A stretch of 64,000 bases of DNA, taken from contig CAWGMQ010000012.1 of assembly GCA_963823665.1 (NCBI GenBank), forward strand, positions 96,001 through 160,000, written 5' to 3'. Below are positions 1 through 64,000 of this stretch, in pieces. The DNA comes from an uncultured Planctomycetota bacterium. Lineage in GTDB: Bacteria; Planctomycetota; Planctomycetia; Isosphaerales; Isosphaeraceae. Both the position numbers and the translations under genes were made by a program. A model generated the notes under the pieces. It did not search any database, was not told the origin of the DNA, and saw only the letters and a list, made by a program, of their open reading frames with translations. The stretch's first letter is position 1, and the number at the start of each line of letters is the position of its first letter.

Positions 1-3000
1 CGGCCGTCGGGAAAGAACTTGACGTCGTTGACGCGCATCGTGTGCCCGGACAGGTTGCCGACCTGGCGCCGGGTCGCGACGTCCCAGAGGAAAATCGCAC
101 CGTCGCGGCTGGCCGAGGCCAACCGCGCGCCATTCGGCGTGAAGGCGACCGAATGAACCGCCCCAACATGCCCACGCAGGGTCGCGACCTCCCCACCGCG
201 CCCCATGTCCCAGAGCCGGACCGTGTCATCATCGGATCCGGAAGCGAGCAATTCACCCGTCGGGTTGAAGGCAAGGCAAAAGACTTGACCCTGATGGCCC
301 TCGAATGATGCCCGTTCTGACCCTGCCGCGAGGTCCCAGATCTTGATCGTCTCGTCGCCGCTCGCGGTGGCGAGGATGTCGCCCTCGGGCGAGACGGCCA
401 CGGCACGGACGTAGTCGGCGTGGCCTCGGAGGACAGACTGAATCTGCCCGGTCGAAAGGTCCCAGGTGACCACTCGCCCCGGCTCTCCCTGCATGCCTTT
501 TCCTGCGATCATGAACCGCGTGTCCGGTGTGAGCGCGAGGGACCAGCAGACCCGCGGAGGTTGGTCGGTTTGGGCAAGGACAAGCCGCTCGCGTCCGGTC
601 ATCGCGTCGTACAATCGGATCGACTCTTGATTGAAGGCCACCGCGAGCGTAAGACCGTCGGGAAAAAAGACCAGCGATTGGATCGGGTGGCCTTTGCGGC
701 GGGGCAGTCGAATCCGAACGGCACCCGACCGTGCATCAAAGATCTCGACCGAGCCGTCGCTGCTCCCCGCCGCGAACGAACGCCCGTCGGGCGCGACCGA
801 AACGCAAAAGGGCATATCCTGGGATTCAGCGAAACTGATGGAATCCGGCCCAGGCCCCTCGGCGATCGTTGTGCCAACTCGATGATTCCTCCAGGCCGCC
901 ACGGGTCGCCGACTCTTGGTGTCCCATAGGCGCACTGTGCCGTCTTCTCCTCCGCTGGCGAGTATCCTCCCGTCACGTGAATAAGCCAGCGAACGTGCTG
1001 GACCCAGATGAGCGGTGGGGATCTTCTGCACGTCACCCGTGGCAAGCTCCCATAGCCGGATCTCGTCGTCGCATGTGAACGCAAGAATCCGGCCATCGGG
1101 CGAGAACGCGGGAACGACGTTCGCCGGCAAGCTCGATTGACGGGCCAGCTCCCGGCCCGCGGCCGTGTCCCAGAGCCGAAGTGTCCCGTCCAGGCTCGAG
1201 GTCGCGAGACGATGATCCACCGGCGAAAAACACAGTTTCCTGTTCCACCGGCTGTGACCCGCGAGGACACGCTCGACCCGAAGCTCGGCTGCGTCCCAGA
1301 TTCGGACCCCGAAATCTGGCCCGCCGGCTTCCGCCAGAGTCTTGCCGTCGGGGGCGTACGCGAGCGACCAGATCGCGGCGGCTGACGGTGAATCGCTGGC
1401 TTCGACCGAGTTGGTCACGAGATCGAGGGTACGCATCTGGGCGGTCTGAGTTTTCGGGTGAGCGGCGCCTGAGAAGAACGCCAGAGTCCGGCCGTCCGGC
1501 GCGAGTGCCAGAGACAGTATCGCCCCTTGATCCCGCCATAAGATCCCCTTGGCGCGATGAGCCCGCACGTCCCAGCGCCGAAGCGAGCCGTCGAAGCTGC
1601 CGCTGCAAAGCTCGCGGCCATCGGGCGAGAACGCCAGATCGGACACCGCGCGCTCGTGGCCTCGCAGCGTAGCCTCCTCGCTCCAGTCCGCTACCGACCA
1701 GAGTTTGATCGTATGGTCATCGCTGGCTGTTGCCAGTACCAGGCCGTCCGGCGAGAACGCCAGGTTCATGATCTTTCCGTGGTGGCCGCGCAGCGTGAGA
1801 TCGCGGTCGCAGAGTTTCCACAAGTAGTCCCATTCAAACCCCCGCAGGTCCGAGTCTCCCGGTCGCGGCGTTTGTTCAATCAGGAATTGCCGCGCCTGCT
1901 CGACGTGGGACGATTGCCAGGCATCGTAAGCACGCCCGACCCCGACGGCATAAAGGTGCCGCCGCATACTCTCGGCCTCACGTCGGAGTACTTCCGCGTG
2001 TTGACGGGATACGAGCACCGACACTCGTGCGTGTCGCCTCTCCCGCTCGACCTGCCAGACCCAGCTCGCGGCCAGCCCGAGCGCCGAAGCCGTGCACAAG
2101 GCCAAGAGCGCGGCCGTCGCCGGCCGCCGCCGCACCCATCGGGCCACCCGCTCCCGCGTTGAGATCGGTCGTGCCAGGATCGGCTCACCCGCAAGGTATC
2201 TTCTGAGGTCAAGAGCCAGCGCGGCGGCCCCGGCGTATCGCTCCGTGGGAGATTTCCGCAGACACTTCAGGCAGATCGTCTCCAGGTCGCGCGGAATGGT
2301 GTCGTCGAGCCGCCGCGGCGGACGCGGGTCTTCGTCCACTATGCGCACCAGCAGCATCTGCGGCGCACCGACGAAAGGTCGCGTGCCGGTCAACATTTCG
2401 TAAAGGATGACCCCCAGCGCGTAGACATCGGCCCGCGCATCGACTTTTTTCGTCTGCCCCTGCGCCTGCTCGGGAGCCATGTAGGCCGGCGTTCCGAGTA
2501 ACTGGCCCTCGATCGTCAGGGTGGCCGCGCCGGCATCGTTCCTGGCCAGACCGAAGTCCGTCAGAAAGGCTCGCCCGTCGCCGTCGATCAGGACGTTCGA
2601 AGGTTTCACGTCGCGGTGGATCACGCCGAGACCATGGGCATGCTCGAGCGCCTCGGCCAGCGACGCGACCAACCCGGCGGCCTGGCGAAACGGGAAGCGT
2701 CGCTCCGCCAGCACCTCGGCGAGGTTTTGCCCCTCCACCAGCGAGCTGACCAGGAATGGCACTCCATCGACCTGGCCGACGTCGTGCACCGACACGATGT
2801 GCGGGTGCTTGAGCCCGGCCGCGCTGCGGGCTTCGCGCAGGAATCGATCGACCGCCCCAGCCCCTTCGAGCGCCCCGGCCCGAGGCCGCTTAAGAGCCAC
2901 CACGCGCAACAGCTCGGTGTCCCACGCACGGTAGACCAGGCCGAAGGCCCCTTGTCCGATCACGTCCTGAAGCTCGTACCGGCCGATACGGCCCGGCGAC

Positions 3001-3368
3001 TCCGCGGGAGGGCCGTTTTTCCCGGGGTTGCTTGAGCCTTCCGGCAGCTCCGGCGCCATGCGCCGGCGCAACGCCGACTCGGCCGCCGCCAGCTCGTCGA
3101 GGGCGCGGGGATCATCGGCGATCTCGGGAAAGCGCTCGAGGTACGCAGCCAGGCTGAAGGACTCGCCGGTCTTGATCCGGAATTCCATCTCCTCGTGGAT
3201 CAGCTCACAGAGAGCGGCTCCGCGGTTTCCATTCGCCCGGGCCACAAACGCTTCGAGCGCGGGCTGCTCGTCACGGTCGACGGCTTGCCTGTAGGCGCGG
3301 ACGATCTCCTGCACTCCTTCCCAATCGGCGCTCTCCAGTTCGCGTGCGGTCCGTTCCTGCGAAGGCAT
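1..3368 (-). CDS. Hanks-type Ser/Thr protein kinase with C-terminal WD40 repeats (3' end runs off the window)
   Basis: Manual minus-strand translation from ATG 3368 (preceded by GAGGA): MPSQERTARELESADW...IGRYELQDVIGQGAFGLVY...VALK...IHRDVKPSN...TDFGLA...GTPAYMAPEQ, then WD40-like repeats. Missing from the ORF track because there is no stop in the window; only partly translated by hand. Confidence 0.9.
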   Translation of the reverse strand, partial: MPSQERTARELESADWEGVQEIVRAYRQAVDRDEQPALEAFVARANGNRGAALCELIHEEMEFRIKTGESFSLAAYLERFPEIADDPRALDELAAAESALRRRMAPELPEGSSNPGKNGPPAESPGRIGRYELQDVIGQGAFGLVYRAWDTELLRVVALKRPRAGALEGAGAVDRFLREARSAAGLKHPHIVSVHDVGQVDGVPFLVSSLVEGQNLAEVLAERRFPFRQAAGLVASLAEALEHAHGLGVIHRDVKPSNVLIDGDGRAFLTDFGLARNDAGAATLTIEGQLLGTPAYMAPEQAQGQTKKVDARADVYALGVILYEMLTGTRPFVGAPQMLLVRIVDEDPRPPRRLDDTIPRDLETICLKCLRKSPTERYAGAAALALDLRRYLAGEPILARPISTRERVARWVRRRPATAALLALCTASALGLAASWVWQVERERRHARVSVLVSRQHAEVLRREAESMRRHLYAVGVGRAYDAWQSSHVEQARQFLIEQTPRPGDSDLRGFEWDYLWKLCDRDLTLRGHHGKIMNLAFSPDGLVLATASDDHTIKLWSVADWSEEATLRGHERAVSDLAFSPDGRELCSGSFDGSLRRWDVRAHRAKGILWRDQGAILSLALAPDGRTLAFFSGAAHPKTQTAQMRTLDLVTNSVEASDSPSAAAIWSLAYAPDGKTLAEAGGPDFGVRIWDAAELRVERVLAGHSRWNRKLCFSPVDHRLATSSLDGTLRLWDTAAGRELARQSSLPANVVPAFSPDGRILAFTCDDEIRLWELATGDVQKIPTAHLGPARSLAYSRDGRILASGGEDGTVRLWDTKSRRPVAAWRNHRVGTTIAEGPGPDSISFAESQDMPFCVSVAPDGRSFAAGSSDGSVEIFDARSGAVRIRLPRRKGHPIQSLVFFPDGLTLAVAFNQESIRLYDAMTGRERLVLAQTDQPPRVCWSLALTPDTRFMIAGKGMQGEPGRVVTWDLSTGQIQSVLRGHADYVRAVAVSPEGDILATASGDETIKIWDLAAGSERASFEGHQGQVFCLAFNPTGELLASGSDDDTVRLWDMGRGGEVATLRGHVGAVHSVAFTPNGARLASASRDGAIFLWDVATRRQVGNLSGHTMRVNDVKFFPDG

Positions 3369-3380
3369 CGCGCGGTCCTC

Positions 3381-4073
3381 TTACGTTGCACAGCTCGGTC
3401 GCGGCCTACGTCGAGCCCGGTTTTTTTCGGCGCGGCCCCGGGGGTGAAGACGCGATCTAATCCGCTGTTCTCGTTCCTTGCCAGCCGGTCTCCTGGGAAT
3501 CGCCCAATCGTTCGAGTCGGCGCTGCGCCGCTGGCGCACGCGGCGGACTGTACGCTCCGAGCAGCCGAGCTGCGCCGCCACCTCCTGGGCCGTGTAGCCC
3601 ATCAGGATTTGCTCGACGATGGGCCGGTCATCCGGCGACATGGCCTGGAACAACGTCACGACGGTGTCGTTGAGGATCGCCGCTTCGTCCGGCGTCGGGG
3701 TCCGATCAAGAAGGTAGGACGGGTCGTCATCGCCGCCCGGCCAGCCGACGTCGCGGCCGGCGTCGCGCCGGGCCGCGCGGAGATGCCTGAGCCGCTTGGC
3801 GCATTTACGCAACGTGATCATGGCCAGCACCGACCAGAGTTCGCTCCAGTCGTCCACCTGGAACTCCCCACGCCGGTTGCGAAGGAAGAAGCTCTTGCAG
3901 GCCGAGAGGACGACGAGCTCGACGTCCGCCCGGTCGCGCAGGCTCGCGTCGAACTGGCGGGCGGCCAGGGCGATCAGACGGCGAACGTACTGCTCGAACA
4001 ATGCCGTCTCGGCCGCGCCGTCACCTGCTCGCACTCGCCGCATTACCTCGTCGAACGTTGCGTCGAAATCCAT
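3381..4073 (-). CDS. ECF-type RNA polymerase sigma factor (planctomycete kinase-associated type)
   Basis: MDFDATFDEVMRRVRAGDGAAETALFEQYVRRLIALAARQF...ELVVLSACKSFF...region-4 HTH GYTAQEVAAQLGCSERTVRR; lies directly upstream of the kinase. A likely 1-nt loss near 3528 would give the more typical end RQRAQRRLERL...TAD* at 3457. Confidence 0.88.
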   Translation of the reverse strand: MDFDATFDEVMRRVRAGDGAAETALFEQYVRRLIALAARQFDASLRDRADVELVVLSACKSFFLRNRRGEFQVDDWSELWSVLAMITLRKCAKRLRHLRAARRDAGRDVGWPGGDDDPSYLLDRTPTPDEAAILNDTVVTLFQAMSPDDRPIVEQILMGYTAQEVAAQLGCSERTVRRVRQRRSADSNDWAIPRRPAGKEREQRIRSRLHPRGRAEKNRARRRPRPSCAT

Positions 4074-4305
4074 GACTGGCTCATCCACATCGATCGTCGC
4101 CCAACCGGTCACGCACATCCATCCACCAAGAGGGACATTCTCGGCGACATCGCGAGTGATTTCAAGCATGGATCGGAGCCGATCTGCACAATCCTTGCGC
4201 CTGAGGCGATTCGCCAACTTTTTTGGCCGTCGCTGGAGACGTTTGGGGAGCTACCAGATAGGGGATGTCAGATTCTCAGGCCAATTCGACCAGGAGCCCG
4301 CAACA

Positions 4306-7300
4306 ATGACGCACCGCACTCGCGCCACGCGACCGAAGAGGCGGATGCCGACGAAGCGAGGGCCCTCCCTTGAGATACTGGAGCAGCGCGAGCTTCTCGC
4401 TTCCATGATTTATGACCTGGGCACACTCGGCGGAAGCACGAGTCAGGCCAACGCCATCAACGACCTCGGACAGGTAGTCGGTACTTCGCAAACAGCAACT
4501 GGATCGGAAGATGCGTTCATATGGAACAACAGCGTACAGGGAATACAGCCGCTCGCGGTCCCGTCTAGCTTCCTCGAAAGTACGGCCACGGGAATAAACA
4601 ACTCGGGCCAGGTGGCCGTGACTGTTTACACAAATACGCCCGGGGATGGGAACGCCTACCTGGATAGCTCGGGTATGTGGACCAACCTCGGCACCTTCCA
4701 GGGCGGAACGACCGCTGGGGCCAACGCAATCAACAACTCCGGACAGGTGGTCGGCGAAGCCGCTGTCGGAGCCGTCGCGCAGGCTTTCCTGTACAGCGGC
4801 GGTTCCTTGATGGGCCTCGGCACACTACCTGGCAGTATCTCCGTAGCCACAGGCATCAACAATAATGGACAGGTGGTCGGCGACTCGGGCACGAGCGCTT
4901 TCAGCGGTGGCACGATGAACACGCTGAAGTCGTTTCTCGCGACCGTCGCCAGGACTACGGCTTTGGGCATCAACGACTCCGGAGAGATTGTCGGACAAAC
5001 AGTCGGTCTAGGACCCAGCGGCGGGATCCAGAATGTTCTTCAAGAAGACGCCTTTCTCTACTCCGACGGGGGGATGACCAACCTCGGGCCCGGCGTTGCC
5101 GATGGCATCAACAACATGGGGCAGGTGGTCGGCACAAATGGTTCTTATCCGGTACTCTGGGAGAATGGAGATCCGATCGCCCTCGGTACGTTCCTGCCGC
5201 CGAATTCGGGTTGGACCCTGAGCACGGCGACGGCCATCAATAATGAGGGGCAGGTCGTCGGTGTCGGTACGATCAACGGTCAAACCCACGCGTACTTGCT
5301 CGACATCGACCAGACTTCCCAGGCGTTCACGGTCTCGAATTTGAACGATTCAGGCCCCGGATCGTTGCGCGACGCGATCGACCAGGCCAATGATTTTGTG
5401 TCATCTATTGGAAGAGCTCTCATCACGTTTTCGACCAGCATTGACTTTGGCACGATCTCGCTTCAATCTCCGCTGCCGGCGATCACTCGCGATGATGTCA
5501 CGATCGACGGCCCGCTCACCCTGGACGCCGTCTCGGGGGACGGTCTCGACCTCGACGCGCCTGGAGACATCGTCCAGGGCTTGACCATCACCGGGTTCAG
5601 CGGTTCGGGGATCGTTGTCAATGGTGGCGACGCACTCATCACGGGTAACACCATCACCGGCAACGGAGAATATGGCATCGACGTTGAGTCGTCGGGAAAC
5701 ACCATTGGCGCCGCCTCGACTCAGGGCATCGGTCCGTCCTTCGGAGGCAACCTGCTCTCCGGCAACGGCTACTCGGGAATCCTGGTCTTCAGTTCGGCCG
5801 GAAACGTCATTGAAGGCAACCTGATCGGCACCGACGCTACCGGCACGGTCGCGCAGGGCAACACCGACGGGGGAGTGTACCTTTGGAACGCCGCTGGCAA
5901 CACCATCGGGGGCACCTCCCCGGCGGCGAGAAATATCATCTCCGGCAACGCCTCCGCCGCCTACGCCGGAGTTAATGTCTACGAGTCGCTGGGCAACGTT
6001 GTTGAAGGCAATTATATCGGCACCGATATCAGCGGTTCCGTTGCGCTGGGCAACCTGAACGGCGTTGATATCTCCAACGGTTCCGCGGCAAACACGATCG
6101 GCGGCGCGACGAGCGGATCCGGCAATATGATCTCGGGTAATGCCGGCTACGGCGTCTTCATTACGGGGGTATCCGAGAACCTCGTCGCGGGGAACCTGAT
6201 CGGCACCGATGCCACGGGGAAGTTGGCCCTGGGCAACGCAAGCGGAGGAGTTTACATCACTGGTTCCGGCGGCAATACCGTCGGGGGCACGGCGGCGACA
6301 GCCAGGAACGTGATCGCGGCCAGCAGCGCAGCTCCTGCGGCGGACAATGATGGGCTCGGCGACGCGGGTGTCCTGATTTCCGGGTCAACCAGCAATGTCG
6401 TCGCCGGCAACTATATCGGCACCGATGTCACCGGTTCGGTCGCGCTTGGCAACTGGGTCGGCGTCGAGATCGATTCCGGATCCGGCACGGTCGGCGGCGC
6501 GAATATCGTCGCCGGGAACCTCATCTCGGGCAACAACTCGACCGGGTTGGTAATGGGTTCCAACGACGACCTCGCGCAGGGCAACTTGATTGGCACCGAT
6601 GCCACCGGTGAAAAAGGACTGGGCAACGCCTTGGACGGCATCGACGCTGGGGGCCAGTCCAACACGATCGGGGGCACGAGCGCAGGCGCAGGCAACATCG
6701 TCTCCGCCAATCAGGGTTATGGCATTGAGCTATCCGCGACAGACGATCTCGTCGCGGGGAATTTCATCGGCACCGATGCCACCGGCGAATCCGCGCTGGG
6801 CAACGCTGATGGCATCTTGGACTACGGCGTGTCCAACACGCTCGGGGGCACGGTTGCCGGCGCACGAAACATCATATCGGGGAATCTCAATTATGGCATA
6901 GAACTCGATGCGACTGACGAACTCGTCGAGGGGAATTACATCGGAACCGATGGCACGGGTGAAACCGCTGTGATGAATGGGTCAATAATTATTACAGATG
7001 TGAATAATAGTGTTAGCGTTATTGAAAATGATGGCACGGGAGTGTTTATCGGTTTCGCTTCAACGGACTGCACGGTCGGAGGTACGACAGCCGGCGCTCG
7101 CAATCTCATCTCGGGCAACATGATCGCCGGCGTGGTCATGGAGGAAGACTCGAGTGATCTGATCGAGGGGAATTACATCGGCACCGATGTTACTGGTACC
7201 GTGGCGCTGGGTAACGGTTCCTTCTCCTTCCCGAACTTCAACGAGTACGTCAACGATCCCCGGGAGCTGGACTTTGCCCACGTAGCGGGCGGTGTCGTTG

Positions 7301-10300
7301 TCTGCAGCGGCGTCACGTCGGACACGATCGGCGGCACGACCGCCGGCGCCGGCAATCTCATCTCGGGCAACGCCGGCGATGGCGTCAACATCTCCGATGG
7401 AGGCACTTTCTTTTCGGAACTTACGAGTCAGATCGTCGTCGAGGGCAACTTGATCGGCACCGATGCCAACGGTACGGCTCCCCTTCCAAATACAGGATCT
7501 GGCGTTGACATCGTGGATGGTTCCCAATCCAACACAATCGGCGGCACGACGTCAGGCGCCGGAAATATCATTGCGTTCAACATGCTTAACGGTGTCACAG
7601 TCGGTAACTCTTCCTTTTTCGATCCCACCCCTGACATGACCGCTGGCAACTCCATCCTGGAAAACTCGATCTTCTCCAACGGAGTACCCTCCGCCGATCA
7701 GGGACCCTTTGACATGCAGGGGATCGGGATCGACCTGGGCGGCAACGGCGTTACGCAAAATGGTTCAATGGGCGACGTCGGCCCGAATCTTTACCAGGTC
7801 TTCCCCGACCTGGGCAGCGTCTTCACTTCCGACGGAGTCACGACAATCACCGGGTCACTATACGCGAACCCCAACACCACGTACCGAATCGAGTTCTTCA
7901 GCAACCCCACGGCGGACCCATCGGGCTACGGCCAGGGTAAGACCTTCCTGATGGCTACCTACGTGACAACCGATTTTTCCGGTGAAGCGGACTTTGATCT
8001 TGATACACCAAGTGGGCTACCCATCGGGCAGTTCATCACGGCGACGGCGACCGACCCCGCCGGCAATACATCCGAGTTCTCGGCCGACGTCGAGAATTTT
8101 GGACTCGATATCACCGGCATCGCAGCCATCTCCCCCAATCCACGGAACACGCCGGTGTCCGCTGTGGACGTCACCCTCGACGAATACGTCGGCCAAAGTT
8201 TCACCATCGGGGCTTTGAGCCTGACCGACAACGGCGGGCCAAACCTTATCACCAGCGCGGTGACCATCAGTATTGTATCGGGCGCGGACTCGACGTACCA
8301 GATCGGCGGAATTGCCGGCTTGACCACCGCCGAGGGGACTTACAGTCTGACAGTCGACGCGACTCAAATTGACTCTTTTGGGGATTTCGGCAACGGTTCC
8401 GTGTCCACCTCATGGCTGATGGACACCACGCCGCCGACCAGCACCGTGAACGCGCTGCCTTCGACGACTACAGCCACGACTTTCACGGTCTCAGCCACCG
8501 GCAGCGACCCGACAGGATCGAACGGGAGCACGCCCTCGGGAATTGCGTCGTTCGCCATCTACACCTCGACCGACAACAGTGCTTTCACGCTCTGGACGAC
8601 CGTTACGCCCTCCAGTCCTTCGGCAATCTTCACTGGGCAGGCGGACCACACCTACGGCTTCTACAGCGTGGCGACCGATAACGCAGGGAACGTCCAGGCA
8701 ACTCCGGTCACTGCCCAGGCGACCGTTGAGATCCTCCCAGGCTACATCGTCAACGACTCGGGCGACGCGCCGCTCGACACAGCCATCGGTCCGGGCGAGA
8801 CCGCCACCGGCACGATCACCCTCCGTTCAGCGATCGAACAAGTCAACATCGACGGCGGCGGATCGATCACCTTTGCCAAGGCAATGACGATCTCGATCGG
8901 CTCGCAGCTCGAGCCCATCACGGCGAACGGAGTGACGATCAACGGCGGCACGGTCGGCTCGGTGATCCTGCAGGGTGGTCCTGGATACAGCGGCCTCGTG
9001 ATCCAGGGCGGCGGTGCCACGATTGAAAACCTGGTCGTCGACGACTTTCAAGTTCTGGGGATCAACACCCAGATCGCGGGGATCTACCTCGAATCGGCCA
9101 ACAATGTGATCGAATCCGATTACATTGGGACCGACGCCTCGGGCTCCCTGGCCGCCGGCAACTACAATGGGATCCTTGACGTAACCGGCAATAACACAAT
9201 CGAAAAGGATGTCATTTCCGGCAACACGAATACGGGGATCCTGCTCAACGGTGGTTCCGGCGATCAGGTGCACGGCAACCTGATTGGCACGGATGCCAGC
9301 GGTCTCAAACGCGTGGGCAACCCGGTCGGCGTGGCGATTCAAGGCGGTTCCGCGTCGAACACGATCGACGGCAACGTCATCTCGGGCAATAACACCTACG
9401 GCATCGACATCGACGGTACAGGGACGAGCCAGAACGTCGTCGTGAGTAATTGGATCGGCATTGAAGCCAACGGTGCCACAGCCCTGTCCAATGGAATCGG
9501 CATCACGATTTCCGGCGGTTCCACGGCGAACACGATCGGCGCCACGATCGCCGGTGTCGGCAACGTCATCTCGGGAAATGCCACCGTTGGCGTCGAAATC
9601 AGCGATCAAGGGACGAGCCAGAACCTCGTCGCGGGTAATTTCATCGGCACGGATACCAGCGGTCTCAAACGCCTGGGCAACCAGGTCGGCGTGGCGATTC
9701 AAAGCGGTTCCGCGTCGAACACAATTGGGGGCGCGAATGCGGGCGCTGCCAACGTCATTTCGGGGAACTCTGGCACCGGCATTCAGATTTCCGGCGCGTC
9801 GAGCAACCTCGTCGAGGGCAATTTCATCGGCACCGGCGTCGGGGGTGAAACCGCGGTGGGCAACCAAGTTGGCGTGGCGATCTCGAACGGTTCCGTGTCG
9901 AACTCGATCGGCGGCGCGATCAACGTCATCTCGGGCAATAGCAAGGACGGCGTCGACATCGACGGAACAGGAACGAGCCAGAACGTCGTCGTGTCGGCTT
10001 GGATCGGCATTGATCGCAAGGGTACCACAGCCCTGCCCAATGGAATCGGAGTCGCGGTATTCGGTGGCGCCACGGCGAACACAATTGGCGCCACGATCTC
10101 CGGCGTCGGCAACGTCATCTCGGGCAATGCCAGCGTTGGCGTCGAAATCAGCGATCAAGGGACGAGCCAGAACCTCGTCGCGGGTAATTTCATCGGCACG
10201 GACACCAGCGGTCTCAAACGCCTGGGCAACCAGGTCGGCGTGGCGATTCAAAGCGGTTCCGCGTCGAACACGATCGAAGGCAATGTCATCTCGGGCAATA

Positions 10301-13300
10301 CCACCTACGGCATCGACATCGACGGTAAAGGGACCAGCCAGAACGTCGTGGCGAGTAGTTGGATTGGCATTGAAGCCAACGGTACCACAGCCCTCTCCAA
10401 TGGTATCGGCATCGCGGTTTTCGGCGGTTCCACGGCGAACACGATCGGCGCCACGATTGCCGGCACCGGCAACGTCATCTCGGGAAATGCCACCGTTGGT
10501 ATCGAAATCAGCGATCAAGGGACGAGCCAGAACCTCGTTGCGGGCAACTACATCGGCACAGATACCGGCGGCGAGACCGCGCGGGGCAACCAAATTGGCG
10601 TGGCGATTCAAAGCGGTTCCGCGTCGAACACGATCGGCGGAACGATCACGGGCGCCCGCAACGTGATCTCGGGCAACAGCATGGACGGCATCGACATCGA
10701 CGGTACAGGGACGAGCCAGAACGTCGTCTCGGGTAATTTCATCGGCACTGGCGTCAACGGTACCACAGCCTCGACCAATCAAACCGGCATCGCGCTTACC
10801 GGCGGTTCCACGGCGAACACGATCGGCGGATCCGCCTCGGCCGCGCGCAACATCATTTCGGGTGATGCGTTCGCGGGCGTCTGGATCGATGGCCAGGGTA
10901 CGGATAGCAACGTCGTCGCGGGAAACTGGATCGGCGTCACGGTCAGCGGCGACACTGCCCTTCCCGATGGCAAATCCTCTGAATACGAGTACTTCGGGAC
11001 GATCTCCGGCGGCGTAGTGATCGACAGCGGCGCTTCAGGCAACCGCATCGGTACCGACGGCACCAGCGAGGACTCCGGCGAGGGAAACGTCATCTCGGGC
11101 AATGCCGACGACGGCATTGACATCTGGGGGAACGGGACGAGCGGAAACCTCGTCGCAGGCAATGAGATCGGCACCAATGCGGCGGGCACCATCTCCCTCG
11201 GAAATCTGGGAGAAGGCGTCTTCCTCGTGGGAGGCGCCACTGGCAACACGATTGGCGGAACAGCGGCGGGCGCCCGCAACGTCATCTCGGGCAATGGTGA
11301 CCACGGCGTTGTGATTGGCGAAGCATCGAGCAACCTCGTCGAGGGCAATTACATCGGCACCGATGTCAAGGGTTCCAACCCTCTGGGCAACCCGATCGGG
11401 GTCTTCATTTCGAGCAACTCCATGTCGAACACCATAGGCGGTGCGGTCGCCGGCGCCGGCAACGTGATCGCCTTCAACGCGGGTGCCGGGGTCATCGTGG
11501 GGAGCAGCAGCACGGATCAGGACTCCGGGAACGCTATTCTGGGGAACTCGATCTTCTCGAACACCGATCTCGGCATCGACCTGGGCGATAACGGCGTGAC
11601 GACCAATGGTGCCAGCGGCCACACTGGGCCCAACCTGTTCCAGGACTTCCCTGTGCTCACCTCCGTGGTGACGACTGACGGCATCACGACGATCATCGGG
11701 ACGCTCTCCGCGTCGGCCAGCACGACGTACCGGGTCGAGTTCTTCAGCAACCCCGCCGCCGATCCGTCGGGATACGGACAGGGGGAGAGCTATCTGACTT
11801 TTGCCAACGTGACGACCAATTCCAGCGGCACGGTGAACTTCTCCGTCCCAACGCCCAGCCCCGTGCCGGTCGGACAGTTCATCTCCGCGACGGCCACCGA
11901 CCCGGCCGGCAACACGTCCGAGTTCTCGGCCGACATCGTCGTGAGTTCTCCATCGCTCGTTCCCACCTCCATCACAGCCGTCTCCCCCAACCCGCGGAAC
12001 ACGGCTGTTTCCAGCGTGGACGTCACGTTCAGCGAGCCGGTCAATCTGAGTTCCTTCACCACCAGCACTCTCACGCTCACCGACGACGGCGGCACCAACT
12101 TAATAACCAGCGCGGTCTCCATCAGCCTAGTCTCCGGCGCGACGTATCAGATCGGCGGCTTGAACGGCCTGACCTCCGCCGAGGGGGCTTACACGCTGAC
12201 GGTGAACGCCGCCGATATCGACGACCAGTCCGGCAACCCGGGCAGCGGTTCGCTGTCGACCTCATGGCTGATGGACACGACGCCACCGACAAGCACCGTT
12301 AATGCCCTGCCGGCGCAGACAACCTCCACGAGCTTCACCGTGTCAGCAACCAGCAGCGACCCAACCGGGTCGAACGGCAGCACACCCTCAGGCGTCGCTT
12401 CAATCGCACTCTACGACTCCAAGGACGGCGGGTCCTACACACAATTCGCCAGCGTAACACCAGCAAGTCCCTCCGCCCTCTTCACCGGCCAGGCCGGTTC
12501 TCACCTACGGCTTCTACAGCATCGCAACCGACAACGCCGGCAACGTCCAGGCCACGCCCACCGCCCCCCAGCAAACCGCGCAGATCATCTCTCCTGCATC
12601 CGTGACTTCGATTGCCGCGGTCATGCCGAACCCTCGAAACACGCCAGTCTCGACCATCGCTGTCACGTTTAGCATCCCGGTCAACCCGAGCACGTTCGGC
12701 TCGAGCACGCTCACTCTGACCGACAACGGCAACCCGGTCGCGATCACCGGCGCCGTCTCTCTTAGCCTTGTCTCGGGCAGCACGTATGACATCAACGGCC
12801 TCGCTGGGCTGACCACCGCCGAAGGAACCTACAGCCTCACCGTGAACGCGGCCAGCATTTCCGACTCCTACGGCAACCCGGGCACCGGCTCGCTGTCCAC
12901 CTCCTGGCTGATGGACACGACCCGACCGACGAGTACCGTGAGCGCACTGCCGGCGCAGACAACCTCCACGAGCTTCACCGTGTCGGCGACCAGCAGCGAC
13001 CCAACCGGGTCGAACGGCAGCACACCGTCAGGGGTCGCTTCGATCGCACTCTACGACTCCAAGGACGGCGGGTCCTACACACAATTCGCCAGCGTAACAC
13101 CAGCAAGTCCCTCCGCCCTCTTCACCGGCCAGGCCGGTCACACCTACGGCTTCTACAGCATCGCAACCGACAACGCCGGCAACGTCCAGGCCACGCCCAC
13201 CGCCCCCCAGCAAACCGCGCAGATCATCTCTCCTGCATCCGTGACTTCGATTGCCGCGGTCATGCCGAACCCTCGAAACACGCCAGTCTCGACCATCGCT

Positions 13301-15433
13301 GTCACGTTTAGCATCCCGGTCAACCCGAGCACGTTCGGCTCGAGCACGCTCACTCTGACCGACAACGGCAACCCGGTCGCGATCACCGGCGCCGTCTCTC
13401 TTAGCCTTGTCTCGGGCAGCACGTATGACATCAACGGCCTCGCTGGGCTGACCACCGCCGAAGGAACCTACAGCCTCACCGTGAACGCGGCCAGCATTTC
13501 CGACTCCTACGGCAACCCGGGCACCGGCTCGCTGTCCACCTCCTGGCTGATGGACACGACCCGACCGACGAGTACCGTGAGCGCACTGCCGGCGCAGACA
13601 ACCTCCACGAGCTTCACCGTGTCGGCGACCAGCAGCGACCCAACCGGGTCGAACGGCAGCACACCGTCAGGGGTCGCTTCGATCGCACTCTACGACTCCA
13701 AGGACGGCGGGTCCTACACACAATTCGCCAGCGTAACACCAGCAAGTCCCTCCGCCCTCTTCACCGGCCAGGCCGGTCACACCTACGGCTTCTACAGCAT
13801 CGCAACCGACAACGCCGGCAATGTCCAGGCCACGCCCACCGCCCCCCAGCAAACCGCGCAGATCATCTCTCCTGCATCCGTGACTTCGATCGCCGCGGTC
13901 TCACCCAATCCCCGGAACACGGCCGTGTCCAGCATCGACGTCACCTTCAGCATCCCGATCAATCTGAGCACATTCACCGACTCGAGCGTCAACCTCACCG
14001 ATAACGGCGGCGCGAACCTCGTCACGAACGCGGTCACCTTCGCGGCCGTCTCTGGGTCGACCTATCAAATCAACGGCCTCACCGGGCTGACCAAGAACAA
14101 CGGCAATTACACGCTGACTGTGAACGCCGCCGCGATCCTCGACACATACGGCAACCCCGGCTCGGGAACCGCGTCGACGTCGTGGCTGATGGACACAGCC
14201 CCCCCCACAAGCAAGGTCAACCCGCTCGCGGCACGCGGCACCAGCCTCACGTTCCCTGTCTCGGTCTCTGGCTCCGACGGCGGCTCACCCGCCTCAGGCG
14301 TGAGGTCCTACACGATCTACTCAAGCACCAACGGCGGAGCCTGGTCGCTCTGGACCACCGTTTCGGCCGCCAACTCAACAGCCAACTTCACCGGCCAGAG
14401 CAACACGACCTACGCCTTCTACAGCACGGCGACAGACAACGCCGGAAATACCCAGGCCTACAGCCCGCAAATTGAGGCCAGCACGTATCTGCCCGACCTG
14501 ACCCCGACCCTCACGACGGTCGACAGTACGACCGGCACCAACCCGAGCACCGTCAACACCACGACCGGTACGTTCACGCTCAATCTGACCGGCAATGATC
14601 CCGGCGGTGGTATCGTGACCTACTTCGAGGTCTACGTCTCAGTCGATTCCGGCGCCTATAGGATGGTCAACAGCGCGGCGATCCCAGCCAGCCCGCCCAA
14701 CAGCCAGGGGCTCACATCCGCGACAATCCCTTACCAGGGCCTGACCGACGGAAACAGCCATACCTACCAGTTCTACAGCATCGGCATCGACAGCGCGGGC
14801 AACGTGCAGTCGGCGCCTTCGACCCCGAACCTGAGCCTGACCGAGACCTTCGCCCAGCCCTCGGCGCTCCAGGTGACGAACCTCATCGTCGAAGACGGCG
14901 CCGTCGAGCGTTCCTACATCCGCTACCTGCAAGTCGACTTCAACGAATCCGACACCCAGTCCGGCAGCGAGCTCACCCAGATCGTCAATTCACTCAAGAC
15001 CACAGCACCCGAGATCCAGCTCTACCAGTACGACTTGAACGACGACGAATCGAGCAAGACGCCCGTCTCGCTCGCCAACGTCAACGTCTCGCTGATTGAC
15101 CACGCCATCGAGCTCGACTTCGGCGCGAACGGCCTGGGCGGCAGCCCCAACACGACAACCGCCGATGGCTACTACGAGCTCGATATCAAGCTCCCGAGCG
15201 GATCGACCGCCGTGCACCACTTCTACCGCCTGCTCGGCGACGTCACGGGAGACGGCACGGTCGACAGCAACGACCTGAACGAAATCGCCGCCGAAATCAA
15301 TCTGTCCAACCCGCCAGGCCTTGCACCCCTGGGCGCCGACGTGAACGGCGACGGCACCGTATCCGCCCTCGACCTCACCCTAGCAACCCGCGCGAAGGGC
15401 CACAAGCTGAAGTCCGGTCTTTCCCTGGGATGA
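4306..15433 (+). CDS. Giant (~3700 aa) exported protein: planctomycete export motif, HAF-like repeats, parallel beta-helix repeats, Ig/FN3-like modules, C-terminal dockerin-like domain; split by one frameshift at ~12498
   Basis: CAGGAG RBS then ATG 4306; basic N-terminus with LEILEQRELLA; DLGTLGG..S.A.AIND.GQVVG repeats; many GNxIGTD/NTIGG/NVISGN repeats; paired GDVTGDGTVDSNDL / ADVNGDGTVSALDL at the C-terminus. ORFs 3796..12672 and 12602..15433 join if GGTTCTCACCTAC (~12496) is corrected to GGTCACACCTAC as in the repeat copies. Confidence 0.88.
12308..13898 (+). repeat. Near-identical intragenic tandem repeat, period 639 bp (213 aa), ~2.5 copies
   Basis: GTGACTTCGAT recurs at 12602, 13241 and 13880; the intervening sequences are virtually identical. 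Confidence 0.95.
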
Positions 15434-15441
15434 TCTCCCTC

Positions 15442-15603
15442 AGGATTCCAGACACCCATCCAGGTGTCACGGTACCCGCATCCATTCATTCGCGGCTCCC
15501 ACGTCCCGCGCAAAACCACGGTCTCTGGTCATCTCGAACACGCCAGAAGGCGCGTGCCCGACGTTCGGCAAGCGCTGGGTGTCTGACATCCTTCTGACAT
15601 CCT
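15442..15603. repeat. Small inverted-repeat-bounded intergenic element (MITE/REP-like)
   Basis: AGGATTCCAGACACCCA (15442-15458) and TGGGTGTCTGACATCCT (15576-15592) are inverted repeats matching 15/17; TCTGACATCCT is tandemly duplicated at 15582-15603. Confidence 0.5.
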
Positions 15604-15776
15604 CGGTGCCAGGAGAAGAGAAAGCGTGATCGCCTTGACCGCGGGGTACGATGAGGTTGTCGGGACGGTAGGGGATCCTCGTGTAACGCACTAACGTTAA
15701 TCCCTACGGGCCTGGTTCGTCCGCTGCAATAGTTGCTCGCCGAACCGTGGCACGCACTTTTCAACGGGGTGGTTCC

Positions 15777-16775
15777 ATGACACGTTCAGACGCGATCGTC
15801 AGGCGGCAGCTCCTGAAGGCCGGGCTCATCGTTGCGGGTGTGCCGTTCTGCCCCGAGGCACTGTTCGACAAGCGCGCCGCCGCGGACGACGAGAAACCCG
15901 CGGGAGACGCCCCGATCGGGCCGCGCGAGATCATCAAGGGGCTCGACGGCATGAGCCGGGTCGCCGACAAGAGGATCACATTCGCCGGCGGGCACAACGC
16001 GGCCGCCGTTATCTCCTCTGCGTTCTTCTGCCGCGAACAGAAGCTCGACGCCGGCACGCAGAGAGAGATCCTGGCCTACCTTGATGCCCGGCTGTTCAAA
16101 AACCCGATCTACGCGGTGGCCCGGCCGAGGGAGGCCGCCGATCCGAGGCTCGTCGAGGGTCTGCTCGAAGACCTCGATGCTGGCATCGCCACACTGCGTG
16201 GGAAAGGCCACAACATCATCTTCGCGGTCACGTCCCTCAAGGCCCTCCGCGCCGTGCCCGAGGCCGCGACGCCCGAGCGGATCGACGGCTTGCGGAAGAT
16301 GGTCCAGAGCTTCGGGAAGACGAGGGGCACCGCCGCGAACGATTCCGAACCGCTCGTCGGCCTCGATGACGTGCAGAAGTTCGTCCACTTCGTTTTCGAG
16401 GAGTTCTTGAAGGCGAAGGGCGACGGGTTCGACGGACACGTGGTGACGATCGGGCACGCCCTGGTGGAGTTGTCCCGCATGGGGCACGAGGAACTGGCCC
16501 GCAAGGGAGTTCCGGCCTACTGGCAGTGGGTCCGGGAGGCACGCGCAGGTGATGACGAGGGCGGGGGCGAAGTTGTGCCGGCCCCGCCTCAGGAGCCAAC
16601 CCCGCTCACCCGCGAGTACTGGGCCGCTCAGGCGAAGCACCGCATCGGCGAGATCGTCAGTAGCCACACGGTCAAGTACCCGTATAGCTTCTACGCTCTG
16701 GCAAAGGACGTGAAGGACGAGGACCTGAAGAAGCGGATTCTGGCGAAAGTCTACCGCTTGACCGCGACCAACTGA
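15777..16775 (+). CDS. Tat-exported hypothetical protein with several His motifs (possible metalloprotein)
   Basis: VRRQLLK twin-arginine signal, hydrophobic stretch and AAA cleavage site; GGHNAA, GHNIIF, GHVVTIGHAL and SHTVKY motifs; typical GC3-rich codon usage. Confidence 0.75.
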   Translation: MTRSDAIVRRQLLKAGLIVAGVPFCPEALFDKRAAADDEKPAGDAPIGPREIIKGLDGMSRVADKRITFAGGHNAAAVISSAFFCREQKLDAGTQREILAYLDARLFKNPIYAVARPREAADPRLVEGLLEDLDAGIATLRGKGHNIIFAVTSLKALRAVPEAATPERIDGLRKMVQSFGKTRGTAANDSEPLVGLDDVQKFVHFVFEEFLKAKGDGFDGHVVTIGHALVELSRMGHEELARKGVPAYWQWVREARAGDDEGGGEVVPAPPQEPTPLTREYWAAQAKHRIGEIVSSHTVKYPYSFYALAKDVKDEDLKKRILAKVYRLTATN

Positions 16776-16830
16776 CCTCGAACGCTCCACTCGTCGCCCC
16801 CGGCTCCCAACTATAAACTCTCGATGAAGC

Positions 16831-17904
16831 TCATCTCGCCGCCTTATCAAGCGGGATAACGCCCCGCATCACCGTTCGCTCACTCGGCACGAGAATCCGC
16901 GCCGGCAGGTAACCGTCGGCGCTGATTTGAAATTGATATGGGCCTCTCTCAGCCTCCAGCAAGATCTGAAATCCCTTCGGGGGAGACCGCCCCATGCGCG
17001 GGCCCCAGCGCCAGTCGTTCGTCCCGGAGTCATGAGTGCCGATCTGGATCCGGAACCTCGGTATGGCCTCCCGAGTCTGCGCATCGATCGCGACGATCTG
17101 AACGTCAACCGCAGGCCGCAGAGTGATCTCGGCCACACCGTCGCTAGCCGTGAGCGGATGAGCCCTATCGTCGTCGATATAGCCTGGCGCCGCGAACCGG
17201 AAGTTCACAGCCTCGGCGGGAGCATCCGCCCATTCGAACTGGCCGTCTTCGTTGGTCCACCCATGGAAAGGCAGGGGCGTCGTCACCAGCAACATCTCGC
17301 CGTAAACCCGGGCCCCCTCGATGGGATGGCCCGCTGGATCAACGACACGACCGCGGAGCCGTTCGGCCTCGGCCACGACAATGCCGCCCATCGTGGTGCC
17401 GCGCCGGAGCCGGAAGGTGCACGACTCGGGCGGACCCGGACTGCCCTCGAATCCCCAACCTTGTCCGACCGGCACGTAGCCGTCTTTCCGGACCTCGACG
17501 CTGAGCAACGGCTTTCCGTGCAGCGATGGATACTCAAGGCGGAGACGACCGCGCGGCCCCGTTCGAAACACATGAGTCCGAAAGTCGACCTGATTGCTGA
17601 TTCTCACGTCGGCGTCTGCTATCGCCCGACTTGTCTCGTCATCCACCACGGTTAATTCGACTGACCCGCGCTCGGCGACGCGCGGTACGACGGCCGGATC
17701 ATACGCGCGGGCCAACTCCTCCTCCGTCGGCGAGCGCCCTTGCGGTTCCGAAAGCGGGCGCCGGATCGGAGGTGCGCCCTGCGCGCAAGCCGGCTCTATG
17801 CCGATCGAAAGCGACCCAAGCCCGATCAACACGACGCCGATCGCCTTCATGGCGCGCCGAGCACCGAACCGATCGAGGATCATTCTGGTGACTCCGCCAA
17901 GGCA
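16831..17904 (-). CDS. Exported carboxypeptidase-regulatory-like domain protein (appears internally shortened)
   Basis: Signal-like N-terminus; LRGRVVDPAGHPIEGARV and TNEDGQFEW motifs; colinear with parts of the extracellular region of 32183..35539. Start uncertain (17904 or 17880). Confidence 0.7.
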   Translation of the reverse strand, partial: CLGGVTRMILDRFGARRAMKAIGVVLIGLGSLSIGIEPACAQGAPPIRRPLSEPQGRSPTEEELARAYDPAVVPRVAERGSVELTVVDDETSRAIADADVRISNQVDFRTHVFRTGPRGRLRLEYPSLHGKPLLSVEVRKDGYVPVGQGWGFEGSPGPPESCTFRLRRGTTMGGIVVAEAERLRGRVVDPAGHPIEGARVYGEMLLVTTPLPFHGWTNEDGQFEWADAPAEAVNFRFAAPGYIDDDRAHPLTASDGVAEITLRPAVDVQIVAIDAQTREAIPRFRIQIGTHDSGTNDWRWGPRMGRSPPKGFQILLEAERGPYQFQISADGYLPARILVPSERTVMRGVIPLDKAAR

Positions 17905-18006
17905 CATCTCTCCACCACGGCGTGAACTGCGTGATCCAGTCATAACGCCATCCGTGTTGAGACTTTCGCAATGCAACGACCGCTGACCGCACCCGGCGGT
18001 CTCGGA

Positions 18007-19197
18007 TCACCGCGCTTTTGCAGGCTCCAATGGACTAGCACCGCTGCGACGACTGATATTCTCAAAGTTCATGGAGGCCAACCTTCCATCCAAGTCCCCC
18101 AGAACCAATGCGCTTCCGTTCGGCTCGAAAGCCAATGCAGTGATCATTGAGAAATCCCGAAGTACGCGCGACCGCACAAGGCTCCCATCATCGACATTCC
18201 ATATTTCAACGCCACCTAAAATTTTGCGCTCACTTGCATTCATGACTCTTTGCGAGAAGAGATATCTCGACTGAGCTACCCGCTCCATCACCCCATGCTC
18301 GCCGTGCGCCCGCCGGCCGTCACGAAGAAACGACCGTCCGGGGAAAAGGCGCTCGCAAAGCAGCCCTCACTCAACCTGGACGACAATTGCGACAACTTGC
18401 GATCCGTAAAGCGAAATAAAAAGATGCGCTTATCGAGGGTCAACTGCGCGAGAGAATCTGCGTGCGGCGAGAACTTGCTACGGGATAACTCTGCGGAAGG
18501 CGTTTTGAACGAGTCGTGCACCGTCGAAGAATCAACCTTCACCACCACATATGTCCCGTGTGGATCTCTCATGCGCGAGGTTTGCACCGCGAGCAGCTTT
18601 CCGTCGGCAGAGAACGCGAGATCGCGAGCGTAACCGGTGTCCGTCTTGAAACTGCATTTTGGTTCGTTCCCGGGCAATGAATGGACACGCACGAGAACCC
18701 GACTTGCAGCCCCACGCGACCAGCCCGCGCACCGCCGACAACGCGACGTCGAAGTCGAATCCTTCGGGCGGAAGGATCGTCGCAACGACGTTCCCGGAGT
18801 CAATGTTTCTCACCTCGACGAACCGCCGCACGGCACTTGTTTCAACAATCAAGCAACACGTGTTCTCCGTGAAAAAAACAACCTCGTACGCTCTCTTCCT
18901 GAATTGTTTGGTGCAAGTGATGGGATCCAGGGCGACGCCCGAACGCGGCCCAGGGCTGCCAGGCACTTCATACACGTCAAAATCGGAATCCTTGGCTGCG
19001 ATCCCCTGCGGCACCGGGCCTTCGTGGTACGTTAGCGGAACCGAACTCATTGCCAATCGCCGGCCCGAAGGCGTGTACGCAATGGACACCACACTCCACG
19101 CACGCTCTTCGCTCGTTGCGTCGTGAATGGATTGAATCCGGAAGAGATCCGACCTGTCACCCTGGACGAGCAAAGCGCACAAGAGCGTCGCGATCAT
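18007..19197 (-). CDS. Exported WD40/beta-propeller protein interrupted by two frameshifts (~18696, ~18292)
   Basis: Three consecutive ORFs carry SIAYTPSGRRLA, DLAFSADGKLLA, SAFSPDGRFFVTAG and ALAFEPNGSALVLG; single-base corrections join them; start MIATLLCALLVQG at 19197. Confidence 0.7.
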
Positions 19198-19283
19198 GCC
19201 CAGAATCTCCTGCGTAGAGGCTTGCAACGCGAGTTCAGCCGTCAATCGCCGCCACGCGGGTCCGCGTTGCTCCGTTCGACTCT

Positions 19284-19457
19284 AAATAGCATTGCGCAAT
19301 CATGTGACTGAGGTGGGTAGCACTGGCTTTGCCAGTCCTCTGGTGTAGCAGGCACACTCCGTGTGCCGCCCGCTGAAAGTTCCGCATGGGTGTCACCGCC
19401 TTTGCGATTGCTCCATGCTCGAACGAATCGCCGTCCTGGAATCGCGAAAAGCCATTT
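19284..19457 (+). repeat. Dispersed ~173-bp element, copy 1 (GTAG-REP core)
   Basis: Core GTAGCAGGCACACTCCGTGTGCC at 19345-19367 (hairpin GGCACAC-TCC-GTGTGCC); flanks align with the copies at 28691 and 35550. Confidence 0.85.
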
Positions 19458-19685
19458 GGATCCTGCGCATCGTGACGAGCCGCGGCCGAGAACTTGGAGA
19501 ACCTACCGAATCCGAACACTTGCCACAATGTCAGTCGGCACCCGCTCTGATCGACCCGACGAGCGGTTGGTGCGACCTCGCTGTCGGGGTCCATCGCCAT
19601 CGTATCGTGGGCCAGCCAGATCCGGGCTGCGGCACTCTGGGCACCCTCTGCAAGATCGATTCGCCAGATTAACCCGGCGAAGCAA

Positions 19686-20729
19686 TCATAGGCCCAGGCG
19701 GAATACCCTGTTGCTTGTCTCCCAGAACACCTGTTGGCGCTCAGCCGGGTTCGGAAGCACGTCCTCGACGATCCGGATATGTTCCTCGATTCCGTAAGGC
19801 ACCGGACCGTAATCGGAGCCGAACATCACTCGGTCCGCACCGCACATTTCAATCGCGGCTCGCACTCCAATCGGGTTGAACCCCATGGTGTCGACCAGGA
19901 TGTTGGTCTTGAAGTAGTCGGATGGCGGCCGCTGGTTCCTGTAAGGCCGGCCAGCCGGCGGGTTGCGCACCCCCTTGTAGTTGAGGCGCCAGGTGAACTC
20001 AAGGCGTCCAAGGATCGACGGGAGTTCGCCGCCCATGTGGACGATCAGTACCTGTAGCTTTGGGTGGCGGTCAAACACGCCGGAGCCGATCATCCGGGCA
20101 CCGTTGACGGTCGAATCGAAGGGACGGCCGACTGCCTCGTTGAGGCGGTACTGCATGAGCACTTCATGCCCGACCGACAGCATCGGTGGATGAATGTGGA
20201 CCACGATGTCATTCGCTTCCGCAAACTCCCATAACCATTCAGCCTTGGGACTGTCGAGGAAAGCCCGATCCGCGCCGTCTCCGTAGCTGGACGCCACCGC
20301 AATCGCCTTGGCGCCGCCTTGGCTGATCATCTTCTCGACGATCGGCCGACAGCCCTCTTCGAGCGCGTGTGCGTTGGCCATCAGTGCGAACTCGCCGGGA
20401 TAGCGATCCCTGATCTCCAGGTATTCGTCGTTCAAGAACTTGAGGGCATCACCCGTGCTGACTTCTAGCATATCCCGCGCAAACCACTCCACCTCGCCGC
20501 CATTGCTGGCAAGGCTGAGGGTGACGCCGCCCTCGCGCTGCTTGGGCATGGCGTATTCCAGATCGAAAAACTCGCGATAGCAGATCAAGTCCTGAGCGTT
20601 AGTCTGCGGGAATTCTTTTTTCGGGTCGTACAAGCCGCGCTCCGCCATCTTGGCTGCGAGCTTGGGTCCGATCGGGTGCCGGTGGGTATCGACGATTGCC
20701 CAATATTTCGTTTTGTTCGGCGGTGTCAT
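19686..20729 (-). CDS. Amidohydrolase family protein (Amidohydro_2; ACMSD/LigW/decarboxylase-like)
   Basis: AGGAGG RBS and ATG 20729; VDTHRH, VHIHPP, FDRHPKLQVLIVHMGGELP and RVMFGSDYG motifs. Confidence 0.9.
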   Translation of the reverse strand: MTPPNKTKYWAIVDTHRHPIGPKLAAKMAERGLYDPKKEFPQTNAQDLICYREFFDLEYAMPKQREGGVTLSLASNGGEVEWFARDMLEVSTGDALKFLNDEYLEIRDRYPGEFALMANAHALEEGCRPIVEKMISQGGAKAIAVASSYGDGADRAFLDSPKAEWLWEFAEANDIVVHIHPPMLSVGHEVLMQYRLNEAVGRPFDSTVNGARMIGSGVFDRHPKLQVLIVHMGGELPSILGRLEFTWRLNYKGVRNPPAGRPYRNQRPPSDYFKTNILVDTMGFNPIGVRAAIEMCGADRVMFGSDYGPVPYGIEEHIRIVEDVLPNPAERQQVFWETSNRVFRLGL

Positions 20730-20885
20730 GGTAGCCTCCTCAACGGTTGGTTTACGGTCGATCGAGGTCCACCTCATGGGATCGGGGCTCGGACACCGTT
20801 TCCTCGGGACGAGTGCCGGGCAACTCCCAGAAGCGACACATGTGCGGTTCATTTCAAGTTAAGGTCGAGCCACGTTGACACGCGC

Positions 20886-20938
20886 AAAAAAAAGCCGGCG
20901 TGGTCGAGAACCCCTGAGGTCCGTGGCCACGCCGGCTT
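20886..20938 (-). terminator. Intrinsic terminator in the 5' leader of the amidohydrolase gene
   Basis: Minus strand AAGCCGGCGTGGCC-loop-GACCACGCCGGC followed by T8, about 157 nt upstream of the ATG. Confidence 0.8.
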
Positions 20939-20996
20939 ACTCTGCGACGGACCACCCGGTTTAGCCGGGCTGCCCTTCGTCTAGTCGTCCGAGCAT
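20886..20996 (-). promoter_or_regulatory. Candidate riboswitch/attenuator leader
   Basis: Bulged hairpin GACG-AAG-GGCAGCCCGG-CTAAA-CCGGGTGGTC-CGTC immediately 5' of the terminator; alternative pairings into the terminator; uORF MLGRLDEGQPG* at 20996-20961. Confidence 0.6.
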
Positions 20997-21637
20997 ATTC
21001 AAATCTGATCCGGGAGCCAAAGTGCGACTCTCGTGTCGACTTCCCCGAACATCTTCGTCATGCTACGTATCGCGTCAATAGAAAAGCAAGTCCATTGCTG
21101 TTACCGGCGTCAAGATGTTAAGCCTGCATCGCGATATCACCACGGTGACCGGCGCACACCCGGAGACTCAACCATGGCGATCGCTCGCGCCATCTCGTCG
21201 ACCCCTCGATCACTCGCTGGTATCACTGCATCACCCGATGCGTTCGACGCGCGTGCCTGCTCGGTGAAGAACCACAAAGACGTGAAGAATGGCTCGAGCA
21301 CCGACTTGAAGAACGTTCGGAAATCTTCGCCATCTCACTCTGCGGTTTCTCAGTCATAGACAGCCGTTGATCCGAACGCGGTTAGAACTGGCGCACGTGC
21401 CCGGCGCGATAAGCCACACTTGCCAGCAGCCGCTTGAAGGGCGCGTCGCCCGCGGTACGCGCTGAATTGACTTCCGCGCTCGTCAACGACATCCTTCCAT
21501 GCGACGGTCTCCGCATGAACGTGGATTATCCGGCCAGCTCCCCCCACCGCCGTTCCGTTCGGCTTGACGATTCCGCAGGCATTCCTGATCTACATGCTCG
21601 TCGGTTACGATAGAGAACTTCAAAGGGAGCGATTGTA

Positions 21638-22228
21638 ATGGCAGAGCCAGCAGCCGAGCCCGTCGGTTGGGAAAGGGCACTCATGGCAGCGGAAAAGGTC
21701 AAGGATCGCCTGCGCAGGGCAACCCGCGCGCTCGACTCGGCCGGCGTGCCTTACGCGGTGGTCGGTGGCAACGCCGTCGCCGAGTGGGTCGCCCGGGTTG
21801 ACGAGGACGCCGTCCGCAACACGCGCGATGTCGATCTCCTGATCCGGCGTCCTGACTTTGCCGCGGCAAGAACCTGTCTTGAAGCAGTCGGGTTTGTTTA
21901 TCACCAGCTCCTCGACATCGATACGTTCATCGATGGGCGGCAAGGCAAGCCGAGCGGTCGAATCCATCTCCTCTATGCCGGTGAAAAAGCTCGAAGAGAC
22001 GACGATCACAGTTTGCCCGAAATCGACGAATCGGAGCGAGCCGTCGAATTCCAGGTCGCCAATCTCGAAGCGCTCGTGCGAATGAATTTGACCTCATATC
22101 GATTAAAGGACAAACTTCACATCCTCGATTTGATCGGTGTCGGCCTGATCGATGCGACTTGGCCGGCCCGATTTCCGCCTCTGCTCGGGGATCGTTTGCA
22201 GCAATTACTCGATGATCCGAACGGCTGA
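21638..22228 (+). CDS. Nucleotidyltransferase-superfamily protein (standalone, toxin-like)
   Basis: YAVVGGNAV...RNTRDVDLL (GG + DxD) and KD motif near the C-terminus; GGGAG RBS. Confidence 0.8.
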   Translation: MAEPAAEPVGWERALMAAEKVKDRLRRATRALDSAGVPYAVVGGNAVAEWVARVDEDAVRNTRDVDLLIRRPDFAAARTCLEAVGFVYHQLLDIDTFIDGRQGKPSGRIHLLYAGEKARRDDDHSLPEIDESERAVEFQVANLEALVRMNLTSYRLKDKLHILDLIGVGLIDATWPARFPPLLGDRLQQLLDDPNG

Positions 22229-22302
22229 TCGGCGCTCCGTTCGAAATACGGACAGCGAGACGCCCAATCTCTGGATTGGAGGGAGAACTCTCGACTTCGC
22301 GA

Positions 22303-24222
22303 TTAGCCGACCGAATCCGTCGCTCTGGTGGTGACCACTTTGTTCAAACGAGCCGTCAACTTCTCGGGCACCTGAAAAAAGTGCTTGCCTTCACGATAGA
22401 TTTCGACGTCCTTCAGCCACTGAAATGTTCTTGATGAAAGCCTCCAGCAGAAAACCAATCCCGCCCCAGTCTCCAGGTCCAGTCGGACTACGTTGAAAGC
22501 CTTTTCGTAGTGCTCCGCAGCGTACAATGCGCCGGCGGAAATATGACAGTATTCGCGGCCGGCGAAAAAGGACGCCTGAACGTGCGGGTCGTGCTCGTGC
22601 CCGCGAAGAACGAAGTCAAAATACGGGAACGTCTTTCGCTGGTAACGCATGTCGTCGAGGATATACCAGTCGGTCTCTGGAGGATGATGCACGAGGGCAA
22701 GGCGGATCTGTGCCTCCTGTAATCCCTCCACTGCGTCATCAATCTGTGGGACGCCCAGAACCAGTCGCCCACGGTCCGCGTCCGAACTGGAGCGCCAAGC
22801 GGAATTGAGCCCAGCGATTCCGACGTTGACACCCTTGATTGCTTGAATCGTGATAAACGAGCCGTATCGATTGAGTAGCGGTTGTCCAAACCGTCCGCAT
22901 CGCGCCGCAAATGTCTGGAAGTTCTCCAGCCTACGAAAAACTCGCGCACGGTCGTCCTCGTAATTATGCGATTTCAGATACTCCATTGTCGCCTGATACG
23001 AGGTGAGGAACGCAAGAGCGGCAGTCTCTTCCCGTTGGTACCGTTCAACTAGCGGACGATACACGTCGTGATTGCCTGGTACCACCATGATCGGCGCATC
23101 GGGCTCGGGTAGGCACGCATGCAGTTGCTCGAGAAACATTAAAGCAATATCATATTCCTTGTCGTCACCCGAAAACGCGACATCTCCAGTCAGGAAAACG
23201 AAGTCCGGACTGAGATCCTCCTCACCGAGTAACTTGGGTAAGTCTGCGATGAACGACTCCTTCACCTTGTCTCCCGCCCAGTCGTTCTGCCGCACTTCCG
23301 AGCCGTCTGCCTTGAATTGAAGATCTGAAATGTGAAGCCACGTTAAGGTCTGGCCTGAAACACGACGGGGCGATTTTCCGGACAACGAAATCACAGCAGG
23401 TGCATTGACATTCACTTTCAAGACATTGGGCTTGCGAAGGAAGCTGTCGACCGCAACCGACGGGACCTCCGAAGCATGAAGATCCTGCTTTTGGGTCGAG
23501 ATTGAGTCCGCTGCGCTGGCCCCCGAGCTTTGAACCGTCAAGATTCCCGCCCAACGCGTCAGGGCATCGCGAAAACGGCCTAACTCTGGACGCACGTTCA
23601 ACGCCTGCAGCACGGGCAACGCGGGCGAGTCGCCGTTCGCAACCGCACGCGCCAGATCCCGGAAAAGTCCCGAACGCAAGCAAATCGTCATCGCGTCGCG
23701 GCATTCGTAAGCTCCGCCGAACAACTGTTGAGGCAACGCATCCCAGGCCTGGCGGACTGCGCGGATGGACGGCTGCTCGGCGTCCAGACGCCGCAGAAAC
23801 GGAAGGACGGACTGTCCTTGGTACTGGGCACAGTGCAAGGCTCCCGGCAGATCAGCCATCTCCGGGAGAGGCGCGGCGTAGAGTATGGCTTCCAACGAAT
23901 CGAGCGTCCGCGTCGCGGCGAGGCATTCGTCCAGCTCCTCCGCCGCTTGAGCGCGAACCTCGTCGGAGTGGCTCGGATCGAGCAATAGCAGGCTTACATC
24001 GAGCGCCTCCTCACGCCATACCGCCAGTTCCAACCGCTGCCGAACAGCCGTGGGATCGCAGTCTTCCAGGAACTCGAGATCTGCCCCTTCCCCGATCAGC
24101 AGGTGATACTCGTCGTGTCGCCGCGGAATCAGTTCATCGGGCTCGTCGACGTCCAGGGAGAAGAGTTGGTCGCCATGCACGATTAACGCCACACCGGCCC
24201 GGCCGGAAATAACCGCATTCAT
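22303..24222 (-). CDS. Unknown N-terminal helical domain fused to a calcineurin-like metallophosphoesterase
   Basis: WLHISDLQF, LTGDVAFSG, VPGNHDV, LNSAW, LVHHPP and LRGHEH motifs in the C-terminal ~350 aa; ATGA overlap with the upstream gene. Confidence 0.85.
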   Translation of the reverse strand: MNAVISGRAGVALIVHGDQLFSLDVDEPDELIPRRHDEYHLLIGEGADLEFLEDCDPTAVRQRLELAVWREEALDVSLLLLDPSHSDEVRAQAAEELDECLAATRTLDSLEAILYAAPLPEMADLPGALHCAQYQGQSVLPFLRRLDAEQPSIRAVRQAWDALPQQLFGGAYECRDAMTICLRSGLFRDLARAVANGDSPALPVLQALNVRPELGRFRDALTRWAGILTVQSSGASAADSISTQKQDLHASEVPSVAVDSFLRKPNVLKVNVNAPAVISLSGKSPRRVSGQTLTWLHISDLQFKADGSEVRQNDWAGDKVKESFIADLPKLLGEEDLSPDFVFLTGDVAFSGDDKEYDIALMFLEQLHACLPEPDAPIMVVPGNHDVYRPLVERYQREETAALAFLTSYQATMEYLKSHNYEDDRARVFRRLENFQTFAARCGRFGQPLLNRYGSFITIQAIKGVNVGIAGLNSAWRSSSDADRGRLVLGVPQIDDAVEGLQEAQIRLALVHHPPETDWYILDDMRYQRKTFPYFDFVLRGHEHDPHVQASFFAGREYCHISAGALYAAEHYEKAFNVVRLDLETGAGLVFCWRLSSRTFQWLKDVEIYREGKHFFQVPEKLTARLNKVVTTRATDSVG

Positions 24223-25073
24223 TTGCGCACCTCGAATGCGATGTCGGCCCGGCCAAGCTCAACTTCCACAGCCTGTCGAACGCTTTTCTTCGGCTGGCGC
24301 CCCTTGAGTCGAACGATTACCCGCGCGAACATGCGCAATGTCAGCGAGCCAAAGATATGGACCTCTACGAATTCGTCGGTTGCGGGCGCACCGGGCTTGA
24401 GCAGCACTTTCGGAAATTCGGCGGCCGTTGTGTCGCTTTTTAGTCGGTTCGCCAGCTTTGCCGCCGAGATTCGATGCCGATCATTCCAGGCAGCGCGATA
24501 ACCGCGAGGTAACTCCGGAGCGTCCCATATCTTGATATCGTGTTTTTTCATGAACATCACGCTGTTCTCATCGAATACCGATGCGCGGTGAGCGATCATC
24601 TCCTCCTTCATCACGACGGAACAGTTGCCATAGTTGGTCAACCCTTCTCCATCCAGTGTCAAGGCGGCAAAACGAATCTCCGATTTGACACGGTCGCCAA
24701 AAAGGGCCGTGTCGGCCAAGCTCCGTAGAACATCCCAGTTGTCGCCGGCGGGGATACGGAGTTGAGTCAACTGATAGTAGGTAGCGTACAACTCTTTGTC
24801 GCTCCTGGCCAGCCGAGCGACCTCCGCAATCGGTCGAGCAATAACGGCTTCCGATCCTTGAACGGCGGTTTCAAATTCCTCAAGAATCTGTTGTACTCCG
24901 CGAGCGATGGCGTTCTGGCGGGCGCCTTGGTACCGAATCTCAAGAGCTTGAAGTTCTTCTGGCTCTTCCGCGAGAAGCACATTCGGAAACCGCGATGGCC
25001 GCGCGCAATGGGGGCAGGCGGTCCAATCCAGCGGAACCGCAAACTGGCAATACGGGCACGGAGCGCTCTGCAT
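24219..25073 (-). CDS. Zn-ribbon protein with an uncharacterised, possibly ADP-ribosyltransferase-like domain
   Basis: CPYC-x10-CPHC N-terminus; IRFAAL...YGNCSV...R.S.F.ENS...DEFVEVHIFG. The ORF is well supported; the function is speculative. Confidence 0.7.
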   Translation of the reverse strand: MQSAPCPYCQFAVPLDWTACPHCARPSRFPNVLLAEEPEELQALEIRYQGARQNAIARGVQQILEEFETAVQGSEAVIARPIAEVARLARSDKELYATYYQLTQLRIPAGDNWDVLRSLADTALFGDRVKSEIRFAALTLDGEGLTNYGNCSVVMKEEMIAHRASVFDENSVMFMKKHDIKIWDAPELPRGYRAAWNDRHRISAAKLANRLKSDTTAAEFPKVLLKPGAPATDEFVEVHIFGSLTLRMFARVIVRLKGRQPKKSVRQAVEVELGRADIAFEVRK

Positions 25074-25361
25074 CGCACACCTATGAGGTAACCGACCGAG
25101 TAATCAGAACTGGCTAAATCTTGAAGACATATTGGTCTAACGCTGCTAACACTTTGCTGGCCCTCCCGTTGCAAGAACCGCACATCGCAAACATATTGAA
25201 CCAACATCCCGCTCACAGGGGCAATATACTTGCCAGCGCGATTGATAGCGAAAGAGGCGCAACGCGCTTGAATTCCGCGGCCTCTAGCCCCATCTTCGTG
25301 GGATGCTCTGTGGTAGACTTCTCGTGACCCCACCCCCGCTCTCACTGAGGATCGAACGCCC

Positions 25362-26399
25362 ATGCGCACCGTCCGAATGACAAGCTTCTTCGCTTTCGGC
25401 CTGATCCTGCTCTCAACCAAAGGCCCCAGCGCGGCCGAGCCCAGCGATCGTCCCGCTGATAGCAAGAAATACCTGATCATCCACGCCGACGACGGCGGCA
25501 TGTGCCACTCCGTGAACCGAGCGACCGTCGAGGCATTGGAGAAAGGAATCGTCTCCTCGTGCAGCATCATGATCCCCTGCCCTTGGGTCACCGAGTTCGC
25601 CAACTATGCGAAGGCTCACCCGGAAAAAGACTATGGCGTTCATCTGACACTGAACTCCGAGTGGTCGGTCTACCGCTGGGGCCCGGTCGCCGGCCGGAAC
25701 GTGGTTCCGAGCCTGGTCGACGCCGACGGCTACCTCTACCGCGACGTCCCCAGCGTGGCCAAGAACGCCAAAGCCGACGAGGTCGAGATCGAGCTGACAG
25801 CGCAGATCGAGCGAGCCAAGGCCCTCGGCATCCCGCTCAGCCACATCGATACGCACATGGGCGCCGTCGTGAGCCGGCCCGACCTGGTCGAGATCTATGT
25901 TAAGCTCGGGCTGAAGTACGACCTGCCCATGCTCTTCCTGCGCAAGATTGAAGGCCCGGTCGTCGAGGCGTATCCGGCGTTGCGCGAGCGCGGCAAAGAG
26001 CTGCTCGCAGCCCTCGACGCGCGGCGGTTTCCCGTTCTGGATAACCTGGCCCAATTCTACGGCGGCAATTCGCACGACCAGCGCGTCGAGAGCTATTTGA
26101 AAACGCTACGAACTCTACCAACAGGCACGAGCCAGCTCATCATCCACTGCGGTGTCTTGGACGACGAACTCCGCGCTGTGACCAACAGCGCCTCGAATCG
26201 CGACGGCGACCGCCGTATCTTCACGGATCCCGCGATCGCCGCCGAGATCAAGCGCTTGGAAATCGAGGTGATCTCATGGAAACAGTTCCGAGCCATGACC
26301 GAAGGAGCGCCAGCAGCCAAAGGCGACCGCACCGGCACAAAGGAACAGCCCATGACACCGTCCTCAACGACCTACTCGTTAAGGATGCCCGCGCTGTAG
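25362..26399 (+). CDS. Exported ChbG/YdjC-family carbohydrate deacetylase
   Basis: Signal peptide; [22 protein letters not shown] and LIIHCG motifs. Confidence 0.88.
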
Positions 26400-28184
26400 A
26401 GGGTGCTCTCGAAGTACGAGCGATACTCATATTCGCTCATTTGCTGCACATAAACCCTGGTGCCGTTCGGGAGCACCTCGATCGACTGCCCGGCCGGATC
26501 GCTCGCCGAGCCCGAGACCCCCGGACGTGAAGGCCAGGTTGCCGTTGGGGAGCAGCTCCGAGCTCCCGAGGAAGGCCGAGTAGTTGCCCATGTCGGCATT
26601 CACCACCAGCGTCGCCGTCATGTTCTGCTCGTTGAGGACCCATTCCTGCCCGCGGCTATCCGCCTTCGGGTTGTACGCGTGGCGGGTGTTCCCGTCATCG
26701 AAGACCAGCATGGTGTTGTCGTTGATGTAGCGCACGTCGTGCTGGTGGGAGAACCACGGGTTGGGGCGTGTTGGCGATGGCCTTGAAATTGCCGCCCGGC
26801 CCCCAGCTTCCAGACGATGTGGCCGTTGCCGGTCCCGTTGGCGTAATCGATCTTGATCACCCAGTCCTGGGCGCGCAGCGAGACGATCAGGTCCCCGTCC
26901 TCGGGCGACCAGCTCACGGAGTTGGCGTGCAGCCAGTCGGTCGGGTCCCGGTCATCCGTGCCGAGGCGGTTGGTGTTGAGCCAGTGGAAGGAGTTCCAGA
27001 CCCACGACACCTGGAAGTTCTGATTCAGGACGAGGACCATGTCGCCGTTGAACTTGGTGGGCCTCCCCTTGTAATTGACGATCTTCGGCGTGCTGGCGAT
27101 GACGACCGTGTCGCCGTTGGGCAGGAGCTTGGCCTCGTGGTCGAAGTCGAGGATCTGCGGCTGGTGCATCGCGGCCAGCTCGGCGTTGACGGCATGGATG
27201 TTCGTCTGGCGCAGGGTGTCGCCGGCCAGGTCGACCTGCCGCAACGTGTTATAGCCCGCGGCGACGCCGACGACGTTGCCGCCCAGCATCATCACCGTGC
27301 CGCCCGGCTCGAGGTTCTGGGCATAGCCGGGGAAGTTGTTGGCCACCGAGTCATAGTACCAGATGACGTTGCCGCTCAAGTCGGTCGCCACGGTGTTGAC
27401 CGCGTTCTTGGCGGTCGTCTTGTTGACCCCGGCGTGGAAGATCATGCTCTGGCTCAGGTCCGTCCCGGCGGCCGGCGGCTGCACCACGGTGAAGGTGGGG
27501 AAATTGCAGGTTGGCCGGCAGGCTCCCGGTGGTGAACGCGAGCGGGGCGGAGACCGTCCCGTCATCCAGGACGTCCCGCATGAGGTAGGTCGTGTTGGGC
27601 AGCATGCCGGCCACGATGAAGTTGGTGCTCTCGCCCGGGACGATGGGCAGCGGGGAGGTATTCTGCCAGGACAGGGTGGGGCCCTGCTCGGCGAACTGGA
27701 CGTACATCGAGGCGCCGGGCGAGGGAGGCGCGCTGTACAGGGCGACCAGGGGGTTGGCCATGGGGCTGACCACGGCGCTGTCCCCCACAACACGCGTCTG
27801 CGCCGTATACGTCGCGGTCGCGGATTCGCTCTTCCGGGCGCCGAATCCGTACTTGACGTCCACCTGGATCTCGTAGGTCCCCTGCTGCATGGGGTTCCAG
27901 GTGAAGCTGTTGCTGAGGCTGAAGTCGCTCACGACCTGGAGGGCACCGCCCTGCTGCTCGACGCTGAACTGGTAGACGGCGTTTTGCCCGTCGCCGCTGG
28001 ACGTCGCCGTCCAGATGACCGGCGATCCGACGTAGGGGACAGCCGGGGCGATGTCGGTCAGGGAGACGGACAGGAGGCAGCGATCCTCCAGTGGCGTGCA
28101 GTCGGGCCGATGCCGCCGGGGGCGACGATTCAGGGCGCGCCGGGCCGCGGCTCGCGTGCAAAATAACATGAGAGGTCGCCACAT
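26372..28184 (-). CDS. Exported aryl-sulfate sulfotransferase-like protein interrupted by four +1 frameshifts
   Basis: Export motif [47 protein letters not shown] and FDDGN motifs; extra bases in G/C runs near 27498, 26798, 26764 and 26512. Confidence 0.8.
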
Positions 28185-28690
28185 GATAAGAACTCCGGAT
28201 AGAAAATAATCGCAGCGCGAGCCCTGCCTCCGGGGCCTCAACTGCAAAGTTTTGTTAGTGCGCTGCAATCCTTGGGGGCGCACGGGGCGAGGACTGTGAC
28301 CGACTAACGCCGCGCGTCGCTGTTGCACGGCTGGGTCGGTCGCATGGGCCAGGGGGTGTGGGCGCGTGTAGCTTCGGGGCTGGTTACAGCCCACAACACC
28401 CGTCGGTGCCGATCGTCGTCTCTCCTCGCCAGTCGGGCCGATGGGTCGATCTAAGCCCGTCTATTAGAAACACACCGTGACCAGATCGCAACAAAGAAGA
28501 CAGAAAAAAGTGCGCAAAGCGCCATCCATCGCTAATCCGTACAGATTCGTGAATATATGTAAAGTGGCAAACTGCGAGCGCACACGATGAACATTGCCCG
28601 GTACGGAGACGAGCGCCGGGCTCATGGTCAATAGAATTGCATTTATGAAATTATTTGGATGTTAATAGTTTTTATATATTGAAATGACTA

Positions 28691-28862
28691 AATATACTTG
28701 TACGGTCATGCGATTCAGGTGGGTGGCGCTAGCGTCACCGGTATTCCGGTGTAGCAGGCACACTCCGTGTGCCGTCCGCCGAAGTTGCCGGTGAGTGGCA
28801 CTGGCCAGGTCAGTCCTCCATGCTCGGGCGAATCGCCGTCCCGGAATCGCGAAAAGCCATTT
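28691..28862 (+). repeat. Dispersed ~173-bp element, copy 2
   Basis: Identical 23-nt core at 28751-28773; ends GAATCGCGAAAAGCCATTT like copy 1. Confidence 0.85.
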
Positions 28863-29099
28863 AGCGACGCGTCTGCAATCGCTTCGCACGATCCGGACAG
28901 GCGTCAGTCAGCTCTCATCCATTGCGGCGTCCTCGCCGACGAGCTCTGCGTGATGACAGGTCACAGCTTTCGCGGAGGCCGAAACTCTGTCTATGGTCTG
29001 ACCAGGGAAGGCTTCGAGCGGAAGACCGAGCCTCTGGCTTGGGCGAAGGAAGCGGGCTGATATTATTCCTCCAGGCTCACCCGCACGCCTGACGCTCCC

Positions 29100-31586
29100 T
29101 CAATCCGCCCGAACCCTCGCCCCTTCTTTCTTGGCTTGCTCAAAGAATGCCGGTCCGTTGAAGATATCCTTCGGAAAATCCTCGGCCTGCAAGGTTTTGA
29201 TATTCACCCACATGTACCTGGTCCGATCCGGCTTCTTGGTCGTCGGCTTTTCCCGCTCCAGCCCGGAGGTTTCCGACTTCTCCCACAGCGAGACGTACCA
29301 CGACCCATTCGCAAGCTGCTGGAACGCCTTCGCCCGCACGTCCTGCAGATCCCATGTCTCTCGCCCGTACGTCTTTTGCCACGTGACGTGCCGCATCGCA
29401 ATCCAGTCATGGGCTGGGTCGAGCGTGTAAATCTGCGGATACGGCTCGTGACGATCGCCAACTTGAATCGTGCCATTCGTCTTGATGACGATCATTCCCG
29501 GCGGCGTTCCGGCTTCCGGGGTCAGCACCTCGAGGCCGAGTGCCCTCGACCTGGCCACGGCCCAGTGCTGCTCCACGAACGTGGGTAACCCGTCGAATCC
29601 ATGGTCCATCACGTGAACTTCGATGTCGCGCGGCCGGTCCGGCTCGACCGAAAATCGCGTGAGGTGGTACGTCATCCTTCCGTCCGCGAGGCCCACATTC
29701 ACCGACTTCTTGAACGGGAACCAAAGAGCGACGCGATCAGCGTCGAACGCGCCCGTCGGGGCATCACTGATCTTTGGAAAGAGTCCGTCGGGCCGATTGC
29801 CGTAGTCCTGATTATCAGCTTTGAAGTAGCGGGTCAGCTCGTCGTCGAGAGATCGATGCACGTCGCTCATCATGTTCTTGCAAAAGCCGTCAATGAACGC
29901 TTCCTTCACGGACCAGTATTCCAGGTGAATCTCGCCGCGGTAGCCCTTGCTCACCACGCGCAGGTCGCGCGGAAACTTGCGGATCGCCTCAACCTGTCCG
30001 GCGATCGCCTTGCGAACCTCGGGCATCTGATCGGCCCATTTGGAAGACCGCCGTGTTGCTTCGCGATCGACAATCGGCGCCTCGCGCGGCACCCCCAGCG
30101 CCGCCAGGTCGGCCGGGCCGGTCTCCGGATAGTCGTAATCAATCGTCTCGAATTCCTTGCCGTATCGATCCTGATCGGCGGCCTGATAACGCTTCTTCGA
30201 TCGCAATCGCCGCCGGGTTTCGGCGTCGTACCACACTTGCTCTTGCAACCGCATCGCGCCCAGCGCGTCGTGCTCGTAATCATCGCAGCGAATCGTCTTC
30301 TTGCCGTCGAGCGTGTCGAACGCGTACTCCGAGGCGATGACCGCCCGGAACAGCCGCAGTAACGGAGGCGTGCGCGAAGGCACCTTCCGGTTCGGATCGT
30401 CTTGAATGTCGTGGGCTGCCGGGGTGATCAATCGCCCCAATCTGTCCTTCATGTCGTGATACGGAGTCGGCTTGGATTTTTCGATCGCCCCACTTCCCCT
30501 GTAGGTCAGCCACTCTCGCGTCGAGGCATCGAGCATCGACACGGTCTTCCCCTCGCGCTTGAACTCGATCGCGGTGTCGAGATTCGCCCAGTACTCCGCG
30601 CCTCGGTCACTCTTGAGATGAACCCAGCGCACCGGAACGAGTTCGACCTTCTGCGCGGGCTCGGCTCGCGTTTTGGGAACGACCTTCGGCTCATCCTCGA
30701 CGGTATTGACCGGTACCGGGGCTGCCTTGGCCGCCGGCGGCCGGGGATCGTCCGCTCGCGTGAATGCATACGCCGCCGCCGCGGCCGAGAGCAGGCCCGC
30801 GACGAACATGACCTTCACGCCTTTCGCAAACACGCTCGCACGAGCCGCGCTCCCGGCGAGTCGAGTCGCCAGCACCGAGGCCTCGCGCGTGCCCAGCGCG
30901 ACGCGCGCGGTCTGCTCGACGAAGCCGGCCGGCAAGGCGCCTTGCGCGATCAAACCAAGAGCGCCCAGGCGCCCCAGCACCAAGGGTGGCACACCCCGGG
31001 CCGCCAGGCGATTGCGCAGCCGATCTCTCGCACCGGCGAGCCTGCGGCGGAGGGTCGCCTCGCCGCAATCAAGCACCCGGGCCGCTTCGAGCTGCGGCAT
31101 GCCTTCCAGGTCGCAAAGCACAAGCGGCCGGCGATAGCGCTCGGGCAGCCGCGCAATCGCGTCATGAAGCTCGGCGGCTTGTTGGTCGTCGTCGCTACGT
31201 GCGGGAAGTGCGGCGAGATCGATTCCGCCCTGTTCTCTCGTCCGCCGGCGCGACGCCTCGCGATTGGCCCGGATCGCCACGTGATAAGCGACGCGATAGA
31301 GCCAGCCCCCCAGCGATTCATCGACCCAGAGCGACCCCGCACGCCTCACCAGAATAAGGAACGTGGCCTGAAACGCATCTTCGACTTCGTGCGAATCGCG
31401 CAGCACATCGCGGCAGACCGAGCACACCATGGGCCCATGTCGCGCCACCAGAGCACCGAACGCGTCCTCATCACGGCTCGCGACAAATCGCCGCAAAAGC
31501 GCCGCATCCGACTGTCCCACGACCGACTGGCCGGAAAACAGCAGTTGAATCGACCGTAGTGTCTCTCCCAACCGCGTGCTCGCCAT
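29100..31586 (-). CDS. ECF sigma factor with a transmembrane segment and a long C-terminal extracytoplasmic extension
   Basis: SDAALLRRFV...AFGALVARHGPMV...VEDAFQATFLIL...LPERYRRPLVLCDLEG; hydrophobic VMFVAGLLSAAAAAYAF; ~550-aa tail. Confidence 0.9.
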   Translation of the reverse strand: MASTRLGETLRSIQLLFSGQSVVGQSDAALLRRFVASRDEDAFGALVARHGPMVCSVCRDVLRDSHEVEDAFQATFLILVRRAGSLWVDESLGGWLYRVAYHVAIRANREASRRRTREQGGIDLAALPARSDDDQQAAELHDAIARLPERYRRPLVLCDLEGMPQLEAARVLDCGEATLRRRLAGARDRLRNRLAARGVPPLVLGRLGALGLIAQGALPAGFVEQTARVALGTREASVLATRLAGSAARASVFAKGVKVMFVAGLLSAAAAAYAFTRADDPRPPAAKAAPVPVNTVEDEPKVVPKTRAEPAQKVELVPVRWVHLKSDRGAEYWANLDTAIEFKREGKTVSMLDASTREWLTYRGSGAIEKSKPTPYHDMKDRLGRLITPAAHDIQDDPNRKVPSRTPPLLRLFRAVIASEYAFDTLDGKKTIRCDDYEHDALGAMRLQEQVWYDAETRRRLRSKKRYQAADQDRYGKEFETIDYDYPETGPADLAALGVPREAPIVDREATRRSSKWADQMPEVRKAIAGQVEAIRKFPRDLRVVSKGYRGEIHLEYWSVKEAFIDGFCKNMMSDVHRSLDDELTRYFKADNQDYGNRPDGLFPKISDAPTGAFDADRVALWFPFKKSVNVGLADGRMTYHLTRFSVEPDRPRDIEVHVMDHGFDGLPTFVEQHWAVARSRALGLEVLTPEAGTPPGMIVIKTNGTIQVGDRHEPYPQIYTLDPAHDWIAMRHVTWQKTYGRETWDLQDVRAKAFQQLANGSWYVSLWEKSETSGLEREKPTTKKPDRTRYMWVNIKTLQAEDFPKDIFNGPAFFEQAKKEGARVRAD

Positions 31587-31724
31587 GGCGCTTCGGCTCC
31601 CCTGCTCTCTCGATCGATTGGTCCTGTCGACTATATCTAAGAGCGCGGGTTCCTGAGTCCGATCATCTTTTTTTTTCCGGCCCGCCGTTTCTTTTGCAAC
31701 CGCCGGCTACTCAAGGCGAAGGGA

Positions 31725-31759
31725 TTGCATTCCGTCTCAATGTGCAGTAAGATCTGCAC
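31725..31759 (+). promoter_or_regulatory. Sigma70-type promoter with overlapping palindromic operator for the BlaI/BlaR1 operon
   Basis: TTGCAT (31725)-17 bp-TAAGAT (31748); the inverted repeat GTGCAG/CTGCAC flanks the -10 box exactly. Confidence 0.7.
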
Positions 31760-31784
31760 GTAATACGAAATCAGAGAGACTGCC

Positions 31785-32186
31785 ATGCCGCGATTCACAC
31801 CGGGCGAGCTGAAGGTCATGCGACTGCTTTGGGAGCACGGCGAGCTGAAGCCGGCCGAGCTTCAGACGCGCTTCCCGGAGCCGATCAAGAACCCCGCGCT
31901 GCGGTCGTACTTGACGACCCTGGTCGAAAAGGGGCACCTCACCCGCCGCCGGGTGGGCAAGGCCTATTACTACAAGGCGGCCACCCGGTCGCGTTCCGCG
32001 TTCCGGACGATGCTCGCCGAGCTGGTCGAAGCTTATTGCGGGGGCTCGGTGTCGGCCCTGGTGATGAATCTGATCAAGTCCGAAAAGCTGAGCGAGGCCG
32101 ATCTGCTCGAGCTGAAGCGGTTAGCCGATGAAGATCGAGGCTCGCCTGCGCCGCAGCGCGAAAACGACAAAGGGGGAAAACAATGA
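31785..32186 (+). CDS. BlaI/MecI/CopY-family transcriptional repressor
   Basis: ELKVMRLLWEHG...LTTLVEKGHLTRRRVGKAYYY...LSEADLLELKRL. Confidence 0.92.
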   Translation: MPRFTPGELKVMRLLWEHGELKPAELQTRFPEPIKNPALRSYLTTLVEKGHLTRRRVGKAYYYKAATRSRSAFRTMLAELVEAYCGGSVSALVMNLIKSEKLSEADLLELKRLADEDRGSPAPQRENDKGGKQ

Positions 32187-35100
32187 GCACGCAATCGATC
32201 TTGAGCGAGCTGGCCGTCGCCCCGATCATCGTCCGCTGGACGGCGCTGCTGGCCTTCGCCTGGCTCGCACACGTCGCGCTCGCGGCTCGCAATCCCCGTT
32301 GGCGAGTCGCCCTCTGGCGTGGCGCGGTGGCCGGTGTCGCGGGCGTCGCCGTGCTGACCCTCGCGCCGCCCGTGCTGACCATCCCCGTTATTCCCGCTCC
32401 CGCTTCGGTGGTCACCCAGCCCGACGCGGTGCCTCCGGCTCCGCTGCCGATTGATGCCCGCCCCGGCCCTTCCGCGCCGATCTCCCCGCGGCAAGACTCC
32501 ACCCTCCCCTCCGTGGCGGCTCCGTCCGCGGCCGTGCGTTCCGCGGCCCCGGCGTGGCCGCTCATCCCGGCGTTGCTCGGCGTGTGGCTAATCGGGGCTG
32601 CGGTGCTCGCAGCTCGGTTGGCGCTGGCCTGGCTCGGCCTCCGCCGAATCATCGCTCGCTCCGAAGCTGCCCCGTCGCGCGTCGTCGCCCAGTGCCGCGC
32701 CGTGGCCGAGGCGATCGGTGCGCCGGCCGTGCGCGTCGTCTGCTCAGCCGAGATCGCCACGCCCTGCGTTGCCGGCCTGCGGCCTCCAGTGCTGCTGTTG
32801 CCTGCCCGTGCCCTCCTGGACGACGACTTGAGTGGTGTCTTCGCCCATGAGCTGGCGCACGCCCGCGGCCACGACCTGGCCTGGAACCTGCTTGCGCACT
32901 TCGCAACGATCGCGCTTTGGTTCCACCCGCTCGCCTGGCGGCTCCGCTCGGCTCATGCGGCAGCGTGCGACGCCGTCTGCGACGCCGTCGCCGCCGACTT
33001 CCTGGGCGATGTCTCCGCCTACTCCCGCACGCTCGCCCGCCTGGCGCTCGCGGCCCTGGGACCCTCCCCCGCGCCTGGCCTGGCGATGGCCCACTCGTCC
33101 GACATCCGCCGCCGGGTCGACGCGCTCGAGCGCAAGGTTTTTCGCTCGCCCTTGCCACGAAAGCTCGCGCTGCCTGCGGCACTGGGCGGCGGAGCGGTCT
33201 TGATCTTGATCGGCGGCCTGGCCGTCACCGGTGCCGCGCCAACTGCAAGCACCGAGCAGTCCGCTAAGCCCGCGCCGGCCGGCGACGGCCGCCTCGAGAT
33301 TCAAGCCGTCGCCGCGGCGACTGGTAAGCCGATCGAAAGCGTTTCGGTCGTCTGGCAGCTCCGCATCAACAGCGGAAGATTCACGAAGACGACCACCAGC
33401 ACCGGCCCCGACGGCCGAGCCTCGCTCGATTGGCCCAAGGACGCCACGGTCAACGGCCTTCATCTCACAGCACGCAAGTCGGGCTTCGTGCCCTACTCGA
33501 TCGACTGGGATGACAGGTCCCACCCGCTCCGCCTGCCGGCAGTGAAGGAGCTCCGGTTTGTGCCTGGCATCACGATCGGCGGCGTCGTGCGCGACGAGGC
33601 CGGCAAGCCCGTTGCCGGCGCCAAGATCTCCGCGAACGCGCCGCCCACCGAGAAGGAGTCCTCCGGCTACAGCATTCCCTTCGCCGAGACCACGACCGAT
33701 GCGCAAGGCCGCTGGCGGGTCGACGATGCCCCCGCCGATCTGGTCAGCGTGAACGTCGGCGTCGAAGCCCCCGGCTTTCTTCGCGGCGGTGGTCCGCCAT
33801 CTCGCGACTTGGGCGCGGTGATCGTGCTCAAGCGAGGCTTCACGGTGAAGGGCCGCGTGCTCGACTCCGAAGGCAAACCGCTCGCTGGCGCGAGCGTCAG
33901 CGTGGGGGGCGATTTCAGCTCCCGGTCAAACACGAAAACCGACTCGGGCGGCGACTTCGTGGTGGAGAACTGTCAGCCCGGCGCGCAGCTCGTCACGGTG
34001 CGGGCCGAGGGCTTCGCGCCCGACTTGAAGGAGATTCATCCGGAGGACAAGCCCGCCCTGCAGTTCCGCCTTGGGCCGGGGCACACGCTGCGCGGGAAGG
34101 TCGTCGACCAGCAGGGAAAGCCCGTCGCCGGCGCGACGATTGCCGCGGAAACGTGGCGGGCTCACCGGTCGCTCGACTTCCGCGTCGGCACCGGTAACGA
34201 CGGCCGCTTCGAATGGCGGAGCGCGCCCGCCGACGTCGTCCTCTACAGCCTCTGGAAGCCAGGCTTTATGTCCCGCCGCCAGGTTTCGCTCGCGCCAGAC
34301 GTCGCCGAGCAATCCCTCACGCTCAACCCGGTGCTGGTCATCTCCGGCCGCGTCACTGATGCTTCAACGGGGCGGCCGGTGCCGGAGTTCCGCGCCGTGC
34401 AGGGCCTCGTGTCCTCGAACAACCCGCGCATCAGTTGGATGGTGCAGGAAGCCGCGCAGTTCACCGGCGGGCGTTACACCATCAAGCACGACGAGCGTTA
34501 CGACGGCTACGCCGTGCGCATCGAAGCCACGGGTTACAAGCCGGCTGATTCCCGAGTCTTCAACCCCACCGAGGGCACACCGACATTCGACTTCGCGCTC
34601 GTACGCGCCGCCCCCTCCGACCTCCTGACCGGCACCGTCCTCCGCCCCGACGGCCGCCCCGCGGCCGGGGCAGAGGTCGCGCTCGCGACCCGCGACCACC
34701 CGCTCCTCTTCGACATGGAACAAGTCCGCTTCGGCCGCAGTAACGGCATGTCGTTCGCGAAAACCGGCCCGGATGGCCGTTTCACCTTCGACGCGCCCGA
34801 CGGTCCGTTCATCCTCGCCGCGATCAGCGACGATGGCTACGCCGAGTTGCACGACAAGTCCGGACACCTCACCCTGGAAGCCTGGGGCAAGGTCAAGGGC
34901 CAGGCCTTCATCGGCCGGCAACCAGCAGCCAATCAGCCGGTCAGCATCAGTCGGCGAGATTACCAGCCGCTCCCGAACGGTGTGAATGCATTCTACGGCA
35001 CGAACACGCGCACCGACGCCCAGGGCCGCTTCGTCTTCGATAGGGTGATTCCCGGCCCGAGTGAAGTCGCGCGCGTGGTCGTCACCGAGTTCGGCAACGG

Positions 35101-35539
35101 CAGCACGCAGCACATGGGATGCTGGCAGGAGCCCGTCGACGTCCAGCCCGGCGAGACGGTGGAAGTCAAGATCGGCGGCAAGGGCCGTCCGGTGGTCGGC
35201 CGCGTCGCGCTCAAGGCCGCGCCCGGCGTGATCGTCGATTGGCGGCGGAACCGCCCGGCGACGGTCCAGAGGGTGCGGGGGTTTAACCTTCTGCCAGGCG
35301 CCCGCCAGAACGACCGGTTCGCCGCGAGTCTCGACAAGGACGGCCGGTTCCGCATCGACGACGTCCCACCCGGCCACTACGAGCTGACCGTCACGATCGA
35401 CGCGCCCCCGGTGCTCGACCGCCCCGGGCCCGTCAGGGCTCTCGGCCGAGTGAGGGTCCCCGTCGACATCCCCGAAGGGGATTCCGACGCACCCGTCGAC
35501 CTCGGCGAAATCGCCGCCACGGTGGAAAAACCGCGATGA
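32183..35539 (+). CDS. BlaR1-like M56 peptidase with multiple carboxypeptidase-regulatory-like extracellular modules
   Basis: TM helices; FAHELAH zinc motif; LWFHPLAW; repeated GRVxDxxGKPVAGA...TxxDGRF; ATGA overlap with the repressor gene. Confidence 0.9.
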   Translation: MSTQSILSELAVAPIIVRWTALLAFAWLAHVALAARNPRWRVALWRGAVAGVAGVAVLTLAPPVLTIPVIPAPASVVTQPDAVPPAPLPIDARPGPSAPISPRQDSTLPSVAAPSAAVRSAAPAWPLIPALLGVWLIGAAVLAARLALAWLGLRRIIARSEAAPSRVVAQCRAVAEAIGAPAVRVVCSAEIATPCVAGLRPPVLLLPARALLDDDLSGVFAHELAHARGHDLAWNLLAHFATIALWFHPLAWRLRSAHAAACDAVCDAVAADFLGDVSAYSRTLARLALAALGPSPAPGLAMAHSSDIRRRVDALERKVFRSPLPRKLALPAALGGGAVLILIGGLAVTGAAPTASTEQSAKPAPAGDGRLEIQAVAAATGKPIESVSVVWQLRINSGRFTKTTTSTGPDGRASLDWPKDATVNGLHLTARKSGFVPYSIDWDDRSHPLRLPAVKELRFVPGITIGGVVRDEAGKPVAGAKISANAPPTEKESSGYSIPFAETTTDAQGRWRVDDAPADLVSVNVGVEAPGFLRGGGPPSRDLGAVIVLKRGFTVKGRVLDSEGKPLAGASVSVGGDFSSRSNTKTDSGGDFVVENCQPGAQLVTVRAEGFAPDLKEIHPEDKPALQFRLGPGHTLRGKVVDQQGKPVAGATIAAETWRAHRSLDFRVGTGNDGRFEWRSAPADVVLYSLWKPGFMSRRQVSLAPDVAEQSLTLNPVLVISGRVTDASTGRPVPEFRAVQGLVSSNNPRISWMVQEAAQFTGGRYTIKHDERYDGYAVRIEATGYKPADSRVFNPTEGTPTFDFALVRAAPSDLLTGTVLRPDGRPAAGAEVALATRDHPLLFDMEQVRFGRSNGMSFAKTGPDGRFTFDAPDGPFILAAISDDGYAELHDKSGHLTLEAWGKVKGQAFIGRQPAANQPVSISRRDYQPLPNGVNAFYGTNTRTDAQGRFVFDRVIPGPSEVARVVVTEFGNGSTQHMGCWQEPVDVQPGETVEVKIGGKGRPVVGRVALKAAPGVIVDWRRNRPATVQRVRGFNLLPGARQNDRFAASLDKDGRFRIDDVPPGHYELTVTIDAPPVLDRPGPVRALGRVRVPVDIPEGDSDAPVDLGEIAATVEKPR

Positions 35540-35549
35540 CCCGAACATG

Positions 35550-35722
35550 AATAGCATTGGATAATCATGCGACCAAGGTGGTTGTCACGCGCTTCGCCAG
35601 TGCTACGGTGTAGCAGGCACACTCCGTGTGCCGTCCGCCGAAGTCGCCGGTTGGTTGTCACTCGTTTTGCCAGTGTCCCGTCCCCGGGGTGAATCGCGGT
35701 CCCGTGATCGCGAAATGCCATT
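35550..35722 (+). repeat. Dispersed ~173-bp element, copy 3
   Basis: Identical 23-nt core at 35610-35632; starts AATAGCATTG like copy 1. Confidence 0.85.
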
Positions 35723-35792
35723 GATTCGCGAAAGCCCCCTGACGAGGTGCAACGCGCGCTCGTAGCAGCCAACCGGTCGGCGCGGTGCGCGG

Positions 35793-36230
35793 CTACCGAG
35801 TTGTAGTCTTCGACAAGAACAGGCTCCCCGGCAGCCCAAAGATGCGGCCCACTGCGTGCATCTGCTTGACCGTGAACGCACGCTTGCCCGTCACCAGATC
35901 ACTCACGGTAGCCTTGGCGAGACCGGTGATGCGCGCCAGTTCCGCCTGCGACATGCCGCGTTCACCCAGCATCTGGGCCAGTAGCTCGTTGGGCGGCAGC
36001 GGTGCCACAGCGTGATGTTCCTGTTCGTACACGATCACCAGGTCGGAAAGTGCGTCCAGGTAGGCCTGTCTGCCCGTATCCAGCTCCGCGCGCAACAGGT
36101 CATCGATGACCGCCTGAGCCGCATCGAGCTCGTTCTCACTTCGGATGCTCATGAGTGGATGCAATTTTACGAGCGCGAGGTAGCTGTCGGGGACCGTGCG
36201 TGCTCGGACCGCGCGTCTGGTCTGGCTCAT
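35793..36230 (-). CDS. HigA-like HTH antitoxin/regulator (no adjacent toxin)
   Basis: PLMSIRSENELDAA...YLDALSDLVIVYEQEH...MSQAELAR...TVSDLVTGKRAFT. Confidence 0.85.
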   Translation of the reverse strand: MSQTRRAVRARTVPDSYLALVKLHPLMSIRSENELDAAQAVIDDLLRAELDTGRQAYLDALSDLVIVYEQEHHAVAPLPPNELLAQMLGERGMSQAELARITGLAKATVSDLVTGKRAFTVKQMHAVGRIFGLPGSLFLSKTTTR

Positions 36231-36343
36231 GCTATCAGGCTCCGTTTCCAATGCCGCGTTTCTCGGACGATTTCGGCAGCGCGGGTCGCTTCCGTCGTCG
36301 GGTTCTTCGGTTACACTAGACACAGTGAGAAGGAGTGTTGTTC

Positions 36344-36572
36344 ATGGCGGAACCAGCAGCCGAACCCGTCGGTTGGGAAAAGGCGCTCATGGCAGCGGAA
36401 AAAGTCAAAGAGCGTCTGCGCTGGGCGACCCGCGCGCTCGACGCGGCAGGAATACCGTACGCTGTGGCCGGTGGAAACGCTGTGGCTGAGTGGGTGGGCA
36501 ACCCGGCCGGCCCGCTTCCCGGCGCCGCTCGGTAATCGATTGCAGCGATTGCTTGATGATCCGAACGCCTGA
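36344..36572 (+). pseudogene. Internally deleted paralog of the nucleotidyltransferase at 21638..22228
   Basis: MAEPAAEPVGWEKALMAAEKVK...YAVAGGNAVAEWV is joined out of frame to PARFPAPLGNRLQRLLDDPNA*; ~360 bp including the DxD motif is missing. Confidence 0.88.
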
Positions 36573-36636
36573 CGGTACGAGACAGCCGCGTGACTGACAC
36601 GGCGGAACGAACAACTGACGCCCGGCGCCAGCCAGG

Positions 36637-39600
36637 CTAATGTGCCAACCCCTCGATCAGCTTCCTGAAGTCCTCCCGCCCCCTGATGGGGTCGAGATCC
36701 GTGTCCTTGCCCACGTGCGCAGCGTCCGTGAAGCCGGCCTTCACGGCCTTTTGCAGCAGGTCCATCGCCCGGTCGGCATACTCCTGCTTCTTGTCCGCGA
36801 TCTTAACGCTTGCGATGGCATACACGCAGGCAAAGTCGTACCACTGACCGGAATTCCAATTCGGGGACTTGGTCAGCTCGGTGACCTCCGCCACGGCCTC
36901 GGCCACCTGACCGGCGTTGATCCGCGATAGTGCTCGCGACGCGCGAAAGTTTTGTTGTACCGGTGTCGGGCCGAGTTCGATCGCCTTGTCCCAGTCCATG
37001 ATCGCCTCGGTGAACTTCCGCAGGCGATCGTATGCGACGGCTCGGTTCAAGTGGCTGGTGCGAAGAAACTCTCTAGCCGGAACGGACCAACGGGCTTGTT
37101 CGTACACGGGCGTCAATGTGCGGATGGCTTTCTCGAACCACTCTAGGCTTTCACCCGGCTGGCCGTTCTTCCTGACCAGAACGCCTAAATTGCAGTAACT
37201 ACCACCCAGGTCGACTCGATATTGCGGGACCGTTGGGAACTCGGCGACCAGCTTTTCCTGGATGGCCAGGGCTTGCCGAAGCCGCTTCTCCGCCTCCGGC
37301 CGCTTCTCCAGGCCGGCCAGCATGGTTCCCAGGCTGTAGAAGCTGTTGGCCAGGTCGCGGCGGTGCTCCGGCACGGCGGGAAAGTCGGCGGCCAACTTTT
37401 CCTGGATCGCCAGGGCTTGCCGGAATTGCTCCGACGCCTCCGGCCGTTTCCTCAGGTCGGCCAGCGATGTTCCCAGGTTGTAGAAGCTGTTTGCCAGGTC
37501 CTTGCGGTAATGCGGCACCGCGGGGAATTCGGCGGCCAGCTTCGCCCGGACCGCCAGGGCTCTCCCATGATGCTCCTTCGCGTTCGATCGCTGGCCGAGG
37601 GCGCTCAGCACAACCGCCAGGTTGTCGTAGATGTCAGCCAGGTCCTTGCGGTACTGCGGCACGGCGGGAAGCTCGGCGACCACCCTCTCCTGGATCGCCA
37701 GGGCCTTCCGATACTGCTGTTCCGCGTCCGGGCGCTTTCCCACGCCGGCCAGCAGAATCCCCAGGTTATTGTGGCTCTGGGCCAGATCCTCGCGGTACTG
37801 CGGCACGGAGGGGAACCCGGCGACCAGCTCCTCCTTGATCGACAGGGCTTTCCGATACTGCTCCTCCGCCTCCGGCCGCTTACCCAGCTCGGCCAGCAGC
37901 AACCCCAGGTTATTGTGGCTTCCGGCAAGGTCCTTGCGGTACTCCGGCACGGGGGGGAACTCGGCGGCCAGCTTCTCCTGGATCACCAAGGCTCTCCGAT
38001 ACTGTTCCTCCGCCTCCTGGCGCTTCCCCAGGCCGGCGAGCAGAAGCCCCAGATTGAGGTGGCTGACGGCCAGGTCCTTTCGATACTGCGGCACGGCCGC
38101 GAACTCGGCGGTCAGCTTCTCCTTGATCGCCAGAGCCTTCCGATACTGCTCCTCGGCCTCTGGGCGCCTCCCCAGGCCGGCCAGCAGAGCCCCCAGGTTG
38201 TTGTGGCTGCTGGCCAGGTCCTTGCGGTACTGCGGCATGGCGGGGAACTCTCCGGTGAGCTTCTCGCGGATCGCCAAGCCGTTGCGATATTCTTTCTCCG
38301 CCTCCGGCCACTTGCCCAGACGGGCCAGCAGCTTCCCCAGGTTGTCGTGGCTGAGGGCCAGGTCGTTGTGCGCCTCGGGCACTGCGGTGAGCTCGGCCGC
38401 CAGCTTCTCCTGGATCGCCAGGGCATTGCGATACTGCTCCTGCGCCTCCGGCCATTTTCCCAGGTCGGTCAACAGAAGCCCCAGGTTGTTGCGGCTGACG
38501 GCCAGGCTCTTGTGGTAGATCGGCACGCCGGGAAACTCGGCAGCCAGCTTCGCGTAGCACTCGAAGGCCAAGCGGTTGGCTGCGACCGCCTCCGCTGTTC
38601 GGCCCAGCCGGTACTGGATGAAACCGACTCGATTCGCCGCGTCCGCCGTGCGAAACCGCGACGGTTCATCGTCCGCTTTCTCCCCGGCGAACTCCCAGTA
38701 GTAAGTCAGAACTTCGGTCAGGAACTTCTTCTGCTCGTCGCTGATCTCGTGCTGCGTGGTGAGCGAATCCCCGGTGGCCGACGAGGTCATGGCGTCGAGC
38801 GCCTGGCGGCTCCGGTCGCGCGCCTTCTCCGCCTTCGCCCGCTGCTCGGCCTCCCGGTCCTTCGCCTTCCTTTCCGCCTCGGCCGCGACGAGCGCCTTCG
38901 CTTCATGCGCCTCAGCAATGCCGCGTTGAGTTGCCTCGTCTGCCCGCGCTCGATCCGCCCCTACCATCCCGATCGTCGTGCCCAAAATGCCGAGGACAAG
39001 CGCCAGGAGAACCACGCTCGCCGCCAGCACCGGCCCCTTGTTTCGCTTGAGGAACTTTCCCAACCGATACCCCGCCGACGGTGGCCGCGCTTCCACGGTC
39101 TCATCGGCCAGATAGCGCTGGATGTCGCGCGCCAGCGCGCTGGCGGTCTCGATAGCGCCGTTCGCGGTGCTTCTCCAGGCACTTCATGACCACCCAGTCG
39201 AGCTCGCCGCGCAAGAGCGCCGTCAGCTTGCGTGGCTCGATCTGCCGCAGTGCGGCGACCGAGGGGAGTGAATCGTCGGTCGAGAGTCTGGTCGATGGCT
39301 TGGAAGGCTCCTCCTCCTGGATGATCCTTAGCATCTCGGTGAGCGCCGCATCCCTCAGGCGTTTGGCATCGAAGGGCCTCAGGCCGGTGAGCAATTCGTA
39401 GAGGATGACGCCCAGCGAATAGATATCGGCCCGCGTATCGATGTCGACACCCGAGAAACCCGCCTGTTCGGGCGACATGTATTCAAGCGTGCCGATGACC
39501 GCGCCGAACTGGGTGGACATCGATTCGTCAGTCAGTTTGCCGGCGGTGGCCTTGGCCACGCCGAAGTCGATGACCTTGGGAATCGGCTTGCCGTCGATGA

Positions 39601-40309
39601 TCGTGACCAGGATGTTCGCCGGCTTCAGATCGCGATGCACGATGCCCTTCTGATGCGCGTGCTGCACGGCCTGGCAGATCGTTACGAATAATTCCAGCCG
39701 CACTGCGGTCGTCAGCCTGGCCTCGTCGCAGAACTTGGAGAGCGACAGGCCGTTGACCAGCTCCATGACGAAAAACGGCTGGCCAGTGGGTGTGAGGCCG
39801 CCGTCGAGCACCTTGGCGATGTTGGGATGATCCATCATCGCCAGCGCCTGCCGCTCCTGCTCGAAGCGAGCGAGCACCGCTTTCGAATCCATACCCTTCT
39901 TGATCAGCTTGAGTGCAACCCGTCGCTTGACCGGCTCGGTCTGTTTGGCGACCCAGACCTCGCCCATGCCCCCTTCGCCGATCTTTTCTTGAAGCGTGTA
40001 CCGCCCCGCGATGACGACGCCGGCCTCGCTCTTCGATTGATAGTCGGCGGTCTTGGTGGCTGCAGAGGATGCGTCATCCGGCATGGAAGCACCGCCGTCT
40101 GCGGTGTCAGTCAGGGCCGAGCCAGGCCCAGCTCCGGCGGTCTCGGCCCCCGCCCTGTCGAGGATGTTACCCGACTTCTCGTGGGCCGCCAGGAGCGCCT
40201 CGACCGCGGCGAGAAGCTCGGGCCGCCCTGCGCATCCCCGCTCCAGAAAGGCGGCACGCTCTTCGGGCAAACGCGACAGCGCTTCTTGGAATAGCGTTTC
40301 CTCGTTCAT
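36637..40309 (-). CDS. Membrane Ser/Thr kinase with 10 TPR-like 49-aa repeats (copy 3), +1 frameshift at ~39151
   Basis: Kinase ORF 39101..40309 and TPR ORF 36637..39096 join if TATCGAG is read as TATGAG (RRYETA, as in the paralogs). Confidence 0.9.
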
Positions 40310-43300
40310 GGTTTCGGCCCCGGCTCGCGCAGCGGTTTCTTCGCCAAGTCCTCGACCAGCCTCTTGAAGTCCTCCCGTCCCCGGATGGCATCAAGATCCG
40401 TATCCTTGGCCATGTGTGCAGCGTCGCTCCAGCCGGCCCTCACGGCCTTCCGCAAGAGGTCCATCGCCCGATCGGCGTACGCCCGCTTCTTGTCGGTGCT
40501 CTTGCCGCTGGCAATGGCGTAGACGCACGCAAAATCGTACCACTGACCGGAACTCCAGTTCGCGGCCTTCGTCAACTCGGCGACCTCCGCCAAAGCCTCA
40601 TCCACCTGGCCAGCCCGGACCCGCGACGTGGCACGTGCCGCGCGAGGCCCTGCTCGCTCCTTCGCCGGGCTGAGCTCGATGGCGTCGCCCCAGGCCTTGG
40701 CCGCCTCGGCGAACTTCCGCAGACGATCGTAAGCCATGGCTCGATTCGCGTGGCTATTGCGGAGAAATTGTCTGGCCACAGCGATGCGGCGATCCCGTTC
40801 ATACACGGCCGTCAATGTGCGGATGGCTTTCTCGAACCAGTCCAGGCTCTCGCCAGGTCCGCCGCCGTTCATGACCAGCCTGCCGAGGTCGCAGTAATTA
40901 CCGCCCAGGTCGACTCGATATCCCGGCACGGCGGGGAATTCGGCGACCAGCTTTTCCTGGATCGCCACGGCTTTCCTGTACTGCGCCGCGGCCTCCGATC
41001 GCCTCCCCATGCCGGCCAGCAGACCTCCAAGTTTGGTGTGGCTCAGCTCCAATCCGCGGCGATACTCCGGCACGGCGGGGAACTCGGCGTTCAGTTTCTC
41101 CAGGATCGCCAGCGCGTGCTGAAATTGCTCCTCCGCCTCGGGAAGTCTACCCAGGTCTCGCAGCACAGCACCCAGGTTGTGGAGGCTCTGGGCCAGATCC
41201 TTGCGGTAATCCGGTTCAGCAGCGAGCTCCGCGGCCAGCTTCTCCCGGATTGCATGGGCGCTGCGATACTGCTCGTGCGCCTCCGGGTATTTTCTCAGAT
41301 CCCGGAGCAGAGAGCCCAAGTTGTTGTGGCAGTTGGCCAGATCTGCACGGGAGCCCCGCAGGGCTGGAAGCCCGGCGACCAGCTTCTCGGAAATCGCCAG
41401 GGCTTTCCGAAACTGCTCCTCCGCTTCCAGCCGCTTCCCCAGCCCGGCCAGAAGCCGACCCATGTTAGTGTGGCTGCTCGCCAGGTTGCCGCGGTATTCC
41501 CCCACAGCCGGGAACTCAGCGGCCAGTTTCTCGCAAATCGCCAGGGCTTGCCGGTAATGCTCTTCCGCCTCCGGCCCCTTCCCCAGTCCCGCCAGAAGAA
41601 GCCCCAGGTTATTGTGGTGGATGGCAAGGTTCTGGCGGTAGAGCGGCACGCCCGGAAACTCGGCCACGAGCGTCGCGAACCCGTCGAGCGCCAGGCGGTT
41701 GGCAGCCGCCGCTTCCACCGTCCGGCCCAGCCGATACTCGATCATGCCAACTCGAGCCGCCGCCAGCGCCGTCCGGACCCGCGATGCTTCGTCGTCCGCC
41801 TTCTCACCGGCAAACTCGCGATAATATGTCAGAACCTCGGTCAGAAACTTCTTCTGTAGGGCGCTGATCTCGCGTTGCGTGGTCAGTGAATCTCCGGTGA
41901 CCGACGACGTCATGGCATCGAGCGCCTGCCGCGTGCGGTCGCGCGCCTTCTCCGCCTTCGCCCGCTGCTGGCCTTCGCGTTCTTTGGCTTGACGTTCCGC
42001 CTCCGCCGCCAGAAGAGCGTTCGCTTCATTCCGCTGGGCAATGCCGCGTTGCTTCGCCTCGTCCGCCCGGGCTCGATTCGCATGGATCATCCCGATCGTC
42101 GTTCCGACAACGCCGCCGATCAAGGCGAGCATCACCACGTTCGCCGCCAGCACCGGCCCCTTGTTCCGGTGCAGGAACTTGCGCAGCCGATACCCCGTCG
42201 ACGCCGGCCGAGCCTCCACGGCTTCATCGGCCAGATAGCGCTGGATGTCTCGAGCCAGGGCGTTCGCCGTCTCGTAGCGCCTTTCGCGGTGTTTCTCCAG
42301 GCACTTCATCACCACCCAGTCCAGCTCGCCGCGCAACAAGGCCGTCAGCTTGCGCGGCTCGATCTGACGCAGCGCGGCCATCGAGGGGAGTGAGTCATCG
42401 GTCGAGAGTCTCGTCGACGGCTTCGAGGGTTCCTCTTCCTTGATGATCCGTAGTACCTCGGTGAGCACCGCATCCCTCAGGCGGCCGGAATCGAACGGCC
42501 TGAGGCCCGTGAGCAATTCATAAAGGATGACGCCGAGCGCGTAGATGTCGGCTCGGGTATCGATGTCGACGCCCGAGAAACCGGCCTGTTCAGGCGACAT
42601 GTATTCGAACGTGCCGATCACGGCGCCGAAGTGGGTGGACATCGACAGTTCGGTCAACTTCCCGGCGGTCGCCTTGGCCACGCCGAAGTCGATGACCTTG
42701 GGAACTGGCTTGCCGTCGATGATCGTCACCAGGATGTTCGCGGGCTTGAGATCGCGATGGACGATGCCCTTCTGGTGCGCGTGCTGAACGGCCCGGCAGA
42801 TCGGCACGAACAGCTCCAGCCGCTCCCTGGGCGTGAGCCTGGCTTCGTCGCAGAACCGGCCCAGCGGCAGGCCGTTCACCAGCTCCATGACAAAAAACGG
42901 CTGGCCGCCCGGCGTGAGGCCGCCGTCGAGGACCTTGGCGATATTGGGGTGATCGAGGATCGCCAGCGCCTGGCGCTCCTGCTCGAAGCGTGCGACCACC
43001 GCTTTCGAATCCATGCCGGTCTTGATCAGCTTGAGCGCGACCTTGCGCGTGACGGGCTCGGTTTGCCTGGCGACCCAGACCTCGCCCATTCCCCCTTCGC
43101 CGATCTTCTGTCGCAGCGTGTAACGCCCCGCGACGACGATGTCGCTCCGGCTCGTCGGTTGGTAGTCGCTTGTCTCGGTGACTCCGGCGGACGCGTCGTC
43201 TGGCACTGGAGCATCGTCGAAAGGGCAGTCAGCACGGGCCTGGCCAGTGCCAGAAACGAAGGTTTGAGACAGGGGCCTGTCGGGAACGGTGGCCGACTTC

Positions 43301-43431
43301 TCGTGCGCCTCCAGCAGTGCCTCGACGGCCGCACGGAGCTCCGGCCGCCCGGCACACGCCCGCTCGAGGAAGGCACCACGCTCCTCGGCAGCCAGGGACA
43401 GAGCTTCTCGGAACAGCATTTCCTTGCTCAC
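40306..43431 (-). CDS. Membrane Ser/Thr kinase with 6 TPR-like 49-aa repeats (copy 2)
   Basis: GTG start overlapping the upstream stop (GTGA 43428-43431); GEGGMG, HRDLKPAN, IDFG and YMSPEQ motifs; TM segment. Confidence 0.92.
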   Translation of the reverse strand: MSKEMLFREALSLAAEERGAFLERACAGRPELRAAVEALLEAHEKSATVPDRPLSQTFVSGTGQARADCPFDDAPVPDDASAGVTETSDYQPTSRSDIVVAGRYTLRQKIGEGGMGEVWVARQTEPVTRKVALKLIKTGMDSKAVVARFEQERQALAILDHPNIAKVLDGGLTPGGQPFFVMELVNGLPLGRFCDEARLTPRERLELFVPICRAVQHAHQKGIVHRDLKPANILVTIIDGKPVPKVIDFGVAKATAGKLTELSMSTHFGAVIGTFEYMSPEQAGFSGVDIDTRADIYALGVILYELLTGLRPFDSGRLRDAVLTEVLRIIKEEEPSKPSTRLSTDDSLPSMAALRQIEPRKLTALLRGELDWVVMKCLEKHRERRYETANALARDIQRYLADEAVEARPASTGYRLRKFLHRNKGPVLAANVVMLALIGGVVGTTIGMIHANRARADEAKQRGIAQRNEANALLAAEAERQAKEREGQQRAKAEKARDRTRQALDAMTSSVTGDSLTTQREISALQKKFLTEVLTYYREFAGEKADDEASRVRTALAAARVGMIEYRLGRTVEAAAANRLALDGFATLVAEFPGVPLYRQNLAIHHNNLGLLLAGLGKGPEAEEHYRQALAICEKLAAEFPAVGEYRGNLASSHTNMGRLLAGLGKRLEAEEQFRKALAISEKLVAGLPALRGSRADLANCHNNLGSLLRDLRKYPEAHEQYRSAHAIREKLAAELAAEPDYRKDLAQSLHNLGAVLRDLGRLPEAEEQFQHALAILEKLNAEFPAVPEYRRGLELSHTKLGGLLAGMGRRSEAAAQYRKAVAIQEKLVAEFPAVPGYRVDLGGNYCDLGRLVMNGGGPGESLDWFEKAIRTLTAVYERDRRIAVARQFLRNSHANRAMAYDRLRKFAEAAKAWGDAIELSPAKERAGPRAARATSRVRAGQVDEALAEVAELTKAANWSSGQWYDFACVYAIASGKSTDKKRAYADRAMDLLRKAVRAGWSDAAHMAKDTDLDAIRGREDFKRLVEDLAKKPLREPGPKP

Positions 43432-46400
43432 GGTTTCTGCTCCGTCTTGCCCGCTGCTTTTCTCGACAGCTCCTCGAGCAGCTTCTTGAAGTCCTCCCGT
43501 CCCCGGATCGGATCGAGATCCGTGTCCTTGGCCATGTGTGCGGCGTCGCTCCACCCTGCCTTCACGGCCTTTTGCAGCAGCTCCACGGCCCGGCCGGCAT
43601 ATTCCTGCTTCTTGTCAGCGAGCTTGCCGCTGGCGATGGCGTAGACGCAGGCAAAATCGTACCACTGACCGGAGTTCCAGTTCGCGGACTTCGTCAGCGC
43701 AGCGACCTCCGCCACAGCCTCGGCCATCTGACCGGCGTTGATCCGCGACGTGGCCCGTGCCGCGCGGAGGGCTGGTTGCTCTCCGCTCGGAGCGAGCTCG
43801 ATGGTCTTGTCCCAGTCGCTGAGCGCTTCGGTAAACTTCCCCAGGAGACCAAGCGTCCGGGCTCGGTTCGAGTGGCTAGTGACGAGGAACTGTCTGGCCG
43901 GATCCAACTGGCGATCCTGTTCGTACACGGCTGTCAATGTGCGGATGGCTTTCTCGAACCACCCCAGGCTTTCAGCCGGCTGGCCGCTGGTACTGACCAC
44001 AATGCCGAGATTGCAGTAAGTACCACCGAGTTTGAGTCGATACTGCGGCACGTCGGGGAAATCGGCGGCCAGCCTCTCCTCGATCGCCAGGGCTTTCCGA
44101 ATCTGCTCCTCCGCCTCCGGCAGCTTACGGAGGCGGGCCAGCAAGAGCCCCAGGTTGTTCTGGCTCTCGCCCAGATCGCTGCGGTACAGCGGTACGTCGG
44201 GGAAATCGGCGGCCAGCTTCTCCTTGATCGCCAGGGATTTCCGATGCTCCTGCACCGCCTCCGGCCGCTTCCCCAGGCCCGCCAGCAGAATCGCCAGGTT
44301 GAAGTGGCTTTGGGCCAGCGCCCGATGGTGGTCCGGCACGTCCGGGAAGTCGGCGACCAGTTTTTCCCGGATCGCCACGGCTTTCCGATACTGCTCCTCC
44401 GCCTTTCGCCGCTCACCCAGGCTGGCCGCCAGATTTGCCAGGTTGTTGTAGCTGCCGGCCAGGGTCTGGCGGTACCGCGGCACGTCGGGGAAATCGGCGA
44501 CCAGCTTCTCATAGATCGCCAGGGCTTGGCCAAATTGCCCCTCGGCCTCGTGCCGCTTCCCGAAACGGGCCAGCAAAATCCCCAGGTTCATGTGGCTGGC
44601 GGCCAGGAGCCCGCGATGCTCCGGCACGGAGGGGTGCTCGGCGGCCAGCTTCTCCTTGATCGCCAGGGCTTTCCGATACTGTTCCTGCGCCTCCGGCCGC
44701 TTTTCCAGGTCGGCCAGAAGAAGCCCCAGGCTGTCGAGGCCGGCGCTCAGATGCTGGCGGTACAGCGGCTCGGCTGGGAATTCGGCGGCCAGATTTTCCA
44801 GGATCGTCAAGGCTTTCCGATAGTGCAGCTCCGCCTGCGGACGCTCTCCCAGACCAACAAGAAGCATTCCCAGGCCGACGTGGCTGGCGGCCAGACTATT
44901 GCGGTACTCCGGCACGGCCGGAAAGTCGGTCGCCAGCTTCTCATGGATGGCCACGGCTTTCCGTTGCTGCTCTTCGGCTTCCGGCTGCCTCTTCAGGCCG
45001 GCCAGAAGTTGTCCCAGGTTGGTGTGGCTGATGGCCAGGCCAATGCGGTACGCCGGCACGGCGGGGAATTCGGCGGCCAGCTTCTCTTGGATCGCCAGGG
45101 CTTTCCGCTGCTCTAGATCGGCATCCGCTCGCTTGCCCAGGTCGGCCAACATAGTCCCCAGGCTGTTATGGCTGCCGGCCAAGGCGTTGCGGTACAGCGG
45201 CACCGCGGGGAACTCGGCGACCAGCTTTGCGAGCCCTCCGATGGCCTGGCGGAAGGCGTTCGCCGCTTCCGCCTTTCGACCCAGGCGGAACTCGATGTGA
45301 CCGACCCGAAACGCCGCCTCCGCCGTTTGGGCCCGCGACCGTTCATCTTCCGCCTTCTCGCCGGCGAACTCCTGGTAGTAGGTCAGCACTCCTGTCAGGA
45401 ACTTCTTCTGCTCGGCGCTGATTTCTTTCTGCGTGCTGAGCGAATCCTCCGTCACCGTCGACGTCATGGCGTCGAGCGCCTGGCGGGTCCGGTCGCGTGC
45501 CTTCTCCGCCTTCGCTTCATTCGCCTCAGCAATCCCGCGCTGCCTCGCTTCGTTCGCCCGCGCTCGCTCCGCTTCCACCCTGCGGCTCTCTGCCCGCAGG
45601 AACCCGAATGTTGTCCCGGCGATCCCGCCGACGAGGGCCAGCAACAGCAGACTCGCCGCGATCACGGGTCCTTTATTCCGCTTGAAGAACTTGCCCAAGC
45701 GGTAACCCGCCGCCGGCGGCCGAGCCTGCACAGTTTCATCGGCCAGGTAGCGCTGGATGTCTCGGGCCAGAGCGTTCGCAGTCTCGTACCGCCGTTCGCG
45801 GTGTTTCTCCAGGCATTTCATCACCACCCAATCCAGCTCGCCACGCAACAAGGCCATCAGCTTGCGAGGCTCGATCTGCCGCAGCGCTGCCATCGAGCGC
45901 AATGACTCATCGGTCGAGAGTCGTGTTGAAGGCTTCGATGGCTCTTCCTCCCGAATGATCCGGATCATCTCGGTGAGCGCCGCATTACTCAGGCGCTTGG
46001 CGTCGATCGGGCGCAGACCGGTGAGGAGCTCATAGAGGTTCACGCCCAGCGAATAGATATCGGACCGCGTGTCGACGTCGACGCCCGAGAAACCCGCCTG
46101 TTCGGGCGACATATATTCAAGTGTTCCGATGACCGCGCCGAACTGGGTGGACATCGATAGGTCGGTGAGTTTGCCGGCGGTGGCCTTGGCCACGCCGAAG
46201 TCGATGACCTTTGGAACTGGCTTGCCATCGATCAAGGTGACGAGGATGTTGGCCGGCTTCAAATCGCGATGGACGATACCCTTCTGGTGCGCGTGCTGCA
46301 CCGCCTGGCAAATCGGCACGAAGAGTTCCAGCCGCTCCTCGGTCGTGAGCCTGGCCTCGTCGCAGAATTTGGAGAGCGGCAGCCCGTTGACCAGCTCCAT

Positions 46401-46952
46401 GACGAAGGACGGTTGGCCCGTGGGGGTGAGGCCGCCGTCGAGCACCTTGGCGATATTGGGATGATCCATCATCGCCAGCGCCTGGCGCTCTTGCTCGAAG
46501 CGAGCGAGCACAGCCTTCGAATCCATGCCGGTCTTGATCAGCTTGAGCGCCACCTTACGCTTGACCGGCTCAGTCTGCCTGGCGACCCAGACATCGCCCA
46601 TGCCCCCTTCGCCGATCTTGTCTTGCAGCGTGTATCTGCCCGCGATGACGATGCCGGAGTCGCTCTTCGTCTGGTAGTCGGTCGTCATGTTGACGTCGGA
46701 AGACACATCGTCCGGCCCTGGAGTGTGGTCGAGGGTGGCGGCAGGACGAGGCTGGGCAGGGCCTGATTCCAGGGTCTGAGCCACATCGATCTGGCGCCTG
46801 TCGAGGATGTTGCCCGACTTCTCGTGCGCCGCCAGCAATGCCTCGACGGCCGCACGAAGCTCCGGCCGGCCTTCGCAGGCCTGTTCAAGAAAACCGGCAC
46901 GCTCAGCGGGAGGTCGGGACAAGGCTTGTTCGAACAGGGTCTCTTCGTTCAT
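43428..46952 (-). CDS. Membrane Ser/Thr kinase with 9 TPR-like 49-aa repeats (copy 1)
   Basis: Intact kinase motifs; TM PVIAASLLLLALVGGIAGTTFGFL; repeats AEFPAVPxYRxxLAxSxxNLG. Confidence 0.94.
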   Translation of the reverse strand: MNEETLFEQALSRPPAERAGFLEQACEGRPELRAAVEALLAAHEKSGNILDRRQIDVAQTLESGPAQPRPAATLDHTPGPDDVSSDVNMTTDYQTKSDSGIVIAGRYTLQDKIGEGGMGDVWVARQTEPVKRKVALKLIKTGMDSKAVLARFEQERQALAMMDHPNIAKVLDGGLTPTGQPSFVMELVNGLPLSKFCDEARLTTEERLELFVPICQAVQHAHQKGIVHRDLKPANILVTLIDGKPVPKVIDFGVAKATAGKLTDLSMSTQFGAVIGTLEYMSPEQAGFSGVDVDTRSDIYSLGVNLYELLTGLRPIDAKRLSNAALTEMIRIIREEEPSKPSTRLSTDESLRSMAALRQIEPRKLMALLRGELDWVVMKCLEKHRERRYETANALARDIQRYLADETVQARPPAAGYRLGKFFKRNKGPVIAASLLLLALVGGIAGTTFGFLRAESRRVEAERARANEARQRGIAEANEAKAEKARDRTRQALDAMTSTVTEDSLSTQKEISAEQKKFLTGVLTYYQEFAGEKAEDERSRAQTAEAAFRVGHIEFRLGRKAEAANAFRQAIGGLAKLVAEFPAVPLYRNALAGSHNSLGTMLADLGKRADADLEQRKALAIQEKLAAEFPAVPAYRIGLAISHTNLGQLLAGLKRQPEAEEQQRKAVAIHEKLATDFPAVPEYRNSLAASHVGLGMLLVGLGERPQAELHYRKALTILENLAAEFPAEPLYRQHLSAGLDSLGLLLADLEKRPEAQEQYRKALAIKEKLAAEHPSVPEHRGLLAASHMNLGILLARFGKRHEAEGQFGQALAIYEKLVADFPDVPRYRQTLAGSYNNLANLAASLGERRKAEEQYRKAVAIREKLVADFPDVPDHHRALAQSHFNLAILLAGLGKRPEAVQEHRKSLAIKEKLAADFPDVPLYRSDLGESQNNLGLLLARLRKLPEAEEQIRKALAIEERLAADFPDVPQYRLKLGGTYCNLGIVVSTSGQPAESLGWFEKAIRTLTAVYEQDRQLDPARQFLVTSHSNRARTLGLLGKFTEALSDWDKTIELAPSGEQPALRAARATSRINAGQMAEAVAEVAALTKSANWNSGQWYDFACVYAIASGKLADKKQEYAGRAVELLQKAVKAGWSDAAHMAKDTDLDPIRGREDFKKLLEELSRKAAGKTEQKP

Positions 46953-47099
46953 GGCCGAAGCTCGGGCAACTGGGTTTGAACGGTCCGATACAAGGCGCGG
47001 ATCGGGAGACGGAGCTCCCTCCTACGGATCCCGCCCGGCTCTGTCCGGCGACCTTCCTGGCTGTGGTTCGGATCATCAAGTTCTTTCGCGGTTCCTGAC

Positions 47100-47714
47100 T
47101 CAGTGCGACGAACCGGCGTCGCCGGCGCCAGGTTTTTTTCCCGTTTTCTCGTTCGGACCCGCGCCTTCCATCTCACGACGCAGCCAGGCCCGCGCGTAAA
47201 GCCAGTAACGGTCAGCAGTTCGCGCAGAGATTCCGACGATCTCGGCCGCCTCTTCGCCGGTCAGGCCTGCGAAGTAACGCAGCTCGACCAGCCGGGCCTT
47301 GATCGGATCACGCTCGCCGAGCTTGGCCAAAGCGGCGTCGAGTGCGAGCAGATCCTCATCCGGCTCGGGCGAGGCGACGAGGTCGGCATCGAGTTCCCGC
47401 CGCTGCCGTCCGCCGCCGTGGATCGCTCGTTGCTTCCGGCGGGCTCGCTCGATCAGGATGCGCCGCATGGCGGTAGCCGCCGCCGCGAAGAAATGACCGC
47501 GCCCGTTCCAGGGTGTCCCCGCGCCGTCTCCAACCAGCCGCAAGTACGCTTCGTGGACCAGCGCCGTCGCCTGGAGCGTCTGCCCCTGTTGCTCGCAGGC
47601 AAGTTTCTGTGCGGCCAGCTTGCGCAGCTCGTCGTAGATCAGCGGCAAGAGCTGGCTGGCAGCGCTTGGGTCGTCTTGATCGATCGCTGAGAGGATGCGG
47701 GTGACTTCGTTCAT
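47100..47714 (-). CDS. ECF sigma factor, TIGR02999/ECF43-like (kinase-associated)
   Basis: EVTRIL...LLPLIYDELRKLA...TLQATALVHEAYLRL...HFFAAAATAMRRILIERAR...VELRYFAGL...W..ARAWL. Confidence 0.92.
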   Translation of the reverse strand: MNEVTRILSAIDQDDPSAASQLLPLIYDELRKLAAQKLACEQQGQTLQATALVHEAYLRLVGDGAGTPWNGRGHFFAAAATAMRRILIERARRKQRAIHGGGRQRRELDADLVASPEPDEDLLALDAALAKLGERDPIKARLVELRYFAGLTGEEAAEIVGISARTADRYWLYARAWLRREMEGAGPNEKTGKKPGAGDAGSSH

Positions 47715-47992
47715 GGCCTTGAGCCGCCATCATACGCGTGCGCGTGCCTGAAAGCGATTCTGTGATGGGCTCTGGGACAAGATAGCATCGCACGATTTAG
47801 AACTCGTGATACACCTCGCTGATGACAACCTTCTGGGCGCACCCTCATCCCGCGCCGGAGCGTTGGCGCAGACGCTGGAACTTGGGACGATGCCGGAACC
47901 TCGAACGACCGAACGTGAGATCCGCGTTCCCGCTCTGCGAGCCGGTCGGACGAGCTTGGTCTTCAAGCTTGATCACGCGGAGGAGGAGTAGC

Positions 47993-48553
47993 ATGGGCAA
48001 CTTCTACGTCAATTTCACGGTCAAAAGAGACGACCCGGAACGCGTCGCGGCTGCCTTGAAGGGAGCGGCGTGCAGAGCGTTCATCACTCCCCCGAGCAAT
48101 GGGTATGTCATGGTCTGCGAGGAGCAGTCCGACACCCAGGATGAGGTGGCCATCAAGCAAGTCGGTGCCCTGCTCTCGCGCACGGCCGACGCCCCGGTGC
48201 TGGCCGTCTTGAACCATGACGACGACATTCTTTGCTACTGGCTGCTCGAACACGGACAGGTGAGCGACTCCTACAATTCATGCCCGGACTATTTCGGCGA
48301 GTCCGATGAGGAGGAATCCGACTCTGGTGGTGATGCCAAACGCCTGTGCGAAGCTCTGTCCGTCCCGTCGGCTGCCGCCGCGGTGGATGAAATCCTACGG
48401 AGCGATGAGTACGCGTTTGCCATCGATCGGCACTCAGCGCTCGCCGCGGGACTGGGTCTACCGCCGTTCTCCGTAGGCCTCGGCTATCAATACTTGGCAA
48501 ATGGTGAGTCGAGGGAAGGTTTGGATCCAGACCAGCTTATTCGCGTGGGGTGA
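47993..48553 (+). CDS. Hypothetical acidic protein
   Basis: Strong GGAGGAGGAG RBS before ATG 47993; MGNFYVNFTVK...HDDDILCYWL...YNSCPDYF. Confidence 0.75.
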   Translation: MGNFYVNFTVKRDDPERVAAALKGAACRAFITPPSNGYVMVCEEQSDTQDEVAIKQVGALLSRTADAPVLAVLNHDDDILCYWLLEHGQVSDSYNSCPDYFGESDEEESDSGGDAKRLCEALSVPSAAAAVDEILRSDEYAFAIDRHSALAAGLGLPPFSVGLGYQYLANGESREGLDPDQLIRVG

Positions 48554-48594
48554 TCATTTCGGCTGGACTCTCGCTGGTGATACTGTACTGAGTA

Positions 48595-51226
48595 TTAGAA
48601 CTCCCGATACACCTCCTCAAACATCGCCGTCCCACACACAGCATTGAACCGCCAGATGCGCATCCACCGTCGCTCCGGCGGCATGGCAAGGATCTCGGCA
48701 AGGTCATACCGCACATAGTTCGCGGGCTCACCGATACTCAGCGTCCTGGCCGGCGGCAAACTCTCAACCACCGCAACGGCGTTTCGCGGGTCGAGACAGG
48801 CCAGAGCGTGCAGCACCCCGAGGATGATGTCCTGCCCGCCGCGGAGCGGCCGGCTCCGAACGTACGCCGCTATCGGCTCGAAGAGCGTCGATGCAACCTC
48901 GCGGTCATACCGGGAAAGCAGCATCACTTCGGAGATCAGCGGATAGTCCGCGCCGAAATCGCTTCGCGGGTCGTCCCCGGGTGCGTGCAGAGCAACGGCG
49001 CGCCAGAACACGTCGGCGACTCGCTCCGGCGCAATCTGCTCGATCAGCGGCAGAATCGAGACCGCCGCGTTCGCGTCAAACCGGCGATAAGGATCGTGAA
49101 GGTCGATGCTGTCGATCTCCCGCAGCGCTTGTTCGAGCGCGGCCGACGCGCCCGTGCTGTCCTTGCCCGCCAGGCCATGAGCGATGAACGTCCAGGCGTA
49201 GGCTCGCTCGGCCGCGTAGGGCAAACCGGCGGCGATCCGCCGCGCCCGCGCCAGGTCGATCATCGCCAGCCGCCGGCAGATCCTCGGTGCGCACCAGATC
49301 CGCCAGACCGGCTCCTCGATCGAGTTAAGCACGCGCTCGGCTTCTTCGGGATGCGCAAACGCCAGCCGGCTCGCGATGTTGCCCAGAACCCGCTGTCGCG
49401 CCGTTTCAGGCGAGATGTCCTTCGCCAGTGCCAGCGCGGCCCCCGGCTCGACTCGCGCCAGGTGCGCCGAGAACGAGCCCGCGTCGCGACGTTTGAGCGG
49501 CGGCAGCGTCTCGGCGAGTTTCCGGCCCGCAGCCAGGAGCGCCTCGGCTTTCGCCGTTTCACCAAGCTCGAGCCAGCGTTCGGCCACTTCCCCCATCTGA
49601 TAAAGCTTGTTCGACGAAAGCTCGGCCGAGCGGGCCTGGAGCGCGGCACGGTCGAGCAGCGCCAGACTTGCGCACCTTTTCCTTGGCTGGCAAGGCATCG
49701 ACAAGGTCAATCAGCGTACCGGCCCGCCGGCCGGGATCGGCGATCGTCTCGGCGATGGCTTCGGCTTCCTCGGGATCCTGGGCCGCCAGCGCCAGCGCGG
49801 CACGGCCCCGCAAAAAGTCGGCCGAGCTTCCCAGGTCGAACCGGGTCGTTTGCACTTGCTCAAGCAGACCGGCCGGGTTCAGCCACCGCTCGATGTCCAG
49901 CGCCCGGAACTTGGCCGCGTCGTCCCCCTTGGCGGTCGCCATTTTCTGGTACGGACCGATGAGCCGGCGAGCCAGCGCGCGGCTCTCTTCCAGCGAGATT
50001 GGCTCGGGAAGCGTCGCCATCATCCGCTCGGGCAGCGCGTTCTCACGGCTCAAGGTCAGTTCGATCGGTTCGGTCGCGCCGGAATCGACGATACGTCCCT
50101 GGAACCGGAAACCCGCTCGATGCGCCAGCAAAAACCAACGGCCGGACCGAGCCCCCTCGAGCCGGAACCGCCCCGCCTGGTCGCTGGTCGTGGATGGCCC
50201 GCCAGCCGGCTCGAATATCTCCACACCCGGTATCGGATTCCCTTGCCGGTCGACGACGCGTCCCAGAATTGTGCGCACCGGCACCATGACGATCGGCGCG
50301 AGCGAGTTCGGCTCGCTCTTCAAAGTGATCCAGTCGGAGACCACGGGTGAATGCCCGTTCGCTCGAACGACGACGCGATAGGTCGAGCCGGTCAAAAGCA
50401 ATGGCGGCGTCTTGAACGCGCCGAGCCCGTCGGTCTGGATCGGCCCGGAATCAAACGGCACCCGTTCCGGAATTCCATACGACGCCTGCTGCTCGCCGTA
50501 GGCGCTCCCGCACCGCACCCAGACCTCGACATCAGCACCCGCAATCGGGTCTCCCAAGTGGCTTCTCACCTCACCCGTAAGCCCGCTAGCTTGCCCGAGC
50601 GAGAGCGCCGTGTCGTCCTTGGCGCTGGCAAATGGGATGCCCACAAAGTGACTGCCTCGCCCCGGGATTGTGATTCGCACGCTGCGCAGCTTGATCCGCC
50701 GCGTCAAACCCGGCAATGCGGCGAGACCATTCGCGTTGGTCGTGACGGAAAGCCGCTCGAGCCAAGCGTCGGGCACGGTCACACCCATGTAGCCGGTCTG
50801 GTCCTCCTCAATGACGCGAATCGCAACCCTCGCCCCGTTAATCGCATTCCCGCCGACATCGCCGATAGTAATCTTTCGCGCTTGAAATGGCTCGAGCACG
50901 AGGCGGTGTACCCGCTCCGGTTGATCCTCACGGATCAGCTCGACGACGCCCAACCCCAGCCCCGGTTTGTGAGCAAAGATCGCGCCTTCACGGTAAAGGT
51001 TGCTTCGAGCTGCGCCTGGATCCTCGACGCGAAACTGCCCCATCTCGTCAGTGACCGTCGTCGCCAGGATCGAAACCGAGCCATCGCGCGCCACACCCGC
51101 CGAAAGCGCAATCTCAGCGCCGGCGATCGGTACGCCGTGGTCATCGACAACGACTCCCCGAACCGATGCGGAAGGCTGTGCCACCAGGCCGGAAGCAAGA
51201 ATCACAAGTGCAAGACAGTTCATCAT
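48595..51226 (-). CDS. Exported carboxypeptidase-regulatory-like domain protein with a helical-repeat C-terminus; +1 frameshift at ~49666
   Basis: Signal peptide; GVVVDDHGVPIAGA and GRVVDRQGNPIPGV motifs; the two ORFs join as KEKVRK-LALLDRAA if one T is removed. Confidence 0.8.
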
Positions 51227-51470
51227 GGCATTCCTGACAGTCGTCGCAAGCACGGGGCAAGAAGGTTGTTCATGATCCCGCGACGGGAAGGCCCCGGCCG
51301 AGCCGCGCAGGCGTTTGCATCGATGTCAGGCGCACTCGCACACACAAAGGCCTTGAATTCCGGATCTCCATCCTACAAACGTCGTAGCAAGTTCGTCAAT
51401 CCGGCGGCGGTACGGCTATAATGCTGGATGCGCTGCATGTGAGCTCCCGGTCCCAGCGAGGAGGTGACTC

Positions 51471-53231
51471 GTGACGATCCGATCCGCAATATTCCTGGTG
51501 GGTTTCGCCGTCGCGATCACGGTGGCGAAGGGCGACGAGCCGGCGAAGTCCGCCGTAGCCGGGCGCGTCATCCAGGGGACGGTCGTGACGGCCGGAGGGA
51601 AGCCTCTCGAGGGTGCGAGAGTCTTGATCGGTGAGTTCGGCAGTGGAATGTCGTTCGTCGACGACGCGGCCGCGGCGACCGATGCGCGGGGAGAGTACCG
51701 GCTGAGTCTGGGTCAGTTCCCCTGGGCAAAAGGGGCGCTTCGGGTGCTCGTGCTGGCACAGGGGTTCGAGATCGGCGACCGGAAGCTCGAGCCGGGTATC
51801 GCGACTGCCGACTTCCAGCTCGCCGCGCAGCCGTGGAAGGAGACATTGGTGCGTCTGGAAGACGAATCAGGCAAGCCGGTCGCAGGCGTCGAGGTCGGAT
51901 GTCTCCTGGGCGCAGCGACCTGGGCGCGGCCGAAGTCCGGAGTCGACGGGTCCATCCGGCTCGTGATGGCACCGGAGCTCTGGGTCACCTTGGTCGTGAA
52001 ACCCGATGGCGCGCGCCCAATCGAGATGCATTTTGCGGTTAGAAAGGACGGGCCGGCGTCGATCACGCTGCCGGTGCTTCAGCCGATCCGGGGGCGGGTG
52101 CTCGGCGCCGACGGTAAGCCACTACCCGACGTCGCCGTCGGCCGCTGGATCTCGCTTGATTCTGACGGCGCGGGGGAGATGTTGCCGTTCTTCAGCGGCG
52201 CGCTGGCTCTTACTGACTCTGAAGGGCGGTTCGCAATCGCCCCCGAGGTGCAGCTCAAGGGCAGCCAGCTTGAAAAGGCGAACGCCCCGCACCTGCCGTG
52301 GGCGCTGTGCTTCGCCGACCGAAGCTTCCGGCGCGCGGCGTGCCGGTTCTTCAATCCGACCGGTGCTGCCGCGCCTTTGGAGGTCACGCTCGAGCCGACG
52401 CAGCACGTGCGCGTGCCAATCACAGGCGATCTTCTAGCGGAATACCCGCGAGCGGCGCTCAACGTCGCGATCTCGATTGTGCCGCGATCAGATGCACCCG
52501 ATCTCAAGTATTGCTTCCTCACGCGGACGACCACGCTCGAGGGTAAGGCCGGTAGGCCGGTCCTGGAAGAGTACCTGCCCGCCGGGACGTACGAGCTCGA
52601 AGCGACCCTTCTCGACGAGAAGTACGTGACGCGCGGCATGGCTTCGTGTCGTCTCGTGGTGGAGAAGGGTGAGCGCGAGGGTCCGATCAACCTGCCGCCA
52701 CTGGAGCTCCGGCCACCCGACCAGCGGACGTGGTTCGGGAAGCCCGCGCCAGAGATCGCGGCGATTGACCTCGACACCAGCAAGCCGGTCACTCTGGCTG
52801 ACTTCCGCGGCAAGGTGGTGGTTCTCGATTTCTGGGGATACTGGTGTGGCCCTTGCACCGTCAGCATGCCGTACTTGATGGATCTGCAGCAAAGGTTCAA
52901 GGGCCGGCCGCTCGAGATCGTCGCCCTGCACGACCAATCCGTGCAATCGCGCGCCGAATACGACCAGAAGATCGCCCCGGCGCGACGCATCATGTGGTCC
53001 GGGCGCGATCTGCCCTTCCAAGTATTGCTCGACCGACCTGACCCGGAGAAACCCGACGACCGGGATCCGGAAGGAACCGGAACAACCTGCAAACGATACG
53101 CGATCAAGAGTTTCCCTACCCTGTTCGTCATCGGCCCGGACGGCACGCTCGTAGAAAAAGTCGGTCACTCGCAACACGAGCGACTTGAGCAGCTCGTCGA
53201 CGAGTTGCTCAAAAAGGCTGAGGGGCGATGA
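51471..53231 (+). CDS. Exported carboxypeptidase-regulatory-like protein with a C-terminal TlpA/redoxin domain
   Basis: GAGGAGG RBS; signal peptide; GKVVVLDFWGYWCGPC and FPTLFVIGPDG motifs; TATAAT at 51417-51422. Confidence 0.88.
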   Translation: MTIRSAIFLVGFAVAITVAKGDEPAKSAVAGRVIQGTVVTAGGKPLEGARVLIGEFGSGMSFVDDAAAATDARGEYRLSLGQFPWAKGALRVLVLAQGFEIGDRKLEPGIATADFQLAAQPWKETLVRLEDESGKPVAGVEVGCLLGAATWARPKSGVDGSIRLVMAPELWVTLVVKPDGARPIEMHFAVRKDGPASITLPVLQPIRGRVLGADGKPLPDVAVGRWISLDSDGAGEMLPFFSGALALTDSEGRFAIAPEVQLKGSQLEKANAPHLPWALCFADRSFRRAACRFFNPTGAAAPLEVTLEPTQHVRVPITGDLLAEYPRAALNVAISIVPRSDAPDLKYCFLTRTTTLEGKAGRPVLEEYLPAGTYELEATLLDEKYVTRGMASCRLVVEKGEREGPINLPPLELRPPDQRTWFGKPAPEIAAIDLDTSKPVTLADFRGKVVVLDFWGYWCGPCTVSMPYLMDLQQRFKGRPLEIVALHDQSVQSRAEYDQKIAPARRIMWSGRDLPFQVLLDRPDPEKPDDRDPEGTGTTCKRYAIKSFPTLFVIGPDGTLVEKVGHSQHERLEQLVDELLKKAEGR

Positions 53232-53869
53232 CCCTTCACGAAGAAATCGCGACCCAGTGCATTGCTCCGCTCTGGACCGCTGACTTCGTCTACGGGGTGC
53301 TGGTGACGACGCTGAAACGTCCGGGAAAGGGCCGGTCGGCCCAGGGCTCCAACACGCGGGGATGGCGATACGAGAATCGGCCGCGCGAGCTGGAAAGGTT
53401 TGATACCTTCGTCGGTGAGCTGGTCAACAACCTTCATCTCGGCAATCTTACGGCAGAGGCTGCGAGCCAACGGATCGATGTCAGCGGCTACGGAGACTTC
53501 ACCGGTGTCGCCGAGTCTTTGGACCAGATGATCGCTTTCTTCGCCGGCTATCTGACAGCCGGCGATAATGTGTGGTCGGAGGGCTGGACACCCCCTCGCG
53601 CCCGGGAATCGCGTTTTGACACTGCGAAGCTGGTACGATCGCAGCCATCCGCGTATTGTGTGATTGGAAGGACAGCAAATGGGGCTGGCGCTGCACTAGA
53701 CGCGCGATGGGGTGGGCGGTGCGCGATCGCAACACAAGTCAGAGACGCGGGTGGATGCGACTGCTTGCGTCAATCGCGTGGTCTTACCTCGCGGTCGACC
53801 GCGATTCCATTGCAGTCCGCTCGCGCTCCCGCCGTCGCGTGCGGCTCCTTCGCTTCCAGTTCAAGATAA
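53228..53869 (+). CDS. Hypothetical protein (3' part doubtful)
   Basis: ATGA overlap with the upstream gene; no recognisable motif; the tail overlaps the next ORF. Confidence 0.35.
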   Translation: MTLHEEIATQCIAPLWTADFVYGVLVTTLKRPGKGRSAQGSNTRGWRYENRPRELERFDTFVGELVNNLHLGNLTAEAASQRIDVSGYGDFTGVAESLDQMIAFFAGYLTAGDNVWSEGWTPPRARESRFDTAKLVRSQPSAYCVIGRTANGAGAALDARWGGRCAIATQVRDAGGCDCLRQSRGLTSRSTAIPLQSARAPAVACGSFASSSR

Positions 53870-54066
53870 GCCAGTTCATGCTCCTGACCGCCTATCTGGC
53901 TGGATCGTTCGCGTATCTTGTCGCGGCCGAGCGTGAGGGACGACCAAGCCGCTGTGGAACTCCCCTCGCGACCGCCGAGCTTCTCGTCGTGTCCATTTCG
54001 ATTGGTTACTTTGTTATCCGATCACTTATTCGGATGCTGATCTTCGCGATTCGACACCCTTCGTAG
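53755..54066 (+). CDS. Small membrane protein of planctomycete RF(S/T)I-type
   Basis: RFQFKISQFMLLTAYLAGSFAYL plus a second hydrophobic helix; start uncertain. Confidence 0.45.
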   Translation: MRLLASIAWSYLAVDRDSIAVRSRSRRRVRLLRFQFKISQFMLLTAYLAGSFAYLVAAEREGRPSRCGTPLATAELLVVSISIGYFVIRSLIRMLIFAIRHPS

Positions 54067-54203
54067 CGGCGGGGCCGTCATTGGGCGATGCGACTGCCCC
54101 TTGCGAGGCTTATCAGTCGCCGCCGATCGGCGATTTTGGTTTCAACTGACTCGGCGGTCGTGCTATATTCGTTCGTGGGTTGCGTTTGGGCGGAGGATGA
54201 CCA

Positions 54204-54503
54204 ATGAGAACAGTCGGAACGCACACAGAAGACAATGAGGTAACGATCCTCGCACGCATATTTGACGACGAGCGGGGGCTGCTTCCCCTCGCACTGGCTC
54301 GCTCATTGGTCGACGCGGATTTCTCTGAGCGAGACAAAGCCCGCATGCACGACTTGGCGGTGCGAAATCAGAGCGATGCGCTTTCTCCGAGCGAAAAAGA
54401 AGAGCTAATCGGTTTTGCCAAGGCAGGCACTCTTCTTTCCATTCTTCAATCGAAGGCCAGGCGCACGCTCAAGAGCAAACGCAAAAAACGCACTTCCTCC
54501 TGA
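54204..54503 (+). CDS. Small hypothetical protein, putative partner/antitoxin of the HNH nuclease
   Basis: GGAGGA RBS; extended -10 TGCTATATT at 54161; RMHDLAVRNQ..LSPSEKEEL...LLSILQSKAR. Confidence 0.7.
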   Translation: MRTVGTHTEDNEVTILARIFDDERGLLPLALARSLVDADFSERDKARMHDLAVRNQSDALSPSEKEELIGFAKAGTLLSILQSKARRTLKSKRKKRTSS

Positions 54504-54510
54504 GAGTTTC

Positions 54511-54915
54511 ATGGAAGCGGCGCTGATCCGTTTGGTCTGGCAACGAGCGGGTCGTCGTTGCGAGTATTGCCGAATGCCGCAGGATTACGATCGAATACGT
54601 TTCGAGATCGATCACATCATTTCGGAGAAACACAAGGGGCCGACAGTCGCCGCGAATCTGGCTCTGAGCTGTTTTTTTTGTAATTCGTTTAAGGGTTCGG
54701 ACATCGGCGGCCTGGACCGAGCGACACTGAAGCTCACGCCCTTGTTCCACCCGCGTCGCCAAAAGTGGTCAGTACATTTCCGCTGGGAAAACGCGTATCT
54801 CGTTGGCCGCACGCCGACAGGCCGCGTCACGGTTGAGCTCCTGAGATTCAATGACCCGTTCCGTGTAGAGCTGCGCGAAGCATTGATAGAGGAGGGCCTG
54901 TTCTTCCCGGTATAA
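54511..54915 (+). CDS. HNH endonuclease
   Basis: RAGRRCEYC...EIDHII...G.T...NLALSCFFCNSFKG...LFHPRRQKWSVHF...TPTGRVT. Confidence 0.9.
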   Translation: MEAALIRLVWQRAGRRCEYCRMPQDYDRIRFEIDHIISEKHKGPTVAANLALSCFFCNSFKGSDIGGLDRATLKLTPLFHPRRQKWSVHFRWENAYLVGRTPTGRVTVELLRFNDPFRVELREALIEEGLFFPV

Positions 54916-54961
54916 GCCGCACGACGGGCTCAAATCGCAATCCGATGAGGAATTCCAGGCG

Positions 54962-56110
54962 ATGCGATGGGTTTGGAAGACTCTGGGAATTCTGATCCTG
55001 CTGATGCTGGGCGTCGCCGTCGTCAGCGTGGTCGTGATCATGCGGACCTGGCCGGCGCCGACGGAGGAAGAACAGTTCCAGCCGATTCACGCGGTCGCGT
55101 TTTTTCCGGATGGCCGCAGGTTCGCGACCATGAACAACGCAGGACCCGTGCGAATCTGGGACGTGAAAACGGGCAAGGAGCTGGCGCGATTCAAGCCAGG
55201 CGGTCGGAGTTCCCCCGACACGGGGATCGTTGCGATGGCCGTATCGGCAGACGGGCGGTATCTGGCAGGGGCGTCGAATCGTGGGCATCCCGGGAATTAC
55301 GACGTGCTGGTGTGGGACGTCGCGACCGGGCACGAGGTCAGGTCGTTCGTCGGACACTCCGAAATGGCAAAAGCCGTCGCCTTTACCCCCGACGGGCGGT
55401 CCATCCTCTCCGCCGGCTACGATCATTCGATTCACGTCTGGGACATAGCTACCGGGCGTGAAGTGCACCGTCTGCTGGGGCACAGCTCGGACGTGAACAC
55501 GCTGGCCGTGACGCCGGACAGTCACTACGTGCTTTCTGGCGCCGGCGATTACGACGGTGGCAAATTGCACGACCCCACGATTCGAATGTGGGATCTCCAA
55601 AGTGGCTCGATGGTCCGGGTCTTTGAAGGTCATTCCGGCATGATTGATGACATCAGCATTTCTCCAGACGGTAAGTTCATGGCCTCCGTCTCCTGGGACA
55701 CAACTCTCCGAATCTGGAACTTATCGAGTGGCGACCAGACACGAAGCTGGCGCGCGCCGCGCGGAATCTTCAACGCGGTGTCATTCTCTCCAAATGGTAA
55801 AAATACTATCACCTCATCATCATACTCGCAAGAGGGGGCGGTCCAGCTCTGGGACATCGCCACCGGTCAAGAGTTGCGCGCATTCGGCCCCAACACCATC
55901 GCCCATGATGTCGCATTTTCGCCCGATGGAAAGAACCTTGTCGCGGCCCGGGAAATCACGGTTCCCGCACCGCCGCCTCACCCATTCGCCCTGATGTACG
56001 CCGACGAATTCCAGGCGGGTATCGCCGTCGTCTCGGATGTCGAGAGTGCCAAAGAGCTGCTGCGTGTGGGAGTAGTCCCGCGCGAGCCGGCACAGCAACC
56101 ATCCAACTGA
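54962..56110 (+). CDS. Membrane-anchored WD40 repeat protein
   Basis: N-terminal TM helix; GHS...AVAFTPDG...SIHVWD repeats. Confidence 0.9.
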   Translation: MRWVWKTLGILILLMLGVAVVSVVVIMRTWPAPTEEEQFQPIHAVAFFPDGRRFATMNNAGPVRIWDVKTGKELARFKPGGRSSPDTGIVAMAVSADGRYLAGASNRGHPGNYDVLVWDVATGHEVRSFVGHSEMAKAVAFTPDGRSILSAGYDHSIHVWDIATGREVHRLLGHSSDVNTLAVTPDSHYVLSGAGDYDGGKLHDPTIRMWDLQSGSMVRVFEGHSGMIDDISISPDGKFMASVSWDTTLRIWNLSSGDQTRSWRAPRGIFNAVSFSPNGKNTITSSSYSQEGAVQLWDIATGQELRAFGPNTIAHDVAFSPDGKNLVAAREITVPAPPPHPFALMYADEFQAGIAVVSDVESAKELLRVGVVPREPAQQPSN

Positions 56111-56139
56111 CGGATCATCACGCGTGGGGAGAACAACAA

Positions 56140-56493
56140 ATGAGCCTCGAGCTGCACTGGACATGTGACGGCTGTGGGCGGCGCGAAATCGGAGCTCCGA
56201 ACGATTTTCCCAAAGGTTGGTCCATCTTCAGGGGTCGCCGAATCACTCACTACTGCGCGGAGTGCGCACCGCCGAAAGCAAACTCGGGGTTTCTCCGCCA
56301 GTTTCATTACTGGTGCCTGCGAAATCCCGCGCTCGCCGCGATGGCTGCTTGCCTGATCATGGTCCTGCTCGACTTCACGGCGATGAGCGTATTCGCAGCG
56401 TGGAAGTTTCGACAAATGCACGGCCGAATCGTTGAATTGGAAAAAGCCCAGTCGGTTTTGCCCGAGCAGATTTCTGCTCCGCCGCAGCCTTGA
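56140..56493 (+). CDS. Small Zn-finger membrane protein
   Basis: GGAGA RBS; CDGC...HYCAEC; one TM helix. Confidence 0.6.
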   Translation: MSLELHWTCDGCGRREIGAPNDFPKGWSIFRGRRITHYCAECAPPKANSGFLRQFHYWCLRNPALAAMAACLIMVLLDFTAMSVFAAWKFRQMHGRIVELEKAQSVLPEQISAPPQP

Positions 56494-56506
56494 TGCCATG
56501 CCGGAT

Positions 56507-59500
56507 CTACGACGCGGTCGGCGTGATCGTGTTGCCCTTCTTGGAAATGGCAAACACGGTGGTGCCGCCAACCGGCGCCCCCGTTGCTCCCCTGACTCCG
56601 CTCTCGACGGTGAGCCGGCCGCCGGTTGCGAAGGCCTGGGTGCCGATCAGGTTCAGATCCACGATCTCGCCGCCCGCGGCGTACGAGACGGTGAACTTGG
56701 TGATCGGCTTGAGAACGATCGTCGTCTTCTTCTTCACCTTCTTGGTCGTGACGTTATCGAGCTGGTAATTGCCAGGATTGCTGGCGCTGCCCTGATCGAG
56801 CGGGGCGCTCCAGTCGAGCGCGAAGCCGGTCAGGATCGGTTTGCCGGTCGGCTTGCCTTTCTTGTTCGTCTTGCGGGTGAAGATGGCCTGCTCGCCGATG
56901 ACCACCGGTGCCACTACCGGTGGGCTCGACACGGTGGTCGTCGCCTGCGCGGTAAGTGGGGCTGCCTGGATGACGCCCAGGTTATTGGTGGCGACGCTGT
57001 AGAACCCGTAGGTGTTGCCGGATTGGCCTGTGAAGGTTGCCGAGGTCGCCGTCGTCTTCGTCAGGAACGGCGTGAACGCCCCGCCGTCATCCGAGACGAA
57101 GATCTCATACGAGGTGATGCTCGAGGCACCCGGCCCTGGCGAGCCGCTCCAGCTCACGGTAAAGCTCGTGCTCGTCGTGGTGCCTGGGAGTGCACTCACC
57201 ATGCTGGTGGGCGGGTTGCCAATATAGGTCATGGCCTGGGCGGCACTCGGCGTCGCCTGGACGTTGCCCACGTTGTCGGTGGCGACGCTGTAGAAGCCGT
57301 AGGAATGGCCGACCTGGCCGGTGAACGTGGTCGATGTGGCCGACGTGGTGATCAGAGGGGTGAACGGTCCGCCGTCCTCCGAGACGTACACGGTGTAGGA
57401 CGCGATGCCGGAACCGCCCGGGTCGTCGTGGCCGGACCAACGCAAGGTGAAAGGTGACGCGCTGCCGGCCGGCAGCGCCGCCACGCTGCTGGTGGGAGGA
57501 CCGGAATCAATCGGGTTTGCCAGCGGCGCTGTGGCCAGGGAGCTCTGGTCGGGCAAGCCCGCATCAAAGAACACCGTGGCTTGACTTTTGATGACCATAC
57601 CCGTTGTGTCGGTTGCTTTCGGCTGAACCGTGTAGCTGACAAATCCTTCGCCGTCGGGAGGCGTGGTGTCCGGCGCCAGGAAGCCTTCCAGTACGTTGCC
57701 GCTCGGCAGGTCCATGGTGCTGGGGTCAATGGTCGTGAACGTCCAGGTGACCAGCCCGGTCTGCGAGTTCAGGTCGGCGGTGACATCGACGTAAACGCCC
57801 AGAGTGGCGGTGGCGTCCACCTGAGTGCTGAAGCTGGTCAAGCCTTGTGGTACGGCGATCGTGTAACCGGCGAAGCCGATGGAGCCGAATTGGAAGGTGT
57901 TCCAATCGAGGTTGGGATCGAGCTGCTCGGTCACCTCGACGATTTCCGCTGAGGCCGAGGCTGTCGGCTCATTTTCAAAATTGACGGTGAAAGGCAGTAT
58001 CTGCTTCTGGGAGATAAAGCCAACGGGACCGGCCAGACTGTTGGGATCATCGGGCTGGGCGCTCATGGATGTCCCGTCGCCGCCCGGATTCGCCGGGGGA
58101 CGAGGGCGGTTCGGATCTCCTGGCAGTGGCACACTCACCATGAAGGTCTGCGGCTTAAACCTCGCGTCGGGGTAAGATGTCTGAAACGGAACATCGAAAG
58201 CCTCGCCGACCGATTCCAGGAATCTCATCGTGGTCGTGACTATCTGCTCGAGACCAGTCCCGAGGTCTCCAGGTATAAAATCAACGGTGTCGTTGGTGAT
58301 GTTGTTGACACTGTAATTCACGGTGACCTGGCCGCTGCCGGAAAATGTGATGGTTACGCTGCCGTCCCAATGCCGATTGTCGTCGTACTCCTGCCCGCTT
58401 CCTGTGCCCGGCGTAAAAAACCTCGCTTCGCCGATGCCGCCCGCAAGATTGCCAGGGATGGTGTATACTTCCCTGTAAGGTATGAGTGTGTTCTCCTGAA
58501 TACTACCGTAATCGGTGTCAAGCAGTAGACTGTTACCACCCCCGGCAAGTAGTTGGGGAAAGTGGTCCGGATCGAGCGGCAGAGTGTAGCCGGCAGACGA
58601 TCCGAGGACCATCGAAGGGGTAATCGTACCGTTAGAAAACATGGTCTGAATGCCTGTCCGAACCTCGCTTTCGATTGTCGCGATCCTCGCGTTTTGCACC
58701 TTGTCCGAAGCATCGACCTCGATAAATCCCTTGGAGACTGCCGACCCTTGAACAATGTCGGAACTGGGCCCGTAGAACTGCTTCTCAAGGTGAATCGCCG
58801 ACGTTGAGTCGAGATATTCGTGCCAGATCGACTCGACCTCGTAGCCCCACCCAGAAAGAGCTGCGGGGAGCCACACAGAGTGCAGGTAGTTCTGTGCCGC
58901 GACGGTTACAGCGTCATCCGGAAACAACGGGTTGGTGTCGCCTGGCGGATAGACCGCGTAATCCCTGGTCCCGGCGCCGGTCAGCGTGCCTGACTGGGGA
59001 GCCGCGGCCGCCGTCACGTTGTTCGTTGCTGTTGGCGGCAGGTCCGCCGCGGCGAATCCCGCCGCGGATGAATTACCCACGCCGCTTACGATCGGCTGCA
59101 ACTGGACCGCACCCAGATTGACCTGGCCGCCGGCGCCGACCTGCACCGCGTTCTCCGTTGCCATGCTCATTCCAGACGCTGAGATCAAGCTCAGGTCATA
59201 GGTTCCCGCGGCCAGACCCGACAATGTGAAATGACCGCTCGAGTCACCATCGGCGTTGAACAGGGACATCGGCGTAGTGCTGTTTTCCATTTCCGCCTGA
59301 ACATACAGGTCCGTCACGACCGAGCCGTCGGCCAGTGTGGCCGATCCGGTAACTGTTGCCTGCGCGTTCATGATGAGATTGACCGAATTGAAATTTGCTG
59401 AGACCGATACGTTATCCCGCTCCGTCTGCGCAAATCCGTCAGCATCAGCGATAAACGTGTAAGTTCCGGCTGCCAGCCCAGTGAGCTGATAATTGCCGCC

Positions 59501-62500
59501 GCCGTCACCCGTGACTGTGTCAACGAGCGTCGAACGGGAGAATACATTGATCGTTGCATTCGGTACGGGCACACCACCGGGCCCCTGTACGGTGCCTGCG
59601 ACCACGACCTGCGGGGCCACCGTGACGGTCACGCCCGCGAGCGGCGTGCCACTCGTGACGCTGATCGTCGCCGGCGTCGTGGAAACCACCGCGGCACCTT
59701 CTACCTGGAGAGAATACGTGCCGGACGTGAGATTCGGCAGAACGAATGAGCCGTCGTTGAGGATATAGGCCACATAATCGCTCGCATCCGTTCCGTTGAT
59801 TGCTTCGATCCGTTGTCCCGCGAGCTGAACCAGCGAGCTCGCCGAGACAACCGACCCGCTGATCGACGAACCGAGCGAAGCTTCCACCTTCTGATATTCC
59901 TGCTGGAGAAGCGCGGTTTCATCCTGGGGATTGCCCACTGCGGCGGGGAGCAATGTCGCATTCGCCGCAAGCATCGCGTCGAAGTCGCCCCAGCTCGGTC
60001 CGACGAGTGATTCCATCGTCGTTAGAACGTTCGGGAGAAGCGGATCGCTCGAGGCGAACGTATTGAGTATGTCCGATACATAGGCCCAGGCCATCGGCAC
60101 GGTATTGCCGTCGTCGATGTAGGACGTATCGATTTCGATGTTCTGCCCGCCGGTCGACGGCGCCTGGACAAGCAACGGCACGGTCACGCTCTCGCCCGGC
60201 TCAAGAATACCGGCCGGCCCCTGTTCGCCTGCTGCCAGGAACTCATCCTCGGTGACCGACGGCTGGCTCGATGTATCGCGCGTGAACAAGTCCCCCGTCG
60301 GACTTGTCAAGTAGATGATCGGCGCAACAAGATTGGATTGCCCCACATTGGTGTAAATCACTTGGGCCGTGAAGATTGTTCCGGCTCGCGCGACACTCGG
60401 CATGACGACTTGAATTGCCAGTTTCCCGACAGACCCTGCGATCACGTTGACTGCGCCGGCGAGCGTCGTGTTCTCCGTGCCACTGTTGACTTGCACGCTA
60501 TACACGCCAGCAGAGACACCGGCGAGATCGAAGGTGGCGTAGAGCGTGGTGCTGCTTTGATATTCGAGCTGTGCCGCCGGCACCGTGGTGCCGCCGGACA
60601 AGAGCGTAACGGAGCTGCCCGGCGCGAAGTCGGTCCCCTGAAGTGTGATCGTTACCGCGCCGCTGTTGGCGACGGTGCTTGGCGTAACACTGTTCAGTTC
60701 CAGTGGCGGCAGGGTCGCCGTCAAACTGTACGAGACGGTCGATCCGTCGCCCTGGACGCTGAGGTAGTAGAGACCTGTCTGCGGGCTGGCGAGGAGAACT
60801 TGTTGCTGGGATGATGTGGCGTTGTAGGCGTGCTGATCGAAGTTGCCGGAACCGGGAACATACTGGTATCCCTCGAACAGCTCCGCGCCGCCAGGCGAGC
60901 TGGTGCTCAGATTGATCTGCACCGCGCTCTCCTGGGGCAGAAGCAGTTGATAAAAGGCATCCTGGCCGGCGGAGAGTGTTCCGGTAACCGGGGCCGGATT
61001 TCCTCCCGATGGACTGAGTGAGAGGGCCGGCACGGTTACTTCGATGGGCGCGGTCGAAACCGCGACGTTGTTGGTCCGGTTCAGATCGGGAAGCAGCAGG
61101 GTACTGTCGGCCACAACGATCACATAATATGGGCCGGGAAGTGCTCCCGGCAGCGGTGCTGTCAACGTTCCCGTGTAACTCGCCGCCGCCGCCAGAGGAC
61201 CGCTTTCCGTGACGCGGCCGATGAGCAGGGCGTCGGAGCTCAGGGTGTTGTCGCTTGAGAGATAGACGGAATCGGTCCAGCTCCCGGACGCGGCCTGGCT
61301 GCCTATGTCCTGCACGATCCAATGGACAGTCACCGGCTGCCCGTCCGAACCGGCTGCCGGCGCGCTCACGGACGTGGCGGCCAGGTCGATCTTGGAAATG
61401 GCGGTCTCTTGCACCCAGATGGCGCCCATGTCATATCCGGACCCATCGCCTCGGCCGGTGATCTGCGGGTCCTCATACGGTGGATTACCGAAGAAATCGG
61501 TCGCGGGAGCGCCTGTACGCGTGCCGGCGCCCTCGGCGGGCGAGCCGGGAGTCAGGTTGTACTGCGTGCCATTGCCGCTGACAAATTCGGGATCGGCGGA
61601 GATGTTGCCATTCGTGCCGGTCGGGTCGGTCAGGCCGGAATAGTTCGGTACGCCCGGGTTGTAGACGTCGTTGTAGCTGATCGTCAAGATGGTCGGGCTG
61701 CGCTCGATCACACCGGCGTGGCCGCTGTTTGCGATCAGGTCGTTGACGAGGGTCGCAGTCGGCCCGTCGAGGATGACGCCGTAGACGGTGTTGCCGTCGA
61801 TGGTGTTGTTGACCACCGTGTCCATGGACCCGGCCTCGAGCTCCAAGCCGGTCAGGTTCTGTACGAACACGTCGCCCTCCAGCGTTACGTCCGAGCCGGT
61901 CAAGGCGATCAGGCCCACGTGAACGCCGTTGCTCACGATGCTGTTGTCCATCGTCAGGGCGCGCCGTCCGTTTCGACGCAACCGAGGCTTTCAATGCCGA
62001 CCTGCCCGCCGTACCGCACCTCGACGTGGTCCATCACGTTGGCCGTGCTGGTGGACGTGAACTGGATGCCGGTCCAGTTGCCTGGCTCGGGCGTGCTGTT
62101 CGGGTTGTTAGTGGCCTCGCCGCCGGCGGAGTTGTCCTCGACGGAGGTAAAGATGATCGGCTGAGCGGCGGTTCCCGTCGCATCGAGCGTGCCAGCGACC
62201 GTCAACTGTGTGAGATACCCGAGTCCAGATCCTCCAGCCTTGATGATCTGCCCGGCACCGATGGTGAGCGTCATTCCGGCAGGCACCACGACCGTTCCGC
62301 CCAGCGTGTACACGATGTCCGGGTTATTCCAGGATTCGCTGCCTGAAAGCGTGCCGGCGCCGAGCAGGAGCCCGTTGGTTCCGTTGTTGCTGACGTTGAC
62401 GCCGGTGATGATTGGACTCGAATTGACGTCCATGGTCACGGCATCGTAGGCATTATTCGTAATCGTGTCGCCGCTCAGCGTGGCGGTGCTCTGAGCCAGT

Positions 62501-64000
62501 TGCACGCCGTTGTCCGACGAATAGCTCACGACGCTGTCGAAGAGGGTAAGGGGCCCACCGTCGTCGTAGACCTCCGCCGACGCGGCGCCGCCACCCGCGT
62601 ACATCACGTCCACATAGTCCAGCACGTTGTTCGTGCTGTCGGCGTTGAATTGCAGCCCGCTCCAGGCCCCCGGGTTCCCCACGCTGGTGCCGGTCGAGTC
62701 GTTGTCGGTGTTCCCACCCGAGGCGTCGTCTCTGATCGACGTGAAGATGACCGGCGCCGCCGCCGTCCCCTGCGCGGAGAGCGTGCCGTCCACCGTCAAG
62801 AGAGTGTAATCCAGAAGTCCAGGTCCCCCAGCCTTGATGACCTGCCCGGCGCCGATGGTGAGCGTCATGCCGTTCGGCACCGTGACGCTGCCGCTCAATG
62901 AGTAGACGATATCCGGGTTGGTCCAGTTCAGGCTTTCGACCAGTGAGCCGGAACCAACGACCAAGCCATTGTTGCCGTTGCCGGCGAAGCTCGTCGCCGT
63001 CTCGCCGGTGATGGTTGGGTTGGAGTCAAGATCCATGGCCACGGCATCGTAGGCATTATTCGTAAAAGTGTCGGCGTCGAGCGTGGCGTTGGTCTGAGCC
63101 AGTTGCAGGCCGTTGTCCGAGGAATGACTCACAACGCTGTTGGATATGGCCAGCGGTCCGCCGTCGTCGTGGACCGCCGCTGTCGCGGCACCGCCGCCGG
63201 CGTACATCACGTCCACATTGTCCAGCACGTTGTTCGTGCTGTCGGCGTTGAATTGCAGCCCGGACCAGTTCCCCGGGTGCCCCACGCTGGTGCCGGTCGA
63301 GTCGTTGTCGGTGTTCCCACCCGAGGAGTCATCATAGATTGACGTGAAGATCACCGGCGCCGCCGCCGTCCCCTGCGCGCTCAGCGTGCCGTCGACCGTC
63401 AAGAGCGCAGAATACCCTTGTCCACCTACTCCAGCCTTGATGATCTGCCCGGGACCGACGGTGAGCGTCATACCCTTCGGCACCTCGACGCTGCCGCTCA
63501 ACGTGTAGACAACGTCAGGGTTGGTCCAGTTCAGGCTTTCGACCAGTGAGCCGGCGGCAAAAACCAGGCCGTTGTTGCCGTTGCCGGCGAAGCTCGTCGC
63601 CGTCTCGCCAGTGATGGTTGGGTTGGAGTCAAGATCCATGGCCACGGCATCGTAGGCATTATTCGTAAAAGTGTCGGCGTCGAGCGTGGCGTTGGTCTGA
63701 GCCAGTTGCAGGCCGTTGTCCGAGGAATGACTCACAACGCTGTTGGATATGGCCAGCGGTCCGCCGTCGTCGTAGACCGCTGCTGTCGCGGCACCGCCGC
63801 CGGCGTACATCACGTCCACATTGTCCAGCACGTTGTTCGTGCTGTCGGCGTTGAATTGCAGCCCGGACCAGTTCCCCGGGTGCCCCACGCTGGTGCCGGT
63901 CGAGTCGTTGTCGGTGTTCCCACCCGAGGAGTCATCATAGATTGACGTGAAGATCACCGGCGCCGCCGCCGCCCCCTGCGCGCTCAGCGTGCCGTCGACC
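56507..64000 (-). CDS. Giant surface protein (5' end outside the window): beta-helix repeats, CARDB-like, IPT/Ig-like, carboxypeptidase-regulatory-like and FN3-like modules; frameshift at ~61962
   Basis: PVIFTSIxDD...GNWSGLQF repeats; DLAATSVSAP...WTDSVYLSSD...NRTNN; DPNSLAGP...FENEP..SA; the two ORFs join as ETDGG-ALTM with one added base. Confidence 0.85.
62450..64000 (-). repeat. Intragenic tandem repeat, period 603 bp (201 aa), at least 2.5 copies
   Basis: GGCATCGTAGGCATTATTCGTAA recurs at 603-bp spacing (CGTAA at 62458, 63061, 63664). Confidence 0.92.

Follow-up and report, generated by a model that had tools for sequence, protein, structure and literature searches.

We found that the leader preceding an amidohydrolase gene in the 64,000-nt stretch of planctomycete DNA analysed here (the window) is a real, uncatalogued and mechanistically legible RNA switch, which is not specific to the amidohydrolase. 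In a typical copy, a sigma70-type promoter, a rod of about 30 bp, an overlapping intrinsic terminator and a sense gene follow one another in a fixed order and with fixed spacing. We consider it very probable that the element is a genuine conditional terminator of some kind. As to how it works, sequence comparison leads us to favour, with reasonable rather than high confidence, a mechanism in which a protein of the MpsC family binds the rod and RNA polymerase consequently reads through the terminator.

All parts of the element at this locus lie on the minus strand. A predicted promoter, supported by the homologue profile, comprises a -35-like hexamer, TTGCTT (21089-21084), and, after an 18-nt spacer, a -10-like hexamer, TAGCAT (21065-21060), so placed that transcription would start near 21053. 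The bipartite motif TTG[CT]N-16/19-[TG]AnnnT was present about 85 nt upstream in 72 of 154 homologues, compared with 3, 3 and 5 of 154 in three control windows. A preliminary description of this DNA had proposed TTGACG near 21075 as the -35 hexamer; these letters do occur (21078-21073), but the conserved hexamer is TTGCTT. Between promoter and rod, at about 21005-21045, many copies contain a variable hairpin, often closed by GGAGCC/GGCTCC. The rod itself (20932..20992, model positions 8-68) is a bulge-free hairpin with pairs i+j=76. The 5' arm of its base (20983..20992) carries the near-invariant CGGA-GAC, and its apical stem-loop (20949..20975) has covarying stems and a variable loop (20964-20960). 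Its 3' arm is the switching strand AGUARGCCGR (20932..20941), which overlaps the 5' foot of the terminator (20886..20938; stem of about 20 bp at 20938-20891, T8 at 20893-20886).

The bulged hairpin (20982-20947) and the T8 terminator of the preliminary description are thus both present, the apical stem-loop being part of the former, and its statement that no same-strand gene directly precedes them holds for ORFs of at least 80 aa. A simple terminator scan overlooked the terminator because its rule takes loops of 3-8 nt only. The region 20880-21000 folds at -58.6 kcal/mol (z -4.16), a value that 0 of 200 shuffles equalled. Searching the window against Rfam 15 gave no match, and a relaxed threshold over 20600-21300 gave only a chance miRNA (E 3.1); homologous copies in six loci (L065, L066, L069, L231, L203 and L313) were also without a match, in line with the earlier impression that no named riboswitch class fits. 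Elsewhere in the window, two neighbouring genes encode a 284-aa protein of unknown function and a 639-aa metallophosphoesterase (both within 22303-25073, minus strand) and another encodes a nucleotidyltransferase-like protein (21638-22228, plus strand); these are possibly defence-related.

Using BLAST with the leader against its own genome (G000), we retrieved about two dozen paralogues, while a covariance model built from 28 copies (R1) identified 26 full-length copies. Thirteen of the 26 fall within a 65-kb stress-gene island (contig C10, 2.42-2.49 Mb) and four more at 0.30-0.32 Mb of the same contig, both regions being dense in general-stress and signalling genes. In model searches, 14 of 41 related genomes proved to have the element, as did 5 of 150 further genomes spread over the phylum; it is therefore patchy and not phylum-wide. 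A pattern scan of metagenomes returned at least 122 loci. No match was obtained by blastn in a plasmid collection, and the 41 matches of a pattern scan of viral contigs (T tract in one, MpsC gene in none) were taken as chance. Two soil metatranscriptomes share 6-7% of words (contigs only, mostly from other organisms).

Reverse-strand, weak or cut-off rows were removed beforehand (40 from alignment A3, 30 from A5), and after removal of duplicates and gappy rows the alignment held 209 homologues, non-redundant at 95% identity. Since the metagenome rows had been chosen by a pattern that fixes 20 bases, pair counts were taken from the 73 distinct genome-derived sequences found by the model (A4). 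The rod occupies positions 6-70 in a single symmetric register, bulge-free and broken by conserved purine mismatches (A·G or G·A at 12·64, 14·62, 18·58, 24·52 and 29·47). Across the 73 sequences, 95.4% of cells are paired and double changes occur in 13 of 21 pairs, a result that none of 500 shuffles reached and against which slid registers gave 26-48%. A different register for the middle stem (19-21 with 55-57) was replaced when mutual information favoured the symmetric one. Nearly all double changes lie in the apical and middle stems, helices 1-2 holding only 4 double-change cells. The CGG/CCG and ACU/AGU helices at the base are for the most part invariant or changed on one side, and their support thus consists of conserved complementarity and folding. 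About 18 bases of the rod are near-invariant, GG at positions 10-11 is invariant and A12 is kept in 98%, while the apical loop varies across homologues. In the terminator, 16 of 21 pairs show double changes. Rod and terminator thus both covary.

The two structures compete for the same strand. The conserved antiterminator pairing joins CGG-AYG-ACU to AGU-ARG-CCG, and the 5' foot of the terminator (62-70) is the 3' arm of the rod. In computed folds of leaders cut before the 3' strand of the terminator, the antiterminator formed in 178 of 207, whereas in full-length leaders the terminator formed in 201 of 207, with a median gap of 9.9 kcal/mol. Natural leaders formed the antiterminator in 60 of 70 cases, as against 52 of 210 with the 5' arm shuffled. 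As the finished leader favours the terminator by about 10 kcal/mol, we infer a default of OFF, in which transcripts would end at the terminator in vivo and regulation would act by relieving it. A slipped anti-antiterminator pairing (registers 64/65) gained no consistent support and was set aside. The mutually exclusive pairings offered in the preliminary description did not survive comparison: the GGTCCGT/ACGGACC type occurs in 1 of 209 copies and CCGGCT in hairpin 1 in 44 of 209. The GACG/CGTC base drawn for its hairpin is found in 7 of 209.

That description had left open whether a ligand, a protein or the ribosome works the switch. The switch reading itself stands, as an uncatalogued, conserved and covarying leader with a terminator, and so does protein among the options; the ribosome all but drops out. 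An 11-codon ORF is present here (20961..20996, minus strand; ATG at 20996, TAA at 20963-20961), and most copies have a stop triplet at positions 17-19 in another frame, so that attenuation through a leader peptide might be imagined. Start and stop of the frame seen in the window are, however, both kept in only 1 of 183 copies; in the other frame an ATG lies upstream in no more than 36 of 197, and no peptide is conserved, which largely refutes this reading. The ORF is incidental and lies outside the conserved element, and we give ribosome-dependent attenuation next to no weight. The same very low standing goes to a miniature mobile element, or a repeat, that brings promoter and terminator with it: the copies are many, dispersed and clustered, but in 25 of 25 tested no direct or inverted repeats of more than 7 nt flank the copy, and the compensatory changes and strong orientation bias speak against it.

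With a crude gene caller, the first downstream gene was in sense in 150 of the 161 copies with enough flank and in antisense in 10, and the distance from element to sense gene is often about 40-50 nt. These counts bear on the idea that the terminated RNA of about 170 nt is itself the product, a small RNA made from many copies, such as an MpsC or CsrA sponge, next to which the downstream genes are incidental. A terminator in every copy, a promoter of its own in many and an antisense first gene in a few would suit such an RNA; the closely spaced sense genes and the pairing of the conserved core with the terminator's own foot argue against it, and we regard it as improbable.

We ran Pfam on 82 proteins, namely 76 of 166 non-redundant downstream ORFs, picked for diversity, and 6 island genes. 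The families found downstream include MpsC, DUF3309, CsbD, DUF1328, DUF5670, YflT, BON and SPFH/Band 7, together with ferritin-like proteins, HPr, CsrA, ECF sigmas, histidine kinases and desaturases; the tally proposed in the preliminary description thus points mostly to general-stress genes. Its suggestion that the element belongs to the amidohydrolase is contradicted by the 25 other copies in the genome, which precede unrelated genes. The regulated gene here encodes a 347-aa Amidohydro_2 protein (PF04909; 19686..20729, minus strand), assigned by Pfam, solved relatives and homologue alignment. Its likelier start is ATG 20729, because homologues align from there and a Shine-Dalgarno sequence, GAGGAGG (20741-20735), stands in front. 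The element had been placed 5' of the amidohydrolase ATG; it is upstream, but with this start the terminator ends up about 155 nt away.

The closest solved relatives of the enzyme are non-oxidative decarboxylases (for 5-carboxyvanillate and uracil-5-carboxylate; E about 1e-17). Close homologues were found at 42 loci (L022-L063) in planctomycetes, verrucomicrobia, proteobacteria, cyanobacteria, actinomycetes and others; as these are mostly 75-93% identical across many phyla, an uncharacterised enzyme seems to have been transferred recently and widely among soil bacteria. The element was absent at 40 of the 42 loci, and the two positive ones are both from Planctomycetaceae. One locus has two element copies back to back (L022:2510-2913) with divergent genes, one of them the amidohydrolase. 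The amidohydrolase is thus one recruited target of a regulon.

We investigated which protein might act on the rod by comparing gene content and gene order. Among the 41 genomes, the element occurs in 14 of 16 with the MpsC/DUF2294 family (PF10057) and in 0 of 25 without it (Fisher p 3e-9, computed over related genomes, which are non-independent points). The two PF10057-positive relatives without an element are G010 and G028; of five MpsC-positive genomes missed by BLAST, three proved element-positive with the model. One control, the island gene DUF3309, tracks the element almost as well (found in 12 of the 14 genomes with the element and in 5 of the 27 without it), and co-occurrence and synteny can be explained by co-transfer of one stress island.

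The element typically lies between two MpsC paralogues. By motif count, a diverged paralogue of MpsC, which we call type II, is the commonest first downstream gene (30 of 201). HMM searches gave 49 element-type II pairs, remnants included, among 160 copies with enough downstream flank, and a divergent type I gene within 700 nt upstream in 44 of 141 copies with enough flank on that side. The partner proteins score above the Pfam cut-off for PF10057. In three genomes (G009, G012 and G027) type I MpsC forms the rear part of a fusion with a receiver domain, and in two (G000 and G021) its gene lies directly behind PAS hybrid kinases; given these fusions and positions behind hybrid histidine kinases, type I MpsC would be an RNA-binding output of two-component signalling. 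Behind several copies in G000 there are decayed or fused type II starts (L069:12299-12436, L072:7787-7983 and L069:8889-9926), which implies that the regulon spread through a duplicated cassette of element and MpsC. An 80-kb stretch of general-stress genes (G000:C10:2415001-2495000, L064-L067) also holds five MpsC genes, two back-to-back Crp-like regulators, and CheB/CheR-type and PAS kinases.

The residues R64, K68, R71 and H98 are invariant in type I MpsC. With median net charges of -1 and -4, the proteins as a whole are not basic. Predicted models (pLDDT 81 and 92) show an alpha-beta-beta-alpha-alpha-beta-beta order; compared with known folds, their best Z was 6.5, to unrelated proteins, and no convincing RNA-binding fold emerged, the type II KH proteins Era, RbfA and KhpB scoring lower (Z 4.5-5.6, rmsd 3.1-4.8). 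A search for solved structures related in sequence to MpsC found none, Foldseek gave nothing at E<=0.001, and a search of the Atlas returned PF10057 clusters only. A predicted complex of type I and type II MpsC scored 0.02, which weighs neither way.

Other regulators could act on the same rod. An attenuator worked by another protein, such as a CsrA paralogue recognizing the invariant GGA, is in our view unlikely. The bases themselves would suit CsrA, G000 has 10 CsrA matches and one copy precedes a csrA paralogue; CsrA is present, however, in 41 of 41 genomes as against 14 with the element, and the GG is paired in the antiterminator and not exposed in a loop. CsrA-family genes number 2-17 per genome in all 41 planctomycete relatives searched.

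A slightly better case, still a weak one, can be made for an ON riboswitch responding to a metabolite or an ion, with the rod that overlaps the terminator as its aptamer and the MpsC genes as mere members of the regulon that perhaps deal with the same signal. Second-messenger riboswitches stand in many copies before a regulon. The element likewise has many copies before a stress regulon, its near-invariant bases are numerous, a conserved structured domain is coupled to an expression platform, and several MpsC neighbours outside the phylum concern inorganic carbon or transport (SbtA, DabA and formate dehydrogenase). Against this reading, the structure is one rod whose top covarying pairs give no sign of a junction or pseudoknot, the apical loop is variable, and the divergent upstream MpsC genes, which are not co-transcribed, and the receiver fusions are unexplained if MpsC is purely a target gene.

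We also examined 38 MpsC loci outside the Planctomycetota: 5 from Bacillota (from the plasmid collection), 12 from Actinomycetota, 6 from Verrucomicrobiota and 15 from Cyanobacteria, the last three phyla being presumptive assignments. In six of the 38, a hairpin that overlaps a terminator and has small, mostly 2x2 purine internal loops lies just behind MpsC and before the next gene: Acetoanaerobium noterae, an Anoxybacillus (bicarbonate permease next), one actinobacterium and three verrucomicrobia (DUF4914 next, as assigned by Pfam at one of the three loci). The other 32, including all 15 cyanobacterial loci, have no such leader behind the gene. In A. noterae (Clostridia), a shortened rod lies directly behind the only MpsC gene of the record and overlaps a terminator that precedes an MFS gene. 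Its basal core, with U-A for C-G at 9-67, and by eye its middle motif, YRAA/GUYR, are those of the planctomycete rod. Under R1 it scores 35 bits (E 1.2e-8), the next-best locus reaching 22 bits; the remaining five positives have E values of 1e-4 or worse or are unlisted, so that only the A. noterae copy is clearly significant. A model search of the whole record with stricter filters missed it. A core pattern loosened after the case had been seen gave 2 matches in the 2.6-Mb record and 2 in the control; the pattern alone is thus not enriched there, and it is the position that counts. Plasmid blastn with this copy returned itself and AT-rich Shine-Dalgarno matches only.

The verrucomicrobial leaders between MpsC and the DUF4914-type gene (L385:1298-1404, L386:1962-2068 and L388:1301-1407) have their own TTGAC promoter, a rod with AG/AG loops and a terminator; they have no Rfam match and may form a second such RNA family. 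On a Staphylococcus pettenkoferi plasmid, a terminator-like hairpin with a T tract comes right before the start of an ndhF/dabA/DUF2294 operon (L312:2389-2506). On inspection of the sequences, several cyanobacterial MpsC genes (L389-L403) lie tail to tail with stand-alone receiver-like genes, which again ties the family to two-component signalling. In B. subtilis, ybcI is presumably the last gene of the ndhF operon, and what has been found near this operon is a lead only. One report lists a 158-nt same-strand RNA between adaB and ndhF (PMC2965217). In S. aureus, deletion of mpsC reportedly causes no growth defect and mpsC is dispensable for MpsAB (PMC6689103), so that activation of mpsAB in that species does not strictly require MpsC.

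On the basis of sequence, the element would belong to the protein-dependent kind of antitermination, working like BglG/LicT and its RAT target with a candidate new family of RNA-binding proteins. In one account (PMC3105407), targets of BglG, SacY and LicT are single hairpins with internal loops that partly overlap a stabler terminator and stay OFF until the protein binds, an overlap computed here for the rod; protein activity is tied to phosphorylation, to which we liken the receiver-linked MpsC. The same account describes RAT as a short hairpin with two asymmetric internal loops, whereas the rod is symmetric and bulge-free, about 60 nt long, with five or six purine mismatches. The sequences are unrelated, the targets are stress genes and not sugar uptake, and the candidate protein is PF10057. 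A search for the CAT domain (PF03123) gave no match in G000 (91.9% complete) and was positive in 4 of 14 genomes.

A second parallel is ANTAR, exemplified by EutV, in which a receiver is joined to an output acting on a multi-site regulon of terminator leaders (PMC3369931); the likeness lies in the receiver and the putative RNA-binding output. The RNAs on which ANTAR proteins act carry a pair of small hairpins whose terminal loops are conserved, in contrast to the single long rod, whose loop varies. Two ANTAR genes occur in G000 (contigs C8 and C1), away from the main element clusters on C10. The Rhodopirellula-1 motif (Weinberg 2010) is likewise a putative cis-regulatory hairpin of Planctomycetes; judged by eye from three aligned rows and a consensus, it differs in sequence and shows no terminator there. 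The Pfam name of PF10057 implies a role in membrane potential, as opposed to the RNA binding proposed here from sequence. In the literature searched, mostly non-subscription papers, we found no RNA-binding role for MpsC/YbcI/DUF2294 and, among planctomycete riboswitch candidates, no description of this element; the main text of a 2025 review of RNA-binding antiterminators mentions none of YbcI, MpsC or DUF2294 (PMC12591593).

In the mechanism that we propose, the rod would form while only the 5' part of the leader has been transcribed, as in the computed folds, and the complete leader would prefer the terminator, leaving expression OFF by default. Some factor would have to stabilize the rod, whose invariant bases probably face each other in internal loops. 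Genomic context suggests that this factor is type I MpsC, often encoded divergently upstream and acting as the RNA-binding output of two-component signalling. Type II MpsC, itself behind a copy of the element, may provide feedback. The outcome would be a general-stress regulon into which a widely shared amidohydrolase/decarboxylase gene has been recruited.

More broadly, and as a tentative proposal that we hold with somewhat less conviction than doubt, MpsC/YbcI/DUF2294 proteins could be unrecognized RNA-binding antiterminators in multiple phyla that read A·G-mismatch rods over terminators and serve as a two-component output domain. In many planctomycetes they would control a general stress regulon of up to 26 leaders without an alternative sigma factor, and adjacent transporter and carbon genes in Bacillota and others. 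Should a metabolite bind the rod instead, the element would represent a new riboswitch class with more than 200 examples known. If the proposal is true, it would hint at the wiring of the general stress response of soil planctomycetes; the literature searched describes no mechanism for it. It offers a testable function and a defined RNA target for a widespread domain of unknown function that is also present in B. subtilis and S. aureus, and, if true, would place a new family of RNA-binding response-regulator outputs beside ANTAR.

Follow-up and report, generated by a model that had tools for sequence, protein, structure and literature searches.

Background

ADP-ribosylation adds 541 Da to its target. 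Excerpts of the literature on SopF and on OspC/CopC describe enzymes that act only with a bound partner (ARF1 and calmodulin, respectively), with a repeat domain beside the enzyme in OspC, and the portion of PMC9239266 consulted names H137, F183, F207, E325 and H327 in CopC and gives a mass shift of 524 Da for ADP-riboxanation. The integrated-decoy model is described, and proposed for the bacterial protein bNACHT11, in passages of PMC11702601, while the work on conflict systems with effector-associated domains (EADs; PMC7159879 and PMC8195603) mentions in one passage that decoy interactions are possible. Passages of PMC13092281 report that the catalytic residues of the DS-8 metallophosphatase are needed for defence. 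Integrated decoys are central to plant immunity; in bacteria, they were found in the literature searched only as a hypothesis about one sensor. Here we describe a two-gene cassette in a window of 64,000 nucleotides of contig CAWGMQ010000012.1, from an uncultured planctomycete of the family Isosphaeraceae. The pair is undescribed and belongs to no named system in the literature searched (titles, abstract openings and passages).

Results

The window copy is a low-GC insertion

As the initial annotation had noted, the two reading frames (Table 1) share an ATGA overlap and are poorer in GC than their neighbours. The segment that bears them has a GC content of 0.569 versus 0.627 for the whole window and falls within the lowest 0.5% of the window's 3-kb stretches; GC3 is 0.62-0.71 in the cassette versus 0.75-0.85 in five adjoining genes, and likewise low (0.65) in the neighbouring nucleotidyltransferase. 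In the same-genus genome G447, only 36 bp separate the upstream nucleotidyltransferase from the YdjC upstream region, and the window copy of the cassette is a low-GC insertion. Comparison of the window with G447 revealed no target-site duplication at the segment boundaries, promoter, terminator and repeat signals in the cassette did not rise above chance, and no RNA holder is listed for it. By eye, neither gene has an export signal, and the reported absence of an NTPase was upheld for both genes by Pfam, defence-profile and NCBIfam searches. A public soil contig is identical to the window over 23906-24330 and may be the source sample.

Table 1. Features of the cassette, in window coordinates
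Feature	Position	Strand	Description
Gene 1, 284 aa	24219-25073	minus	zinc ribbon and SopF/OspC-like ADP-ribosyltransferase fold
Gene 2, 639 aa	22303-24222	minus	constant N-domain, linker and metallophosphoesterase tail
Zinc ribbon CxxC-x10-CxxC	25005-25058	minus	C6, C9, C20 and C23 of gene 1
Putative NAD-binding/catalytic residues of gene 1	24357-24836	minus	R80, F135, Y148, E237 and H239
N-domain, gene 2 residues 1-235	23518-24222	minus	beta+alpha fold without a name; predicted gene 1 binder
Calcineurin-like phosphoesterase, DS-8/PDC-S60 type	22585-23337	minus	motif I has Gln (Q302) in place of His; the remaining four are present
Low-GC segment bearing the cassette	22251-25262	no strand	3,012 bp; missing at the same site in same-genus genome G447

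Gene 1 has a fold like that of SopF and OspC

The motifs read in gene 1 are all present (C6-x2-C9-x10-C20-x2-C23, FAAL, YG, HRASVFDENS and EFVEVHIFG), and Pfam returned just weak zinc-ribbon matches below cut-off. Among 115 homologs, C20 and C23 are invariant and C6 and C9 are kept in at least 90%. The structure model (pLDDT 94.5) bears out the ADP-ribosyltransferase (ART)-like fold proposed earlier. The top Foldseek matches are SopF (E 1e-6, TM 0.58), CopC, DarT and OspC3, and VIA aligned 230 residues with SopF at Z 13.8 (rmsd 3.7), with Z 9.6-10.8 for OspC3/CopC and 7.3-8.9 for DarT; every one of the eight chains matching at Z≥8 has the ART fold.

In the same 115 homologs, R80, F135 and E237 are conserved in 100%, H239 in 99% and Y148 in 93%. 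Going by strand order and spacing rather than residue-level superposition, R80, F135, Y148, E237 and H239 probably correspond, in this order, to the five CopC residues given above; D121 (98%) and E169 (97%) stand where spacing would place CopC D172 and D230. In the model, gene 1 thus pairs the ART fold with a conserved Glu and putative nicotinamide-stacking aromatics of the SopF/OspC branch, and we infer that it is a catalytically active, NAD-using ADP-ribosyltransferase.

The suggested resemblance to DUF3626 may reflect remote kinship and does not extend to a Pfam match over cut-off. Gene 1 (P0001) has no match to DUF3626 (PF12294) at E≤1, PF12294 finds nothing in G000, and DUF3626 is not among the families listed (25 of 90) for the 115 members. 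The gene 1 profile aligned with one DUF3626 protein over 141 columns (E 5e-4, probability 31.6) with the motifs in register, E-A-Q standing where gene 1 has E-V-H, and the Atlas links gene 1 to DUF3626 at 0.86, as a lead only. Searches of PDB sequences gave no match for gene 1 and merely zinc-ribbon-level matches for its profile. Consistent with a pair outside named systems, PADLOC 2.0 yielded a single marginal match among the 115 members (LmuB, E 6e-4) and NCBIfam 20 none for P0001, P0042 or P0114.

Gene 1 is coupled to a constant N-terminal domain

The N-terminal domain of gene 2 (235 residues; model pLDDT 96.4) had been described as an unrecognised helical domain of about 230 residues. It is indeed unrecognised, and it is not purely helical, since the model places five beta-strands in residues 1-52 before the helices. 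No Pfam family occurs in more than 2 of its 117 members, the best structural matches are at Z 5.7 in the PDB and E 0.17 in Foldseek with residues 1-110 hardly covered, and the Atlas holds no usable match. The family comprises 1,710 clusters at 50% identity and has no invariant column.

Co-occurrence of the two families, foreseen from the single locus, is obligate: the N-domain is encoded next in 147 of 156 gene 1 loci, with the contig ending within 137 bp in the other nine, and gene 2 starts at most 13 nt from the gene 1 stop in 138 of the 147. Likewise, all 13 N-domain matches in 151 genomes of the class of G012, and both clear non-self matches in 401 genomes of the window's phylum, adjoin an upstream gene 1. 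One further match in that phylum (G301, E 7e-4) was set aside as spurious, being an unrelated protein with no adjoining gene 1. Of 7,999 candidates between 546 and 2,000 aa long, none fuses the ART to the N-domain, which is weak evidence.

The two proteins are also predicted to bind each other: the complex scored 0.81 versus 0.46 for the best control, a mark that 116 of 157 solved complexes attain, as do 2 of 215 mismatched pairs. Separate runs had at least 80% of contacts in common, with a partner pLDDT of at least 86. Predicted contacts include R80, F135 and Y148, and do not list E237 or H239. Interface residues of the N-domain are better conserved than the remainder (0.57 vs. 0.46, p 0.001). 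Once filtered, the 100 strongest covarying pairs include 11 in the predicted interface versus 3.8 expected, a weak signal; unfiltered covariation was swamped by one gappy column. The mirror-tree correlation of 0.82 is not taken as proof, because shared history yields such correlation. N-domain residue 8 (Arg in 59 and Gln in 36 of 133 sequences) was considered as an ADP-ribose acceptor and dropped, as it shows no covariation with active-site columns.

Tails turn over, and most swapped ones are copied from host genes

The initial annotation proposed a constant adaptor carrying swappable C-terminal effectors. Adaptor and swapping are both seen; most of the swapped tails are copies of ordinary host proteins rather than toxic effectors. 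Across 75 genome loci, 48 tails are TPR-type, 18 have other recognisable domains, and the rest are short or unrecognised (7), frameshifted (1) or cut by the contig end (1). The TPR array, the commonest tail, varies in length and is carried, for instance, by Aureimonas fodinaquatilis CAU 1482 (locus L058). A 66-row tree requires at least nine changes between TPR and other tails and 19 among all tail states, the replacing domains including sigma factors, RecA, Hsp70, phasin, NtrC, CHAT, TIR and ribosomal protein S2. The 80 non-TPR representatives comprise, for example, 12 sigma70, five CHAT and four sigma54-activator tails, as well as bactofilin, RecA, phasin, TIR, TIR-STAND and kinase tails; other tails, such as an NRPS piece, an ornithine monooxygenase and a sugar transferase, do not suggest themselves as targets of phages. 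Non-TPR cassettes keep E237 in 24 of 24 cases and H239 in 23 of 24, a retention that is partly circular because the locus-finding patterns include one holding these residues.

In 9 of 11 tested tails, a separate native gene (57-95% identity) lies elsewhere in the same genome, as in a decoy whose variable domain derives from a host gene with the native copy kept; the exceptions are the window's own tail and the CHAT tail of locus L028. Two phasin tails are each 73% identical to their own host's gene and 42% to each other, and the sigma tail of locus L040 is 64% identical to another genome's sigma factor versus 57% to its own. Pairwise dN/dS between tail and native gene is 0.06-0.40 in all eight cases computed, indicating purifying selection, with ratios that are rough because dS is near saturation. 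The L076 tail, at 94% DNA identity, is among the youngest captures. The Hsp70 tail is in frame over 518 codons (branch dS ~1.3, dN ~0.087) and is altered at 47 of the 401 positions that do not vary among 12 native copies; at those positions eleven natives have 0-5 changes and the most distant one 23. RecA tails are either degenerate or miss the first part of the Pfam model. A cultured Rhizobium isolate, R. leguminosarum bv. trifolii 9B (pRL9b4), encodes an N-domain fused to S2; an S2 copy on an Allorhizobium plasmid, also considered, is not such a fusion. One N-domain fusion is annotated just as rpsB, and filing fusions under plain rpsB calls for caution in annotation.

The phosphoesterase tail of the window

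The calcineurin-like phosphoesterase recognised in gene 2 is confirmed by Pfam (PF00149 at residues 296-546, E 5e-12, 47 bits versus a cut-off of 21.5). Calcineurin-like phosphoesterases have five metal motifs (DxH, GD, GNH, H and GHxH). The window tail falls short of the full set, with four present and motif I altered to D-L-Q, versus D-V-H in its nearest relative, P0126, and D-L-H in two relatives from the window's own genome; public contigs do not reach this site. Partial matches were to PDC-S60 (E 2e-26) and DS8_antiphage (107 bits; cut-off 790). A close donor turned up neither in its own genome (best 33%) nor, at E≤1e-30, in another 120 genomes from the order, and the P0125 tail had no match in the window's genome at E≤1e-25.

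Distribution and neighbourhood

Contrary to the suspected association with defence genes, no enrichment is evident, an outcome that the initial annotation itself had listed as counting against its hypothesis: 12 of 184 dereplicated neighbours have a PADLOC match at E≤1e-8, a count without a background control, and these are mostly generic (kinases, NtrC, radical SAM and TPR). In Blastocatellia (Acidobacteria), 29 loci, forming one clade on the tree, place the cassette beside prfA-like housekeeping genes (neighbours named by eye); such fixed loci are unusual for fast-moving defence genes. Among 975 neighbour ORFs, no third gene is conserved across phyla. The cassette is patchily distributed in both genome sets searched for the N-domain, occurs on 1 of 72,556 plasmids, and was found neither in viral contigs (protein and alignment searches) nor in 50,697 phage records.

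Discussion

Our preferred reading, to which we assign a probability of about one half, is that genes 1 and 2 form a two-protein immune receptor with integrated host decoys, in which disturbance of the tail switches on ADP-ribosylation. The N-domain would sit on the NAD-cleft side and hold gene 1 off or primed, and the tail would be the sensing end. Invader proteins would bind directly to the TPR array, the most widespread form of the tail. Many lineages would have put in its place a copy, with a working fold, of either a host protein (sigma factor, RecA, Hsp70, S2, phasin, NtrC or response regulator) or a host conflict domain (TIR, CHAT or, in the window, phosphoesterase). A protein with which an invader targets the genuine host protein would engage the copy, and the signal, relayed via the N-domain, would trigger ADP-ribosylation, either of a host target, so that growth stops, or of the invader protein that has been caught. 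Inhibition by the N-domain, the bait role, the anti-phage function and the substrate are thus all presumptive. This reading is weakened by the missing defence-island signal and the fixed acidobacterial loci, by the tolerance of short tails and of tails that are not obvious phage targets, by longer core branches after tail swaps, by the window tail without a close donor, by the one complex control at 0.46, and by the L040 tail.

A bolder version, which we hold more tentatively, is an adaptive-style decoy receptor of bacteria, in which a fixed ART-adaptor core repeatedly copies host genes into its sensing end, newer captures over older; the tails would then be a catalogue of phage-attacked host proteins, and the core the free-living ancestral setting of the SopF/OspC enzymes. 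That the module is a bacterial context for these partner-activated enzymes is likely.

Tails might instead act as address labels, an explanation that we regard as unlikely while the best of the alternatives: the tail would anchor enzyme and adaptor to a cellular structure of the host (RNA polymerase, ribosome, RecA filament, PHA granule or cytoskeleton), and the enzyme would modify it for dormancy under stress or be released on damage. Many tails are indeed subunits or binders of large assemblies (sigma70, sigma54 activators, bactofilin, RecA, phasin and S2), their folds are under purifying selection, and fixed chromosomal loci would suit a housekeeping stress role. However, unrelated targets would all have to be served by a single enzyme whose active site is conserved, and the TPR form is no host mimic. 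With its start at model position 28, moreover, the RecA tail is missing the part responsible for polymerisation. A precedent for release on damage is PANGU, which turns a nucleoid protein into a relocating sensor according to the part of 10.64898/2026.04.06.716658 consulted.

Rather less probable is a selfish toxin-antitoxin pair with the N-domain as antitoxin, whose tails would be passengers, or stability or expression tags, gained after TPR loss in slowly decaying cassettes. Genes coupled strictly, as in type II pairs, a predicted complex covering the NAD cleft and the absence of a conserved third gene are in keeping with it. So is tail damage: TPR genes are split at L046 and L071, deletions and mosaics occur, and 26 of the top 150 representatives have tails under 40 aa, some of them probably contig-cut. 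Cores with non-TPR tails are often longer-branched than their TPR sisters (e.g., 0.33-0.46 vs. 0.10-0.15), which could reflect decay. Against passengers, a recognisable domain is joined in frame in 18 of the 25 non-TPR tails, where random joins were taken to give one at a rate of about 0.15 (binomial p 2e-10, on rows that are not independent), and tails of 100-500 codons remain open at dS >1 with dN/dS of 0.06-0.16, even though truncation is tolerated.

Least probable is the sensor/effector or modifier/eraser pair of the initial annotation, in which sensing or modification would fall to gene 1 and output to the tail, the phosphoesterase removing ADP-ribose or degrading a nucleotide signal: the window tail resembles the DS-8 metallophosphatase, P0126 carries the same fusion with D-x-H intact, and TIR, CHAT, TIR-STAND and kinase tails are plausible effectors, but S2, phasin, Hsp70 and bactofilin are not, the window enzyme has lost the motif I His, and phosphoesterase tails were seen in the window and P0126 only, with none listed among 72 locus tails or the 80 representatives, so that an eraser cannot be the general role.

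Host-gene copying is visible in sequence, recurs across phyla and reaches essential RecA, sigma factors and S2; if the tails are baits, they list the host proteins attacked by phages of little-studied soil bacteria, and the cultured Rhizobium strain makes the idea testable. With or without a defence role, there remain a large nameless family pair, a domain without a solved structural match and an unexplained process of gene capture.

Comparison with known systems

SopF, a partner-activated effector that holds DUF3626, and the ADP-riboxanase effectors OspC3/CopC are the best structural matches of gene 1, and the E-x-H of CopC (E325/H327, in the part of PMC9239266 cited above) is paralleled by E237/H239. 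Gene 1 differs in being encoded with its own partner, in its zinc ribbon, in having Arg where CopC has His as first triad residue, in an identity of 9-14%, and in occurring in soil and aquatic bacteria with no secretion context seen. DarTG and other ART toxin-antitoxin defence pairs share the ART fold, the coupled two-gene operon and a predicted tight complex, whereas the constant part of the cassette has no macrodomain or other eraser, its partner domain has no invariant column and its tail varies. The window tail is of the same phosphoesterase type as the metallophosphatase-NACHT systems DS-8/PDC-S60, but covers ~280 of 1,000 model positions, scores far below the DS-8 cut-off and comes with no NACHT.

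EAD conflict systems (Kaur et al. 2020, PMC7159879; 2021, PMC8195603) likewise combine a core that is constant with C-terminal domains that vary, and occur in Planctomycetes and similar lineages, as far as their passages tell; the cassette has no MoxR-vWA, GTPase or peptidase core and one N-domain per genome in the genomes searched, and the keyword passages of both papers mention no ART-centred two-gene system. In PANGU, by the same partial source, a host-type protein is also repurposed to control a nucleotide-modifying toxin, with the sensor type constant and the effectors varying, whereas in the cassette the enzyme stays the same and it is the part of host origin that changes. Plant NLR pairs of the RRS1/RPS4 type are likewise linked pairs in which one member carries a variable host-protein copy; the cassette has no NLR or NTPase, and its output would be an ART. 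The mimicry hypothesised for bNACHT11 concerns a sensor surface, whereas in the cassette whole host genes have visibly been copied in.

Gene 1 and its constant partner domain

The two overlapping ORFs (ATGA), zinc ribbon, motifs and phosphoesterase described in the initial annotation are all present in the window sequence, as is the low GC of the cassette-bearing segment (0.569 vs 0.627 for the window). The site occupied by the cassette-bearing segment (table below) holds only 36 bp in a genome of the same genus, indicating either insertion in the window or loss in the relative, and the window's genome has one copy each of gene 1 and gene 2.

Gene 1 has 456 homologues among 5,786 candidates, and its structure model is confident (pLDDT 94.5). 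The proposed ADP-ribosyltransferase (ART)-like fold is borne out by Foldseek, where SopF is the top match to the model (E 1e-6), and by VIA, which superposes SopF over 230 residues (Z 13.8, rmsd 3.7); further structural matches are CopC and OspC3 (Z 9.6-10.8), Tpt1 (10.1) and DarT (7.3-8.9). The suggested likeness to DUF3626 probably stands as remote kinship and fails as family membership. In a 115-sequence alignment (the query and 114 of 120 listed homologues, six short sequences being left out), R80, F135 and E237 are invariant, with H239 at 99% and Y148 at 93%. By comparison with the CopC centre (H137-F183-E325 plus H327; PMC9239266), we infer an R-F-E centre with E-x-H. There is no named family for gene 1 in PADLOC or NCBIfam, and in these collections the pair matches no named system.

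The first 235 residues of gene 2, the N-domain, have a beta+alpha fold in the model (pLDDT 96.4), with zero matches in Pfam, Atlas or PDB and a family of 1,710 clusters at 50% identity; its alignment has no invariant column, and the domain is hence probably not an enzyme. The anticipated co-occurrence is strict. Among 156 loci (76 from genomes and the best 80 of 226 from metagenomes), the N-domain directly follows gene 1 in 147, and the remaining nine contigs stop within 137 bp. In reverse searches, gene 1 lies directly upstream of all 13 N-domain matches in the 151 genomes of G012's class (a few of these loci being already counted) and of both clear non-self matches in the 401 genomes of the window's phylum.

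The predicted complex of gene 1 with the N-domain agrees with the proposed pairing, scoring 0.81 against 0.46 for the best control; 116 of 157 solved complexes and 2 of 215 mismatched pairs attain this level, counts only roughly applicable to the alignments used here. At least 80% of contacts are common to runs, with partner pLDDT of at least 86. Gene 1 contacts are predicted at residues 79-120, 135, 145, 148 and 258-271, a list from which E237 and H239 are absent. Because the N-domain has no solved structural match, no solved complex of similar kind is known. In L093, L094, P0219 and P0227 the N-domain is partly duplicated internally, and tails still differ (TPR-like or sigma) within one lineage.

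Features located in the window and in related genomes
Feature	Location	Remarks
Cassette-bearing segment	window 22251-25262	3,012 bp; flanked by nucleotidyltransferase and YdjC genes
Nucleotidyltransferase-like gene	window 21638-22228 (+)	NTP_transf_5 below cut-off; GC3 0.65; also in same-genus genome; no cognate partner seen
Candidate giant secreted repeat protein	window 3796-15433 (+)	2,958-aa and 943-aa ORFs resembling one frameshift-split protein; internal 639-bp duplication
Identical antisense ORFs in the same region	window 12514-12816, 13153-13455	
Arylsulfotransferase-like coding sequence (by eye)	window 26427-28394 (-)	several frames, partly duplicated; frameshifted or mis-assembled
ECF sigma factor with long unknown C-terminus; BlaI/BlaR-like pair with carboxypeptidase-regulatory-like repeats; HigA-like HTH gene	window 29100-36323	by eye
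True DUF3626 gene	L208:428-1648	one genome of window's order; its ORFs include no evident N-domain-like partner
Gene 1 + N-domain-S2 fusion	L247:8974-11350 (NZ_CP050098.1)	plasmid of cultured Rhizobium leguminosarum 9B; fusion annotated only as rpsB
Second S2 copy, Allorhizobium plasmid	L248:3947-4903 (NC_011991.1)	unannotated, long tail; adjoins large TPR gene, VapBC pair, integrase; rejected as N-domain fusion (stand-alone)

Diversity and host origin of the tails

Where gene 2 tails are copies of host proteins, these copies are diverse, were captured convergently, and keep their fold under a relaxed constraint; they are best explained as baits, to which we assign a probability of about 0.5. 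The idea of swappable C-terminal domains on a constant N-domain holds across 75 genome loci: 48 tails are TPR-type (two split across two ORFs), 18 have another recognisable domain, seven are short or unrecognised, one is frameshifted and one cut off. The Pfam scan covered 72 of these tails; the assignments of L020, L025 and L070 are weak or made by similarity. Complete TPR tails (54) span 173 to 789 aa. The top 150 N-domain cluster representatives, among which clustering overrepresents rare tails, comprise 44 TPR-type, 26 short and 80 other tails; 45 of these 80 have a Pfam name, among them 12 sigma70, five CHAT and four sigma54 activators, along with receivers, TIR, kinase, FHA, MarR, bactofilin, phasin and RecA. 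That such a tail is a tether or address label is a distinctly less probable reading of this variety than bait.

On a 66-row tree, built in quick mode with midpoint rooting after exclusion of 10 partial or broken loci, tails changed at least nine times between TPR and other, and at least 19 times across all states. In Pyrinomonadaceae the tail was swapped in place with flanking genes unchanged. In close relatives of the window's cassette (N-domain 68-71%) the tail is a sigma factor, a receiver, the phosphoesterase seen in the window or a small protein of unknown type. Tails are also layered: in L149 a sigma factor precedes an anti-sigma-kinase remnant common to L025 and P0177.

When 11 tails were each searched against their own genome, native genes were found for ornithine monooxygenase (95%), Hsp70 (83%), sigma (77%, 75% and 57%), phasin (73% and 73%), DUF1571 (70%) and sugar transferase (58%); the best match of the window's phosphoesterase was just 33%, and that of one CHAT tail 36%. 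The own-genome gene is nearer than other genomes' copies in most cases, about tied for Hsp70 and sugar transferase, and not nearer for L040. The P0123 tail is 80% like a stand-alone gene in the window's genome. L040 and L045 have a downstream gene in common and may represent a single capture. The youngest capture has 94% DNA identity to its donor from about codon 11 onwards, with no upstream sequence, and no recurrent recombinase or reverse transcriptase was seen by eye among neighbour clusters. Many non-TPR tails have a V-A-E linker motif just past the N-domain, often with Tyr 4-6 residues on (L030, L040, L045, L050, L054, L076, P0164, P0187, P0202, P0208, P0224); this motif is a possible marker of the capture junction.

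The finished plasmid pRL9b4 of the cultured Rhizobium leguminosarum 9B encodes gene 1, with E-V-Q where others have E-V-H, then a 510-aa ORF joining the N-domain to ribosomal protein S2, which argues against assembly artefacts. At 2.5 kb upstream the plasmid also has a GNAT/DUF1778 pair.

Pairwise dN/dS between tail and native gene is 0.06-0.40 (eight pairs, simple counting, dS often close to saturation). The Hsp70 tail sits inside the native orthologue clade on a branch of 0.18 vs 0.002-0.09; it has altered 47 of 401 otherwise invariant positions, its 518 codons are still open, and its GC3 is 0.63 vs 0.76-0.86 in natives. Selection thus kept acting after capture, though less stringently than on the native copy. 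A toxin-antitoxin pair with the tails as passengers is an unlikely account of these tails.

The window's phosphoesterase is of DS-8 type (compare PMC13092281); its motif I His is Gln here and is intact in the nearest relative with this tail, P0126. In the window's own cassette, the phosphoesterase could act either as effector or as bait for an anti-defence protein; that tails generally are effectors or erasers is the least probable of the readings. Two further conflict-type phosphoesterases occur in the window's genome (L160, G000:C4; L161, G000:C10), one fused to a SIR2-like domain, the other to TPRs near BREX-type-looking genes (by eye).

Distribution and comparison with known systems

The module has a patchy distribution (found in 3 of the 401 genomes searched in the window's phylum and 13 of 151 in G012's class), occurs in Acidobacteriota, Planctomycetota, Myxococcota, Verrucomicrobiota and Alphaproteobacteria, and has a tree largely grouped by class. 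The enrichment near defence genes expected of a defence cassette is not evident: PADLOC matches occur in 12 of 184 neighbours (dereplicated from 248 chosen by a simple longest-ORF rule), a figure without background rate. In Blastocatellia the cassette follows prfA-like genes (named by eye), which counts against a typical mobile defence system.

The module is an obligate two-gene unit of unnamed families that has repeatedly captured host genes; it is real, and its function is putative. No description of the gene 1/N-domain pair was found among the matches listed by full-text searches, which comprised few subscription journals and main texts only; the supplements of three Aravind-group papers, with many architectures, could be a place for it. 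On present evidence the module is categorically new; the literature considered includes PMC7159879, PMC8195603, PMC9503650, PMC6682159, PMC11702601 and 10.64898/2026.04.06.716658. The gene 2 tail would be the sensing end. The known SopF and OspC enzymes become active on binding a partner, and OspC combines its enzyme with a repeat domain (PMC9239266 and PMC12560355); gene 1 would have its controlling partner built in, namely the N-domain.
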